Shown piece by piece: positions 1 to 64,000 of a stretch of 64,000 nt of DNA. This DNA is from Nemertoderma westbladi. Taxonomy: Eukaryota; Animalia; Xenacoelomorpha. How positions within the stretch are numbered: position 1 is the first letter of the stretch; each line of letters opens with the position of its first letter. The stretch is taken from assembly GCA_032718475.1 (NCBI GenBank), contig JAUCBJ010000577.1, forward strand, positions 1 to 64,000, read 5' to 3'. The notes beneath the pieces were generated by a model, which made no database searches, had not been told where the DNA came from, and was given only the letters and a program-made list of their open reading frames with translations. The position numbers and the translations under genes are program-made.

Positions 1-6
1 GACCCG

Positions 7-3000
7 GTGGCAATACTGACACCATTCGGGTGGACGCTAAGTGGCCCAATCAAGAGCAAGATACCATTTAGGATGTCGGAGACATCAGGATGCATGTTCG
101 CGGGAACTATGCAGGAAATGGGTGATGAGGGAGCAGAGGAGCAGCTTAAAAGACTGCTCAGACAAGATTTTGAAGGATTAAAGGAGACCGGGGTCGGGAC
201 CTCGGTGGAAGACAAACAGGCTCAGCAGAGCGTAGAGGAGTCTATGAAGTGCGACGAGGGGCGGTACACCATAGGAATGGTATGGAAACTACCGAAGTTA
301 CCACTGCCCGATAATAGAGGGATGGTACTCACGAGACTCCGCAAGCTGAAACAAACACTAAAACGGAGCCCCGAGAAGAATGAGTACATCCACAGAACGA
401 TCAAGAAGTACGTCGAGAAAGGATGGGCCGTGGAGTTACCGGTCGACGAACCGAACACGGACAGGACATATTACCTGCCACTCCACGTGGCTTTAGACCC
501 AAAGAAAGGTAAACTGCGGATGGTAGTTGACGCATCGGCAAAGACCAACGGAAAATGCTTAAACGACTATCTGTTAGAAGGTCCAAACATATACAACTCG
601 GGCATAGAGGTCCTACTTAGATTTAGGAATGGGAAACACGCCTTCACGTGTGACATAGAAGGCATGTTCAACCAAGTCCGTGTAACGGAGGAAGATAGCG
701 ACAGTCAACGCTTCTTATGGTATAACGGCGAGGAAGAACCGTCGATAATACCGGCATATAAGATGGTAGTACAAAACATGGGAGCCAAGTCGTCTTCATT
801 TACGACGACTATGGCAGTGAGAGATACAGTGAAGGGGAAGGAAGATAGATACAGCACTAGGGCCGTCGATATGATTCGACGCGGCTTCTACGTAGACGAC
901 GGAATGGAGTCTGGAAATACGGTTAAGGAGATACTGGACACAGGGCGCGAGGTTCGCGACATCCTAAAAGGATCCGGCTTTAACCTGACCAAATTCCAAT
1001 CCAGTTCGGAAGAATTTATCAAGGCGATAGAGGACAAGAGACCAGAATCGACCATGGATAATCCCACAACAGCCAAAGGGCAGGACATGGCGAACAAGAG
1101 GACAGAATCTCAACAGAAGGCACTGGGAATCGTATGGAACAGAGAGACAGACGAACTGAAGTATCAGCTGAGCCAGGAGGGCGCAGACATCCACACGAAG
1201 AGGGGCTATGTGTCGTATATAGCAAGGATATACGATCCCCTAGGTCTAGCATCCCCATTATTAGTCACGGGGAAACAGATACTCAAGAGAGTATACAAAT
1301 TGAAGGATGAGTGGGACGTAGAGGTACCAGAGGAAATCAAGAAACAGTGGAGTAAGTGGACAGGAGACTTGGAGAAGATGGGAACATACAACATGCCACG
1401 AGTGTATTTCCCGGATGGGAACATGACGAATCTGGACCTACACATGTTCTCCGATGCGTCGTTGGAGGCGTACGGAGCGGCACTCTATTTAGTACAACGA
1501 GAGGGGGCTCACAAGCCCAGACTGGCCTTTAGCAAAGCAAAGTCAACGCCGCCAGATTCAGCATCAGTTCCCAAGTTAGAATTGACAGCTGCGAGACTAG
1601 GAGTTAGAGCCACAGCCTACCTAGTGGATACTATTCCCAACATAGTGGAGACACACTACTGGACGGACTCCATGGTAGTGCTTGGTTGGCTACATAACGA
1701 AAGGACGAGATACCCAATATTCGTCGCGAATAGGGTGGACGAGATAAGGGCGACCACAGAATTGGAAAGGTGGCACTACTGCCCAACGGATGAGAACCCA
1801 GCGGACTTGTTATCACGGGGCGTGGCACGCCACACTTTCTTAAAAAAGGAAGGATTGTGGCAACACGGGCCGCAGTTTCTGAGCGACAAGGAGGCCTGGC
1901 CGCCGATGAGAAAGGTGGACCCGGACTCAGGAGAGGTAGTGTCAGAAGGAGAAGAGGGAGATTCAGAGGGAGAAGAGATATACTCCCAGATGGTGAGGGA
2001 GATAAGGGACGTGCAACCTAAACCAGAAGAACTGTGCGATAACCCGACAGATAAACTCCTCAGCTACAGCTCTAGTTGGTATAAGACCAAGAAATTAGTG
2101 GCGTACTGGAGAGCCTTCGGGAATTTCCTCGCGGGAGTTGGCAAGGACAAGAAGATCAGGACAACCATAGATCTGGAAGGAGCGGCCAAGGCAGTCATCC
2201 GCTATGAACAACGGAAGAACTATGGCGACGAGGTGGAACGCGTCGGTAACCAACAGCACCTTCGACGGGACAGCGAGCTGATCACGCTGTCGCCACAACT
2301 TAATGACGACGGGATTCTAGTAATGAATTCTAGGGTGGGATACAACAACAGCATAGTCGTACCACCGAAACCCATCATCATTCCCACAGGATCGCCAATA
2401 GTCCACCAGATTATCTGGGACTCCCATAAGTCAATATTGCACGGGGGCACCAACCGAACCCTCACGGAGATAAGGAGGACCTTTTGGGTCAAACAGTTGA
2501 GGAAGAAGGTAAAAGCGGTAGTGGGGCAGTGCCAGACCTGCCGACGAGCGAAGAAGGAGAGAGCCATACAAGAGATGGCACCACTACCAGCGAGTAGAGT
2601 AAGACAGCACGACCCGCCATTTACGCATTGCGGTGTGGACATGTTCGGGCCGATAAAGATCAAAGTGATGCGACACACGGAGAAACGCTATGGCATTATC
2701 TTCGTATGCAACAACACACGGGCAGTAGGGATAGAACTCGCCCAAGATGCAACCGCATCAGCATTCATTAATGCTTTAGAAAGGTTTAGAGACCGCAAAG
2801 GTGGGACGATCGCAGTGATATACAGCGACAACGGCACCAATTTTGTGGGGGCAGAGAACGAGATGGCAGAGGCCTTGGATATCCTGGAAGGAGAAGAAGT
2901 CAGGGCAGCCATGAGGCGACGACAAGTAAAGTGGGAGAGAAGGACGCCGTATGCACCACATACACTAGGATGCGTCGAGAGACTGGTGGGCAGTTCGAAG

Positions 3001-3534
3001 CGTCTCATGACGAAATTAATGAACACCCATATGGTCACAGAGGACGTCTTGAGAACAGTATTAGCGAAGTGCGAGGGTATCATTAATAGCAGACCACTAT
3101 ATCCGGAGAATGATGACCCTGAGTCACTAGACGTGCTGACGCCTAGCCATTTTCTAATGGAAAGGCCAGCGACCATCGATATGCGGGGTGTAGATCCAGA
3201 CGACATACACTCCCGCCAAAGTTGGAAAGTCGCTAAAGCAATAAGCGCAGAGTATTGGAGGAGGTGGGTAGAAGAATACCTACCCACGCTCCATAAAAGA
3301 AGCAAGTAGAGGAAGCCGAATAGGGAGTTAAGAGTAGGAGATCTCGTAATCGTTACGGATGATACTATCATCAACAACCAGTGGCGGTTGGCGAGAGTTG
3401 TAGGCACTTACTCCGATGAGGACGGAAGAGTCCGATCGGTAGAAGTGCGGATAGGTGGTAAGATAGGTGCGAAGGACAGAAAAACCTACAGGAGAGCTGT
3501 AGGGAAATGCTGTCTGTTAGAAGGGGCACCTTAG
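7..3534 (+). CDS. pol: BEL/Pao Pol (RT, RNase H, integrase, DUF5641-like C-terminus); 5'-incomplete, in-frame TAG at 3307-3309
   Basis: YYLPLHVAL..KLRMVVDAS, FYVDD, FSDAS, WTDS, H-H-C-C (HKSILHGG..CQTC), GVDMFGP, SDNGTNF, VERLV; same frame continues past the TAG as RKPNRELRVGDLVIV..WRLARV..LLEGAP*. Confidence 0.93.
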
Positions 3535-3654
3535 TGGAGTTAGAGAAGAGTTTAGTCGTCCAAGCTTTGGACTGAGGGGGGTGGGATTGAGGGCGAGACG
3601 CCCTTCCCACACATAAAAAAAATAGAAAATAAAAATAAAATAATAGTACATAGT

Positions 3655-4075
3655 AGGTACGCAGTTAGTAGGCAGAAGTTAGTCAGTAAGAAGGTACGTA
3701 GTACCTAGAGTTAGTTAGTTAGTTAGGAGGTACGTAGTACCTAGAGTTAGTTAGTTAGTTAGGAGGTACGTAGTACCGTTAGTTAGGAGAGAGTTAGAGC
3801 GTACGTAGTACCGCTAGTTAGGAGAGAGTTAGAGGGTACGTAGTACCGCTAGTTAGGAGAGAGTTAGAGGGTACGTAGTACCGTGAGTTAGAGGGTACGT
3901 AGTACCGTTAGTTAGAGAGTTAGAGGGTACGTAGTACCGTTAGTTAAAGAGTTAGAGGGTACGTAGTACCATTAGTTAGAGAGAGAGTAAGAGTCAGAGG
4001 GTACGTAGTACCGTTAGTTAGTTAAAGAGAGTAAGAGTTAGTTAGAAAGTAACTAGTACTAAGAAGTACTAGTTA
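3655..4075 (+). repeat. Degenerate tandem repeat (~25-35 bp units) with GGTACGTAGTACC core, between pol and the accessory ORF
   Basis: About 10 copies of GTACGTAGTACC separated by AGTTAG/AGAG runs. Confidence 0.85.
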
Positions 4076-4453
4076 GTAAGAGATAGAGATAGAGGTAGAA
4101 GGGTATATATGGTATAGATATCAGTTAGTAATTAGTAGCGAGAGGGGGGCATATGAGTACAGCTGGATAAATCGTGTGGCCACGCGACGCATACTGTTGT
4201 ACTGCACAGGCCCACAAAGTAGGCCAGAATGTGGATTAGGAGATAGAATAATCCATAGGCAGTAGCAAGTAATAGGAAACAGTAAGGTAGTAGGATTAAA
4301 ATCAGATCAAAATAAATAGGATAAATAGGGCTAAGAAGGGGAACAAATTATGGTAACAGTAATAAGAAAATATAGGCTATTTAACTCAGAAATTCAGAAA
4401 GAGATAGGCCATCGAACTGAACTTAAACCACCTAAACCCATCACTCATCACAT

Positions 4454-5915
4454 TTGCGCCTTGGCAAGGCACCACCTACTGGTGAGCGATCGGGCAGAGT
4501 TCGAGATGGCAGGCAAACTAGATGGGAGAGGAGAGAAGCAGAAGAGAGGGAGGAGGAAGCTAGGGTGCAGAGCTACGGCTTTGAGGAACAAACGACCTTA
4601 GACGAACTTCGTTGGGCTTCGTCAGGGAGTTCGGGGGAGTCTCTAGGGAAAGAACTGGGGTGGACGGTGGGATCACCGAGACAGTCGATGTCGGGATTGC
4701 AAGCGATGCCCATACCAGCGGGCGCCGAGGGCGATCAACCGCAAAGGAAGCTAGGGGAGCTTGAGGAATGGAGAGTTACGGGCAAGAACCAAGGCGGGAA
4801 GGGACATAGTGGGTCCACCGGGATACCGGGGTTGGGACCACTGCAAGAGGAGGACAAGGACGACGACGAGTTCGGAGAGATGCCGCCCATCGAGAGGATA
4901 GGCCACTCGGACACGGACTGGGTTGGCGGGAGGGTGGTGACGGCCAGTGGGGCGAGAGCCTTCTGGGACAAACCCGGCAAGCGGGCCTGGGTGCACGAGG
5001 AGCCGGCGATGGATTTCGCGGGGAGCACTATCAGGTTGGGCAAGCAACCGGGGACGGCACCACGGGTAGTATTCGGAGAGACGATGCCCGGGAGGGGCGA
5101 GGAGATCGACGTAGACAGGGACGCTAACGTCCAGAAGTTCGCCTATCAGCGACTCCACAGACCGCGGAGATCGCTTGGGATGAAAGACGACGTGGGGCGG
5201 GAGACATTGGTACTCGGTTGCGACTACTGTGGGAGACAGACCCACCAGGAAAGGAGCTGTTTGTACCGGTTCCAGAAAGGGACCAGCTGTCTCTACTGCC
5301 ACGAGACGAGCCACAGGATGGGAGCGTGTCCACGGTTGCAGAACCGATGTCCGAAGTGCAACTTTCGGAGACACCACGGACGCCAGTGCGACTGGATGGA
5401 CGACGAAGAGAAGTTCAGAAGATTCGAGGAGTGGGCCGACGTCGGGGCCATGACGCGCCAGCGCATGAAGGCCCAGGAGTTCAAGTGGGGTTTCTTCCTT
5501 ATCAATCAGGAGGCTCACATGGAGATCATAAAGCGGAGGCTACCATTTACCTATCAAGAGGTAGCAACGGCGGCGTCGTATGCCGGGGTGATAAACACAC
5601 AAAGGTATTTGGACATGTGCGCCACAGAACCGAGGGGAGTTTAGGGATTTCTTGGCGGAGCACGTGCCGCGAGCAATGAAGATGATCTTATGGGACACCA
5701 CCAGGGGGAGACAACAGGGCCACTCGGAGGGGCCACCGGCGAAGCGATATCGGGCACTAATAACACCAGCGCCCAAGGAGTCAACAACCGGAATCAGTAG
5801 GGAGGTGGTGGCGAAAGTCCGAAGGCAGAAAGCGGATCCCAGAGGAGCGGTAGTGACCAAGAAACGACCCAGGGAGGAGGACGCCAGAGGGAACTATCTC
5901 CAGAGGGACAAATAG
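4454..5915 (+). CDS. Accessory ORF of BEL element 1 with tandem CCHC zinc knuckles; probable 1-nt frameshift near 5635; start uncertain
   Basis: ORF 4454-5644 has CDYC-x4-H-x4-C, CLYC-x4-H-x4-C, CPKC-x4-H-x4-C; a shifted frame at the AGGGGAG run continues EFRDFLAEH.. into ORF 5652-5915. Confidence 0.7.
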
Positions 5916-6633
5916 GTTCCCAGGGCCGGGGGAGAGAAACTGAGACTTTGACGTGGTACGCCTGGAAGGCGCCACGTGGGACGTATGAACTATTAAGTAC
6001 AAATTAAAATGATGCAAGCAATAAATAAGTGCAATTTGTATGTACGTACGTAGTAATCAGTAGTTTAGTCATAAATATACATTCGAAGTAAGTACTATAG
6101 TCATACAACCTTTCTCAATTAGCTACTGGGACTGGGGGGATAACTGACTATGGCACTATAGACGAGACACCAGACGATTTCACACTTCTTGAGTGCGACG
6201 GCACAGGAGGGGGGGTGAGACTCGTCAGAAGGGATAAGGTAGTCAAAGAGGGACGGAGTAATAGTGCGGAGTGCGGAGAGAGTGCGGATGCAATTCTAGT
6301 GTGGGGGGGGGGGGGGGAATGCGAGGCTGAGTGAGGGACAGGAAAGTCCGGGAGTTAGAGCGGGAGAGAGGAGAGTCTGTATGAGAGAAGAGTAGAGTCA
6401 GGGCGAAAGTGTTGGGGAAACAAAAATCGTGTGAGAAGTGAGCACGATCGGCCCGACATGGGACGCCAGGCATACAGGGTAGCGTTATCATACCCATAGG
6501 GAGCGGCCCGGAAAGCCGGCTCCGAGAGAAAAGAATTCCACCCCACACCCGATACTAGATCGGGATCCAGCGGGATTGTAGCGCACTTTAGGTGGATGCT
6601 ATCTTCTCACCGGGAAGATAGCATGGGGGGGAG

Positions 6634-7171
6634 TGTTAGCTTATTCAATCCCGCTAACCCAAACCCATAAAGTAGGCCGATAAGCAATATTGGGGGCCAC
6701 GAAATTGGGTAATCAATCACTCGTGTCACCCCAACAAAATGGGAAGGAGAAACACACAATGAGGGTCAGGGGCCAAACCCCTAACAGAGAGAGAATAGGC
6801 GGAGTGAACGGGAACACTCCAAAGGGTGCCAACAAGGGTATCAACCAATCAGAGGGGGAAAGGCATTGGCTAGGTAGAGTAACAAGGCCAACCCGTGCAA
6901 TATAACCAGTTGCAGTAATCATTTCATTCAGTTATCTCAGTGTTAGTTATTGGTGTTACAGTAGTAATAGTTTAGCTAGGGAAGTACCGGGACTTCAATT
7001 ACCGTATCCCGCCTTCCATGTACAACAACATTATTATTATATCATATCTATATCTATATACCCAAGTATTATACACATCAAACAACCGAAACTCTTTTAC
7101 TCTTCACACACGGCGGGGACGCGTGAACTGACAAACCGGATAAACCGGGATCCTATCTGGATCCCGTCACA
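6634..7171 (+). repeat. 3' LTR of BEL element 1 (~540 bp)
   Basis: TG start directly after the PPT and CA end at the LINE junction; partner LTR is not in the window, so the end is inferred. Confidence 0.65.
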
Positions 7172-10100
7172 CGGTGGAAAAGTCTGTGTCCACATTGTGC
7201 CAAGGCAGTTCTTGGGAAAGATTGCCTGGGGTGTGACTGCTGTGGGTCTTGGATACACACCGCATGCCTCGGCTTGGTCAAATCAGATATTTCCATTCTC
7301 ACGAAGAGTAAAAACTGTAAAATAGTGTGCAACACATGCGAATCGCGTGGCAGTTTTACCACCGGGGAACCTAATGTTCATCCGGCAGCTGTTACTACGG
7401 AAACACTAATGTCGGTCGTGTCCAACCTCAAAGATTCAATTTCAAAGGGGTTTAAGCAGCTGAACTCGGATTTATATGAGCTACGAGAAGAAACAAATGG
7501 TCTAGCGGCGGGGTCTTCAGATTCACCATGGACGATAGTTAGCCGGAAGACAACACGGACCACGGCATCCATGATGACATCGGATGATGTAGACCGGGAA
7601 GTGCGAGAACAACGGAAACGGGAGTTGAATATCGTTATTCGAGGATTACCGGTATTAGGCAAAGACTCTGACAAAGATAATATATCTTCCCTGTTGGAGT
7701 CGGAATTCCATCAGAAAGATGCAATTGTCTCAATACAGTAGTCTCCAGCCTTCCATCCAAAGATAACAAGGCCTCTCGTGTAATTATTCGTCTCACAAAC
7801 TTTGAAACCAAGAATCTTATTCTTAGTCAAAAGAAAAAACTTCGCCAATCTGCGTTATACAGAGCTGTATATATCGACCAAGATCTAACCCGTTTACAAG
7901 GCGAGCAGCAGTTTAATAAACGGTAAGCTGCCCGGAATCTTAGATCAACCCGATCAACAAACCGACCTATATCTCCTTCTTCAATCTCATCTCCATCGGA
8001 AAACGCGTAAACGGAGGAAAGCATAAAGCAACCAAGGACCCTTTTACTGGATGCTACGTAATAAATGCACAGTCGCTCAAGAATAAACTAACAGACTTTG
8101 AATTCTTTCTACAGTCAAATGGATATGGTATTGTTGGTATCACTGAGTCTTGGTTAACACACGAAATAACTGATAAAATGGTTAGCGGTAATGGTGACTA
8201 TATGGTATTCCGGAACGATCGCGTCTCTAGGGGGGTGGTGTCGCCATTCTTGTGCGAACAGACATCAAATGTGTCAAGGTTAAATTACCTCCGCAGTTTG
8301 AGGACACAGTAGAAGTGGTGGCCGTGGATTTGGTGGGTAGTTCCCCAAGTCGCTTTATTTGTACATATCGGTCGGGCACTATAGCAACCCTTGACTCTGA
8401 CAAATTGCTTTCCCAATGTTTATCTTCTCTTTGTGAAGTTACCTACCCATGCGTGGTAACTGGAGACTTTAACCTGCCTGATTATGATTGGCTTAAATTA
8501 ACCCACCCCTCTAATGATAACTATAATGTGCTTTCTCAATGTTTCAAGAGAAAAGTCTAACTCAATTGCAGCTAAAACCTAGCCGTGGTAATAACGTTTG
8601 TTCTTGTTTTTTTCTACTGAAGATATGTTTATTTCTAATGTTAATGTTTTGGCCCCTTATAGTACAAGCGATCACGATTCGGTTGTTTTTAGCATTTTAT
8701 CTGCTGACCGTAACTTTAGTTATCATGATTGTACTGGTTTTTAGGATTTTAAAAATGCAGACTATGTTAAGTTTTCCGACTATATAGATAACATAGCCTG
8801 GCCCTCTGTTTTCAATTCATGTTTGCTGGTAAATGATTTCTGGGATATTTTTAGTGCAGGGATTGATAAATTTGTTACATTTAAGGTTTTTGGTGCAAAG
8901 CGTAACAAAATAGTCCAACCAGAGTTCCTTAGACTTCTCCAGCGTAAGAAAAAACTGTTATGGCGGCGGCGCCATACAGTTAATGGTGGATTGGAATATA
9001 AGAAATATGCTAAAGATACATCACAAGCAACCTTCCGGGCTGCCTGCATACGCGAAAATAGTATTCTATGCTCAGGTAATATTGGAAATATTTTTGCACA
9101 TATAAATTCCAAACGTAACCTGAAATCAGGTATTTCTCCATTTAAGTACAAAGGTGCAACAGTTGTTAAGGATTGTGATAAGGCTCGAATTTTATCAAGT
9201 GTTTTTTCAGAAAACTTTTCACTTGATGATGGTGCTGTGCCTAATTTTGAGCGGCGTGTTCCAGCTCACGTATCTTTGTCCTCTGTCGATTTTACCCCAA
9301 TTAAAGTGTATACTTTTTTACGTACGATTGGAGGTAAATCCAGTCGCACTCCAGATGGTTTCCCTAGTTTGTTGTTTAGTAATTTATCACGGTGCCTTGC
9401 AGCTCCTTTAGCTACTATATTTCAAGTAGCCATGCTCTCCCTTCTATATATGGTTAACTGCTTACATTATACCGGTTTATAAGAAAGGTGATGCCTCTAA
9501 TCCGTATAAATATAGACCCATTTCGTTAACTTGTATTTCATGTAAGATTATGGAGATGTGTATCAAGGAGACAGTATTATAATATTTATACTTACACAAA
9601 GTAATATCTAAATCTCAGCATGGGTTTTTAAAAATGCGGTCTACTTGTTGTACTCAATTATTAGAATGTGTTACGGAGTGGTGCAATTTATTGGATAAAC
9701 GTCATACTACTACTAGGATCGGCATGCTGCATTGCAGCTGCATTTTTAAGAATGCTGTGCCGGCTTGTCGGCAAAATTGCGCCGCCACAACTCCCTATCA
9801 CCCATTACATTTGCTAGAACATCCGCATCTTCAAGACCAGTGTCCTTTAAGATGCGTCTCAAGAAAGTCATGGGCTGTCCACCATGTTTATTCACTCCAT
9901 GAGGCTGCCAAAGTACAAGATTATGCACTGGCTGGTCCTCACGGCGAAATCAATGTCCTGCAAAGCGGAGGCGATTTTGTTCTAGTGTCAAGCTTGGGGG
10001 AACCAATGAGATACCTCCAATGTTATATAGTGTCTGGTTGGAGATGTGTGCATTGTACACCGTACTTGACACAATGAACCCGGCGTAGCATTCTTATGAA

Positions 10101-12150
10101 TGTACCATCCAGAGATTTGGTGTCCTCAGCAGTTAGAGCCCAGCATGGACTCCCATAGAGGAGTACTGGAACTACTGCTGCTCTAAATAATCGGACCTTA
10201 AGTTTCTGATTAATTCTCGGTGACTTCCAAATCCTGGAAAGCCTATTCAAGGCTGCCCATGCCTTTCCCTTTCGTATTCGAAGGTCCTCACCTGACTTCC
10301 GGATCCATGATCCCAGGTAACAGAAGTCGTCCACATGCTCAAGCATACCATCCTTTGAGCTTCTGCTCATCCGATCAGAGACTTGCTGAGGACTTTCAAA
10401 GTTAACGGTCAGAATTTTGGTCTTTCTGGAGTTAATAAAAAGACCAACACTAGAAGCAGCATGTTCTAATGAGCTGATGAGCCGTTGGGCTCCCTCTAAT
10501 GATTCTGAGAGTACTCCTAAGTCATCAGCATAGTCTAGATCAGTTAGGTACTTGGCAGGATTTCCTCGACTTCTGGAGCCAGTAGGTGGAGTTATCATCA
10601 CCCCATCATCATTATGATAATCTAAGGACATGCGTAGAACATAGTCAACCACAATTATGAACAAGAATGGTGCAAGTGTGTTTCCCTGGAGGACGCCCCA
10701 TAACACTTCAAATGGTTCTGTGTCACCGTCAACAGTAGACACAAATGTTGTCGAACCATCGTATACTGATGATCTGATTGCTGCAATAATTTCATCAGGA
10801 ATCCCATATAATGAATGGGTTTTTAAAAAAGCGGTTTACTTGTTGTACTCAATTATTAGAATGTGTTACGGAGTGGTGCAACTTATTGGATAGACGACAT
10901 AGCTGTGATATAATATATGTAGATTTTGCCAAAGCTTTTGATTCTGTGGTACATAGTAAATTATTGTTTAAGCTATCTAGTTACTGTATCACAGGCGATT
11001 TACTGTTATGGTTATCTGCATTTTTAACAGATCGTAGTCAAAAAGTATTAATTGGTAATAGTTTCTCAGATGTCTGCCACGTGGTATCTGGAACACCTCA
11101 AGGAAGTGTCCTAGGCCCAATATGATTTATTATACTGTATTTATTAATGACTTACCTGATGCCATTGATCGCCGTGTATCATGTAAATTATTTGCCGACG
11201 ATGTAAAGCTATATGCACAGACTTCAGATAGATTAATACTAACAAAGCCTTATAAGATTAGGAAATGTGGTCTGCCACTTGGCAACTGCATATTGCAGCA
11301 CATAAATGCAGCGTGCTTCACATCGGCTCGGCAGACCGCACTGACTGTCAATATATGTTAGGGGGGAAATTATTAAATGTAGAAACATCTTGTAGGGACC
11401 TCGGTATTACAATGTGCAGTAACCTTATTTTTGATACCTATTGTCGTGAACAATCTGCAAAGGCTTTCAAAATGATCAACCTTATATTTAAGTGCTTTCA
11501 CACCAACAACCGCATTGCATTAATTATAGCTTATAAATCTTATGTGCGACCCTTGTTAGAATGCTGTACATCAGTGTGGTCTCCGTATCATTTAGGAAGT
11601 ATAGATTTAATTGAGCGTGTCCTGATATATTTTACACTTACACGCCCGCCGCCTTTATAAACGTTGTAATTTATATTGTTCGTTAAGTTATTTAGATCGC
11701 CTTACTGACCTACAGTTTCAACCATTAGAAGTCCGCCGAATAATCTATGACCTGAAGATGACCTTTGCTATATATAATAACGACGTTGACTTAAATATTT
11801 CTGACTTCTTCAGCTTGGCTCCTAGGGCTGGGTTGAGAGGACATGACCACCGCAAGTTGCACGACCGGCAGTCTCGACTGTTAATGTGTAAAAATATATT
11901 TGCGTACAGAGTTTTTCCTATTTGGAACTGGCTCCCTGCTGAGATTGTTAACTCATTGTCTAAAAGCATTTTCTCAAATAAAGTTAAAGGCCTGAATTTA
12001 CTTTCCTTTTGTTATTTTAACCGAGCTATGTGATAAATATGTTTTAATATATAATATAACCAGTTATTGTAATGTTGTCTGTCCTTCATGTTTTTTTAAG
12101 TGGTTTTATCTATTATGTACTATAATATCTGTAATAAATAAATAATTAAA
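7172..12150 (+). mobile_element. Degraded CR1/L2-group LINE (PHD-finger ORF1; APE endonuclease and RT ORF2)
   Basis: CPHC..CDCCGSWIHTAC..CNTC; INAQSLKNK..GITESWL; GDFNLP; YVDFAKAFDSV; GTPQGSVLGP; FADDVK; RDLG; many stops and frameshifts; AATAA-rich tail. Confidence 0.9.
9707..10814 (-). mobile_element. 5'-truncated RTE-clade LINE inserted in the CR1/L2 element, ~87-bp target duplication
   Basis: GVLQGNTLAPFLF, LDYADD, FCYLGS; (TAG)n tail; direct repeat 9620-9706 / 10815-10901. Confidence 0.88.
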
Positions 12151-12948
12151 AATAATATCTGTATAATGTCGAATTTTATCTGCTAATACGTTATTAAACT
12201 ATTTTAAAACTTTGTAGATATTTTGAACTATTTTAGATTTATTTTAAACTGTTGCAAATTTGTATGATCTATATAACCTACCGTAAGTGTACCAGGATTA
12301 CCGTAAGTGTACCTGGTTTGTTTTTCTCCGGTGTCTTTATTTTAATTAATATTTCACTGTTAAATAATAATAATAATAAAAAGCTAGGGATTGCAAGTAA
12401 AAAGCTACAGTAGTAACAGCACTGTGTGATCTTGAACACACGGAGATTGTAGCGCATGGCTATTGCCTGAGGCTGTGAGGCCTGTCCATCACATAGGCGG
12501 CATATAAGGAATCTCGGGTCTCCAGCATTGGAGTCAGAACACAGTGGTGAAACCCGTTTGGTATGAATTGAGCAGCAACTCGTCGGCGTTTTCCTGATAA
12601 CTTTTCTAGGGGAATTTGGGCTGTTGATGGATAGGCCTAATCTACAGCCGACATAATTTTTGTGGTTGAGGCATACTTGCTCAAACCACTCCAGAGTTTC
12701 CAAAAGGAAATAGGCCTGCTCGTACTCCATAGTACTGCACAGTACTACGGTATGCACTAAGTTCTGATATTAACTCTGAAACTACAGTACATACACCAGT
12801 ACACTCCTGTCGGCTATCACTGTCTGACTGTATCAGGCTATACTGCTATACAGTAGCCTAGCAGCCTAGTGCAGTTGTGTATAGGCCTATCCAGCTATCT
12901 CAGTATCTACTGGTATACCGGTACCGGTAATTTCAACATTCAAGCAGG

Positions 12949-13320
12949 ATGAAACGGATAACTAAATTCGGAGCTCGTACGGCAAAACCAACACGGATGT
13001 ACAGTCGGGCCGTGTTCACAGGATACCGCCGCGGGCAGAGAAAACAACGAGAGAGTCAGGCCTTACTAAAGATAGAAGGAGTACACAGCCGCAATGAAAC
13101 GGACTTTTACATCGGAAAGCGCTGTGTTTTTGTATATAAAGCGCGAAGGAAAACGCAAATACCAGGAACCAGCAAATCCAATAAAATGCGAGCAATTTGG
13201 GGAAAAGTGTCGAAGTCGCACGGCAAATCGGGCGCGGTTCGAGCTAGGTTTCGGCGGAATCTACCGGGAGACGCCATGGGTAAGCGGATACGGATAATGA
13301 TGTATCCCAGTCGAATATAG
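12949..13320 (+). CDS. RPL35A: 60S ribosomal protein L35a (eL33), intronless ORF
   Basis: [62 protein letters not shown] family signature; complete ORF. Confidence 0.95.
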
Positions 13321-14063
13321 TGTAACTTGGACAGTAAGATGGACTTTGTAAGATGGGTTTCATGACTGTCTGTCTGTCTGTCAGTGACAAGTCTCGTATA
13401 AACTGATTGAGTTACGTTTGTAAGTAAGGTTACAGATTGGTTGCGAGTGTATAGGAATTATAATAACTCTCCTACTCCTATATCATTCTGTATATGTATA
13501 TTTTGTATGTCGGTATTTTATGGTGTCATATCAGACTGTCAGAGCGCGAAGCCGTCAATATGTAACTGTGTTAGTTATATACGGGTACTTATTGTTTAAC
13601 TAAATATAATAAAACCAAACAATATATAATAATTATCGTATATTTTAAGCTATCCACTATTAACCCAATATTTCGCTACATATCCCGACCATGCACCCAT
13701 CCTCTACCTAACCTAAGACTGCATGTCGTCGTCATATTTTAGGGTTGCCATTTCTACGTATAAGGAATTTTTTAGATGTATATAATAGTCAAATCAATCT
13801 AGCAAAAAACCCTTAAGTATTTAGCAATCAATCCGAACCACATATTTTGGAATCTATATATTTCCTTGTTAATGCCCAAAAAAAGTCTATAAAATATTAT
13901 ATTGCGGATCACATGTTTATTCATAAAAATTCTGCGTAAATTTCCATAACACAAGCCAAACAAAAAGAACAGTAGGGAAGAGTAAGTAGCAAATTGGTGA
14001 TGTTCCAGTATAATTAAATATAATAATCATATTTTTAAATATATCGAAAATTTCACGATGATA

Positions 14064-15000
14064 TACACCATGACCCGTAATATGGTGTCATTTTCTGATG
14101 ACACGGACCCCCCCCCCCCCCAGATTTTTCTACAAATCTTCATCATATTGTTTGAAATTTGAAACACAACTAGTTCAACTCACCGTGGTTGTTACCATGG
14201 AAGCCGGAATTTTCGATTTTACCTTTAAATAGGCTATAATTAGTAATAATAATGATTTACCTTTTTATAGGCGTTTTAAATAAGTGTCTTTTGCGAAATC
14301 GCAGCCTCCGTATCGTGGCAATTCTTCACATTAGTTGTAATTTTTTCATATCATTAGAAAGCTCGCGTTGAAAGGATTCCAATTATGTAACAATATCTGA
14401 ATTTCGTTGAGAAACAACTGAGATTCAGGCGTTCAAAGATTGGAAGTTCGCTGCAGGTCATTTATTATATTTAATAAATATAAGTACACGATGTTCTGGA
14501 ACATTTTGTTTAAGTATTAATAGCTACGCAATAGATATATTGGATAGGAATACCGCTGTTGCCCACCAACTCATAAAATAAATAACACATTCTAGAATTT
14601 TGTGTATTTATTAAATATAATAAATGGCCTGTAGCGAACAATAATTCTTGCAATCTTTGAACGCCTATATCTCAGCTGTTTCTCAACGAAATTCAGACAT
14701 TGTTACATATTTGGAATCCTTGCCACGCAAGCTTCCAATGATATGAAAAAAAATACGAATGAATGGCCACGATACGGAAGGTGCGATTTCGCAAAAGACA
14801 CTTTTTTAAAACGCTTATTAAAAATATTTAAAGACGAAAGCGAAAATTCCGGCTTCATGGGGTCAACGACGGTGAGTCGAACTAGTTGTGTTTCTAATTT
14901 CAAGCAATATGATAAAGATTTGTAGAAAAATCTGGGGGGGGGGGGGGGGGGGTCCATGTCATCAGAAAATGACAGTATATTAATTACAGTTCATGGTGTA
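14064..15000. mobile_element. Foldback/MITE with ~430-bp inverted arms
   Basis: TACACCATGA...TCATGGTGTA termini, mirrored poly-C/poly-G and internal sequence; related fragments near 16190-16580 and 44475-44855. Confidence 0.85.
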
Positions 15001-15077
15001 TTAAGGTAACTGATGTAAAAATATATACAATTCCAGAATTCCACTGCAAGGAAATGTAATAATTTCCACAAATTTAA

Positions 15078-15308
15078 GGGTCAGAGTAAAACGCGGATCC
15101 GGGTTCTACATTTAACATTGTCACTACGGAAGTCGATTTTTTTTACATTTTGATAACTCCCAAAAATAAAACTATAACCTGTCGAGCTGTAACCTGGTAA
15201 CCTGCTGACTTTAGTTTATCATTTTGGTTAAAATAACGTGCCACTGTAACCTACTCCTTTCCCTTAATTGATCATATTGGAATCCGGATCCGCGTTTTAC
15301 ACCAACCC
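15078..15308. mobile_element. MITE with ~25-bp TIRs and 8-bp TSD
   Basis: GGGTCAGAGTAAAACGCGGATCCGG...CCGGATCCGCGTTTTACACCAACCC flanked by AAATTTAA on both sides. Confidence 0.8.
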
Positions 15309-16688
15309 AAATTTAAGCGAAGATTTTTCACAATGAAGTTTGGATTGCTTTATTGAATTTAGGTGGAGTGTATTAGAATTGTATTAGTTTAAAAATCACA
15401 ATAGTTTATCATGGCTGGGTATTTTTTGGAAATAAGGGTGTTTGAGGTCGACAAATCTGATGGGCTGGGTAACATACAACACCCTCGTTTTATAGAGAAT
15501 AGTGTTAATAAGCTTCCCATTTTGTACAAGCCAAAATAGTAGTAAAAATGCCCCGGAATTATTAAACAAATTACCGTTGCTCTAGAAACTGAATTAGTAA
15601 CTATGTAGTTGTGCATAGTTCAGCCAATCGATAGTCATTGGACTACAATTTGATTAAAAATACCAAATTTGGGGAAAATCTCACCAATAGTTACCTTGTT
15701 GTTTCTATGTAAAATTCATGTTGCTACGGAAAGAAACATGAAATTAAAAGTGATCCGCATAATCCGGGGGGGGGGGGGGGGGGGGGAATGGTGGACTGGA
15801 CGCAAATCCAATCTTGGCGAATTAATATCCCGCCTCAATGTTAAATTCTCAATTTAGGGAAAGGAGCAGGTTACAGTGGCACGTTATTTTAACCAGAACA
15901 ATAAACTAAACACAATAGAACAGGTTACAGTTTTATTTTTGAGAGTGATCAGCTGTTATTCGCGTCCATTTCCCCTGGAGATGGATTCATTTTTATTGCG
16001 TCCACTTCCACGCCCCCACCCCCCCCCCCCCCCCCCCCCTATCTGCTTTTTTTGGGGTATTAACAAGGTAATATAGAATTGAAAAAAATTGGTTCGGATA
16101 AATTGCGAATTGGTTATGGGTTGACCACCCCCTTTTTTGGCTAGATTGATATTTTATTTTAACTAATAAATGCTTCATATTCTGGAACTTTTTGTTTATC
16201 CAATACGTAGCTGGTCAACAATTCATTACTCATTAATTATATTAGTAATCATAATATTAGGAAGCTATTCATACATTAACAAAATGTTCCAGAATGTGAT
16301 TAAATAAATATATATACAGTAAATTAGCCTCTCCCAGGTGCAAAACCATGCAACATTTGAACGTTAATATCTCAGCTATTTAACAACGAAATTCAGATTG
16401 TGTTACATATTTGGAATCCTTGCATGGCCAGCTTTCCATTGGTACCAACAAACAGCTTTACGGAACGCAAAAATAAAAATGATGGCTCACCAACTAAGTG
16501 GTCGCTTTCAAATTTAATAAATATAATTAAGATTTGTAAAATAAAATAATAAATTCATCATTAAATTATGACACTATATTCCGGTAGAATGTAACGACAT
16601 GCCGACTTTAAGGGAATTCGGGAAGGGATATGCGGGAAAGCAAGTTAAAGTTCATCTCTGGGAAACCCCCCCCCCCCCCCCCCCGTAT

Positions 16689-17083
16689 AGACCCGTTTCC
16701 GCACTGCTTTTTTATATTCTGAGATTTTTTTGAGCTGTTTTTCTAGCTTTTTATCGAGCTATTTTTTTTTCAAGCTTTTTCTTGAGCTTTTTTTCAAGCG
16801 CGTTATGGCTTTTCTAACGTTTAGTTAAAATGAAGAAATAATATGAATGTTCTAGAATTAGATAATTATGATATTCGACCCAGCTTTTTTTGAGCTGTTT
16901 TTCAAGCTTTTTTTGAAATTTTTTGAGCTGTTCTTCAAGCTTTTTTTGGAGCTTTATTCTATATTTTAGGTTTTAACATTCCAAAATTCTCAGATTCATC
17001 TTGAAGCAATGAATTTCTAGAAATTGTTTTAACTAAAAAAAACTTGAATTAAAGCTCAAATAAAGCAGCGCGGAAACGGGCCT
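16689..17083. mobile_element. MITE, possibly PIF/Harbinger-like
   Basis: TIRs AGACCCGTTTCCGCACTGCTTT / AAAGCAGCGCGGAAACGGGCCT; internal GAGCT(T)n repeats. Confidence 0.7.
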
Positions 17084-17113
17084 TTAACCAATGAAAACTA
17101 TATTCCGGGACAT

Positions 17114-17245
17114 GGTCCCCCTCACACGGCGCAACTTGTTGTTGGTCCCCCTCACACGGCGCAACTTGTTGTTGGTCCCCCTCACACGGCGCAACTTGTT
17201 GTTGGCCCCCCTCACACGGCGCAACTTGTTGGACCCTCCCTCACA
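17114..17245. repeat. 30-bp tandem repeat, ~4 copies
   Basis: GGTCCCCCTCACACGGCGCAACTTGTTGTT repeated. Confidence 0.9.
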
Positions 17246-17631
17246 CACAGAAACTCTTTGCTCAAGATAATAACAATTATTACAAAATAAATAGCTAACA
17301 TTCATTCCAATCATTTTATATAGAATATCTAATCGTTCAAATTATCGAATATTAGCTACAGTAGTATAAAAATGGGATGTAATAAAAATTATAAAAAAGT
17401 TGCTGGGAATATAACTTTTTAAAAATGTTCCCGCAATTTGTTGCTGGACTTTTCACACACAGAAACAAGTTGCTGAAATTTATTGCTGGAATGCTCACAC
17501 ACAGAAACAAGTTTCGGAAGCAAGTTGTTGCAACTTGTCGCTGAAACTTGTATGACATTTATGTGAAGCCTCATTTTGTTTGTACCGCCAAATGGTGACT
17601 TCTGCAGTAAATACCCAACAGGGAGGTCCTA

Positions 17632-20600
17632 GAGCGAAGGTCCGAATGGGAGGAAGGTCGGAATGGGACGAAGGTCGGAAAGGGACGAAGGTCGGAAAGG
17701 GACGAAGGTCGGAATGGGAAGAAGGACCGAATGGGACGAAGGTCCGAATGGGACGAAGGTCCGAATGGGACGAAGGTCTGGAAAGGGACGAAGGTCTGGA
17801 ATGGGACGAAGGTCGGAATGGGACGAAGGTCCGAATGGGACGAAGGTCCGAATGGGACGAAGGTCCGAATGGGACGAAGGTCCGAATGGGACGAAGGTCC
17901 GAATGGGACGAAGGTCGGAATGGGACGAAGGTCGGAAAGGGACGAAGGTCGGAATGGGACGAAGGACTGAATGGGACGAAGGTCCGAATGGGACGAAGGT
18001 CCGAATGGGACGAAGGTCGATGGGACGAATGGGACGAAGGTCTGAATGGGACGAAGGTCCGAATGGGACGAAGGTCCGAATGGGACGAAGGTCCGAATGG
18101 GACGAAGGTCGAATGGGACGAAGGTCGGAATGGGACGAAGGTCCGAATGGGACGAAGGTTCGAATGGGCGAAGGTCGAATGGGACGAAGGTCCGAATGGG
18201 ACGAAGGTCCGAATGGGGAAGGTCGAATGGGGAAGGTCCGAATGGGACGAAGGTCGGAATGGGACGAAGGTCCGAATGGGACGAAGGTCCGAATGGGACG
18301 AAGGTCTGAATGGGACGAAGGTCGGAATGGGACGAAGGTCGGAATGGGACGAAGGTCGGAATGGGACGAAGGTCCGAATGGGACGAAGGTCCGAATGGGA
18401 CGAAGGTCCGAATGGGACGAAGGTCTGAATGGGACGAAGGTCCGAATGGGACGAAGGTCCGAATGGGACGAAGGTCCGAATGGGACGAAGGTCCGAATGG
18501 GACGAAGGTCCGAATGGGACGAAGGTCTCGAATGGGACGAAGGTCCGAATGGGACGAAGGTCCGAATGGGACGAAGGTCGAATGGGACGAAGGTCTGAAT
18601 GGGACGAAGGTCCGAATGGGACGAAGGTCCGAATGGGACGAAGGTCGAATGGGACGAAGGTCGGAATGGGACGAAGGTCGAATGGGACGAAGGTCTGAAT
18701 GGGACGAAGGTCCGAATGGGACGAAGGTCCGAATGGGACGAAGGTCTGAATGGGACGAAGGTCCGAATGGGACGAAGGTCCGAATGGGACGAAGGTCCGA
18801 ATGGGACGAAGGTCCGAATGGGACGAAGGTCTCGAATGGGACGAAGGTCGGAATGGGACGAAGGTCCGAATGGGACGAAGGTCCGAATGGGACGAAGGTC
18901 CGAATGGGACGAAGGTCGGAATGGGACGAAGGTCCGAATGGGACGAAGGTCGGAATGGGACGAAGGTCCGAATGGGACGAAGGTCCGAATGGGACGAAGG
19001 TCCGAATGGGACGAAGGTCGAATGGGACGAAGGTCGAATGGGACGAAGGTCCGAATGGGACGAAGGTTCGAATGGGACGAAGGTCCGAATGGGACGAAGG
19101 TCCGAATGGGACGAAGGTCCGAATGGGACGAAGGTCCGAATGGGACGAAGGTCCGAATGGGACGAAGGTCCGAATGGGACGAAGGTTCGAATGGGACGAA
19201 GGTCCGAATGGGACGAAGGTCCGAATGGGACGAAGGTCCGAATGGGACGAAGGTCCGAATGGGACGAAGGTCCGAATGGGCGAAGGTCCGAATGGGACGA
19301 AGGTCCGAATGGGACGAAGGTCCGAATGGGACGAAGGTCCGAATGGGACGAAGGTCGGAATGGGACGAAGGTCTGAATGGGACGAAGGTCCGAATGGGAC
19401 GAAGGTCCGAATGGGACGAAGGTCGGAATGGGACGAAGGTCGGAAAGGGACGAAGGTCGAATGGGACGAAGGTACTGAATGGGACGAAGGTCCGAATGGG
19501 ACGAAGGTCCGAATGGGACGAAGGTCCGAATGGGCGAAGGTCCGAATGGGACGAAGGTCCGAATGGGACGAAGGTCCGAATGGGACGAAGGTCCGAATGG
19601 GACGAAGGTTCGAATGGGGAAGTCGAATGGGACGAAGTCGAATGGGACGAAGGTCCGAATGGGACGAAGGTCCGAATGGGACGAAGGTCCGAATGGGACG
19701 AAGGTCCGAATGGGACGAAGGTCCGAATGGGACGAAGGTCGGAATGGGACGAAGGTCCGAATGGGACGAAGGTCCGAATGGGACGAAGGTCCGAATGGGA
19801 CGAAGGTCGGAATGGGACGAAGGTCCGAATGGGACGAAGGTCCGAATGGGACGAAGGTCTGAATGGGACGAAGGTCCGAATGGGACGAAGGTCCGAATGG
19901 GACGAAGGTCCGAATGGGGAAGGTCCGAATGGGACGAAGGTCCGAATGGGACGAAGGTCTGAATGGGACGAAGGTCGGAATGGGACGAAGGTCGGAATGG
20001 GACGAAGGTCCGAATGGGACGAAGGTCGGAATGGGACGAAGGTCTGAATGGGACGAAGGTCGGAATGGGACGAAGGTCTGAATGGGACGAAGGTCCGAAT
20101 GGGACGAAGGTCGGAATGGGACGAAGGTCGAATGGGACGAAGGTCCGAATGGGACGAAGGTCCGAATGGGACGAAGGTCCGAATGGGACGAAGGTCCGAA
20201 TGGGACGAAGGTCCGAATGGGGAAGGTCCGAATGGGACGAAGGTCGAATGGGACGAAGGTCCGAATGGGACGAAGGTCCGAATGGGACGAAGGTCGAATG
20301 GGACGAAGGTCGAATGGGACGAAGGTCCGAATGGGACGAAGGTCGGAATGGGACGAAGGTTCGAATGGGACGAAGGTCCGAATGGGACGAAGGTCCGAAT
20401 GGGACGAAGGTCCGAATGGGACGAAGGTCGAATGGGACGAAGGTCCGAATGGGACGAAGGTCCGAATGGGACGAAGGTCGGAATGGGACGAAGGTCGGAA
20501 TGGGACGAAGGTCCGAATGGGACGAAGGTCGGAATGGGACGAAGGTCCGAATGGGACGAAGGTCCGAATGGGACGAAGGTCCGAATGGGACGAAGGTCGG

Positions 20601-21745
20601 AATGGGACGAAGGTCCGAATGGGACGAAGGTCGGAATGGGACGAAGGTCTGAATGGGACGAAGGTCCGAATGGGACGAAGGTCCGAATGGGACGAAGGTC
20701 CGAATGGGACGAAGGTCCGAATGGGACGAAGGTCCGAATGGGACGAAGGTCCGAATGGGACGAAGGTCGGAATGGGACGAAGGTCCGAATGGGACGAAGG
20801 TCCGAATGGGACGAAGGTTCGAATGGGACGAAGGTCCGAATGGGACGAAGGTCCGAATGGGACGAAGGTCCGAATGGGACGAAGGTCCGAATGGGACGAA
20901 GGTCGGAATGGGACGAAGGTCGGAATGGGACGAAGGTCCGAATGGGACGAAGGTCGGAATGGGACGAAGGTCCGAATGGGACGAAGGTCCGAATGGGACG
21001 AAGGTCCGAATGGGACGAAGGTCCGAATGGGACGAAGGTCGGAATGGGACGAAGGTCGGAATGGGACGAAGGTCCGAATGGGACGAAGGTCGGAATGGGA
21101 CGAAGGTCCGAATGGGACGAAGGTCCGAATGGGACGAAGGTCCGAATGGGACGAAGGTCTGAATGGGACGAAGGTCCGAATGGGACGAAGGTCGGAATGG
21201 GACGAAGGTTCGAATGGGGAAGGTCCGAATGGGACGAAGGTCGGAATGGGACGAAGGTCCGAATGGGACGAAGGTCGGAATGGGACGAAGGTTCGAATGG
21301 GACGAAGGTCGGAATGGGACGAAGGTCCGAATGGGGAAGGTCCGAATGGGACGAAGGTCCGAATGGGACGAAGGTCCGAATGGGGAAGGTCCGAATGGGA
21401 CGAAGGTCCGAATGGGACGAAGGTCCGAATGGGACGAAGGTCGGAATGGGACGAAGGTCCGAATGGGACGAAGGTCGGAATGGGACGAAGGTCGGAATGG
21501 GACGAAGGTCGGAATGGGACGAAGGTCCGAATGGGACGAAGGTCCGAATGGGACGAAGGTCGGAATGGGACGAAGGTCCGAATGGGACGAAGGTCGGAAT
21601 GGGACGAAGGTCGGAATGGGACGAAGGTCCGAATGGGACGAAGGTCGGAATGGGACGAAGGTCCGAATGGGACGAAGGTCCGAATGGGACGAAGGTCCGA
21701 ATGGGACGAAGGTCCGAATGGGACGAAGGTTCGAATGGAACGATT
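17632..21745. repeat. 17-bp satellite (GAATGGGACGAAGGTCC)n, ~4.1 kb, ~240 units
   Basis: Directly visible; occasional 16- and 18-bp variants. Confidence 0.98.
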
Positions 21746-22199
21746 CTAAAGAATCACGATTAAATACTCAGCCAATCATTTTGGATAAACGCAAGCTGTC
21801 TTTTAGTCTGGCCCCTTATAACATTGCTGCTTGTCATTTAGATGTAATTACCCTTTGCTCGAGTAGTGAGTTTGACTGGTTCCCAGCTAGGCAATTGCCC
21901 TGGCCCATGCAATCAGGGAGCTAAAAGTATAGGGTGTGGAGTGGTGGGGCATTTTATAAGTTAATTACGTTTAGATCAATTAAAAACACATTTCTTAAAA
22001 CAAATCACTTGAACTAATTTAAACTATAATGGAATGGGGTATGGGTATTACAGCTATATAATGTTTAAGTATAATAATTATTTAAATCATAATAATGCTA
22101 GAAAATAATTTATTTCCATTAAAGGGCTGGCAGAAAAATGCTGTTTTTTTTTACCGTAATCAACTAATTAACTGCTATTATCTTAGCTTCTCGAAGGCC

Positions 22200-22395
22200 A
22201 CACGCAAATTCAACTTCGAAGATATCTAAACTTTTGCTAAGCAACATCTGCATCAAGTTTGGTTAGATTTCAACGAGGATTGGCCGAGTTATTTTTGTTC
22301 AAAATTGGACATAACAGAACAAATAACAGACACCGAATGATTTAGTGATACCCGTATGCTAAGCTCGCTTATTTTCGTGGCTCGCCCCACACAGT
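22200..22395 (-). mobile_element. Fragment of Helentron/DINE-1-like non-autonomous element
   Basis: TTCGTGGCTCGCCCCAC is the reverse complement of the terminus at 30912; also present near 25157. Confidence 0.5.
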
Positions 22396-22502
22396 TAAAA
22401 TATACAAAGGTTTACTACAACTAGCAGTCAAGGACGTTACTTTCTTTTTTAATAGGGACAATTATGCTCAATTTGATGGTGTCGCTTTGGACTTTACGCT
22501 TG

Positions 22503-22947
22503 GGCTTTTAACTGCTGAGGACACCAAATCTCTGGATGGCACATTCACAAGAATGCTACGCCGGGTTCATTGTGTCAAGTACAATGCACACATCTCCAAC
22601 CAGACACTATATAACATTGGAGGTGTCTCATTGGTTCCCCCAAGCTTGACACTAGAACAAAATCGACAGCATTGCATTGCAGGCAGGACATTGCTTTCGC
22701 CGTGAGGACCAGCCAGTGCATAATCTTGTACTTTGGCAGCCTCATGGCGTGAATAAGCATGGTGGACAGCAGCCCATGACTTTCTTGAGACGCATCCTAA
22801 AGGACACTGGCCTTGAAGATGCGGATGATCTAGCAAATGTCATGGGTGATAGGGAGTTGTGGCGGTGCAATTTTGTTGACAAGCCGGCACAGCATTCTTA
22901 AAAATGCAGCTGCAATGCAGCATGCCGATCCTAGTAGTAGTAGTAGT
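22503..22947 (+). mobile_element. RTE 3' fragment, same family as 9707-10814
   Basis: LTAEDTKSLDGTFTRMLRRVHC; AGHCFRREDQP; (TAG)n tail; more - strand pieces at ~23500-23597 and ~24160-24615. Confidence 0.85.
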
Positions 22948-25273
22948 TTTGGGGAGCCCTCTGGGCCCTTTTTTGCAAATGTGGGATTTTGAAGAAAAGT
23001 GGCTCGATAGTTACAAAAAATTTATTTATTTATTAAATATATTTATTTTATTTATGTGGATGATTGCTTTGTTTTGTTTGACAGTTTTGATAGTACTAAA
23101 TTATTCTTGGATTATTTAAACGATAAATACCCGTGTATACAATTTACACTAGAGCTTGAGAATGATAATGCAGTCCGATTTTTGGATGTGCTACAGTACT
23201 TGCTAACTTCAGGATACTATAAACCCACTTACACGGGTCTATTTACTAAGTTTGAATCTTTCATTCACTTTAGCTTTAAAGTACCGGTAGCACTTATACA
23301 AACACTGGTATATCGTGCAGTGAGAATCTGTTCGAGCTGGCCCACAAGCCATCAATGTTTTCTCCTATATTCGATCTAAGCCGAATATCCAACGGATATC
23401 CAGCAATAAGTTTAATAGATAGGCGTAGTGTAATTAATAAAACATTGACACGTACTGTATCTAACTCAGATTCTGAGTTGAATCCAGTACCGAATATAGT
23501 ACTACGTTCGGCATGCTGCATTGCGGCTGCATTATATATATATATATTACATATAATTACGAATGCTGTGCCGGCTTGTCGACAAAATTGCGCCGCTTGA
23601 AACTTCGCATAGTTATAACAATAAAGATCGTCAGTCTGCGTTTAGGAAAAATATTTTATGACAAAACAGGACAAGCAACGAGCGCAACGAGGCATATAAT
23701 GAAGACGAGTACTGCGTTGACTAAATTATTATATAAACCACCTGGCTTCACATATTGATCGCATCCCTAGTTATTATTATTATAAAGATCGTCCTAGCCT
23801 GCGTTTAAGAAATATATTTAAATACAAAACAGGACGAACGCAACGAGGCTTATAATGAAAACGAGTACTGCGTTTATTATATTCCTATAAACCACCTGGC
23901 TTTGCATATTGAACGTGCGATTGGAAATAAGTTCGTGCTACCCTTCCGTGGGTGGTAGATGTCGCGGTTATGTATTGGTGGTTGGGAAGGGTGGGGGGGG
24001 GGGGGGGGGAGATTAAAATGGGTGAACACGTACTGTCCCCCTTTCTTTGATTGATTGGTGGTGTGGGTAAATTTCTCAAAACCTGATTTTGTGATACAGT
24101 CGCTCAATTTTAATTTGTATCTCATAACTGGGCCTCGTGCTGCGCGAAGGCCCCACGAACGTGTTCTAGTGTCAAGCTTGGCGGAACCAATGAGACACCT
24201 CCAATGTTATATAGTGTCTGGTTGGAGATGTGTGCATTGTACATGACAGAATGAACCCGGCGTAGCATTCTTGTGAATGTGCCATCCAGAGATTTGGTGT
24301 CCTCAGCAGTTAGAGCCCAGCATGGAAAATGGAAAATTCAACAACTCCCTATCACCCATGATATTTACTAGATCATCCCCATCTTCTAGGCCAGTGTCCT
24401 TTAAGAGGCGTCTCGAGAAAGTCATGGGCTGTCCACCATGCTTATTCATTCCATGAGGCTGCCAAAGTACAAGTTTACGCAATGGCTGGTCGTCACGGCG
24501 ATGTCCTGCAAAGCGAAGGCGGTTCGGTTCAAGCTAGTGGAGACTAATTGAACACCACCAATGTTGTATAGATTCAGATTGGAGATGTGTTCATTGTACT
24601 TGCCACAATGAACCAAATATGGGACCAAGTATAGGACAGTAATATTTTTGGTGCTTCCGTTCTTAGGCAGTTTCTCTAATGTGGTGAAAAAACGCTTCAG
24701 GTTGTTGACGACATGTTTCCACAATTTTGTTTAGTGGTGTTCAAATATATTTTTAAGCCAATATTACGTATGAGTAACTACTTCCGCTTTAAAGACAAGC
24801 TTCCGCTTGAGTTGCGTTCTTTTTTAGTGTGCAAATTTAGGTGTAGTAGCTGTGGCATTACATACGTAGGAAAGACAAAAATAGACTTCAAGGTTCGCAC
24901 CTATGAGCATCTAGATATTAACTGGTAAAGCCGTTAAACCAGTCAAACCGAAACAGTGGTTATGGAACCCTCCATGCAGTAGGCACACAGTGTCTCATAC
25001 ACTGATATTACTGTCTGGACTACAGGATGGTAACAATCGTGATGCTCTTAATGTTTGTGTACCCAATATTAAATTACCAAACACTTAATAAGCAATAAAA
25101 ATCATACCCAATGTTCTTAATTAAATAGTTTTCTTTCGCTACTGGTACCGCCAGCTTCGTGGCTCGCCCCCACTTGATTAGTTAGGCCTACATGATGTTG
25201 TACTTGTTGTATTATACCTGTATTCTTTGGTTATTCAATGTGTATATCTGCCCTGATGATGCTCTACCGTGTG
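22948..25273 (+). mobile_element. Degraded Penelope-like element (RT thumb and GIY-YIG remnants), interrupted by other repeats
   Basis: GSPLGP, YVDDCF, IQFTLELE..FLDV, YKPTYTG, TLVYRAVRICS (22950-23340); KFRCSSCGITYVGKT..RTYEH (24830-24910). Confidence 0.8.
25251..25273 (+). ncRNA. 5' half of a degenerate Penelope-type hammerhead ribozyme; 3' half at 30544-30563
   Basis: Removing the Gypsy element gives CC-CTGATGA-T-GCTCTAC-CGTGT-GTAGAAC-GAAT-CGTTGG. Confidence 0.6.
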
Positions 25274-25536
25274 TAATCTAATGTTGAGGTAATTATCAAT
25301 AATTATCAAATATAAAATACAATTTATTATAACAATAAACTTTAATATTTATTAGAACTTATCTATTAGTTATTCTTACTGCATACTGTTTACAAATATA
25401 TAAATCAAATTATTAACTCTAAGGATCTCACTAGCAGATCAATCAAAATCTTTTTTCCTTCAGTACCGGTAGTTGTTATTATATAATCAATAATAAAAAG
25501 TCTTTTTACTAATCAAACAAAATACAGTACACTATA
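25274..25536 (-). repeat. Gypsy 3' LTR
   Basis: Direct repeat of 30282-30543. Confidence 0.93.
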
Positions 25537-28500
25537 CCACCCCCCGTATAAGATGTGGAGCATCAGTTATTTTAAAATAGCATCTTGATTTTTCTTTATT
25601 AAAAGTAACAGTCTTTTTGGGTTTTTTTATATCACGTTTACTGTTTGTTAAAAAATGTTGAGCTAAATTAACAGCGTTGTCTAGCAAACGTGTACGAATT
25701 TTGAAATAATTACAATCGAATTTGGAAATTTGTAACTTGTTTACAAAATCAGTTCTATTGGTAGCAAAATATCTAACAGGTAAGGCGTTAGCTGGACAAA
25801 TATTTCCGTATATTTTTGTATTCTCGGGTAATATTAATCCAGGCCAGGGTGGATAGTTTTTACTTTTTCCTATTATGACGTCATCAGTTCGTACATCGGA
25901 ATTTCCATTAGATCTTTTGGATAGAATTGAAGTAGGTTTAGCTTTATCTTGTTCTCCTCGATTAGTTAGTAGTTTTTGTTTTACCTGAGTAATTCCAGTT
26001 GTGATTTCTTTTCTCTGTGATTCATTTATGACGAATGCAGGTTTTGTACGATCGATAGAAATTTTCTCATGGTATTTTTTCTTTAACACAGTGATAGTTT
26101 TATCGTCTCTGTCCAAAACTTCAAATGGACCAGAGTAACAGTCACTTAAAGTTGATTTCTTTCTGTCGTTTCGTATCCACACGTGAGTTGCTTTATGTAG
26201 TTCCTTAGGAATATATGTTGGTGCTGTGTGTTTGCGTTCTGGAGCAGCAAATGAGTTTATTGTTTCAAACAAATTGTCCATATAATTCGGTAAATATGCT
26301 TCAGTTTCATTCTTGGAAGAAGGAATTAGGAATTGTCCAGGTAGGTCAATGGGTCCGCCATAGACCATTTGGGATGGACTATAACCTTGGCAGTTCACTG
26401 ATGCGCGCAATCCTAAAAGGATTAATGGCATTGTCTCTGACCAGCTGCGATTTGTTGAAGCATGTGCTCTTAGAGCATTTTTCAATGTGCGATGGAATCT
26501 CTCCACGGCTGAATTTGACATCGGGTGGTAAGTTGTTGTTCGTTTGCGATTGATGCCTAATTGTCTCATTAGTTCTCCCCACACAGTGGACTCAAATTGA
26601 GTTCCTCGGTCGGAAATTAATTCTCTAGGGACTCCAAAACGACTAATCCACGCAGTAATTAGGGCGTTTGCTACTGTTTCTGTATCAATTTGCTTTACAG
26701 GAACTACTTCGGGCCAGCGTGTGAAGCGGTCAATGATAGTCACCAAGTGAGTAAAATCCTTTGAGGGAGGTAATGGCCCCACTAGGTCTATGTGAATGGT
26801 ATGGAATCGATCTGTTGTAGGTATTGTACCAATAGGAGATTTCGTATGTCGCACAATTTTGCATTGCTGACACCTAAGACATTGGCGGCACCATGTTCGT
26901 ATATCTTTACTCATACCTGGCCATACATGTTTCTCTGCAATGAGTTTGATTGTTGCCCGGTGCCCCAAATGTGCCAGATTATGATGTTTCTCAAATGTTG
27001 TGAAACGCATACTTGTTGGTAAATAAGGACGTAAAGTTGACTTTTCTTCATTACACCAAATGAAATTGTCACCCACAGGTATCTTCTTCAATGGTAGCGT
27101 TGTGTTCTTAAAGAACTCTTGCAGTGAAGTATCAGAGTTTTGGGCTTCGACCAGTGACTCATCACATGTAGTAGTTATGGTCAATAAAGATCTTGATAAC
27201 GCGTCAGCTACTATGTTGGATGAACCAGCAATGTGCTTTATAGTACAATTGAACTCAGATATAAATGAAATCCACCTTGTTTGCTGTGGTGTTGGGTTTT
27301 TCATTGTGAGCATGTCAATCAATGGTTTATGGTCCGTTTTAATCACAAAATCTGTACCGAGTAACCACGGGAAGTGTTTAAGTGATAGGTAAATGGATAA
27401 TAATTCTCGATCGAAAGTAGATTTTCTCGATTCATTGGAACTAAATTTCGCAGAAAAGAATCCTAAAGGTTGTTTGTTGTTGTCTATAATTTGATGAAGA
27501 ACTGAACCAGCTGCTACATTGGAAGCATCTGTTGTAATTTCGAGTTCCAATTTAATAGTCTTTGTGTTTGGAAATGCAAGAACCACACTATCTGTAATAG
27601 CTATTTTCAGTTTATTAAAAGCTTCCGTTTCATTGTCACTCCAATTTAATGTGTTATTGCTTTTGGATTTTCGATCTCGCGTCATGTCGGTTAAAGGAGC
27701 AGCGATTCCCGAGAAATTTGGAACAAATCGGTGATAGAATCCTGCCATGCCTAGCAGGCGTTTGAGTCCTTTAATGGAGGTGGGTTTTGGGTAATTAACA
27801 ATTGCCTCAACTTTCTCAGGTAGTGGTTTGATGCCTTCAGCTGAAATGTGGGCACCTACAAACTTTACACTGCTGCAAAAGAAAATACATTTTTCTTCTC
27901 GTAGTCGTAAACCAAATATATTTAAACGATGTAATATGGAGTCTAGATGTTGTAGATGTTCTATGGGATTTTTGCTAGCAACCAATATGTCATCTAGATA
28001 TACCCAAGCAAAAGCAATGTCTTGTAAAACTGTATCCATAAGACGTTGAAAAGTCTGAGAAGCATTTCTTAGTCCATACGGCATTCTCCGAAAAATATAC
28101 AAACCAAATGGGGTAATTACAGCAGCTTTATGTTGATCATCTTTTGCTATTGGTATTTGAGTGTAAGCAGATTGTAAATCTAATTTGGAAAATATTGTAG
28201 AACCATGTAGAGCACCTGGTATTTCGCTTAAATTCGGCATAGGATATCTATCCGGAATTGTCTGAGCATTTAAACCACGGTAATCACCGCAAGCGCGAAA
28301 AGGTGTTGTTTTCGAGTTTGGTTGTGGAACCATATGTAATGGTGATGCATATGGGGATTCACCACGGTAGCATATACCTTGGGATTCCCATTTAGCAAAT
28401 ACCTTCTTTGCCTCATCCAAACGTTCGCCAAAAAGTCGTCTGGCTTTAAAATGGGATGGATGTCCAGTAGTGAGAATATTATGTTCTATATCATGTTTAA

Positions 28501-29074
28501 TGGGTTGGAAAATATTTACGGGTTTAAATATGTCTGGGTATTTGTCCAAGAGGTCATTAACCTTACTGTTGAACTCTTGATTTTCTACTGTTATTCTTCG
28601 AATTGTTGGTGTTAATTGGATTTCAGTTTTATTAATTTGCTTCTCATTTGACTTGCGGTTGGTTGTATCTTTGTTTTGTGTTGGATCATTGCTGGAGAAT
28701 GTTATATCATTTAGAGGAATTAATCGATTGTTAGTGCAATCTACTAGAAGCTTGTGCTTTGCAAGAAAATCTGCCCCTAGTATTGGTTGAGGAATGTCTC
28801 CAATGTAAAATGTCCAGGAATAGAGTTTATTATTAACATTGGGTAAAGTAAATTGTAGTTTTTCTATACCAATGACGTTTATTTCAGTTTGGTTGGCCGC
28901 TTTTAATATAATGTTTGGAACTGGACGCATATCGGAAGTAGCATATTGTGTAGGCAGTACACTAACTTCACTACCACTATCCGCTAAAAATTCTTTTACA
29001 AGTCCAGTTGCGGTCACATATATAGCGTTGACTCCATCACCAGCCGCTCGAGTGGTGGAGTCTATCAGTTTCCC
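25532..29074 (-). CDS. pol: Gypsy Pol (protease, RT, RNase H, integrase, C-terminal PWWP-like domain), likely via -1 frameshift
   Basis: FLADSGS, YASPLHMV, YLDD, TDAS, HNLAH..CLRC, HIDLVGP, SDRGTQF, ERFHR, GPF; G GGA AAC slippery site at 29068-29074. Confidence 0.95.
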   Translation of the reverse strand, partial: GKLIDSTTRAAGDGVNAIYVTATGLVKEFLADSGSEVSVLPTQYATSDMRPVPNIILKAANQTEINVIGIEKLQFTLPNVNNKLYSWTFYIGDIPQPILGADFLAKHKLLVDCTNNRLIPLNDITFSSNDPTQNKDTTNRKSNEKQINKTEIQLTPTIRRITVENQEFNSKVNDLLDKYPDIFKPVNIFQPIKHDIEHNILTTGHPSHFKARRLFGERLDEAKKVFAKWESQGICYRGESPYASPLHMVPQPNSKTTPFRACGDYRGLNAQTIPDRYPMPNLSEIPGALHGSTIFSKLDLQSAYTQIPIAKDDQHKAAVITPFGLYIFRRMPYGLRNASQTFQRLMDTVLQDIAFAWVYLDDILVASKNPIEHLQHLDSILHRLNIFGLRLREEKCIFFCSSVKFVGAHISAEGIKPLPEKVEAIVNYPKPTSIKGLKRLLGMAGFYHRFVPNFSGIAAPLTDMTRDRKSKSNNTLNWSDNETEAFNKLKIAITDSVVLAFPNTKTIKLELEITTDASNVAAGSVLHQIIDNNKQPLGFFSAKFSSNESRKSTFDRELLSIYLSLKHFPWLLGTDFVIKTDHKPLIDMLTMKNPTPQQTRWISFISEFNCTIKHIAGSSNIVADALSRSLLTITTTCDESLVEAQNSDTSLQEFFKNTTLPLKKIPVGDNFIWCNEEKSTLRPYLPTSMRFTTFEKHHNLAHLGHRATIKLIAEKHVWPGMSKDIRTWCRQCLRCQQCKIVRHTKSPIGTIPTTDRFHTIHIDLVGPLPPSKDFTHLVTIIDRFTRWPEVVPVKQIDTETVANALITAWISRFGVPRELISDRGTQFESTVWGELMRQLGINRKRTTTYHPMSNSAVERFHRTLKNALRAHASTNRSWSETMPLILLGLRASVNCQGYSPSQMVYGGPIDLPGQFLIPSSKNETEAYLPNYMDNLFETINSFAAPERKHTAPTYIPKELHKATHVWIRNDRKKSTLSDCYSGPFEVLDRDDKTITVLKKKYHEKISIDRTKPAFVINESQRKEITTGITQVKQKLLTNRGEQDKAKPTSILSKRSNGNSDVRTDDVIIGKSKNYPPWPGLILPENTKIYGNICPANALPVRYFATNRTDFVNKLQISKFDCNYFKIRTRLLDNAVNLAQHFLTNSKRDIKKPKKTVTFNKEKSRCYFKITDAPHLIRGVV

Positions 29075-30219
29075 GGTGTCTTTCTCCCCCCAGCAATCTC
29101 TGGGTCCCACTGGCAGTTTTCTCCCATACACTTAGTAGCATTCTTACCGAATTTCCAATGGTACCAACAAAATTTTCCATCAGGGTTGAAGGAACGTGAT
29201 TTGGAACGAGTTTGGCGGTAATCTCTTGGAGCTGATGGAGATCTCGAGGCGGAATATCTTTCTCGACTGTTCCCTGGATTACGACTCAATCCTCGTGAGC
29301 GATCGTCTTGAGTGGATAACCGGTTGATGGCATGGGTTAACTTGGTCATTTGCTGTGTGATATTACTGCACCAGAGTTCCATGGGGTATCCATCGGCTGC
29401 AGTGGCGCCTCCAGTTGTAGTTGTGTTGTTTGGATTAGGCCTAAACGTAGAGGTGTGGTTGATTGGAACTGTAACACTGTTTACATTGACTGGGCTGGTA
29501 TATATTTGTTCAACCATACGATCCGCAATTTCAGCGAGTTTTTCGGTTGAGATTCCATCAATTGATATTAGCGCTAAACGGACAGGTTCGGGTAAAATCT
29601 CCAAAAATCGTAGTTTAACTATGTTTTCGTTATGCGGAGCTAAACGTAACAGTTGTCTCAGGGCGACGGAGGGTTTGCGGTCGCCAAGGGTTTGATCCTG
29701 GAGCAGCTTCTTTAGTCGTCGTTCCTCACTGTCGTCAAAAAATTTTATTACACTGGATTTTATAGTTTCAAAATTATCGGAAACATGTACGCCGCTGTCG
29801 AAGATTACATTTGTTGGTAGGACTCTTAGCAGACTGTTTTTCATAACTTCTTCGGATGAGTTAGAGAGGATTTGTTCGATTTGATCAAACCAGATCCTTG
29901 AATCTTTTTCGTAGAAGTTCGGTAATTTCACCGTAATTGTAGTCGGATTCGGGATTAACGATGGGTTGCCACCAACGTGGGAAGGAGGTTTAGTTAGAGT
30001 CTGTTGGACGTGATTGAAAGCTAATTGAATAACGGATGGAAGTTCGCTATTAAGAGCGTCGAGGAGGTCCTGTTTAGTGGATGGCATTCCAGCAAAGTTG
30101 GGATCGTCTTGATGGATTAATTGTAACATGGCTTCTAATATAGCCTTGGGTTGGTTGTGTAAGTCTGGCATTATGATTATACGGTACCGGTCAGCCGGTG
30201 CTGATCTTCCAATTATCAC
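29065..30219 (-). CDS. gag: Gypsy Gag
   Basis: VKLPNFY..WF.QIE, LGDRKPS, CWYHWKFG.NA.KC..C motif; overlaps pol frame; true ATG probably near 30171. Confidence 0.92.
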   Translation of the reverse strand: MIIGRSAPADRYRIIIMPDLHNQPKAILEAMLQLIHQDDPNFAGMPSTKQDLLDALNSELPSVIQLAFNHVQQTLTKPPSHVGGNPSLIPNPTTITVKLPNFYEKDSRIWFDQIEQILSNSSEEVMKNSLLRVLPTNVIFDSGVHVSDNFETIKSSVIKFFDDSEERRLKKLLQDQTLGDRKPSVALRQLLRLAPHNENIVKLRFLEILPEPVRLALISIDGISTEKLAEIADRMVEQIYTSPVNVNSVTVPINHTSTFRPNPNNTTTTGGATAADGYPMELWCSNITQQMTKLTHAINRLSTQDDRSRGLSRNPGNSRERYSASRSPSAPRDYRQTRSKSRSFNPDGKFCWYHWKFGKNATKCMGENCQWDPEIAGGRKTPGN

Positions 30220-30281
30220 TTCGGTACACAGTTTTGTAGTAAGTTTTTTTTTATCTCAGTAGTTCGACGTCTGGGTCACCA

Positions 30282-30543
30282 TATATAATGTTGAGGTAAT
30301 TATCAATAATTATCAAATATAAAATACAATTTATTATAACAATAAACTTTAATATTTATTAGAACTTATCTATTAGTTATTCTTACTGCATACTGTTTAC
30401 AAATATATAAATCAAATTATTAACTCTAAGGATCTCACTAGCAGATCAATCAAAATCTTTTTTCCTTCAGTACCGGTAGTTGTTATTATATAATCAATAA
30501 TAAAAAGTCTTTTTACTAATCAAACAAAATACAGTACACTATA
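30282..30543 (-). repeat. Gypsy 5' LTR
   Basis: Direct repeat of 25274-25536, adjacent to PBS. Confidence 0.93.
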
Positions 30544-30904
30544 TGTGTAGAACGAATCGTTGGTAATTTGTGTTTTAATGTTATGTCAAAAACATAATTA
30601 ATATAATATGACATTTTACATACCCATATATTTTCGCACATTCCCATCTTCCCACATTCCTATCCTTTACAACATTCCCATCCTTTCCCAAATTCCCAAT
30701 TTTCCCATATTCCAATCTTCCCTCATTCCCATATTGCCATCTTCCCATAATCCCATCATTCGTGTATTGGCAAAAGCAATGGTAAAAGCACAGCGCGTAA
30801 ACCACCGTGACACGTTATACGTGAATGCTGCACTGTATGCATAGCTTGAAATTTATATCCTTTGATACCTATATGAGGAGAAGGGAGTATCATCATTCAA
30901 CAAC

Positions 30905-31003
30905 TATAGTTGTGGGGCGAGCCACGAAGTTGGCGGAGCCTTAGCGAATTGAAACTGTTAGGGGGTGGGTCAATTTATGCAAATAGTTGTCGTCGTCGTC
31001 GTT

Positions 31004-31035
<32 letters not shown>

Positions 31036-31892
31036 TACGATTTTGACATGCTAATAACTTTGTCGGATTTAAAGCTGCCAAGTTGAAAATTTGTAGGTAT
31101 CAATATGAGCAAAAGTTGAGATTTTTGAGAGACTTTCAGACACCATCAGTGCAATGGTCTCCCGCTAGAGGGCCACATGTCTAAACATTAAATGCCCTCC
31201 CATTTCTTTGCTTTTAATCCGTTTAAGCTGAAACTTGGCAGATATGTATTACACCATTAGCTGTGACTTTCAAAGGAGGCGAATCTATCTGCAGTTCTCC
31301 AGTCTGCCGCTAGAGGGCCAAAGGTCTGAAAGTGAAATCGTTGTCGTCGTTACGATTTTGACATGCTAATAACTTTGTCGGATTTAAAGCTGCCAAGTTG
31401 AAAATTTGTTTTGTTGAAAATCAGTTCAACAGTCACCCGCTATAGGACTACTTTATGCCTGAAAGTGAATAGATTCTCCCGTCTCATTGATTTTAATCAG
31501 TTTAAGCTGAATCTTGCCATATATTCTGGACCACATGCTGCGTCTTTGTGGGGGGGGGGGGGGGGGGGGAGATTTAATCGGTCTGCCGCTATACGACGAA
31601 ATTTCTGAAAGTGAGATCCGTCTCTCATTTCGTTATCCGTTATTCAAGATGAAACTTGGCCGATGTACGTATGTACTATTCATCCATAGGCTGTGTCTTT
31701 GTGGGGCTGGAGACCCTAATCCATCTTCAGTTCTCACTATACCGCTAGAGTCAGAAATGTCTGAATAGAAATGAAAGAGGTAAAAAGTGTTTAGGCGAAA
31801 TCTGCTTAAAATTTGCTAATACAGTAATACTTTCGAATTAGTACTTAAATTAAATTTAAGTCACGTGCTGCGCGAAGGCCCCACTTCGTGTT
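30905..31892 (+). mobile_element. Helentron/DINE-1-like non-autonomous element
   Basis: Subterminal inverted GTGGGGC...GCCCCAC, (GTC)n microsatellite, repeated TGAAA(A/C)TT(T)G core; same 3' end motif at ~24135-24165. Confidence 0.6.
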
Positions 31893-32991
31893 ATTCTATG
31901 TTTGTTTAGGGGTGTATTATAGAAAGTAGGGTTCCAGAATTTTTCAAATTATCAAGTACCTCAGATACTAGCAGACAGCTGATACAAATTTATCCAACCG
32001 TTTGTTTCTCGGAATACAAGAAATAGTAGGCCTATATATTTGTAGGCCTATTATTCTCAGACTCAGTGACAATAACAGGTACATACGGAAGGGTATTAAG
32101 GCGAACGCAATCTCATGTGCAAACGAATGATATTAATCTCAAGTTTTATTTTTCTATGTAACCAATAAAATCGAATCATCATAATCGCTTAGTACATATT
32201 TGCCATCATCAATATGCATTTATTTACTTACTATTGGTCCATCCCTTCAAATTCACTTTATACTATATACCTGTATGAACTTGACGATACTTCATAAACC
32301 TACAGAATTAATTATAATAGCGCATTATTATCTAAACATCGCACGTCTATCTTAGTTAGGGACACAACAGTGCGAAATTTCGTCGGATTTCAAACCTCTC
32401 CGCCAAACACTGGTTGGTGGTTCAAGGCTGTATCCACTCGGACACAGCGGACACTGGATGTGCCATGGCGCATGTTGGGTTTAAAACACCCCACATTATA
32501 TCAGATTGAAAGCAGAGCAGAGCTGAAAGCTGAAATAACTCAGACAATGTTTTGCGTTATCCCTGTCTTAATGGCAGAAGATAACCTTACATTTCTTTCA
32601 ATTTACAGAATTAGGCACTTCACGGCTGTACATCTTCATGTTCGGTGACAAGATTGGCCAATAAATCACGGATTTTAATGTTGCAATGTGATCAGACCCT
32701 CGTTTTACAAATTAGCTCATGAACTGTTGCTCAAGTTACAGTGTGAAGACATTTAGATGACGTCCCGAAACCCAGAAGACTTTTTAAAACCAATCCTCAC
32801 ATTCTATTGGCTGAGCTGGGAGCCTGGATCATGCACCCGTGATTTGGGCGTGTCCAAGAGCACCTTTCCTAGGGGTTTCAATTGATTTCATGATAACTTT
32901 AGCTTCTGCTTCAACATGGCAGATGAAATTGATTTTCCAATAAACTATTATCCTTCTAGTCACTACAGATGAATATCTTAAGAACGATAGT

Positions 32992-34599
32992 TGTTGCCGT
33001 TATCCCTACACCAGGGGGAAAAACGCCGATGCTGGAGACGTGACTTAACAGACCACCGAGCCCCGGCCAGTCACCGGATATTGATTGTGGGGAGGGAATA
33101 TTTTCTGAGATGCAAGTTTGCGGTTGATAAAAAGCTGCATTAGTTGGATATACTCTTTAATGTAACTTCCTATAGTTGAAACCTGTTCAACATCATTGAA
33201 ACTTGATTAAGAATAATTTTGGGCTTCCCCAAATCAATATACACCAAATATTCACAATAATTATACACGATAATATAAATCCCTACAGTATATTATTTAA
33301 TAACCCACTGTTTGCTCAGAATTTTAGCCTACCTAATGTTCCCCAGATTTTCCCTCGGTCCCAGTCTTAGTGCCGTAGTGTCGGTGTCGGTCGACCCTGT
33401 CGCGTGTCCGTTCCACCCCTCACGAACCCCGAAGGGAACGATCATCGAGAACCAGCACGGCTTGGCTAAGGGTCGGTCCAGTCGGTAGACTCTGTCGCGT
33501 ATCCGTACCACCCCTCTCGAACCCCGAAGGGTTCGGTCATCGAGAACCAGTACGGCTTGGCTAGGAGTCTGTCGTGTCGGTGGACCCGTTCGCGTGTCCG
33601 TTCCACCCCTCACGAACCCCGAAGGGTTCGATCATCGAGAACCAGAACGGCTTGGCTAGGGGTCCGTCGGTTCATCACAGAAACCCAACCACCTAGGCTT
33701 TCCGAGTCCGTTTCAGGCTCGTAGTCGCTTCGGCAGCCGAGAAACTGCTCCGAACAGTCGGTAGGCCAGTAGAGTCTAGTCGAGTCTAGTCCTTTGTCTT
33801 TCGACCCCATCGCGTGTCCGTTCCACCCCTCACGAACCCCGAAGGGTTCGATCATCGAGAACCAGTACGGCTTGGCTAAGGGGTCTGTCGTCGGTTCCCG
33901 TCGCAAATCCCAGTACAAGCAGTCAGCGTTCCGAGTTCTTTTCAGTCTCGTAGTAGCTGCCGTTGACCAGAGACCGCTAAGGGCAGTTCTCGTCAAACCC
34001 GTCCTGTGGCCAGCCCTTTCGCATGTCCGTCCCACCCCTCACGAACCCCGAAGGGATCGGTCATCGAGAACCAGTACGGCTTAGGTCAGGGGGCAGTCGT
34101 TAGTTGGCCACCCGTTCGCGTGTCCGCTCCACCCCTCACGAACCCCGGGGTTCGATCATCGAGAACCAGAACGGCTTGGCTACTAAGGGGCCGTCGGTGC
34201 CCGTCGCAAATCCCTGACACAAGCAGTCAGCGGTCCGAGTTCTTTTCAGTCTCGTAATGGCTGCTGTTGGCCAGGGACCGCTAAGGGCAGTCCTTGTCCT
34301 TTAGGCCTGGCGCATTACCAAATCCACCCCTACAGGCAGCAGGAAGTTGGCCAGGGCCTAATAGTACTCAGGCTAACCTGAATACTGCTTGCATTTTCCA
34401 TCCCCCCTGGCCCTTATAACTATGAAATTATTCCCGTACCCTGTAAGTTGCCCCAAAGTTCGCCCATAAATCGGCCCCAGTTTATTGAATGTGCCCAAAA
34501 CCCATGGTCCCGCACCCAGTAGTAATATCGGAATAATCAATTTTAATAAAATACAAAAATATTCAACTCGCGTTATGGAAAGTTGAAATACCGCGAACA
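32992..34599 (-). repeat. 3' LTR of BEL element 2 (~1.6 kb), six internal hairpin repeats
   Basis: Direct repeat of 43015-44474; PPT adjacent; left boundary less certain. Confidence 0.88.
33390..34262 (-). ncRNA. Array of predicted structured RNA elements within the LTR
   Basis: Six ~75-95-nt units with CGAACCC-UUCG-GGGUUCG and covarying stems, plus three CGAG..GAAA..CUCG hairpins. Confidence 0.6.
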
Positions 34600-34764
34600 G
34601 TCCCCCCCAATGACCTTCGTGAAGTCTGTCGGTCGATTGAGTTTGCGTAGGTCATTCCCAATATAAAAAACCCAAATTTAATATTGCATAGTTTTTAATT
34701 AATTTGGCCTAGAGTTTGTATAAAAATAAATGTTCGATAAATGTTCCTGGAATATCCCAATCCA

Positions 34765-37365
34765 CTATTTCTTTTTCTGGTACGCCTTTCGTCTCTTCGC
34801 CCGTCGACTCTCATCGATCGCTATGGCTGGTAGAGGAGCGTCAACATCCATTGTGAGTAACGCTTCGGCTTGTCTCCTGGCGGCTCTTCCTTTCGAAGGC
34901 ATCGGGATCATGTCGGTTCGTCTTTCCAACTCGGAGTTGCGTGCCTCTAGGAACCATTCTCCGTCACCGAACTCCTCTTTATACGAGTATAATCGTCTAA
35001 TGACTTCGAATGGGCCGAATAATCCAGCGCTCAGTAGCAGATCCACGTAATGGAAAGGTAGCGTGGCCGACGTGTGGAGGCGTTCCGGGAAGGAGAAATA
35101 TCCGCACGCCATCTCCTGCGCGATATTCCGAGCGTTTCTCCGAAACTTGGTCTTTAAGTGGCTGTTTGCGTATGTCTCAAACATGACCATATTGCCCATA
35201 GCGGTTACGTCTTTGGTAGGACATTTGATATAGCAGCGGGGGCTAGCGGAATGTCCACGGAAACCGCACGTGGTGCAGAGGTTATAAAGGATCGGACAGA
35301 CCGAAACGTCGTGGCCCGATATCGCGCAGTATGGGCAATAGAGTATCCCGAGGAGCTGGAGGCAAGAATCGGTAACCCGATTCCTTCTGCCGCGTGGGCA
35401 CTGCTCCGAGCCGCAGTCGCCGCATACCTCCAACTGCGTTTCTCGACCGGGGAATATCGGAATCGGGACGCCGACGTAGTATTCGAGTCGTCGGTCGCTC
35501 TTCGGAATATTCTCGGTGGTCGGTAGCCCGCGGAATGCTAGGCTTTTGCGTAGTATGTTCTCGCTCCGATAACCCTCTTTGTGTCCCGCTGGTCTCAACT
35601 CGGATGACCGTTTCTGGCGGTGGATCCATTCAGTTTGCTCGGCGTACCAACGGGTTAGTCGCATAGGGTCCTGAGGAACGGCGGGTGTAGTAGCCACCGC
35701 TGGTCGGCGAAGAGGTGCCGGGGTTTTCGACGGAGGGATACCGAGGAGATCGTCGGGTGTCGGCGCATCGCTGGGGCCCTCCTCGACCAGTATCGCTGAG
35801 CGGGTCCGTTGGTGGCTGGTACTCGGAATCTCCGACGACCAATCTTCGCCGCCCGGGAAAGGATACGGGGATAACCGTTGGCATATGTCGCCGAAGTCGC
35901 TCAATGCAGCTGTAGTGGCTACCTCTCTCGCGGGGCTACCGGAGCCGCGTGGGGTGTAGACGCCTGCTCTCTTCATCGGTTCGGCCGAGGCAACCCGTTT
36001 GGCGGCCGGTCCGTACGCGGCCTCCGGCTCGAGTTGTCGCTTCGGGGTGGAGAGTAGAACACCCTCGTTTAGCCATATCTCTTCCCCTTCCGAGGAGATC
36101 AGAGGCTCCTCCGCACCGAGAAGTTCGGTAATCGTAGGGATGTCGTAAGGTCCGCTCTCGTCCCAGGAATCGATAACGGCGGGCGTTTTTGATTCTCCCG
36201 GTGTAATGTTCTCGACCGCTTTAAACGCATGGTTTATAACCTCGTTCCAGTCGTAGTCGACGAAGGAAAGGGGGGCCGCCGTAATAAGGTTATCGAGAGT
36301 TTTACAGATAAACTTAGCGACGGTGTAGCACTCCATAACGACGTAAACGTAGTTCCGTCGATCAGGATTCTCCCACCTTTGGTGTATCGTCCACTTCCGA
36401 TCAACGTCCTTCCATCGACCCTCTCGCTCGCTCTTTATTTCCAATCCCGGGTATCCACCGTATATTTTATTATAGTCCCGGAATTTCTGGGGTTTGAAGT
36501 CGATACCGCCGTTTAGCACAGCGAGGTAGCCGATTCCGGATTTCGTCGGTCTCACTTCTTGGAATCCTCGCATGAATTCGGCGAATCTTAACCAGGCTAG
36601 CAGCGTTTGAGTGTCGATGCAATGGCTAAGTGCGTTGAGGTCGTTTCGTCGGTTTCTTCCTGCGGGAGCGTTCGCGTAGTCGTTCCGGACGTCCGCCTTG
36701 ATATCCGACCCGATTTTAATGACGTCGAAGTCGAAGAGGATCTTTTGGATTTCCGGAGGCAGCAACCAGATCGCTCCGGCTGCCTGCACTTCCTGTCTGG
36801 GTGTCGGGAATATTCGGCACACCAGTACCAAACGATCCAGGGTTCCGAGGACGACGACTAAGGATCGACCATATTCTTTCGCCCCGTACTTTTCCTGGTA
36901 GTCGTCGCGGTTCTGGATAATCGATACGCGTTCCTCTCGAAGCGTCGCCGTACACTCCGACAGGTTTCCCCAGTGGGCGAGGTACGTACTCTTGTCGTCG
37001 ACGAAACTTTGACATCTCGCCAACGTAATCGCTTTCGATGTGGGCGTCGCATTTCCCTCGTTGTCGTAGATCAAACATCGGGATCTGTAGACGCTCTGCC
37101 GGAACGTTTCCCAAAATGACGAATCGTCCCCTCCGGTTGCCTTTGCGTTCCGAGTTCTTTTCAGTCTCGTACTAGCATCGGCTAACCGGAGGGCTCGTAG
37201 ATTCTTAGAATCCGGTCCCTCTCGCCCGGTGAATTTAATGACTCGCACGTTCTCATTTAGCAGGGTGCTCCAATTTGTATCAAAGTCAGGGGATCCGGGT
37301 TGCGAATATTCCAGTAGATCTATCGTGTTACGTAATTCGCCGATAATTTGGCGAACTGGGTCCAT
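34765..37365 (-). CDS. Accessory protein (866 aa): DEDDy/WRN-like 3'-5' exonuclease-like domain, disordered linker, zinc-knuckle module
   Basis: LIYDNEG (ExoI DxE), LPPEIQKILFDFDVIKIGSDIKAD (ExoII), CIDTQ, YVVME (ExoIII, D replaced by E); CPYC-x4-H-x4-C and CTTC-x4-H-x5-C; uninterrupted ATG-TAG ORF. Confidence 0.8.
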   Translation of the reverse strand: MDPVRQIIGELRNTIDLLEYSQPGSPDFDTNWSTLLNENVRVIKFTGREGPDSKNLRALRLADASTRLKRTRNAKATGGDDSSFWETFRQSVYRSRCLIYDNEGNATPTSKAITLARCQSFVDDKSTYLAHWGNLSECTATLREERVSIIQNRDDYQEKYGAKEYGRSLVVVLGTLDRLVLVCRIFPTPRQEVQAAGAIWLLPPEIQKILFDFDVIKIGSDIKADVRNDYANAPAGRNRRNDLNALSHCIDTQTLLAWLRFAEFMRGFQEVRPTKSGIGYLAVLNGGIDFKPQKFRDYNKIYGGYPGLEIKSEREGRWKDVDRKWTIHQRWENPDRRNYVYVVMECYTVAKFICKTLDNLITAAPLSFVDYDWNEVINHAFKAVENITPGESKTPAVIDSWDESGPYDIPTITELLGAEEPLISSEGEEIWLNEGVLLSTPKRQLEPEAAYGPAAKRVASAEPMKRAGVYTPRGSGSPAREVATTAALSDFGDICQRLSPYPFPGGEDWSSEIPSTSHQRTRSAILVEEGPSDAPTPDDLLGIPPSKTPAPLRRPAVATTPAVPQDPMRLTRWYAEQTEWIHRQKRSSELRPAGHKEGYRSENILRKSLAFRGLPTTENIPKSDRRLEYYVGVPIPIFPGRETQLEVCGDCGSEQCPRGRRNRVTDSCLQLLGILYCPYCAISGHDVSVCPILYNLCTTCGFRGHSASPRCYIKCPTKDVTAMGNMVMFETYANSHLKTKFRRNARNIAQEMACGYFSFPERLHTSATLPFHYVDLLLSAGLFGPFEVIRRLYSYKEEFGDGEWFLEARNSELERRTDMIPMPSKGRAARRQAEALLTMDVDAPLPAIAIDESRRAKRRKAYQKKK

Positions 37366-37904
37366 ATTTACGATTATATCCGTTACAAATTAGTTCAGTT
37401 AATTATAAGTCCAGAAAGTCTGAAACTATAGCGATAGCAGAATAATTCAGTTTTTTATTTAATTCAGTTTATTAAATAACATTGCTATATAGGCATCTAT
37501 CATCTTATTGCTAATACATTCAGCATTTACAGTTACTATAGCTATACATGATATCCAACCAGTTTTTTATGACTTTTTTGTCCTTTTTTTTCCAATTCTT
37601 TTCTTTGACCTTTTTTATACCTTTTTTTTGTCTTTTTTCATTTCATTATTATTTCATCTCATTTCATTTATTTCCACATATATTTCAACATTTATTTCCA
37701 CCATTTATTTCACATTTATTTATTTATTTCCACATCATCATTGGGTTTATAGCCCCCCGGCTATCATCATTGTTATAAGCGCAGCACCAGGGTGCGCATC
37801 ATTTCATTTTCATCAGTATACGCGTCATCATTCAGGTTTATAGTAGAGTTGTCTGATCCTTTTCATCGTTTCCAACTATATTCAATCATTTTCTTTGGTT
37901 AATC

Positions 37905-38340
37905 TTTGTCGTGGAAGGGGTGTTACGCGACAATCTGGGATCTACAGCTGGACTCGTTACACCGCCTACACCCCAAACTGCGCACGTAACGGACAATGAA
38001 GACGCTAGGAGTGAAGTCACGTGGATGCACCATGGACCCACCAGAATAACACTCCCAACAACATAAAGCTCAGTCGACGAAGTCATGTGGGATGGGGTTA
38101 CGCAACATTCTGGGATCTACAGCTGGACTCGTTACACCGCCTATGCCCCAAAATCCACGTAACGGTCCCACCAGAATAACGCGACTGAGAAACATAAAAC
38201 CCTCTATCGTCGAAGTCATGTGGATGCACCATGGACCCACCAGAATAACGGGATAGAGGGGGTGTTGCGCGGCAATCCGGGATCTACAGCTGGACTCGTT
38301 ACACCGCCTACGCCCCGAACTGCGCACGCAACGGACAACA
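37905..38340. repeat. Three ~170-bp composite repeats upstream of the accessory ORF
   Basis: GGGATCTACAGCTGGACTCGTTACACCGCCTA x3; GTGGATGCACCATGGACCCACCAGAATAAC x2 plus a partial copy. Confidence 0.85.
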
Positions 38341-38611
38341 TAACATACTGCAATGAATACAATGAATTCCACTTCAAATCTTTTCCATTTCCAATAATCC
38401 AATATCGTAGGTCCTGATGACCAAAATCAGGGTAAACTAAACATAAACGACCCTGCGTCAGTCGAAACATCTGCAGGGTGACGCTGGACTCCACATAACA
38501 CACGAGGAAACACAAATACCATTGCGTGGTTACAGTTGGTTTAAAGGGGGTCCATAATTCGTTGTCGATAAATCACAGTTTTATAAGAGTTTGTCAACAT
38601 GATGAGAAGGG

Positions 38612-39140
38612 TTACATGGGTTTGTAATTGTCACCAATGTCCACAGCAGGATCTTGAGTAGGGAACTTATCACCTCTTGTAGAATCACCACTGTCATTGC
38701 CTTCAAGAAGGCACAGCTTCTGGATAGGGCGTTGGTAGTGGCCCTTTGCCGTTCGTATCGTCACAGTCCTCGCAAGTCCGTCTTTGCTTGGGTGTATGGT
38801 CACGACCCGCGCCACAGGCCAGTGAACGCGGTCTTTGAGATCTTCTTTAACTAGTACCATGTCGCCAACTGCGACATTCCGGTAGGTGTTGTTCCATTTC
38901 CTCCTGGTCCGGAGGGTTATGAGGTACTCCTGGGCCCAAATTCTCCACCAATGCGCTGCCAACGCTTGGGCCTTTTTCCCGTTTGTATGTTTCGCGATCT
39001 CGCTGGGATCCGGGAACATGGTCTCTGGGAGAATGTGGGTTTTGGGTCTCCCCAGTAGGTGGTTAGGAGTGAGGGACTCAACTGAGGCGTTCGCCATCCG
39101 GGTATTACGGCAGATTAGTCCGTGCTCTCCCGTTAATGGT
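38612..39140 (-). pseudogene. Integrase C-terminal (DUF5641-like) remnant
   Basis: LTPNHLLG, WWRIWAQEYL..L..R.KW, GDMVLVKE, WPVARV, DGLARTV, RPIQKLCLL; out of frame with gag-protease. Confidence 0.85.
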
Positions 39141-42100
39141 GTCAATGTTATCAACGTCATTATTATCATCAACAATCTTATTAGCCACCCAAATCATGGG
39201 TACGCGCCAATGTCCGTCTTTGAACGTGGCCTGATCAAAAATGTTGGTACAATATTGATCTTCCTCGGACGGATTCTCGTCCTTCTCGGCAAACTCTCGG
39301 GTCTCCACATTAAAGCATCCGGTCATCTCCCGCTGGGTTCTCTCGGTTTCGAGAAATAAATCCTCATCGAGGTCTGTAGCTGAGCAATATCCCACGGAGG
39401 TTACATTCTCTTTAATCTGACATTTAGGAAGGTAGGTATAGGTGTCCGTAGTTTCCTCCTTAATGCCGCAGAGTGTCCATCCCATTATTGTTCGTTCAGC
39501 ATAAAATCCATCATCCTGGTTTATAGATCGAGCGATATCTCCGGTGGGGATGTGTAGTTCCGGTGTATCAAGTCCGATCAGTAGGGTGATACGGTTCACG
39601 TCCAACTGCGGACACCTCAGGTCTACATCGTCTCGGTCCAATTGTATGAGGGGGGCGTACTCGGCTGATTGTCGGAACCGCACCCGGAGGTCTGTGTGTA
39701 CCAAGGCGTTCTTGATGGTTAACTTAGCCGTTTCGTAGCCCTTCATCACTCCTTCCATCTGGAGTTGTACCTCCCCGGACTCTACTTCTCTGTTATCGGT
39801 GATGGTTTGTATGGGCCGTTTACAAGGTTCATATTCTAGGCCGAGTTGCTCGAGGAAGTCCCGGTCGATGATGGTTCCGTCAGACCCGTTATCGAGGAAC
39901 GCGAGTGTCGTTAAAGATTTGCCGACTCCTTGGATCCTTACTGGGATTACCTTTGCGAAAACCATGTAGCGGCGATTTATAAGATTAATCGTGGCCGAAA
40001 TATTGGTTACTTGTGGTGTATCGGTGGAGATTTTAAACGGGTTGGTTTCTCTCCGTTGGGTTGTCCGGGTTCCTTTGAAGATGTGGTTTGTTTCTCCTCT
40101 TCGCCTGGCTTCGATCCGAAAGGGGAGGGTAGTAAAATCGAAGTTCGCAGGGATGTGGAGGAGCGTGTGATGGCGTTGGTCGTTACAGACAGTACAGCAT
40201 GATCTTTGGTCGCACTCCCGAACATAGTGACCTGTTCCAAGACACCGGAAGCATCCTCGGTGTTTCATTATCGCCTCGAAGCGTGGGACGAGTTCGGCGA
40301 ACTGAAACTTTCTGCAGAATTCCACTTTGTGTTTCTCCCCACAGAAGAGACAGAGCAGGGAATTTGTGACGCCTTCCCTTTCGGGTGCCCAACTCGCGAG
40401 ATAACATGCCCATTCCTCGGCGGATGTCGGTTCCTCGTAGTCTTCGTCGTCGGAATCCTCGGCCATGGTAATGGCCATCGTACTTATCGGTGGGGGGCGG
40501 AATCTCGGTTTCGGAGGGGTTATCTTACTCCTGGAGTTGCTCTCTATTCCGTCCAACTTTGCGAGACTTTGTTTTGAAAACATCGAGTCATTCATGGCTT
40601 CGGAGATATCGTCCAGGAATGCCGACATTTCAAGGAAGCTAGGATCTCGATCTGGATGTCTGCGCCGGAGATCTACACATTTATAAGCCCACTTACTTTG
40701 TAGCCATCCGGGGAACTTCTTGGCGATCTGTCGGAGGTTTAGAATGTTGTTCACCTGGTCCTCCTTATTTAAGGGTTTCAGAGTATAATAGGCATCTTTC
40801 ATAGAGTCGGAGAATTCCTGTATGTTCTGTGGGTCCCCTAGTGATCCCGCGTCCTGTATCAGTCTCTCTAGAGTTTTATTAATTATAGTTCCGGTATTTC
40901 CGTATCTTTTGTCTAGAGTTTTCCATGCGTCATAGTATGCCTCATGAGAACCTCCTTCAAAACATGCAACAATTCTGCGTGGTTTGTCACCCAGGTATTG
41001 CGATAAATATACCAATTTCTGTGCGTCGGCTATGTCCGTTGATCCAATCTGCGCAAAGAACCGTTTCTTGAATCTGAGGTAATCGACGGGATCTCCTTCG
41101 AAGGTGCGAATCTCCATCTTCGGCATGGCAAGGCGGTTCTCCAACGCCCGGATGATGCTGACGTCATCTGAACTGGAGTGACTCGGAGGGTTATAGTTAT
41201 TGGCACTCACTCCCATTCTTGATGGATCAATAATAGGCGGAGTTTTAATAATGACGCGGCTGCGAGTTTGTGGTGTTGATGTAAATGGGTTGTTTGATCG
41301 GGGAGTGGCGTCCCGTTCCGAGTCCTTTTCAGGCTCGTACTTGGGTACACTCGCTGTCGTGGTGTTGGATGGGAAATAGGGTTCCTCATTCTTTAGCGTA
41401 GCCGGTGGGGGATGAAACACCGGAGCTTGTGCCGATAGCGTAGACTGTTTGGTAGGCGGGATCTCGAGTTTCGGAGGTTTCGTCACTGTTGGTGTAAATG
41501 ACTTTTCTAACTCCGGTATCGGAATTGGTTCATATTCCTGATCTATATCCCTTTCCCAGTCCTCGTAGAGTTGAATATCTCGTTCTATAAGTGCGGCCTC
41601 GTATTCCGCCAGTTTCGCAATATCTGCATTCTTTTTGTGAGTGAGAATCGCTTGGGCCTCGGCGTGTTGTTTACGCATTTCTGCTTCCCATTTACGTTGT
41701 TCGATCTCTTGTTTGGCCTCTCGTTCATGTTGTTCGATCTCTCGTTTGGCCTCTCGTTCACGTTGTTCGATCTCTCGTTTGGCCTCTTGTTCACGTTGTT
41801 CGATCTCTCGTTTGGCCTCTTGTTCACGTTGTTCGATCTCTCGTTGGGCCTCTTGTTCACGTTGTTCGATCTCCTGTCTGACCTCCTGTCTGCGTTGTTC
41901 GACCCGTCGTTCGACCTCTTGTTCGGCCTCTCGCTTTTGTGTTTCGGCGGCTAATACATCTTGCTCGGCTTGCAGTTGAATATACTCATCTTCCATCCGA
42001 GCTTTGAGGGCTAATGCCTTCCGTTCTCGCAGTTGGTCTCGGAGTGGCTGACCCCCTTGAGAGCTATGCGCTGAGCCGGATCTCTCGCTCCTAGCGCTGG

Positions 42101-42575
42101 AGTGCTGATTTCTAGCGGACCCCGTTCTTTTTCGATGTACTGCCGTCCTGATGCTGGAGGATCGTACTGATTCCGCGTCCGTTCTTTCAGCCCTCTGGTA
42201 GTACTGTTCCTCATAGCCTCTCACAAGGCTGAGGGTCCTCTGGTGTTGTTTGCGGAACCCATCTAGATGTACAACGTGTTCTTCCAACTTGGGGTAGTTT
42301 TCCTGATCGGTGGAGGGAACGAGATCTTGGTACGCCTGTATCATTCTTTCGTACCGCTGTAGGATATTTCGGATACTTTGAAGCTGAGTTTGTACCTCAT
42401 TGAGGGGGGTTTTGACTCCCTTGAGTTGTTTCTCCATCCGTTGATACGCTCGGGTTACTCCGCCTTTAAGGGCCCCTAACCGACGGGTCATGTTCTTGAC
42501 ATTTGGTACCTCGTCGGCTTCCGAGTCTGTGTGGTGATCCATCTCGTCGGTATCGGATACGTTATTTGTTGTCAT
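39105..42575 (-). CDS. gag: BEL/Pao Gag-protease (1156 aa), ending where RT should start
   Basis: MPKMEIRTFEGDP..F (DUF1759-like), three Cys/His knuckles ending HHTLLH, AFLDNGS protease, TIMGWTL; 11-aa coiled-coil repeats. Confidence 0.92.
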   Translation of the reverse strand: MTTNNVSDTDEMDHHTDSEADEVPNVKNMTRRLGALKGGVTRAYQRMEKQLKGVKTPLNEVQTQLQSIRNILQRYERMIQAYQDLVPSTDQENYPKLEEHVVHLDGFRKQHQRTLSLVRGYEEQYYQRAERTDAESVRSSSIRTAVHRKRTGSARNQHSSARSERSGSAHSSQGGQPLRDQLRERKALALKARMEDEYIQLQAEQDVLAAETQKREAEQEVERRVEQRRQEVRQEIEQREQEAQREIEQREQEAKREIEQREQEAKREIEQREREAKREIEQHEREAKQEIEQRKWEAEMRKQHAEAQAILTHKKNADIAKLAEYEAALIERDIQLYEDWERDIDQEYEPIPIPELEKSFTPTVTKPPKLEIPPTKQSTLSAQAPVFHPPPATLKNEEPYFPSNTTTASVPKYEPEKDSERDATPRSNNPFTSTPQTRSRVIIKTPPIIDPSRMGVSANNYNPPSHSSSDDVSIIRALENRLAMPKMEIRTFEGDPVDYLRFKKRFFAQIGSTDIADAQKLVYLSQYLGDKPRRIVACFEGGSHEAYYDAWKTLDKRYGNTGTIINKTLERLIQDAGSLGDPQNIQEFSDSMKDAYYTLKPLNKEDQVNNILNLRQIAKKFPGWLQSKWAYKCVDLRRRHPDRDPSFLEMSAFLDDISEAMNDSMFSKQSLAKLDGIESNSRSKITPPKPRFRPPPISTMAITMAEDSDDEDYEEPTSAEEWACYLASWAPEREGVTNSLLCLFCGEKHKVEFCRKFQFAELVPRFEAIMKHRGCFRCLGTGHYVRECDQRSCCTVCNDQRHHTLLHIPANFDFTTLPFRIEARRRGETNHIFKGTRTTQRRETNPFKISTDTPQVTNISATINLINRRYMVFAKVIPVRIQGVGKSLTTLAFLDNGSDGTIIDRDFLEQLGLEYEPCKRPIQTITDNREVESGEVQLQMEGVMKGYETAKLTIKNALVHTDLRVRFRQSAEYAPLIQLDRDDVDLRCPQLDVNRITLLIGLDTPELHIPTGDIARSINQDDGFYAERTIMGWTLCGIKEETTDTYTYLPKCQIKENVTSVGYCSATDLDEDLFLETERTQREMTGCFNVETREFAEKDENPSEEDQYCTNIFDQATFKDGHWRVPMIWVANKIVDDNNDVDNIDTINGRARTNLP

Positions 42576-42763
42576 TGTAACGCCTCGTCGATGGCTAGAT
42601 ACGCGATGTCGTAAAACAGTTCCTCGTAGGTATTGTACTCAGCTTGGACCACCCGAACAGTAATCCTGAATCGTCCAACGTTCGTTCCTTGTACCTCAAC
42701 TTCGACGTGCCAGATTCCTGGCTCAACTTGAATTATATCAATGGGTGTGATCGATACTTCCAT
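42572..42763 (-). CDS. Putative 63-aa upstream ORF overlapping the gag start (ATGA)
   Basis: ATG-initiated, protein-like composition; its TGA overlaps the gag ATG. Confidence 0.45.
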   Translation of the reverse strand: MEVSITPIDIIQVEPGIWHVEVEVQGTNVGRFRITVRVVQAEYNTYEELFYDIAYLAIDEALQ

Positions 42764-43014
42764 TCCCTGTTAACAACTCTCCAAATATGTGATCTGCCGA
42801 CTACGAGTTGGTTAGATCGAGTTTGTTGCTTAATTAAACCACGACTTTGTCTCAACTCAAATACCAGAGTTTCCTCGTAGTGGGTGCTGGCAAGCACGTA
42901 GAGAGTTTTTGAAGAGTATTGAAGGATTCTCAACTTCCACCAGTTGAAGTTGACCGTAATTATCCTTAATTTTGACACCCTGTCAAAATTAACCGCATGA
43001 ATTATTCTTAATTT

Positions 43015-44474
43015 TGTTGCCGTTATCCCAACACCAGGGGGGAAAAACGCTGATGCTGGAGACGTGACTTTACAGACCACTGAGTCCCGGCCAGTCACCG
43101 GATATTGATTTTGGAGAAGGAATGATTTCTGAGATGCAGGGTTGCGGTTGAGAAAAAGCTGCATTAGTTGGATATACTCTTTAATGTAACTGAACTCTGT
43201 TGAACCTTGTCAACAATATTGAACCCTGATTAAGAATAATTTTGGGCTTCCCCAAATCAATATACACCAAATATTCACAATAATTATACACGATAATATA
43301 AATCCCTACGGTATATTATTTAATAACCCACTGTTCGCTCAGAATTTTAGCCTACCTAATGTTCCCCAGATTTTCCCTCGGTCCCAGTCTTAGTGCCGTA
43401 GTGTCGGTGTCGGTCGACCCTGTCGCGTGTCTGTTCCACCCCTCACGAACCCCGAAGGGAACGATCATCGAGAACCAGCACGGCTTGGCTAAGGGTCGGT
43501 CCAGTCGGTAGACTCTGTCGCGTATCCGTACCACCGTACCGTCGGTTCATCACAGAAACCCAACCACCTAGGCTTTCCGAGTCCGTTTCAGGCTCGTAGT
43601 TGCTTCGGCAGCCGAGAAACTGCTCCGAACAGTCGGTAGGCCAGTAGAGTCTAGTCGAGTCTAGTCCTTTGTCTTTCGACCCCATCGCATGTCCGTTCCA
43701 CCTCTCACAAACCCCGAAGGGAACGATCATCGAGAACCAGTACGGCTTGGCTAAGGGGTCTGTCGTCGGTTCCCGTCGCAAATCCCAGTACAAGCAGTCA
43801 GCGTTCCGAGTTCTTTTCAGTCTCGTAGTAGCTGCCGTTGACCAGAGACCGCTAAGGGCAGTTCTCGTCAAACCCGTCCTGTGGCCAGCCCTTTCGCATG
43901 TCCGTCCCACCCCTCACAAACCCCGAAGGGATCGGTCATCGAGAACCAGTACGGCTTAGGTCAGGGGGCAGTCGTTAGTTGACCACCCGTTCGCGTGTCC
44001 GCTCCACCCCTCACGAACCCCGGGGTTCGATCATCGAGAACCAGAACGGCTTGGCTACTAAGGGGCCGTCGGTGCCCGTCGCAAATCCCTGACACAAGCA
44101 GTCAGCGGTCCGAGTTCTTTTCAGTCTCGTAATGGCTGCTGTTGGCCAGGGACCGCTAAGGGCAGTCCTTGTCCTTTAGGCCTGGCGCATTACCAAATCC
44201 ACCCCTACAGGCAGCAGGAAGTTGGCTAGGGCCTAATAGTACTCAGGCTAACCTGAATACTGCTTGCATTTTCCATCCCCCCTGGCCCTTATAACTATGA
44301 AATTATTCCCGTACCCTGTAAGTTGCCCCAAAGTTCGCCCATAAATCGCCCCCAGTTTATTGAATGTGCCCAAAACCCATGGTCCCGCACCCAGTAGTAA
44401 TATCGGAATAATCAATTTTAATAAAATACAAAAATATTCAACTCGCGTTATGGAAAGTTGAAATACCGCGAACA
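43015..44474 (-). repeat. 5' LTR of BEL element 2 (~1.46 kb; deletion across repeat units 2-3)
   Basis: Direct repeat of 32992-34599 with a deletion near 43533. Confidence 0.88.
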
Positions 44475-44973
44475 AGTCTCGCGCAGCTGCATAACCATGC
44501 AACATTTGAACGATCATATCTCAGCTATTTCAACGAAATTCAGATTGGGTTACATATTTGGAGTCCTTGCATTTCCAGCTTTCTAACAGTACCAACAAAT
44601 CATTATACTTTGAAGAATAACTGCGGTGTAACTGGTGTAATGTCGCTGGAGACACCTTTTTTTAAACGCTTGTTGCTAAAGATTGAAAGCAAAAATAAAA
44701 ATCACCCAGTCAGTAGTGGTCGGGAGGTGAAACTATCTCTGTTTCAAATTTCATGCAATCTCGTAAGATTTGTAAAATTTGGGGAAGGAGGGGAGGGGAG
44801 GGGGGGTGGGGCCATGTACCTGAATAACGACACTATTCCAGTACATGGTGTGTATATATGACACGGGTAACATTTATTTGATTGTATATCTCTAATTTAA
44901 CTCACGCCGTATCCGTGTGCGACTAGTTATTTTTTATTTAATTATTTTACTTTTAATTTTTTATATATTTCAG

Positions 44974-47900
44974 TGAGAGCATTCAGTGGATAATATCAAA
45001 GAATAACCTTACATTATTAACGTATCCTAAACTAATAATCGACGTGCCACCGAAACGAGCCCCCGAAGAAGATAATGACAATACAACGGTTGTCCCAGAA
45101 GATAATGGGATTCAATTTGGTGAGTCTGAAACCTGATTATTTTATGAAACTAATTAATTATCACAATTGATTGTCATTTTTTTTATTTTAATTTTTTTCA
45201 ATAAATTCATGCCAACAGCTATCTAGTTTCCATTCCTTGTATAATGGAGTTACCCGAACTCCTGTCTTCGTAACATTAACATTCCATTATTATACTTGAC
45301 TAATATTGGTAATGCAGTTCTTGATCACCCCTTTTAGAATCCACCCTTATATTAGTCCGCATTCGCACTCAAGTCAAAACCAAACATCATGAAGTTGACA
45401 CATTGAAACACTGAAGATGAAATTACAATATTCTATAATAATGATATTTTTTTTAATTTATTATACTTTTGGCTTTTGAATGTTGTGTTTTGACTTGATT
45501 ATCGGAAGCCGGCCTAACATTTAATCCTAAATTGAAAACCAACACTTTGAACGCAACAATAATTAATTTCGAAAATAATCATGTAAAAATTGAATTATCT
45601 TGTTCTCATTTATGTTCTCATATTGAGATACACAGTGTTATTTCAAATAGAAAAAAGCTTTATAATGTTTATTATTAGTTAATATATTTAGTTAATAATT
45701 ATTGTTAATGTAGTTTTTGATGTACTAATGATCCTTACCGGTACCGGTACATTACGTCGCATTACCCCGACCCGAATTTGAACTCAAAGTAATTTTGTAT
45801 TTTTAGGATCCGTTTCATACGAATTTCAAGTTGTGGCTGATATTAGTGTTTCTTGTATGATAGACCCAGGAAACGTAAAGAGCCATCTGGCGGAAGGTTT
45901 ACGCATTGATATTGGGTACATTCAAAACGTGGACGTTAAGGTTTGACATGCTACACAATAATAAATGTACTCGACTGAATAATATTACCTATATTATTAC
46001 TATGCATTATAATATAAAATCAACTGCCCAAAATTTGCTGAGTTGTTTAATGTCTTGTAAATCTGGTTATGTTTTGGCGAAATGAGTGGTGGAACGTTTT
46101 ATTTATATTAAAGCATATTTCTGTCAGATTCCTATGAATGAGAGATTTGTGGTGGAAGTGTTGTACGCCTGCGGATTTCTCAAATTATCCTATAAATATA
46201 ATATATCATTCTATTTTGTTGTTATTTTTAGGTCAAGTTTCTGGCCAGCCGCGAAAGTCTCATAACTGTAGCGTTCACTCTAACTGCACCGGAAGTTGAG
46301 TTAGAAGAACTGGCTTTGAGGACTCACGAAAGCATTAAAAATCAGCAGCTCGAACTTCCTTGCCAGTTGGTGTCTGCACTAGGTTAGCGCACAAGAACTG
46401 CCTTGCCAGTTGGTGTCTGCACTAGGTTAGCGCACTGGAACTGCCTTACCAGTTGGTGTCTGCACTAGGTTAGCGCACAAGAACTGCCTTGCCAGTTGGT
46501 GTCTGCACTAGGTTAGCGCACTGGAACTGCCTTGCCAGTTGGTGTCTGCACTAGGTTAGCGCACTCGAACTGCCTTACCAGTTGGTGTCTGCACTAGGTT
46601 AGCGCACAAGAACTGCCTTGCCAGTTGGTGTCTGCACTAGGTTAGCGCACTGGAACTGCCTTGCCAGTTGGTGTCTGCACTAGGTTAGCGCACTCGAACT
46701 GCCTTACCAGTTGGTGTCTGCACTAGGTTAGCGCACAAGAACTGCCTTGCCAGTTGGTGTCTGCACTAGGTTAGCGCACTGGAACTGCCTTGCCAGTTGG
46801 TGTCTGCACTAGGTTAGCGCACTCGAACTGCCTTGCCAGTTGGTGTCTGCACTAGGTTAGTGCACAAGAACTGCCTTACCAGTTGGTGTCTGCACTAGGT
46901 TAGCGCACTCGAACTGCCTTGCCAGTTGGTGTCTGCACTAGGTTAGTGCACAAGAACTGCCTTACCAGTTGGTGTCTGCACTAGGTTAGCGCACTGGAAC
47001 TGCCTTGCCAGTTGGTGTCTGCACTAGGTTAGCGCACTCGAACTGCCTTGCCAGTTGGTGTCTGCACTAGGTTAGTGCACAAGAACTGCCTTACCAGTTG
47101 GTGTCTGCACTAGGTTAGCGCACTCGAACTGCCTTGCCAGTTGGTGTCTGCACTAGGTTAGCGCACTGGAACTGCCTTGCCAGTTGGTGTCTGCACTAGG
47201 TTAGTGCACAAGAACTGCCTTACCAGTTGGTGTCTGCACTAGGTTAGCGCACTCGAACTGCCTTGCCAGTTGGTGTCTGCACTAGGTTAGCGCACTCGAA
47301 CTGCCTTGCCTGTTGGTGTCTGAACTAGGTTAGCGCACTGGAACTGCCTTGCCAGTTGGTGTCTACACTAGGTTAGCGCACTCGAACTGCCTTGCCAGTT
47401 GGTGTCTGCACTAGGTTAGTGCACAAGAACTGCCTTACCAGTTGGTGTCTGCACTAGGTTAGCGCACTCGAACTGCCTTGCCAGTTGGTGTCTGCACTAG
47501 GTTAGCGCACTGGAACTGCCTTGCCAGTTGGTGTCTGCACTAGGTTAGCGCACTGGAACTGCCTTGCCAGTTGGTGTCTGCACTAGGTTAGCGCACTGGA
47601 ACTGCCTTGCCAGTTGTTGTCTGCACTAGGTTAGTGCACAAGAACTGCCTTACCAGTTGGTGTCTGCACTAGGTTAGCGCACTCGAACTGCCTTGCCAGT
47701 TGGTGTCTGCACTAGGTTAGCGCACTGGAACTGCCTTGCCAGTTGGTGTCTGCACTAGGTTAGTGCACATGAACTGCCTTACCAGTTGGTGTCTGCACTA
47801 GGTTAGCGCACTCGAACTGCCTTGCCAGTTGGTGTCTGCACTAGGTTAGCGCACTGGAACTGCCTTGCCAGTTGGTGTCTGCACTAGGTTAGCGCACTGG

Positions 47901-50900
47901 AACTGCCTTGCCAGTTGGTGTCTGCACTAGGTTAGCGCACTGGAACTGCCTTGCCAGTTGTTGTCTGCACTAGGTTAGTGCACAAGAACTGCCTTACCAG
48001 TTGGTGTCTGCACTAGGTTAGCGCACTCGAACTGCCTTGCCAGTTGGTGTCTGCACTAGGTTAGCGCACTCGAACTGCCTTGCCTATTGGTGTCTGAACT
48101 AGGTTAGCGCACTGGAACTGCCTTGCCAGTTGGTGTCTGCACTAGGTTAGCGCACTCGAACTGCCTTGCCAGTTGGTGTCTGCACTAGGTTAGTGCACAA
48201 GAACTGCCTTACCAGTTGGTGTCTGCACTAGGTTAGCGCACTCGAACTGCCTTGCCAGTTGGTGTCTGCACTAGGTTAGCGCACTGGAACTGCCTTGCCA
48301 GTTGGTGTCTGCACTAGGTTAGCGCACTGGAACTGCCTTGCCAGTTGTTGTCTGCACTAGGTTAGTGCACAAGAACTGCCTTACCAGTTGGTGTCTGCAC
48401 TAGGTTAGCGCACTCGAACTGCCTTGCCAGTTGGTGTCTGCACTAGGTTAGCGCACTGGAACTGCCTTGCCAGTTGGTGTCTGCACTAGGTTAGCGCACT
48501 GGAACTGCCTTGCCAGTTGTTATCTGCACTAGGTTAGCGCACTCGAACTGCCTTGCCAGTTGGTGTCTGCACTAGGTTAGCGCACACAAACTGCCTTACC
48601 AGTTGGTGTCTGCACTAGGTTAGCGCACTCGAACTGCCTTACCAGTTGGTGTCTGCACTAGGTTAGCGCACTCGAACTGCCTTACCAGTTGGTGTCTGCA
48701 CTAGGTTAGCGCACTCGAACTGCCTTGCCAGTTGGTGTCTGCACTAGGTTAGCGCACACGAACTGCCTTGCCAGTTGGTGTCTGCACTAGGTTAGCGCAC
48801 ACAAACTGCCTTACCAGTTGGTGTCTGCACTAGGTTAGCGCACTCGAACTGCCTTACCAGTTGGTGTCTGCACTAGGATATTTAACGTTGTTTTTATTGT
48901 TGCATGTTGTTAGAGCTATGAGTTCCATGATATTTCAAGTGTATATATTACCTTTGTATTACAACTTAAGAGATCTCAAAGTTTCTTCCAATATTTGTTT
49001 AGGAAGCCCCCAGTTCTCCTACATCAGTAGCTATGCCGAATCGGTAATAGTTCCCGTTCTCATTGCACTTATATGTCTCCTTCTTCTCATCCTCATTATC
49101 GTTGTATCTGTCGTGGCTTCGCGAAGAAGGGCTACTTACAGTGGAAGTCGTGGGCCTTCTCTACTTAACGCGGATGCAACGGACGATGTTTCGGAAGAAA
49201 AACCTTCCCCAGCGGTTGTAAAACGTGAACAAGTTAGTATCAATGCGTTTGATTTATTCTTTCTAAAAATGTAAGTTAGAGAATTTAAGAATGACGTAGC
49301 TATGTATATCTACCGTATACGGACTACCGGTACCATCTTTAGGTGACTGATATATGATAGTCATATACGCTCCGGTGTAAAGTGTATGTTTGTTCAAATT
49401 TATTGAACAAAAACATTATGAAGCGATAAAGTTTCTTTTTTTTAATATACACCCCATAATCGGGGTAAATGATTGTTTAATCATTATAAATAAAATTTAA
49501 ACAACATAGTTTAAAAATATCATGTTAAATTAGCACAGTTAATTTCAGCACAATTTCACAGCATTCGATAATGATTTCAAAGAGGGACGGTTGGGGCAGT
49601 CTAGCACGTGGTACAGGGTGATAATAGGCTGAGCCGCCGCAAAAATCTGCAGAAACACTGATCCGATCGATCGTGGAATGGTTCAGAGTTTGTGCATAAG
49701 TTGGAGTGCCAACCATGGGCCGTAGTTTTGGTTATGATGGCGGATCTGTTGGAGGGCTCCTATCCAAGAGGAATTTATAAACGCCGGTCCATTTAAGAAG
49801 CCCTGGTTTATAAAATTACCATCACGCTCTAGTCCGTATTGTCTGTAGTCTTCAATTTTTTCGAGTTTGAAGACGTTCTGTGTTTTATCAATCATATCCT
49901 CACATCCTCAATGTTCCTTCATTTACGGCTCTGAGAGCCATCGTAGCTGGGGCAGTTTCTAAAACATTGATATGGCGGGTATCGTTCGACCTTTAACAAC
50001 AATACAACTTTTTCACTTACCACCCCCTTGAGACGGTCTTAAAATTAACTTTGCAACGCTCGGAGTTTGTTAAACAGTTAAGCACTTTGGGTCGACGGAA
50101 TTTTTTCCATGTAATTATCGCATGGGACAACATACCCTCTCCCATTATGTAGCTTTGTGTTTTGCAATGTAATTTTTAAAAGCACCATTATTGCGATAAC
50201 ACAAGAGTTGACGGGTACCCACTACAGCGCTGTTGTACGCATTTAGATGTGGTAGACTTATTACGAATATTATTGTCTTGCAGTGGGACTTTGTTAGTAT
50301 TGCGAATAATTACGATAAATAGATTGATTGCTTATCATGTTATACTAATTGTGTGTATATCTAAGATAGAAGTTGGTAATTCCCCGGCCACGTTTATCTC
50401 TAAGAACTTACTTATAATGGTCTAGGCATGTGATTTAATTATATGATTAATTATTTAACTACCAATACATAGGTTTTATACCATTACAATTACGCTATTA
50501 ATTATTTATTTATTGAAAGTTAATTATAATTAAGAATTGTGATAGAAATAATTTATCAAACATACGAATTTATAATAATTTGCAACATTCAAAAAGAAAA
50601 AAAGCAAACAGTCGGCCGAAGCCGGAGGCGACCCGAAGGCTCCTCTTTCGATAGCTTCTACCCGAGGGTATGGGTGGGCGCTACTCCTATCCCAAGATTT
50701 GCTCCCAGTTATTTAACTGGTACTCATTAACAAATAATTAAAATTAAATTATAAAATAAAATTAAATTAAAAAAGTATTAAATGATAATTACATTCCATT
50801 ATCTACCAACTGCGTATATTGGTGGGGTTGCCACCCAACTCTCCTGGCATTTGTTACTTTTGTTTAAAAATAGCTTTTATCCGCTCTTTTAAGTTAAAAT

Positions 50901-51877
50901 TAAAATTTATTTTAAGATTGCTTTTTACTGTATTTATATCCTAATGGGGTTTGAAGATCTTTTTACCTAGTAATACAAAACTTAAAGGATATTTCTAAAT
51001 ATTTTGGCATTTAGCTTTGGATAATACTTAGTTAAACACAAAAAACCCATCATAGACACTCTACCCTGTATCCACGGAATATCAACAAAAGCATTTCTTT
51101 TATATCTGGCCGGCGACACAATTTGTCACGAGACTACGAATGTCCATGGAGGGAAGAACTTCACCATTGATTTCACCATATAACTACAGATTGCTTCTAG
51201 TGTTGGTCTTGTTGTAAATTCCAAGAAAACCAACCTCGACAGTCAACCTAGACAGCCCTTAAGAAATGTCTGATCGTAAGGGTATAAGCTCTAAGGACGG
51301 CTTTCTTGAGCACGTGGATGACTTCTGCTACTTGGGATCATGGAACAGAAAGTCATTTCACAAGAATGCTGCGCCGGGCTCATTGTATCAAGTACAATGA
51401 ATACATCTCCAATAAGACTCTATAAAACATTGGAGGTGTTCCATTAGCTTGACACTTGAACGGAACCGTCTCCGCTTTGCAGGACATTGCTTTCGCCGTG
51501 AGGACCAGCCAGTGCATAATCTTGTGCTTTGACCCCCTCATGGAGCAAATAAGAATATGACTTCTTGAGACGCATTCTTGGGACACTGGCCTTGAAATGC
51601 GGATGATCTAGCAAATGGCATGGGTGATACAGTGTTGTGGCGGCGCAATTTTGTGCCGGCACAGCATTCTTAATATATATATGTAATATATATATATAAT
51701 GCAGCATGCCGAACGTAGTAGTAGTAGTAGAACTACGGATGTTAGTGAAAAAAGAATAATAATTACAATGAACTTCATTGTTATTTACTTTACTTGCAAA
51801 ACCATTGGAATAATATGTTTTTAATAACTTTATTTTTTTCTTAGACTTACATTTATCGCTCTGTTAGATTGGAGTGA
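44974..51877 (+). CDS. Last five exons of a single-pass membrane protein (possible SEA-like domain, TM, short tail): 44974-45119, 45807-45940, 46232-46382, 49003-49232, 51845-51877
   Basis: GT-AG boundaries with consistent phases give one open frame; TM VIVPVLIALICLLLLILIIVVSVVA followed by SRRR; 5' exons not found; last exon least certain. Confidence 0.72.
46352..48878. repeat. 43-bp minisatellite, ~59 copies, spanning an exon/intron junction
   Basis: GAACTGCCTTGCCAGTTGGTGTCTGCACTAGGTTAGCGCACTC repeated; first unit is the 3' end of exon 46232-46382. Confidence 0.97.
50612..50730 (-). mobile_element. Possible SINE fragment
   Basis: GC-rich island (GGCGACCCGAAGGCTCC..GGGCGCTACTCC..GGTACTCATT) resembling invertebrate SINE 3' regions; from recall only. 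Confidence 0.35.
51170..51731 (+). mobile_element. Degraded RTE 3' fragment
   Basis: LEHVDDFCYLGSW, FAGHCFRREDQP, (TAG)n tail; similar to 9707-10814. Confidence 0.82.
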
Positions 51878-52203
51878 TATGAACTAGTGCGGAAAAATAT
51901 ATAGAACCCTTTACAGTGCACACTACTATCCTGTTAAACAGGTACGGTTACATCAAAATATAAACACTAAAGAATATAGTTAATTTAATGGTTAGCTATT
52001 TAGCTATTTAGTGATTTTTGTAATTAATTGAACATTATAATTATATACGATTCATCTAAATTTTGCTTAAATTTTGCTTAGTAATTTAATTTTAATTGAA
52101 TTTAATTTATATATAATCAATATCATATCATAATAAACCTAACAAGATGGAAAGAGTTGACTGAAACGAAATCTAATATAACTACGTATTACGTGCTCAT
52201 TTA

Positions 52204-54539
52204 TGGCATACATTTAGTATTAATATGCAATGTTTTTTTCTCAGTGTATTTATTTTCTCAATGTTTTTTTTCTCAATATTTGATTGGTCATGCTTTTTTT
52301 CTCAACATCTGATTGGTCAAATCTAAAATAATTATTTTCTCAATGTATTTATTTTCTCAATGTTTTTTTTCTCAATATCCGATTGGCTAATCCGAGTATT
52401 TATATTCTCAATATCTGATTGGCTGAGCCCGGCCTTTTTTTCTCAATATCCGATTGGTTAATCCGTGTATTTATTTTCTCAATATCTGATTGGTCGCACC
52501 TCCAGCTGTCATCCTTTAGGTCCCTCTGCCGCCTGTGGCCTGTGACGTGCATCTAGTAGTCTATTACTGTATTATTACAGTATTATAATAAGTACTGCTG
52601 TAAACTGTCCACTGTCTGGTCTGTGTAAAGGTATAAGTCCATTACAGCATCGCCTACCGGTACAATAGGCAGAGATAGCAGAATAACCTACTGTAGATGC
52701 TGACAGCTGGAGGTGCGACCAATCAGATATTGAGAAAATAAGTATACGGATTAACCAATCGGATATAGAGAAAAAAATCATGGTTCATCCAATCAGGAAG
52801 ATATTGAGCAAAAAAGGCAGGGCTCGGCCAATCAGACACTGATAAAAAAATACACGGTTTATCCAATCGGATATTGAGCAAAAAAGGCAGGGCTCGGCCA
52901 ATCAGAGACTGAGTAAAAAATACACTGTTTATCCAATCGGATATTGAGTAAAAAAGGCAGGGCTCGGCCAATCAGACACTGAGAAAAAAATACACGGTTT
53001 ATCCAATCGGATATTGAGTAAAAAAGGCAGGGCTCGGCCAATCAGAGACTGAGTAAAAAATACACTGTTTATCCAATCGGATATTGAGTAAAAAAGGCAG
53101 GGCTCGGCCAATCAGAGACTGAGTAAAAAATACACTGTTTATCCAATCGGATATTGAGTAAAAAAGGCAGGGCTCGGCCAATCAGACACTGAGAAAAAAA
53201 TACACGGTTTATCCAATCGGATATTGAGCAAAAAGGGTAGGGCTCGGCCAATCAGACACTGAGAAAAAAATACACGGTTTATCCAATCGGATATTGAGCA
53301 AAAAGGGTAGGGCTCGGCCAATCAGACATTGAGAAAAAAATACACGGTTTATCCAATCGGATATTGAGTAAAAAAGGCAGGGCTCGGCCAATCAGACACT
53401 GAGAAAAAAATACACGGTTTATCCAATCGGATATTGAGCAAAAAGGGTAGGGCTCGGCCAATCAGACACTGAGAAAAAAAATACACGGTTTATCCAATCG
53501 GATATTGAGCAAAAAGGGTATGGCTCGGCCAATCAGACACTGATAAAAAAATACACGGTTTATCCAATCGGATATTGAGCAAAAAAGGCAGGGCTCGGCC
53601 AATCAGACATTGAGAAAAAAATACACGGTTTATCCAATCGGATATTGAGCAAAAAGGGTAGGGCTCGGCCAATCAGACACTGAGAAAAAAATACACGGTT
53701 TATCCAATCGGATATTGAGCAAAAAAGGCAGGGCTCGGCCAATCAGACACTGAGAAAAAAATACACGGTTTATCCAATCGGATATTGAGCAAAAAAGGTA
53801 GGGCTCGGACAATCAGATATTGGGAAAAAATTACCCAGTTTATCCAATCGGATATTGAGCAAAAAAGGTAGGGCTCGGCCAATCAGACACTGAGAAAAAA
53901 ATACACGGTTTATCCAATCGGATATTGAGCAAAAAGGGTAGGGCTCGGCCAATCAGACACTGAGAAAAAAATACACGGTTTATCCAATCGGATATTGAGC
54001 AAAAAAGGCAGGGCTCGGCCAATCAGACACTGAGAAAAAAATACACGGTTTATCCAATCGGATATTGAGCAAAAAAGGCAGGGCTCGGCCAATCAGACAT
54101 TGAGAAAAAAATACACGGTTTATCCAATCGGATATTGAGCAAAAAGGGTAGGGCTCGGCCAATCAGACACTGAGAAAAAAATACACGGTTTATCCAATCG
54201 GATATTGAGCAAAAAAGGCAGGGCTCGGCCAATCAGACATTGAGAAAAAAATACACGGTTTATCCAATCGGATGTTGAGCAAAAAAGGTAGGGCTCGGAC
54301 AATCAGATATTGGGAAAAAATTACCCAGTTTATCCAATCGGATATTGAGCAAAAAAGGTAGGGCTCGGCCAATCAGACACTGAGAAAAAAATACACTGTT
54401 TATCCAATCGGATATTGAGCAAAAAAGGTAAGGCTCGGCCAATCAGATATTGAGAAAAAAAAACCATTAAGAAAAAAAACATTGAGAAAATAAATACACT
54501 GAGAAAAATACATTGAATATTAATACTAAATGTATGCCA
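52204..54539. mobile_element. Foldback-type TIR element with one arm expanded
   Basis: TA|TGGCATACATTTAGTATTAATA...TATTAATACTAAATGTATGCCA|TA; inner arm ends mirrored near 52510 and 52701. Confidence 0.85.
52790..54455. repeat. 70-bp tandem array (~24 copies), two CCAAT boxes per unit
   Basis: GGCCAATCAGACACTGAG..TTATCCAATCGGATATTGAG.. repeated. Confidence 0.96.
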
Positions 54540-54853
54540 TACTCGTTCGCTCGACTCTAAACGATCGCTCAAAAATAAAGTGCTAATATATTTAAGTAAT
54601 TATTTCCATGTAATAAATAATATGCATGCTATTATTTCCAAATATATTTTCCACTGGTTTACCATTTCTATTAAGTTGACATTGTGTAATTATTTTTATT
54701 TATATTTTATATTAAATTCCTTACATTGTTAGTTACTGTAAATAAATCAAGAAAAAATAACAGAAGATCAAAAATATTTAAAGAAGTGATAGTATTTGGA
54801 TGAGTCAGTGTGATTGTCTTCTAGATATTAATCTTATTTATAAATAATTGATT

Positions 54854-56491
54854 ATGGATAGATTACCCCGCCAAGAAGGTTTGCGATCAAATGATGAGGA
54901 TGAATTCTTTTCGGCAGATGAAGAATTTTGGAGAGGTGGGGAAGATGATAGGGAAATACTTATAGAAGAGGATAATGGAACTGCAACAACAGAGACAGAA
55001 GACGGTAGTTCCGAGAGTGGAACGTCACAAGCTCATCGCCAACCCATTGATTGTGGCACCTCTATGAGATCCTTGGGTTTACTCTACTGTATGCTCTTGG
55101 TCGTTATATCTATTGTGCTGCCAATCACTGAAATATTGCAACCGTCGCTATGGAAACCCTCATACACTTACTGTTGGGCCATCGGAATGTTTGTTGTAGG
55201 AATCGCATCAAATTTATACATTGGTTTCCTACCGGATAACCAAAGGGGAGAAGAAACACGAGTCGCTAATATTGTTATAAAATGCGCATGCGCAATATGT
55301 GGAGGGATTGGCGTTTTGAATGCATCTCTAGAAATTGCAGCTTTCATTGCCTTCAAACATACATGCACAACTGTAATGGAGCCAATTTCATTCGGGTTTC
55401 AATTTGTTTTCGTTTTCTCCCAGTTTAAGTTGTTGTTTGTCGATTGCAACCGTTGTTTGTCGAGCACTTGGGGAGTTCGGATGTCGTTGGTTCATATTCT
55501 AGCCACTGATATATTTATTTGGATTTATCTAATTATTTTGGAAGCAAGGAATGATCTAGATTTGGGGGGCGAGATTGATGTTTCCATGACAACGCCTCTG
55601 CCATCTCCTATTCCCTGGGTGATTGTTTGTCTGTATGATTCCAGCACTCTTCTCGGAAAGTTTATCCTAACAATTAAACCTCTACTCTATGCGTTTACCG
55701 TTGAGTACGCTGTAACCTCAGCCACTGTTGTCCATGCTATGCTAAAAGCTAGTGATAACAATATCGATGGCCCGCAAATTGTTAACGACGATGACAACGG
55801 CAGACGGAATCCCTGCCTTCGCATTCGTGTGATAACAAACCCCCCTGTGATTGGGGCCGTTCTGGGGGTAGTTTCGATTATTCTTATGATTACCGTGGTC
55901 CTTTGCTACAATTATCTTTATAAGGATTACCCCCAGACTATGGTGAGCATCTATTCATGGACCCAAATTAGCTTCGGAGTATTGATGGTTGGTGCCACTG
56001 GATTCAGCTGGTGGAAATTGACCAAATACCACGAGCGTTTCAAATCCAATAAACATTCTCTGGATGAAAACATTCTAATTGTTTCACTTTTTGGATTATT
56101 TGCTCATGAGTGTTTTACTCTCGTTGCCACAGCCACAATCCTAAATCCTCTGGAAAATCTTACATCCTTTCTTTTCTTTATAGAATCCGGTTTACAAACT
56201 GCGCTCATTTTCGATGCGTTGAAACGGAAACCATCGCAAGCAGAAATACATAGTCGCCAAGCCGTGATGTACCTCCTCTGTACTAACATCGCGTACTGGA
56301 TTCAAAGTATATTCGAGGTCCAAGCGCCAGATTCTTCGCCTGTTCAAGAAGCGTTCTACACAAAGAGGTCGTGGGAGATCATCATGCACATTTGTGGACC
56401 ATTTGAAATTCTGTTTCGGTTTCACTCCTTTGCATGTCTCTGCGACATCGTCAATGAAACTTACATACTTCATATAGAAAGACACATTTAG
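54854..56491 (+). CDS. Otopetrin-family proton channel-like protein, intronless ORF
   Basis: Multi-TM; HILATDIFIW, LYAFTVEY, LQTALI, RQAVMYLLCTNIAYW, W.IIMHICGPFEILFRFHS..CL match otopetrin motifs. Confidence 0.88.
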   Translation: MDRLPRQEGLRSNDEDEFFSADEEFWRGGEDDREILIEEDNGTATTETEDGSSESGTSQAHRQPIDCGTSMRSLGLLYCMLLVVISIVLPITEILQPSLWKPSYTYCWAIGMFVVGIASNLYIGFLPDNQRGEETRVANIVIKCACAICGGIGVLNASLEIAAFIAFKHTCTTVMEPISFGFQFVFVFSQFKLLFVDCNRCLSSTWGVRMSLVHILATDIFIWIYLIILEARNDLDLGGEIDVSMTTPLPSPIPWVIVCLYDSSTLLGKFILTIKPLLYAFTVEYAVTSATVVHAMLKASDNNIDGPQIVNDDDNGRRNPCLRIRVITNPPVIGAVLGVVSIILMITVVLCYNYLYKDYPQTMVSIYSWTQISFGVLMVGATGFSWWKLTKYHERFKSNKHSLDENILIVSLFGLFAHECFTLVATATILNPLENLTSFLFFIESGLQTALIFDALKRKPSQAEIHSRQAVMYLLCTNIAYWIQSIFEVQAPDSSPVQEAFYTKRSWEIIMHICGPFEILFRFHSFACLCDIVNETYILHIERHI

Positions 56492-57447
56492 CTAATTTTG
56501 TGACGTAAATAAAAATAAAATATAATAAACATATAATAATTATATAGTTAATTAAGTTAAATTTATTTGTAAGCTCTATATGAAATAGCTTTTATTTCTT
56601 ATAATATAGACATATATAAATATTATGCTATAATATAGTGTACAAGTTATAAACATGAAATAAAAATATTTTAAGGATAAGAACAAGTGCTGGTAGCCTA
56701 GAAATACGTAGTTCGACGTAAATTATGAAGAATGGACGGATATGCACAGTTCATAAAAAATATGAAAATAAACTTAAGGTATGAAAATGCATATAACATG
56801 TGAAAGTGGATTGCGAATGTAGGATAGATAAGTTACTAAATATTTATTTGTACAACTCCCTGTCACCTTATTCGAATGATTTCTTAATACGGGCAGCTTT
56901 ACCTGCCTGTACGTACACTCAACGCAATGCGCCGATGTAGATGCTCATTGGCCCCCGTGTTCCTTCTCACCTTCACTTCACCACGCCCGAGTTTACGGAG
57001 AAAATCAATCATGCTTGCCCAACATCCAGGGTCGTAACACCGATTGTTTGTACTTGAAGATAGTTTACTGTACTTCCTAACATTTGATCTTCTGCTTCCT
57101 TGGACACAGATGAACCATCAACCTTCAACCATGGCCATTAAATCATGGCCATCGCGTAACAACGATACAAAAGTACGATTAGTAGAAAAAGGTCAAGGTT
57201 TTTTAATCTACATGCATCTAATGCATTAGTTCATGAAGTTTGAAAATTGAAGTCACAAAATCTGTAAGGGGAATATTGCTGCTGTAAACCGCTGTGCCTC
57301 CAGTTAGATCATTTTAAGGCTGGTATTGTTCAGCATGGAAATTCGCTTTTCGTTCGTTTCTGAAGAGGTTTTACTGTTATAGAAATGCTGAGTTTTAAAT
57401 CGTTATTATAATAACTGCATTAAATGAAAAAATAGCCTTGTTATTAC

Positions 57448-60400
57448 TACTACTACTACTACTAGGTCGAGTGAACTCGGACAGTGGAAATGAGATCCTT
57501 CCAGACTTCCCGATTCTCCATAGTTGTCGCAATTTCGTTTCTCCTAAGTTCAGTATCCCTTTCAAGTTGATCTATATATGTTATGGCAGGTCGTCCACGA
57601 CTACGCTTTCCATGAGTTGGTTGCCAGAAAAGTAGATCTGGTATGATCTCGTCTTTACTTCGCCAGCAGTGCCCACTGAATCTAAATCTGCGTTCACGGA
57701 GGGTGGTTGATACAGGTGGTATTGTACCATAAAGCTCGGCGTTTGTCATGTGTTGTCTCCAGCTGATGTTTAGGGCTGCCCTTAATAGTCTTGTGTAGCA
57801 ACCATCAATTTGTTGTTCAAGTGATTTAGTCAGTATCCAGGTCTCACCCCCGTATAAAAATACACTTTCCACTGTGGCTCGAAAGAACTTAGTCTTTAGG
57901 TGCCTGGGCAGATCTGATTTCCAGATGGTATCCATTTTTGATAGAGCTACCCAAGCCTTTGCTTTCCTAACTTCTATGTCCTTTTTGCTACTCTCTATCC
58001 ATGGAAGTCGTCGACCTTCCCTAGTTGATTATTATCAATGGTTGTCAAGTTTCCATCAACATTAAAGGTTATGAATTCGGCCTTGGTAACATTTATATGC
58101 AATCCAACCTGTTAATGTTTAGGGTAACATATGCAATCCAAACTCCTTAGCAGCCCTCTCCACTTCATTTAGTAGAAGCTGTGCATCTGCTAGCGTATTA
58201 GAGATCAGGGCGATGTCATCCGCAAAGTCGGTGTCTGTGACTGTAGTTGCCGGATATCTACTACTTCTGCGTTCTTGAAGTGTGAATCCCAGGTCTTCAC
58301 CCTTTGTGGCCGTCCTCATTGCGTAATCCAGCACAATTACAAATAGTAATGGTGCTAATGTGTCACTGCACTATGCCAGCGAGGATTGAGAAAAACTCAG
58401 TTTCACCATCTGGTGAGAGTACCTGCGCTTCTGTGTCACAATAAAACAATCCAATGCCAGCAACAATTACTTCTGGTATTCCATAAGCTCTTAGGATTTC
58501 CCGCGTTTTACCTCTATGGATGGAGTCGAATGCCTTCTTGAAGTCCACAACATTCATGACTGCGGGGAGATTCTTTGACTTAATTCCTTCAATCAGTCTC
58601 CGTAGTGCAAGTATCTGAGCTATTGATTGTTGATCTACTTGGTCGAAATCTGTTTTGGCTCTTACGCATTAGTTTCTCTATGTGAGGCCTAATCCTATAT
58701 AGAATCATTTTATTGTATATTTTGGCAGCTACCACAAGCAGACAGATCCCACGATAGTTTGTTGGTATACCGAGGTCTCCTTTCTTGGGGAGAGGCTTTA
58801 GTTGACCTTTAGTCCAAATTGGTGGTGGCTTTTCCCCTTTTAACATCCGGTTGCAAACATTCAATAAGGGTCTGTTTAGCACTCCTGTTTTCCATACCTC
58901 CGCTGGGATTTCATCTAATCCACTTGCTATATTATTGGAAATGCTTTTCCAGGATCTCTTACCAGGATCAGCCCGTGGTATGATACCCTGCCTATAATAT
59001 ACAGGGATGGAGTTACCTTTTATACTGGATTTATACATGATGCACATAATTAATTATATTCCAGGTCACTAATAAATTACATGAAAATGTTGTGTCCTTA
59101 TCCAATGTAGCACAAATTGGTTCACAATAAAAAAACATTAATTCAGCCGAAATACATCAAATAGTGAATCGTTGGTTATCTTTACGATAAGGTTTCGTAG
59201 GTTTAATAATATGGCATCTAAATATTTCAATTAATTAATACAATACCGTTAATAGATTGTTAGTCTACCATGTCAAATATTGATCCCAGGTGTTGAAATA
59301 AATATATAGAACTCATTTAAAATAGAAGCAAACAGCAATATAATAATATGAATTTCGAGTATAATAGTATAAATACAATTAATTTACCTGTTATATTTGT
59401 GCACTGATTAATAGTAAAATAAAATAAACTTACAACCCATGAAACCTTCAGATTTATAAATATGAAAATATTTGTAAGATATGTATCTATAATAATGAAA
59501 TTACTCGGACGCAGTGCCACTTACTCGATAATGTGTCGTACCATCACAAACAACACATACCGAACCGGTATATATACCGATACCCTATACTATACATATA
59601 TAATACCCTATACAAAAGTAAATACCCTCAAAGTATAGTCAGTTAATAACAAGTGATTGGCTACATTACGTTGTAGCCGAAGCTAACTTTGGGGATATCA
59701 CACTGTAGTGTGAAAGAGCCCTAACTTTATATATTTATGTGTAGGGCTGTAGGATAGTAGACCTATACAAACATATCACATATACATACAGTGTTTGGAT
59801 AGGTATGACTATATTCCGTATACATTTATTATTACAATGTATTTATCACGTTTATAATTTTATGTACTATGATATAGCCTATAAAGCAGTTAATATAAAA
59901 AAAATATCAGAAACTATAATATTAAGTATTGAAATCACAGTTTAAATGATACCTGTTTCAAAAAGAAAGTAAATTAAGTACCGGTATACTATTCAATATT
60001 TATTTCAAGGAAAACTAATACTATTTTGCAATAAAGTTTACATATTTTACATGAAAAATAAAAAAATATCCCTTATGACCGCTTGATGGGGTCGTCAGGA
60101 TAAAGTTTTCAATGTGATAAACACGCAATTTTATTTAACAAATTTGCCTTTTACACGTTCCCTTGGTCGCTGTAAACCAGAGTAAAACTACAACACTGTA
60201 GAAATACAACGAACTACCGTTGCCGATTGAGATACAGAAGGATAGCAGGAAGATCTGGTGCGCCTTATTTGGGAACAAATTCATAATATTTGGTGGTAAA
60301 AATCAGCAATTTTTACGAATAAAAGTTACTTTCCCTTGTATCCTTGTAACTCAATTCGTCTGAAAAGACTGCAACATCTGTTATATATTGACTAATTAAA

Positions 60401-62583
60401 GGCAATTTTGAGGAATAAAATATGTTCAATAACTATCAACTTTATAAACTAATAATTTTTGGTATAATATAAAAAAAACTTGCAAAGTAAATAAGAGCAG
60501 TTACATCTACTAACTTATATTCTATGTAACTTCTTCTACAGTACCACTATATATATTGTATAGTATAAGTATAAGTATTAATACCGGTAAATAAGTTAAG
60601 TTTAAGTATAAAACAACCTGTATTCTTTTAACCATTGCTAATTATTGGTGAAGGATAGGATATTATTAATAGAGAAAATGAAAAGTAAGATAAATAATGA
60701 AATAAAATAGATTATCACACTTGTGTACTAATATCTAGTAAATTCATGATGTCAGGATGTGGCCCTGCGATTATTTGTTTAACAATAAATACAAAATACC
60801 AATAAGATACGAACCATAGAAAAATCTAAAATTCGTAAACCGGCCCACTTAGACACGGTATGGATTGGATAGGATTGGATCTTTAGAGTTCGGCAGGTGT
60901 GAAGTCCCCTGTTTCTATAGGTAGTGTCTTGTCATATATTTTCCTTGTAGGGCTGACCTCGATGTTTGGTGGCTGCCCAAGCAAGTTGCTGAAGTGATTT
61001 TTCCACTTCCCAACACGTTCTTCAGGACTATCGGCTTTGAGGCGCCCCTTTGCACAACTTTTCCGACCAGATACCTCATTTACAGTTTGCCAGGTGAGTC
61101 TTGATTGTTGCTGTATGTGAGCAGTTGTAATTGCTTCAATTTTATCCTGTATGTACTTTTCCTGGCTGATTGATGTTGTAGGCCAATTTAAGATCGTCCT
61201 TAGCTTTCTCAACCTTGTTAATGTTTTCGGTTGTTGGTTGTTCGGTTTTAACATTGTAGGCTATCTTAAGATCTTCTCTCTTACAAGTAACCTCAGAGTT
61301 TTGCCATGGCACATACTGTTTTCGTTTGGGTTTCTGGGGATATCCCTCTTAGCTGATTCCTTGTGGGCTGTTATTATATTCTGGTATATTGAATTGGTGG
61401 ATTGGTCTTCATCCATTGACTGAAGTGCTTCAAAGCGGTTTTGTACTTCTACTGTGTAAGCCTCCTTTACTGCATTGTCAGTTCTGAGTTTCTCCCAATC
61501 ATAGTTGATTTGCTTGCTTTTCCTGGGTTTGCCTGCTCTCAAACTGAGTCTGATCTCTGCAGTCACAATTCTGTGGTCTGAACCAATTAGGTTGAACGAG
61601 CTGTATGCCTTGCAGTTGATCAAGCTGTTTCTCCACTTTTGATTTATAAGGATGTAATCCAGTTGTGCTTTGGTTCCATTAGGGTATTGAAAGGTCCATA
61701 GCTTCCCCTTACTCTTTTCGAATATGTTGTTTGTTGGTATCAATTCACATTCTTCCATTAGGTCTAAATGTAAGTAACCATTTCTCTTAGAACTGGTGTT
61801 ATAGGTGTAACCCTTGATGTCTTCTGGGCCAATTTCGGAATGTCCTTTATAAGTCCAGTCAGATCTTCATAAAACTTGACTGTTTGTTCTGGCTCTGATG
61901 CATTGGCCGAGTTTCTTACTGCTGAGCTTGTTACTAACGTCCATCCATTTCCAATGTCATTGTACTTCATGGCAGTGTCTTCATGACAAATCCGATGCTC
62001 TTGGATGCAGATGATGTCGATGTTATATTCCATTGCCAGAGCGACCATGTCACCCTGTTTGCTATGTGCTTTCAGCGTGCGTGCGTCCATTGTAGCAATC
62101 TTTAGTGTCTTTTTACATTTCAACAGGTTGGTTCTTTTTTCTTCTCTGTCTTCTGTTCCAGTAGCCAATTTATAGACACCAGCCTGGTGTACCACTGAGG
62201 GACGCGGTCCTCGTTGACCCGGGCGACGACCGAGCCGGTATTTCTCTTGGAGGGTTCTCGTACTCATATCTTTCAGTTGCGAGAGTAAACCGCTTGTGGT
62301 CGCAACTTCTACAAGCGTCTTCGCAGTAGGTCGCCGTTGGTTGATTACCTTCCGCCGACCTTGTCAGCATGTCTAGCCGTTGGTTGATTACCTTCCGCCT
62401 ATCCATGGCCTACAGCCCTGCTGCCGACTGTAGGGGTCCTTTTGTTACACCCTGAACCAAGTGTGCCTCCTGGGTTAGGTATCCAGTATAGACAGAGCGG
62501 GGCGTGTATCATCTCTATTGCAGATGCGTATCAAGCTTTGCCTTCAATGGTGCCCTAGACGCTATAGCCCTCAATGACTTATT
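57448..62583 (-). mobile_element. Near full-length degraded RTE-clade LINE with ~147-bp target duplication
   Basis: APE (ICIQEHR, QLDYIL, SDH) and RT (DFKKAFDSI, DFADDI); (TAG)n tail; direct repeat 57301-57447 / 62584-62741. Confidence 0.92.
58958..60876. mobile_element. Unclassified AT-rich non-coding insertion in the RTE element
   Basis: Flanked by GGATCT; removing it restores the RTE frame EL*RSWKSISNNIASGLD; ends could alternatively be Helitron-like on - strand. Confidence 0.6.
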
Positions 62584-63856
62584 CAGTTAGATCATTTTAA
62601 GGCAGGGCCCATCTGGTATTGTTCAGCATGGAAATTCGCATTTTGTTCGTTTCTGAAGAGGTTTTACTGTTCTAGAAATGCTGAGTTTTAAATCGTTATT
62701 ATAATAACTGCATTAAATGAAAAAAATAGCATTGTTATTACACATTGCACAAATTGTAAAATACATGTATATCTTATACCAGTTGCCCCACTCAATCAAC
62801 AATTCTTGTGAGGAGAAACGAAAATTAGAAATGATGTCATTTTGTAACATATGATGTCATTTAATACATCCAGATAGGCCTCAATATGAACATAATATTT
62901 TATATATACTGTATGTTCGATTTTGGAGATCCAAAGACTATCTTTTTGCTACCGATTTTGCTAACCTTATATCAGATAAACCCAGAGAGTTTAATATGTT
63001 CCTGAAGCTTAGTCCGATTATCAAATTTTCATTCTCACTCCTTTAGGTCAGATAGCTGCGATAAATAAGCTTGTTTTGTCAGTCGCATGACGTAGATCTA
63101 ATTGCCATGAGTGAGATTTAGCACGACTACATCACCAACCTCTAGCGCTCTAGGTTGTTGACAAAGGCTCCACTTCTCTCACCACTAAGGTTTAATATTG
63201 TTATTGTGTATAGTAGTGGGATTTTATTTCTTGTTCTATTAATAATCATAAACAGAGTTGTTATGTTATCATAAAATAAATACATACCCAATGTATGTAC
63301 TGTATTATACAATACATGCATATACAATATACAATTCATAATTCCCCTACAGGTAAATCCCAATTATTATGGTAGAGGCCAGGGAAACATGACAACTGCA
63401 TGTGATTGGATGCGTGTCAGGAGATTAATAAATTATTCATTATTTCACTACCAATACCTAAGATTTATACCATTACAACTACGCGTTTAAATTTTATGTT
63501 TTAAAATTCAATACAATTAATTGTCATTGTAAATTTCAATAATTTATCATGCATAATTACTCAATATTTCTGCTTTGTGCTTTTATAAAAAGGTATTAAA
63601 TAATAATAATATTAACCTATTCCATTTTCTGTGTACTGCTTAAAATAGTGTAGACAATTAATAGCAGGGTTGCCATCCTAGACATTCTACTACTTTTATA
63701 TCAACAAAGTATACATTTTTTGATTTTTATGTGGCAATTTATGCTTAAATTTATGTTTCCTCGAAGCTAGATTTTTTATTGATTTCTGATAATCAATGAT
63801 TATAGTGGAGGAAAGATTTCAGTGAAACTTAATCTCGAGAGAGGCAATAAATGGCA

Positions 63857-64000
63857 AGTCGCCAAGCCGTAATCTACCTCCTCTGTACTAACATCGCGTA
63901 CTGGATTCAAAGTATATTCGAGGTCCAAGCGCCAGACTCTTCGCCTGTTCAAGAAGCGTTCTACACAACAAGGTCGTGGGAGATTATCACGCACATCTGC
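63857..64000 (+). pseudogene. Partial near-identical duplicate of the otopetrin 3' region, running off the window
   Basis: Matches ~56252-56395 with few substitutions; upstream sequence unrelated. Confidence 0.8.

Follow-up and report, generated by a model that had tools for sequence, protein, structure and literature searches.

In complex retroviruses, an extra basic RNA-binding protein is paired with structured RNA that is confined to unspliced transcripts. An accessory gene other than env is also carried by the Juno and Vesta LTR retrotransposons and the Terminons of bdelloid rotifers, in which an ORF3 behind pol codes for an RNase D-like DEDDy exonuclease; in the parts of the original account used here, its catalytic residues are intact and its function is given as unknown (PMC5408684; DEDDy ORF3s of bdelloids also appear in PMC6431247 and PMC6338049). 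Those carriers are of the gypsy and Penelope-like types, with LTRs of 159-551 nt. BEL/Pao elements, which are metazoan, are described as 4.2-10 kb long, with LTRs of 0.2-1.2 kb and an occasional env (PMC3118150, in part). Two cellular proteins offer further points of comparison: Trypanosoma brucei RNase D (TbRND; PDB 7C42/7C45; PMC7797062, in part) and Egalitarian, a host transport adaptor whose nuclease-like domain is described as binding stem-loops without its catalytic residues (PMC13186709, in part). Finally, Tf1-like elements of hosts ranging from fungi to vertebrates are described as priming reverse transcription with their own RNA (PMC4600332, in part). In the literature covered, outside which lie Repbase and most subscription journals, neither a DEDD ORF3 nor self-priming nor k-turn arrays were reported for BEL/Pao elements.

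The element described here occupies positions 32992-44474 of the window, by which we mean the whole 64,000-nt stretch of Nemertoderma westbladi DNA that was analysed. It lies on the minus strand, as do all of its features given below, and measures about 11.5 kb although most of pol is missing. A 5' LTR of 1460 nt (43015..44474) and a 3' LTR of 1608 nt (32992..34599), both of the TG...CA type, delimit the copy, and a polypurine tract, recognized from the sequence, adjoins the 3' LTR (34600..34609). Between the LTRs we found a DUF1759 gag, Cys-His knuckles, a protease and a DUF5641 integrase end. These features, together with similarity to BEL pols, bear out the assignment to BEL/Pao made in the initial annotation. 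As far as the cited sections describe them, the env-bearing BEL/Pao elements Tas and Cer7 share the gag domain, knuckles, protease, DUF5641 and LTR termini, and also have an extra ORF at the env position (PMC3118150, PMC554778). The copy differs from the usual BEL/Pao element in its length of 11.5 kb without most of pol, in an ORF3 that is not env-like and in the lack of a tRNA primer site. It is a pol-deleted member of a repeated BEL/Pao family. The two LTRs differ at 33 of 1453 aligned bases, and the mismatches are concentrated at the outer end of the 3' LTR (12 in 154 positions versus 10 in 933). When the flanks of the element were compared they differed, with no matching target-site duplication; the right flank is a host repeat that the left flank does not carry on. 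From the unmatched flanks and the clustered mismatches we infer that the copy is recombinant or rearranged.

Elsewhere in the window there are a gypsy-type element (25276-30543, minus strand) with 261-nt LTRs that are 99.6% identical and a PWWP domain at its integrase end, and an uninterrupted 545-aa otopetrin ORF (54854-56491, plus strand) beside a 70-bp satellite. Satellite arrays occupy 17635-21743 (17 bp), 46349-48877 (43 bp) and 52768-54461 (70 bp), and the 17-bp array yields several long spurious ORFs.

The leader contains a uORF of 63 codons (42572..42763) whose stop overlaps the gag start (ATGA), as the initial annotation had described in calling the two coupled. Among 5000 shuffled leaders, 35 produced such an ORF, a suggestive result for a putative coupling. 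The uORF had no significant match in Pfam and none in the nine ORF3-bearing loci introduced below. The gag-protease ORF (39105..42575; 1156 aa) holds a coiled-coil region built on a 33-nt repeat (41694-41924), DUF1759, Cys-His knuckles and an aspartyl protease, and it terminates at the pol deletion. What is left of pol is the C-terminal part of the integrase (38612..39104; DUF5641). The reverse transcriptase, RNase H (Peptidase_A17 model) and integrase core are absent from the element, and five BEL pol proteins searched against it matched the protease and the integrase end only. Thus, the copy lacks these three domains and is non-autonomous; all three are present in the ORF3-bearing relatives L005 and L006.

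ORF3 (34765..37365; 866 aa) had been presented as an intact ORF between pol and the 3' LTR. The frame is indeed open over its 866 codons, but pol is mostly deleted, the gag-protease frame ending at 39105, and the ORF itself is without the Exo I strand. The predicted protein comprises a DEDDy-type exonuclease-like domain lacking Exo I (about residues 140-355), a low-complexity linker, a Cys/His knuckle domain (about residues 645-790) and a basic tail. Searched alone, it had no match in Pfam, the PDB or a word-indexed protein database, and two more searches of the word index brought back nothing beyond a query member. An atlas search with residues 30-390 recovered DNA_pol_A_exo1 in 24 of 30 matches, which serves as a lead only, and the knuckle domain gave atlas scores below 0.9. 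An exhaustive protein search, however, returned seven remote homologs with a common invariant Cys/His pattern. Several of the seven have the N-terminal nuclease-like domain, and the knuckle domain is retained in members without it. A profile built from five homologs, without the window protein, matched ORF3 with an E value of 1e-19. The family profile matched EXD2 (E 1e-4) and, as its best PDB match, T. brucei RNase D, to which both domains aligned (E 7e-6). The similarity to TbRND is remote, being seen with the family profile and not with the single protein. One of 15 proteins scanned, the ORF3 of L007, passed the PF01612 cutoff (26.1 bits versus 23.6); none of the seven database homologs did. 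The knuckles resemble the RNA-binding fingers of nucleocapsid and Lin28, and Egalitarian was a weak match (E 0.21). AlphaFold models had mean pLDDT values of 34 and 45, that is, low confidence, and fold searches with them were uninformative. No relative of ORF3 was found in a viral contig collection. We also considered ORF3 as an env gene and rejected this, as no env family was matched and its domains are nuclease-like and knuckle-like. In another locus, L002, the homolog P0004 (124-2022) has the knuckle domain twice. On these alignments, ORF3 is a member of a family predicted to join a DEDDy 3'-5' exonuclease to Cys/His knuckles.

The same pair of domains is found in TbRND, in which a DEDD exonuclease is followed by CCHC-type fingers; unlike ORF3, TbRND is a cellular enzyme of the mitochondrion whose active site is intact in the cited account (PMC7797062, in part). 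The Exo I D-x-E pair is present in 7 of 8 aligned homologs and absent from the window ORF3. In the alignment, the Exo II Asp is present, and so is the Exo III Tyr-x3-acidic residue, with Glu at the last position. Glu is also found there in P0003 and P0005, and in the bdelloid proteins as described (PMC5408684, in part). The five-homolog profile matched residues 141-160 and 163-354, skipping about 20 of its positions (40-61) between the two segments. Two X4 contigs (records 19 and 20), one of them about 17% divergent (record 19), span the Exo I site without an insertion, indicating that the loss is shared among copies. Since the Exo I strand is missing, we predict that ORF3 is here a dead nuclease. 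That most homologs keep Exo I suggests that the usual role in the lineage may be catalytic. Compared by description with Juno, Vesta and the Terminons, whose active sites are intact, the window family thus has a BEL/Pao carrier, a large added Cys/His knuckle domain and no Exo I (PMC5408684, in part).

Sequence differences among copies indicate that ORF3 is maintained. The sample was small, 40 differences out of 808, chosen by read support; among them, 12 of 15 in ORF3 were synonymous, where neutrality would give a share of 0.29 (p 5e-5), and the rough dN/dS from the 15 differences is 0.10. In gag, 8 of 14 were synonymous (p 0.02), and in the integrase remnant 0 of 2. Purifying selection on ORF3 is therefore supported by the substitution pattern; neutrality, which the initial annotation would have taken as a refutation, does not fit it. 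Contig depth, summed in two runs of organism A (X1 and X3), was about 22,000-32,000 over ORF3 and about 15,000-28,000 over gag, as compared to about 20-36 in unique flanks; summed contig depth is no copy number, but the element family is highly repeated, and the depth of coverage of ORF3 is similar to that of gag.

Nor is the accessory ORF confined to this copy or its family; confinement to one copy was another outcome that would have gone against the initial annotation. A locus scan seeded with three of the seven homologs gave nine loci, and in six of them ORF3 lies behind a BEL/Pao pol or integrase end. In L004-L007, which represent two families of BEL elements, ORF3 comes after long gag-pol frames, and in L003 and L008 a BEL integrase end precedes it. 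Of the other three loci, two are on contigs too short for the context to be read, and in L001 no match to pol lies ahead of ORF3. The ORF3 homolog of L001 (8070-11182) has an intact Exo I, and nested repeats, both direct and inverted, flank it. L001 is possibly another element type, and its context shows signs of a gene moving between element types, as the bdelloid gene apparently does (PMC5408684, in part). A second BEL/Pao element in the window (1-7100, plus strand) carries pol at 1-3309 and a related extra ORF at 4436-5644 (E 4e-11) that has the knuckle domain only, without a nuclease domain; a tandem array of 24-36-nt units (3677-4038) lies between the two. The pols of different ORF3-bearing families are 27-31% identical, so that the gene either dates far back in BEL/Pao or was acquired repeatedly. 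Together, these observations uphold the initial annotation's view of a nuclease/RNA-binding accessory gene, here one that is multi-copy and present in other BEL elements. In two of the relatives, pol continues the frame of gag after a single TGA, which is followed by CTA (L006, 3132-3137; L007, 1577-1582). A TGA followed by CTA is a context that favours readthrough of the stop.

Three classes of repeat, A, B and C, accompany the coding regions. The A unit is 95 nt long and combines a k-turn pattern with a UUCG-capped stem, forming a long hairpin when folded in register. Six units are found in the 3' LTR (33386..34194; at 33386, 33481, 33576, 33796, 34005 and 34102) and four full units in the 5' LTR (43409..44069; at 43409, 43671, 43880 and 43977), so that the 3' LTR has the larger number. 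The six copies in the 3' LTR gave z-scores of -0.5, -3.2, -3.1, -3.1, +1.1 and -1.4. The k-turn pattern was found in 10 of 10 A units on the sense strand and in none on the antisense strand, with about 0.25 expected per shuffled element. The units have the kink-turn layout of a C helix, a 3-nt bulge, tandem G.A/A.G pairs and an NC helix, with C-G at -1b/-1n, the pair that most k-turns have there (PMC5579392, in part). The B motif matched at eight sites in the window against 0.00 expected: three in the 3' LTR (33700..34256; at 33700, 33929 and 34233), three in the 5' LTR (43575..44131; at 43575, 43804 and 44108), one in ORF3 (37148..37171; z -5.0) and one in gag (41316..41339; z -2.1). Thus, one hairpin does lie inside both large ORFs, as had been claimed, and the two copies are in different reading frames. 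The B1 unit (z +0.8), like the A units with z of -0.5 and +1.1, is not folded more stably than shuffles. A loop-E-like pattern was seen in six of the eight B copies, on the sense strand only. The outer stems of B differ in sequence among the LTR, gag and ORF3, yet still pair. Hairpin C, a third repeat class not previously recorded, is present in three copies of about 83 nt between the integrase end and ORF3 (37914..38338), with z-scores of -3.9 and -3.0 on the sense strand versus -0.6 and -0.8 on the antisense strand.

The percentage of paired positions observed for A and B was reached in 0 of 500 shuffles; for hairpin C, three pairs are changed on both sides, but 34 of 500 shuffles reached the observed value. 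Three to four pairs are altered on both sides in each of the classes A, B and C, and these counts overstate the support from covariation since the copies share ancestry. The k-turn and loop-E patterns were defined post hoc, after inspection of the sequence. Eight units refolded on the antisense strand were all weaker, the units having been picked for good folding, and a fixed 120-nt scan gave z of -2.5 or below in 2 of 116 sense windows versus 5 antisense windows. The folding signal thus emerges once units are folded in register and not in a fixed scan. The two matches in Rfam were at chance level and thus point to none of the known families of ribozymes or IRESs; hammerhead and twister folds were also considered and set aside on inspection by eye. 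We conclude that the repeats are real and, on the evidence of the shuffles and the sense-strand patterns, their behaving like RNA structures is supported. As regards RNA structure, this agrees with the structured arrays of the initial annotation; its description of LTRs of about 1.5 kb filled with two classes of hairpin holds for the lengths and for the two repeat classes, whereas structure is not uniform across the LTRs.

Array length varies among copies. A contig of run X5 (window 33005-34622, record 26) joins 33438 to 34153 and represents an LTR variant without about 715 nt of the A/B array. A perfect 12-bp leader hairpin (42966..42992) is also absent from some copies: at the joint 42955-43000 these lack the hairpin together with a near-duplicate of the primer-site sequence, and the 13-nt site is kept. 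That 13-nt site is at the primer-binding-site position (43000..43012), 2 nt past the LTR end, where no tRNA-type TGG site was found after the 5' LTR. It is complementary to a segment of the LTR (43229..43241), the putative 5' end of the RNA. A complement of this length was reached in 2 of 5000 shuffles and in 0 of 1295 AT-rich genomic 20-mers. The complementarity suggests self-priming of the Tf1 type; in Tf1 and Tj1, too, a primer site just past the 5' LTR is complementary to an internal LTR segment (PMC4600332, in part). By eye, L003 has a TGG-type site after its upstream repeat and no evident self-primer. A TATA-like box is located 23 nt upstream of 43229-43241 and ATTAAA 56 nt downstream. 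Transcription starting near 43241 would place the A and B arrays in U3, to be read only at the 3' end of the RNA. An alternative TATA-like word near 44285, noted by eye, would place them in a long R region, so that the arrays would be transcribed under either start. A candidate splice acceptor, TTTCAG (37420..37425), precedes the ORF3 start by 55 nt; the leader showed no strong splice donor, and no RNA sequencing runs with the element were found on record. Run X5 may be RNA, but this is a guess and the run was left out as a sign of expression.

Neither the accessory gene nor the set of structured repeats is a product of chance; both are real, and a partnership between ORF3 and the hairpins would be a reasonable inference. 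As a tentative working model, we favour ORF3 as an exonuclease-derived zinc-knuckle RNA-binding adaptor that would act on the element's own transcript, with the three predicted hairpin arrays marking that transcript so that ORF3 and host factors would handle it. With a start near 43241, the A/B arrays would become part of the 3' UTR in the genomic RNA and equally in a spliced mRNA for ORF3, and hairpin C and the B copy in gag, being upstream of the acceptor, would mark only unspliced RNA. The A units may fold as k-turns and recruit a host protein of the 15.5K/Snu13 type. ORF3 would bind through its knuckles and its dead nuclease fold, and would protect the genomic RNA or route it to assembly in the manner of Egalitarian, which likewise has an exonuclease-like domain and binds RNA stem-loops without catalysis; this is an analogy and not membership, Egalitarian having other domains and serving as a host adaptor (PMC13186709, in part). 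The RNA's own 5' end would prime reverse transcription, and this copy would depend on pol from another copy.

This arrangement recalls Rev/RRE and Tat/TAR in having an extra basic protein predicted to bind RNA and structured RNA, here hairpin C and the B copy in gag, that would be confined to unspliced transcripts; it shows no homology to those systems, has no env, and its ORF3 protein is much larger. The initial annotation had gone further, treating the protein and the hairpins as one Rev/RRE-like module. This is not supported so far: the B motif occurs in none of the nine ORF3-bearing loci, nor is there a k-turn array in them, these relatives being distant and most without whole LTRs, and no B motif was found in the viral contig collection either. 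The full version, in which a captured exonuclease has become an RNA adaptor on loop-E hairpins, a k-turn 3' UTR recruits 15.5K and priming is free of tRNA, all outside Retroviridae, seems to us quite improbable.

From their absence in the nine loci, the arrays look specific to the family while ORF3 is lineage-wide, which fits an account in which the two are independent, ORF3 being a decoy against silencing by host small RNAs and the hairpins binding host proteins only. The piRNA pathway includes two inactive derivatives of DEDD nucleases, Maelstrom and EXD1. A role in silencing has been floated for the rotifer DEDDy ORFs (PMC5408684, in part), and a ligand for k-turns is already available in the host (PMC5579392, in part). 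The nucleocapsid- and Lin28-like knuckles, however, fit direct binding of the element RNA equally well, and we regard independence as somewhat unlikely. It is also conceivable that ORF3 is a virion-associated chaperone or 3'-end trimmer for reverse transcription, active in most relatives and a second nucleocapsid-like protein here. TbRND, with the same domain pair, is described as binding RNA by its zinc fingers and trimming 3' ends (PMC7797062, in part), Exo I is intact in 7 of 8 homologs, and self-priming would call for processing of an RNA end. This role appears unlikely, as the lack of Exo I in the window family makes trimming improbable here and as L003 has its TGG-type site in place of an evident self-primer. 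A reading of the repeats as enhancer copies that work at the DNA level, or as by-products of template switching, with ORF3 a decaying captured passenger, would suit arrays that are probably in U3, where enhancer repeats are common, as well as the unequal unit number in the two LTRs, the few windows that stand out in the unbiased scan and the loss of Exo I, but it is already weakened by the synonymous excess in a frame open across 866 codons, by B stems that vary and yet pair in the LTR, gag and ORF3, and by the sense-only folding of hairpin C, and we hold it to be very doubtful.

The tentatively preferred adaptor model aside, the findings extend the range of accessory genes other than env to a set of BEL/Pao elements that are deeply diverged. 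If confirmed, both the presence of k-turn arrays in an LTR and priming without tRNA in BEL/Pao would be new. The family that joins an exonuclease to knuckles is unnamed, and its natural members include ones with the active site intact, ones predicted to be dead and ones without the nuclease, so that the role of DEDDy ORF3s in retroelements becomes directly testable.

Follow-up and report, generated by a model that had tools for sequence, protein, structure and literature searches.

A repeated hairpin array with a K-turn sequence pattern in the long terminal repeats of a BEL/Pao retrotransposon from Nemertoderma westbladi

We analyzed a stretch of 64,000 nucleotides of Nemertoderma westbladi DNA (contig JAUCBJ010000577.1, positions 1 to 64,000; hereafter, the window) and found in the long terminal repeats (LTRs) of a BEL/Pao-type retrotransposon an array of six hairpins, each with the sequence pattern of a kink-turn (K-turn), accompanied by two further types of repeated hairpin. 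The array is a real and unusual feature, although its covariation and its likeness to box C/D RNAs are weaker than a first-pass annotation of this DNA had claimed. We favor, with a probability of roughly 0.55, the reading that the array and its companion modules would constitute a multivalent, cis-acting protein-binding platform on the element's own RNA.

The array and its host element

Self-comparison of the window delimited a 3' LTR of 1,608 nt on the minus strand (34599 to 32992), with the ends TGTT..AACA and a G-rich polypurine tract just before it. Its partner, the 5' LTR, lies on the same strand at 44474 to 43015. The placement of the array in an LTR, as originally annotated, is thereby borne out: it sits inside a true LTR and is repeated in the partner copy, where a 148-nt deletion takes out most of the fourth unit and the first part of the fifth. 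Domain searches recovered a gag-protease frame with DUF1759 and an aspartyl protease (39105 to 42638, minus strand) and a C-terminal integrase remnant, DUF5641 (38612 to 39193, minus strand); a candidate poly(A) signal, ATTAAA, occurs at 33156 to 33161 (minus strand). Direct LTRs with TG..CA ends around a gag-pol with DUF1759, protease, and DUF5641, which we take to be domains of the BEL/Pao type, together with matches of the gag-protease to two metagenome loci that both encode Peptidase_A17 (L003 and L004; see below), identify the array-bearing element by sequence as a BEL/Pao LTR retrotransposon. The window's copy of the element is deleted and probably recombinant, since the reverse transcriptase, RNase H, and integrase core were not detected in it and since the 5-nt flanks of its two LTRs differ, so that there is no target-site duplication. 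The coiled-coil part of its gag contains seven 33-nt (11-codon) repeats (41694 to 41924).

Four DNA runs, which come from three studies of a single organism, contain the family of this element in abundance; one of these runs is possibly the window's own source. Across them, the LTR bins are deeper than the ORF3 bins and array copy-number variants are present; some joints skip 433 to 624 nt, and in one contig of the family the array is collapsed by about 715 nt.

The six units, which we designate type A, run along the minus strand from 34192 to 33392, as first proposed, with spacings of 95, 95, 220, 209, and 97 nt, and are 76 to 92% identical to a reference unit. From the upstream end, these are A1 (34106 to 34192; K-turn nucleotide G1b at 34157), A2 (34013 to 34094; G1b at 34062), which is the most diverged unit, A3 (33802 to 33886; G1b at 33853), A4 (33582 to 33665; G1b at 33633), A5 (33487 to 33570; G1b at 33538), and A6 (33392 to 33475; G1b at 33443), which has two U.U oppositions in its upper stem. 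The predicted folds support both the hairpins and their assignment to the sense strand of the element. The K-turn sequence pattern (C at -1b, a GAU bulge, tandem GA/GA, and G at -1n) is found in all six units. Other parts of the description hold for most or half of the units: the cUUCGg loop is present in five but not in A1, whose tetraloop lacks the UU; U.U at 3b.3n is present in four but is replaced by C.U in A2 and C.A in A5; and the 7-bp upper stem is perfect in three and imperfect in the rest.

Of 20,000 dinucleotide shuffles made from a single unit, 21 gave the strict K-turn pattern and 1 gave it together with an inner stem of at least 5 bp. About 140 kb of other DNA contained four unrelated single matches to the strict pattern, i.e., approximately one per 35 kb. 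The six tandem copies are not independent evidence and were counted as one event. We conclude that the pattern is improbable by chance at the position of the array, though not unique. Exact hairpin patterns had no matches in metagenome contigs and none in viral contigs. In folding energy, A1, A2, and A6 are no better than shuffled sequences (z = -1.4, +1.1, and -0.6, respectively).

K-turn register, covariation, and companion hairpins

By its sequence pattern, type A is a standard K-turn: it shares with the standard examples (Haloarcula marismortui Kt-7 and U4 snRNA), as far as the accounts at hand describe them, the 3-nt bulge, the tandem G.A/A.G, and the C:G pair at -1b:-1n. According to the available part of PMC5689011, C:G is the majority value at -1b:-1n, and C:G at 4b:4n is of the Kt-7 type; type A further shares with the k-turns described in the accessible text of PMC5689011 and PMC4382518 a non-Watson-Crick 3b.3n, which in four of the six units is U.U, as in box C/D. 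The kink itself is putative, because a slipped register, obtained by a 2-nt slide along a G-run and comprising three Watson-Crick pairs and a 5-nt bulge, is 4 to 6 kcal/mol more stable than the K-turn register in the Turner model (A1 not scored). The probability of the K-turn closing pair is 0.001 to 0.007 in the three units computed, and no variant separates the two registers. Since the nearest-neighbor model has no term for a kink or a bound protein, and since a natural k-turn that folds only upon L7Ae binding is on record (PMC6298567, in the part available), a protein-induced switch from the slipped register to the K-turn is possible. Type A differs from known k-turns, as covered by the sources at hand, in that its C-helix has two U.G pairs, its slipped alternative is more stable, and its motif is reiterated in a retroelement LTR.

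The full box C/D consensus is RUGAUGA/CUGA, which the units do not have. The designation of the units as box C/D-like is true only loosely, because box C/D k-turns strongly conserve G:C at 4b:4n (PMC5689011, in the part available); strictly taken, it does not hold, in that C:G occupies this position in all six units and there is no guide stretch. A closed hairpin lies between the boxes, with no single-stranded antisense guide before box D/D', and type A is also without the second box pair of the box C/D k-turns in the accounts at hand. The Rfam comparison proposed at the outset, with E values of up to 10 allowed on 32000 to 38500, returned two weak matches, neither of them in the array, and ARAGORN returned none. 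We dropped tRNA, 5S, hammerhead, twister, SECIS, and TIGR-type readings, which found no Rfam support; the inter-stem loops are conserved and are not variable guides.

The first-pass annotation had also described the array as covarying, with compensatory changes in the basal stem (GACUC/GAGUC) and in a CCGUUC/GAACGG stem. Both changes are real, but both occur in A5 alone, and three of the six units are mismatched at the position distinguishing CCGUAC from CCGUUC. Over the six units, 4 of 28 pairs are changed on both sides. The basal stem accounts for three of these, the middle helix for one, and the K-turn for none; there are also five extra Watson-Crick pair types. When the six 3' LTR units were permuted, the extra Watson-Crick types gave p = 0.007 and the paired cells p = 0.018, in tests that ignore relatedness and use a structure picked after the sequences were seen. 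On nine rows, the covariation score was matched by 1 of 500 shuffles; an earlier count on 26 pairs had only two double-sided pairs, a result matched by 29 of 500. The aligned sequences thus point to a modest covariation of type A in which the K-turn itself does not take part.

The core varies less than its surroundings: around the K-turn, the 23 columns at the center show no variation, whereas variation is seen in 14 of the 46 remaining inner columns (post hoc p = 0.002) and in 21 of 29 basal and flank columns. Only 3b and 3n vary within the core, and both stay non-Watson-Crick. An invariant core of this kind would be explained by the K-turn register and the slipped register alike. Within the family, the commonest variants in the upper stem are A-to-U changes with no change in the partner, which open two A-U pairs; in run X1, they amount to approximately 60% and 34% of contig depth. 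The family variant table is confined to three places away from the ends of contigs and omits a change seen in A2 and A5; hence, we did not use it to establish an invariant core family-wide.

Two further hairpin types accompany the array. Type B occurs three times in the LTR among the A units, as B1 (34203 to 34285; z = -3.9), B2 (33899 to 33981; z = -2.6), and the diverged B3 (33680 to 33750; z = -0.4), and once inside the coding sequence of ORF3 (37128 to 37193; z = -6.2), all on the minus strand. It has an apical UGAAA and a UA/GA internal loop, which we presume to be akin to T-loop and loop-E types. Over 32 nt, the ORF3 copy is 97% identical to B2; the apex and internal loop are kept between LTR and ORF3, and the lower stems differ in sequence yet still pair. 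Type C is represented by three hairpins between pol and ORF3 (37920 to 38333, minus strand; cores at 38309, 38142, and 37967). Their apex is the same in all three copies, and double-sided changes affect 3 of 26 pairs; taken alone, the extra pair types of type C are weak evidence (p = 0.07). All 12 module copies tested across the three types fold more stably on the sense strand, an advantage that is partly due to G-rich composition. The existence of three independently repeated structured modules is the best argument for selection on RNA structure. A single-copy structured block (z = -2.2; 34400 to 34300, minus strand) begins the GC-rich part of the LTR, past the TATA-like and initiator-like words discussed below.

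The most serious rival is a neutral history in which template switching and unequal recombination amplified a single stable hairpin and the K-turn pattern is coincidental. The copy number of the array varies freely, the preferred fold is not a K-turn, uncompensated changes are common, the strict pattern turns up by chance about every 35 kb, and the relatives with an ORF3 have no arrays, all of which such a history would accommodate; it would not lead one to expect compensatory changes in three separate module types, an invariant core beside flank and basal columns of which 21 of 29 vary, or a type B apex common to LTR and coding sequence. On balance, we regard a neutral origin as unlikely.

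A candidate self-primer and a DEDDy-like ORF3

No TGG primer site was found downstream of the 5' LTR. Instead, a 13-nt site located 2 nt past this LTR (43000 to 43012, minus strand) is a perfect complement of a stretch of the LTR itself, namely, a candidate self-primer at 33206 to 33218 (minus strand) with its 5' LTR counterpart at 43241 to 43229. A complement of this length was reached by none of 1,000 and none of 2,000 random LTRs from Markov models and at none of 194 decoy sites. The published sequence criterion for self-priming is a complement of at least 10 bp starting 0 to 5 bp downstream of the 5' LTR (PMC6317226, in the part available); with 13 nt beginning 2 nt past the LTR and no tRNA site, the window's element has the Tf1-type arrangement and is a candidate for Tf1-type self-priming in BEL/Pao. 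In these respects, it resembles Tf1/sushi, Tj1, Tcn1, and TAR, and the self-priming groups named in the accessible portions of PMC6317226 and PMC4600332 are gypsy and copia only. The comparison with Tf1, as those portions describe it, is limited in that the primer here may not be the RNA 5' end and in that one, probably recombinant, copy was examined. A second, near-identical primer site lies approximately 40 nt downstream of the first (about 42971 to 42959), with a 12-bp inverted repeat between them, and in the predicted fold it is this second site that would pair with the primer. The two LTRs differ in 15 of 1,246 columns (1.2%) up to the end of the 13-mer and in 26 of 213 (12%) after it, a jump in divergence that is expected if the strand-transfer junction sits at the primer cut.

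The position of the array on the RNA depends on where transcription starts. The TATA-like word noted earlier at 34418 is indeed the sole TATAA(G) word in the LTR and is followed 32 nt downstream by an initiator-like word (34386) and by a 5' splice-site-like word (34377; 7 of 9 positions matching), all on the minus strand; these were judged against what we take to be the consensus words. A start at the TATA and initiator words would place the array in R, at the RNA's two ends, in a 1,686-nt leader with 12 upstream AUGs. If, by analogy with Tf1, the primer is the RNA 5' end, the array would lie in U3 and be present once, in the 3' untranslated region. We lean slightly toward the U3 placement, which would be compatible with a function in RNA, since the genomic RNA still takes in U3 at its 3' end. 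An intron in the LTR, extending approximately 1.1 kb from 34377 to about 33203, is speculative, because the acceptor is weak and falls below the polypyrimidine threshold, and because there is no intron-less LTR joint among the 15 of 21 joints listed. We rejected a primer formed across a splice junction, given that all GT-AG pairs in both LTRs gave at best 10 nt, less than the contiguous 13 nt.

Alignment and fold comparison of ORF3 (34765 to 37365, minus strand; 866 aa) pointed to a putative DEDDy/RNase D-like domain with the candidate residues D101, E103, D225, Y341, and E345. Besides this domain, ORF3 has a linker of low complexity, three CCHC-like knuckles, and a C-terminal block that is conserved. 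Searches against Pfam recovered no match for ORF3, word-indexed protein searches recovered none for ORF3 or protein alignment A1, and a PDB sequence search recovered none for ORF3 or alignment A6; for protein alignment A1, the PDB search gave only weak knuckle, EXD2, and Egalitarian rows (E = 0.008 to 0.2). The atlas score of ORF3 to PF01612 is 0.91, and its top Foldseek hit is EXD2 (E = 0.7; model pLDDT of 44). With the same model, the best rows of a wide structural search included Nibbler, diDNase, Rrp6, PARN, and RNase D (Z = 3.0 to 3.9; rmsd of about 5; 130 to 159 residues aligned); a single-sequence fold reached a pLDDT of 34. An ungapped profile chose D101/E103 as the best window for ExoI (z = 4.0), at the price of an insertion of approximately 50 aa, whereas MAFFT places a gap at this point, so that the motif is missing; ExoIII reads Y-x3-E where Y-x3-D is expected. 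Two metagenome relatives, L004 and L001, retain D-T-E. Together, these comparisons weakly suggest a relationship of ORF3 to the RNase D/DEDDy nucleases. ORF3 is under purifying selection: 21 of 27 listed family variants, drawn from the best-supported 40 of 365 variant rows, are synonymous, against an expectation of 33% (p = 3 × 10−6).

A full HMMER scan recovered seven distant relatives that have in common with ORF3 the N-terminal domain or the CCHC-knuckle C-terminal block, and a metagenome scan with two ORF3 relatives yielded seven loci (L001 to L007); no ORF3 relatives were found in viral contigs. Because BEL/Pao pol sequence lies upstream of the ORF3 match in six of the seven loci (as a long, unbroken gag-pol in L003 and L004, integrase-end matches in L002, L005, and L006, and a Pao peptidase in L007, with none at L001), this type of ORF3 is, judging from these arrangements, a lineage feature of BEL/Pao. 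Repeated hairpins and K-turn arrays are absent from all seven loci, of which only L003 and L004 contain a complete LTR. These two (L003:110-8965 and L004:1-10147) are BEL/Pao elements with an unbroken 2,277-aa gag-pol, a tRNA-type primer site, and LTRs of approximately 240 nt, and their ORF3s, with the full D-E-D-Y-D set, are a clean example of the DEDDy/zinc-knuckle family. In L006, an ORF for a Monjiviricetes-type fusion glycoprotein (464 to 1618; PF24664, E = 4.7 × 10−28) stands upstream of a BEL/Pao remnant that likewise carries a DEDDy/knuckle ORF3.

An RNase D-like ORF in the env position is also described for the bdelloid Juno/Vesta and Terminons in the accessible part of PMC5408684, and the variant ending in E resembles the DEED reported there for bdelloid elements; this is a likeness of ORF type and position. 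The window's element differs from Juno/Vesta in its BEL/Pao membership, its triple CCHC-knuckle C terminus, and its hairpin arrays, which do not figure in that part of the account. The same source treats what DEDDy ORF3s do in LTR retrotransposons as an open question, for which the present element offers a testable cis/trans pair. Our results extend the DEDDy type of ORF3, and probably also self-priming, to BEL/Pao.

Candidate functions of the array

The genomic RNA should carry at least one copy of the array, since the part of the 3' LTR that precedes the poly(A) site can be copied only if it is transcribed. We propose that the hairpin modules, amplified in tandem, would act in cis on this RNA and that the platform of bound protein would license its export, stability, or packaging. 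On binding of an L7Ae-family protein, type A would slide by 2 nt along the G-run, from bulged helix to K-turn, and ORF3, with its DEDDy and zinc-knuckle parts, might read type B or C, a weaker proposal. As domain searches found no L7Ae domain in the gag and ORF3 frames, the partner proposed for type A is a host protein; we consider it possible, though rather doubtful, that a host L7Ae-family protein of the Snu13/15.5K type binds it.

HERV-K RcRE and HTLV-1 RxRE are cis-acting export elements located in retroviral 3' LTRs. The window's element would resemble these and Cer1/CERV of Caenorhabditis elegans (PMC10309623, in the part available) in combining structured LTR RNA with a separately encoded accessory protein, and would differ from them, so far as the sources at hand go, in its short reiterated modules of three types and its DEDDy-like accessory protein, an export role here being argued from analogy. 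The platform would work much as these export elements do, or as the gRNA target of CERV does in Cer1. Were type A to work as a K-turn array, a mobile element would repeatedly exploit, on its own RNA, a protein interface central to snoRNPs and the spliceosome; we found no report in the open-access literature of kink-turn/L7Ae use in an LTR retrotransposon.

The units might instead be precursors of small RNAs, whether transcribed by Pol III, microRNA-like, or snoRNA-like, in the manner of the foamy virus LTR microRNA cassettes. They are discrete 85-nt hairpins, a protein-bound K-turn could halt exonucleolytic trimming, and an A-box-like word, by what we assume to be the A-box consensus, opens five of the six, with a B-box-like word in three. 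LTR hairpins with A/B-box-like words are likewise found in the foamy and BLV cassettes (PMC3993851) and in the LTRs of Cassandra, Helenus, and Ajax (PMC10886601), as the available parts of these sources describe them. However, in foamy viruses and BLV a Pol III terminator sits at the 3' base of the hairpins (PMC3993851, in the part available), whereas the type A hairpins have no such terminators behind them, and unlike Cassandra, Helenus, and Ajax in the account available, the window's element has no tRNA or 5S match and is a coding element, not a TRIM. The region from 34500 to 33133 contains no run of four or more T residues, the gap between A and B boxes is just 14 nt, a common family variant destroys the B-box adenine, the units have no guide region, and neither ARAGORN nor Rfam matches the array; we therefore judge small-RNA precursors quite improbable. 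Slightly less probable still is that the repeats act as DNA, as enhancer repeats (tandem copies of which are usual in U3, where the self-primer-like site may put the array) or, given the A- and B-box-like words inside the units, as boundary sites of TFIIIC type for the LTR promoter, the hairpins being incidental, for DNA motifs predict neither the double-sided changes, the sense-strand-specific G.U pairing, and the cUUCGg loop nor the copies inside ORF3 and the pol-ORF3 spacer.

A more elaborate version of the protein-binding platform would tie these features together: a self-priming BEL/Pao element might coat its own RNA with a host Snu13/L7Ae-type protein through a tandem array of slip-switch K-turns, the array being in an LTR intron that also bears the self-primer, so that only unspliced RNA would be exported, packaged, and primed, while ORF3 would bind the companion hairpins or trim the primer end. 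As a whole, this is a long shot. The hairpins are only approximately 85 nt long, and binding and probing tests of the platform are therefore cheap.

The window contains several other features. A young gypsy-type element (25276 to 30543, minus strand) has 261-nt LTRs that are 99.6% identical, a TGG-type primer site, and an intact pol in which the integrase is followed by a terminal PWWP domain (PF00855, E = 7.6 × 10−7, above the curated cutoff), possibly a chromatin-targeting module. A strongly skewed repetitive block (17495 to 21924) is open over more than 1,300 codons in several frames, and a satellite comprises 58.8 copies of a 43-nt unit (46349 to 48877). An Otopetrin-like coding stretch (PF03189; 54848 to 56491, plus strand) fits an animal host.

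Follow-up and report, generated by a model that had tools for sequence, protein, structure and literature searches.

Why should a single 32-nt hairpin recur in the long terminal repeats (LTRs), the gag gene and an accessory open reading frame (ORF) of one retrotransposon? We addressed this question in a 64,000-nt window of Nemertoderma westbladi DNA (GCA_032718475.1, contig JAUCBJ010000577.1, positions 1 to 64,000). The best explanation, which we hold tentatively and at slightly less than an even chance, is that the hairpin (hairpin B) is an RNA signal under selection, whose repeats would serve as docking sites for a protein that the element itself encodes, with the accessory protein as the first candidate and Gag as the second.

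The element harbouring the hairpin occupies 44474..32992 on the minus strand and is a BEL/Pao LTR retrotransposon. It combines a DUF1759 Gag, a CCHC knuckle, an aspartyl protease, a DUF5641 integrase tail and TG..CA LTRs, with the knuckle and the protease scoring slightly below curated cut-offs. Its parts are as follows.

43015..44474, minus strand: 5' LTR, TG..CA, with two copies fewer than the 3' LTR of the repeated unit A described below
32992..34599, minus strand: 3' LTR, TG..CA
39105..42578, minus strand: gag-protease ORF with coiled-coil repeats, DUF1759, CCHC knuckle and aspartyl protease, stopping upstream of reverse transcriptase (RT)
38612..39193, minus strand: integrase C-terminal tail (DUF5641), from a domain search
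34765..37365, minus strand: accessory ORF of 866 aa, with a lineage-specific N-terminus, a 3'-5' exonuclease-like fold, Cys/His knuckles and a basic C-terminal tail
37420..37425, minus strand: candidate splice acceptor, 55 nt upstream of the accessory ATG, by motif inspection only

By domain search, this copy holds no RT, RNase H or integrase core, the domains that would make it autonomous. BEL/Pao elements have target-site duplications of 5 bp; none was found here, and the sequences flanking the two LTRs differ. The U5 ends (32992-33215 versus 43015-43240) show 196 matches and 26 mismatches, whereas the remainder of the LTRs is ~98% alike. Because of these diverged ends and the missing 5-bp duplication, the copy is probably a recombinant. 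In same-organism sequencing runs, depth falls and loose ends appear near 39075-39378, which suggests that most family copies differ from this one in that interval, and the summed contig depth of ~20,000-30,000 in two runs, which is not a copy number, points to an abundant family. Immediately past the 5' LTR (42958-43014) there is no tRNA-like primer site; the leader contains a perfect 9-bp inverted repeat at about 42967-42989, and ~170-nt tandem repeats (37912-38342) separate the integrase tail from the accessory ORF. Elsewhere in the window are a Ty3/gypsy element with a PWWP domain behind its integrase (25532-30255, minus strand; E 7.6e-07), tandem 17-bp and 43-bp arrays at 17600-21750 and from 46220 onward, and an intronless Otopetrin ORF of 547 codons (54848-56491, plus strand).

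Hairpin B occurs in exactly eight copies in the 64 kb, three in each LTR, one in gag and one in the accessory ORF.

37145..37176, minus strand: accessory-ORF copy, canonical bulged G, b-type apex
41313..41344, minus strand: gag copy within a Pro/Thr-rich linker upstream of DUF1759, with an a-type apex, CC/GG closing pairs and the canonical bulged G
33697..33728, minus strand: 3' LTR copy a, C at the bulge
33926..33957, minus strand: 3' LTR copy b, C at the bulge
34230..34261, minus strand: 3' LTR copy c, U at the bulge, A-C pair
43572..43603, minus strand: 5' LTR copy a, from the covariance model
43801..43832, minus strand: 5' LTR copy b, from the covariance model
44105..44136, minus strand: 5' LTR copy c, from the covariance model

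The count of eight, put forward in the initial annotation, was reproduced across the 64 kb by fuzzy search and by a covariance model run with filters off, and every copy lies on the minus strand, which is the sense strand of the element. The model scores the eight copies at 57-66 bits and the next best match in the 64 kb at 10.5 bits. Both sequence matches reported earlier were also recovered: 37145-37171 is identical to LTR positions 33926-33952 (27/27), and gag 41316-41339 matches LTR positions 33700-33723 at 23/24. The same is true of the different reading frames, in which the motif is translated as YEPEKDSE in gag and as TRLKRTR in the accessory ORF.

The hairpin is built on two closing pairs, which are GC/GC except in gag, where they are CC/GG, followed by a 5x4 internal loop whose sequence in 8/8 copies is N-A-x-U-A / G-A-(A/C)-N between Watson-Crick pairs. 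Above the loop is a 4-bp helix, CGAG/CUCG, unchanged in every copy and capped by an 11-nt apex of two types, a and b, both formed around an invariant CUGAAA. The two apex types differ by a broken pair and not by a pair swap. Five loop bases are constant across copies and four are variable, the variable positions being the lower sheared pair (U-C, C-C, A-C, A-A or G-A), the tHH pair (A-A or A-C) and the bulge.

The earlier proposal that this is a loop E or sarcin-ricin (S/R) motif is supported at the level of sequence. By the account available in PMC8450098, the S/R motif is a 5x4 loop in which the sheared pair varies naturally among AG, AA, UC, CC, AC, GG and UA, and the tHH pair is AA or AC. 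All loop variants in the element copies fall at positions that vary in these natural motifs, and the positions that are invariant there, U-A (tWH) and A-G (tHS), are present. The 5x4 descriptor was derived from the element's own copies; a model made from six copies of distinct sequence falls into register with the sarcin-ricin loop of E. coli 23S helix 95 (H95; NC_000913), scoring 11.9 bits (E 0.0025 in 221 nt) in what was a targeted test. On this basis, a predicted S/R-compatible loop is supported. The canonical bulged G is found in 2/8 copies, which are the two ORF copies and which share it despite their differing apex types; the LTR copies have C (four copies, including both a and b of the 3' LTR) or U (two copies). 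Non-G bulges are described as rare in natural S/R motifs, where they lack the base triple, and an A or C bulge as ~5.5 kcal/mol less stable in model duplexes (PMC8450098). The G was either gained by both ORF copies or lost concertedly across the LTR array.

Likeness to rRNA is limited to the loop, so that convergence on the motif suffices, and capture of an rRNA sequence was rejected as the origin of the hairpin. A ribozyme reading (hammerhead or hairpin, by consensus) was dropped with no Rfam match: an Rfam 15 scan of 32000-46000 assigned no family to hairpin B or unit A and returned two chance matches (E 1.3 and 1.8). Exact motif patterns gave 0 matches in viral and metagenome collections.

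The initial annotation took the use of different frames to mean that conservation is at the nucleotide level. The nucleotide identity across two frames stands, but the frames alone cannot tell selection from capture. Synonymous shuffling sets these matches against chance. The longest exact match between the accessory ORF and the LTR is 27 nt, a length reached by 0/300 shuffles (maximum 17), and the accessory copy equals LTR copy b throughout 37145-37176, bulge base excepted. For gag, the longest exact match (13) is within chance (24/300 shuffles) and the best 24-mer (23/24) is beyond it (maximum 21 in 40 shuffles). When the hairpin is masked, nothing beyond an 18/24 LTR match remains in either ORF. 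Hairpin B is the sole LTR sequence present in the ORFs beyond chance, and each of its two ORF copies carries a different apex type; unit A occupies more of the LTR and is never found in an ORF.

Each copy is predicted to fold on a lower stem, and the flanks that form these stems mostly do not align. The stem beneath the accessory copy is long.

37128..37195, minus strand: long lower stem beneath the accessory copy, the best fold of the accessory ORF versus synonymous recoding (rank 1/211 windows, z -5.1)

In windows centred on the hairpin, comparison of the fold with synonymous recodings gave 1/1000 for the accessory ORF and 9/1000 for gag, and in an even window scan the gag hairpin window came to 2/285, without a clear margin over other gag windows. 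Under an energy model that carries no S/R bonus, the probability of the gag lower stem is 0.64 with 30-nt flanks and ~0.01 with flanks of at least 60 nt, and that of LTR copy a goes down to 0.15 at 190 nt. What had been called a covarying closing stem comes down to one G-C to C-G swap in gag, the remainder being just a looser outer pair, and covariation support for hairpin B is thin (2/9 pairs; 3/500 shuffles; +1 slid control, 0.119 versus 0.148; a set of 6 related rows). In the accessory lower stem, the 5' arm resembles LTR copy a (5/2582 segments score as well), five consecutive bases of the 3' arm are unlike LTR copy a with pairing kept, and the core is Watson-Crick throughout, a pattern for which fold-back copying could be an alternative source.

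Fold-back copying forms part of an account in which the ORF copies are neutral captures, brought by RT template switching or gene conversion into tolerant protein, with the accessory stem perfected afterwards in this way and only the LTR copies mattering, if any. Template-switch correction of a quasi-palindrome yields perfect stems, which the all-Watson-Crick core of the accessory stem fits; the accessory apex is that of LTR copy b, as expected from recent conversion, the gag stem is weak in its wider context, and the protein around both ORF copies (the gag linker and the accessory N-terminal stretch) is under little constraint. We nevertheless judge neutral capture to be unlikely, if a serious competitor. 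Hairpin B alone was taken, twice, with edges at the motif; the bulge is G in both ORF copies and C in LTR copies a and b, a difference that avoidance of stop codons does not explain; and the closing pairs in gag are unlike those of every LTR copy, with pairing kept.

The presence of the ORF hairpins across the family is supported by sequencing depth, the bins that contain the ORF copies (281 nt; contigs only) showing no depth dip in 3/3 same-organism runs among the four runs compared. Among the variants listed from this run comparison (40 of 809, alongside 12 of 44 indels and 15 of 18 joints), one lies inside a hairpin, at 41326, and it is uninformative because LTR copy a already breaks that position. 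As far as seen, the motif appears to be lineage-specific, because it is absent both from a second BEL family in the window and from 10/10 distant loci. Neither hairpin B nor unit A was found in the second family, though a knuckle domain is common to both families, or in any of the ten distant loci, of which only L004 showed an LTR pair; in four distant BEL elements, no LTR piece is repeated within ORFs. The 3' part of the second family spans 1-6900 (plus strand), with RT, RNase H and integrase. Its accessory ORF (4436-5644) has the knuckle domain without an exonuclease match, and the spacer between pol and this ORF (3680-4060) contains small hairpin repeats in an array.

Within the LTR, 6/8 hairpin copies have the predicted TATA box on one side and the predicted poly(A) signal on the other. 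Motif matches in the 3' LTR place the TATA at 34418, a 10-bp hairpin at the predicted transcription start (~34386) and a donor-like site at 33334, just upstream of an ATTAAA at 33301, while the three hairpin copies of the LTR are contained in a GC-rich kilobase that begins ~30 nt past the TATA motif and extends as far as the donor-like site. These positions would probably define an R region of ~1.1 kb. Of the two roles suggested initially, a protein-binding signal is plausible, whereas a dedicated packaging signal has weak support; we marked the latter down because copies in the R region would fall in spliced and unspliced RNA alike. The same part of the LTR contains a second kind of repeat, unit A.

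33395..34189, minus strand: six kink-turn-like unit A copies of ~80 nt each in the 3' LTR, starting at 33395, 33490, 33585, 33805, 34014 and 34111
43418..44064, minus strand: four copies of unit A in the 5' LTR, with starts at 43418, 43680, 43889 and 43986

A kink turn is defined by a 3-nt bulge, the pairs G1b-A1n and A2b-G2n, and C-G at -1, as set out in the available text of PMC5579392. The pattern of tandem G-A/A-G with C-G is present in 10/10 unit A copies by alignment and in 7/10 by a strict descriptor, and 8/10 copies are capped by C(UUCG)G. The energy model prefers a competing register of unit A without the kink. The base of the unit is closed by a U-A/G-A-type 3x3 loop that is also seen at other LTR stems.

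The two kinds of repeat might together recruit host RNA-binding proteins by mimicry of rRNA and snoRNA modules, with uL18/RPL5 or TFIIIA as candidates for loop E and the L7Ae/15.5K family for the kink turns, so that the RNA would be stabilised, exported or localised without an element-encoded partner. Besides the S/R loop match and the kink-turn pattern common to all ten unit A copies, this possibility draws on the precedents of the viroid PSTVd, whose loop E binds RPL5 (PMC6633198), and of CTE-type host export elements in retroviruses (PMC12789967), as described in the available portions of these sources. We consider it improbable, though worth keeping in view: the invariant helix and the apex of hairpin B are family-specific and exceed the needs of a generic host module, and unit A has the non-kinked register that the energy model favours.

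That the repeat instead acts as DNA, as a composite site for transcription factors or chromatin, and folds only incidentally, is very unlikely: enhancers are often multiplied in LTRs, as this repeat is, and the accessory stem also folds on the opposite strand, and nearly as well (z -3.5), but all eight copies share one orientation, those in the LTRs come after the predicted TATA box, the special tetraloops (GAAA and C(UUCG)G) and the S/R loop are legible on the sense strand only, and the flanks preserve pairing and not sequence.

What, then, might read the hairpin? The N-terminal half of the accessory protein looks like a 3'-5' exonuclease fold: Atlas assigns it to a 3'-5' exonuclease cluster (0.92), and a family profile gives weak matches to Egalitarian (E 0.021) and EXD2 (E 0.22). 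Pfam returned no exonuclease match in the accessory ORF, and the two structure models of the domain are of too low a confidence to use (pLDDT 37.5 and 35.7). The ExoI D-x-E, present in 5/5 aligned relatives, falls in a gap in the protein of this element, in which a D-x-E ~55 residues upstream is out of register. With the ExoI block missing, the exonuclease fold is likely dead. Absence of the block seems to be family-wide, because two contigs of run X4, one of them ~82% alike, cross the site of the gap with nearly equal length. The protein also carries Cys/His knuckles and a basic tail, and DEDD derivatives that are inactive, for example Maelstrom and EXD1, are described as keeping RNA binding (PMC5408684).

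Seven relatives of the accessory protein were found, none of them among viral or prokaryote contigs, and the N-terminal stretch that bears the hairpin aligns with at most one. A shared-word protein search gave 0 matches for the accessory domain and alignment A1, and one match for gag. In four of ten metagenome loci (L003, L004, L005 and L007) a knuckle accessory ORF lies downstream of BEL pol, and its exonuclease-like part is alignable in L003 and L007. Judged from these loci, the accessory gene extends more widely among BEL elements and lies outside Pfam coverage.

If hairpin B is a docking site for an element-encoded protein, as we prefer, the S/R-type loop beneath the invariant four-pair helix would be the place of contact, repeated through the element RNA. 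The LTR copies would lie within the long R region, and a hairpin cluster would therefore be present at both ends of every transcript. The two bulged-G copies in the ORFs would be the most stable forms; unspliced RNA would contain both, and spliced accessory mRNA one only. The accessory protein, with its first catalytic block missing and its Cys/His knuckles and basic tail, may bind RNA rather than cut it. The resulting RNP could channel the RNA of the element into export, localisation or assembly with Gag, much as Rev or Rex response elements do, and the Gag knuckle would be the second candidate partner. A more specific version of this scheme, in which a dead exonuclease-knuckle protein reads weak copies, set in a 1-kb R region alongside the kink-turn array, together with strong copies in gag and in its own gene, so counting the splicing state and regulating itself in a Rev/Rex-like manner, seems to us rather unlikely.

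Cis-acting RNA signals of BEL/Pao elements are scarcely described, and the role of exonuclease-like extra ORFs in LTR retrotransposons is under discussion (PMC5408684). The 32-nt module, spread across the LTRs and two ORFs, offers a small testable target for the accessory protein and for Gag. Should our reading be true, it would describe a retroelement RNA assembled from rRNA-type 3D modules (S/R loop, kink turn, UUCG and GNRA). A search covering mostly non-subscription literature returned no title that deals with arrays of S/R loops or kink turns in LTR retrotransposons.

Hairpin B has in common with the S/R motif of 23S helix 95 the 5x4 loop, the invariant U-A and A-G, the A-A/A-C pair and the natural variants of the lower pair. 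It is unlike helix 95 in its cap, a 4-bp helix with an 11-nt apex as opposed to one pair and a GNRA loop, in the C or U bulge of 6/8 copies, and in its host, a retrotransposon RNA. The MusD MTE and the MPMV CTE are likewise structured cis-acting RNAs of LTR retroelements (PMC3362945, PMC12789967). As these sources present them, they are single, lie outside the R region and act through host export (shown for the CTE). No sequence likeness to them was found here, in line with the lack of an Rfam match; the 'loop E' of PMC3362945 belongs to a reference on enterovirus RNA.

Signals bound by Egalitarian, including the I-factor ILS, are also stem-loops bulged on the 3' strand, present in several copies per transcript and read by a protein with an exonuclease-homology domain (PMC13186709). 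By that account they consist of two helices of at least 6 bp with U-A pairs at set sites, whereas the GC-rich helix of hairpin B is 4 bp long and adjoins an S/R loop, and an Egl/BicD localisation signal was rejected on helix length, with neither the helices of at least 6 bp nor the two U-A sites present. The DEDDy ORF3 of bdelloid LTR retrotransposons and Terminons is, like the accessory ORF, an additional exonuclease-like ORF that lies past pol and ahead of the 3' LTR. There the DEDDy is intact and the catalytic residues are kept, whereas here the ExoI block is likely missing and the host is BEL/Pao; the available part of that account mentions no RNA motif (PMC5408684).

Likeness to Rev/Rex-type systems lies here in splice-site-like motifs and a basic tail, both read from sequence, and the export function is a proposed one. 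Among such systems, RxRE and RcRE are located in the LTR. The Rev, Rex, Rem and Rec response elements are likewise multi-stem RNAs in or near the LTR, accompanied by an accessory ORF with a basic motif, which in the present element probably originates from a spliced mRNA (PMC12789967). Unlike those elements, the RNA described here would use one short module, repeated and spread into two ORFs, and its candidate partner would be an 866-aa exonuclease-fold knuckle protein in place of a small helical ARM protein.
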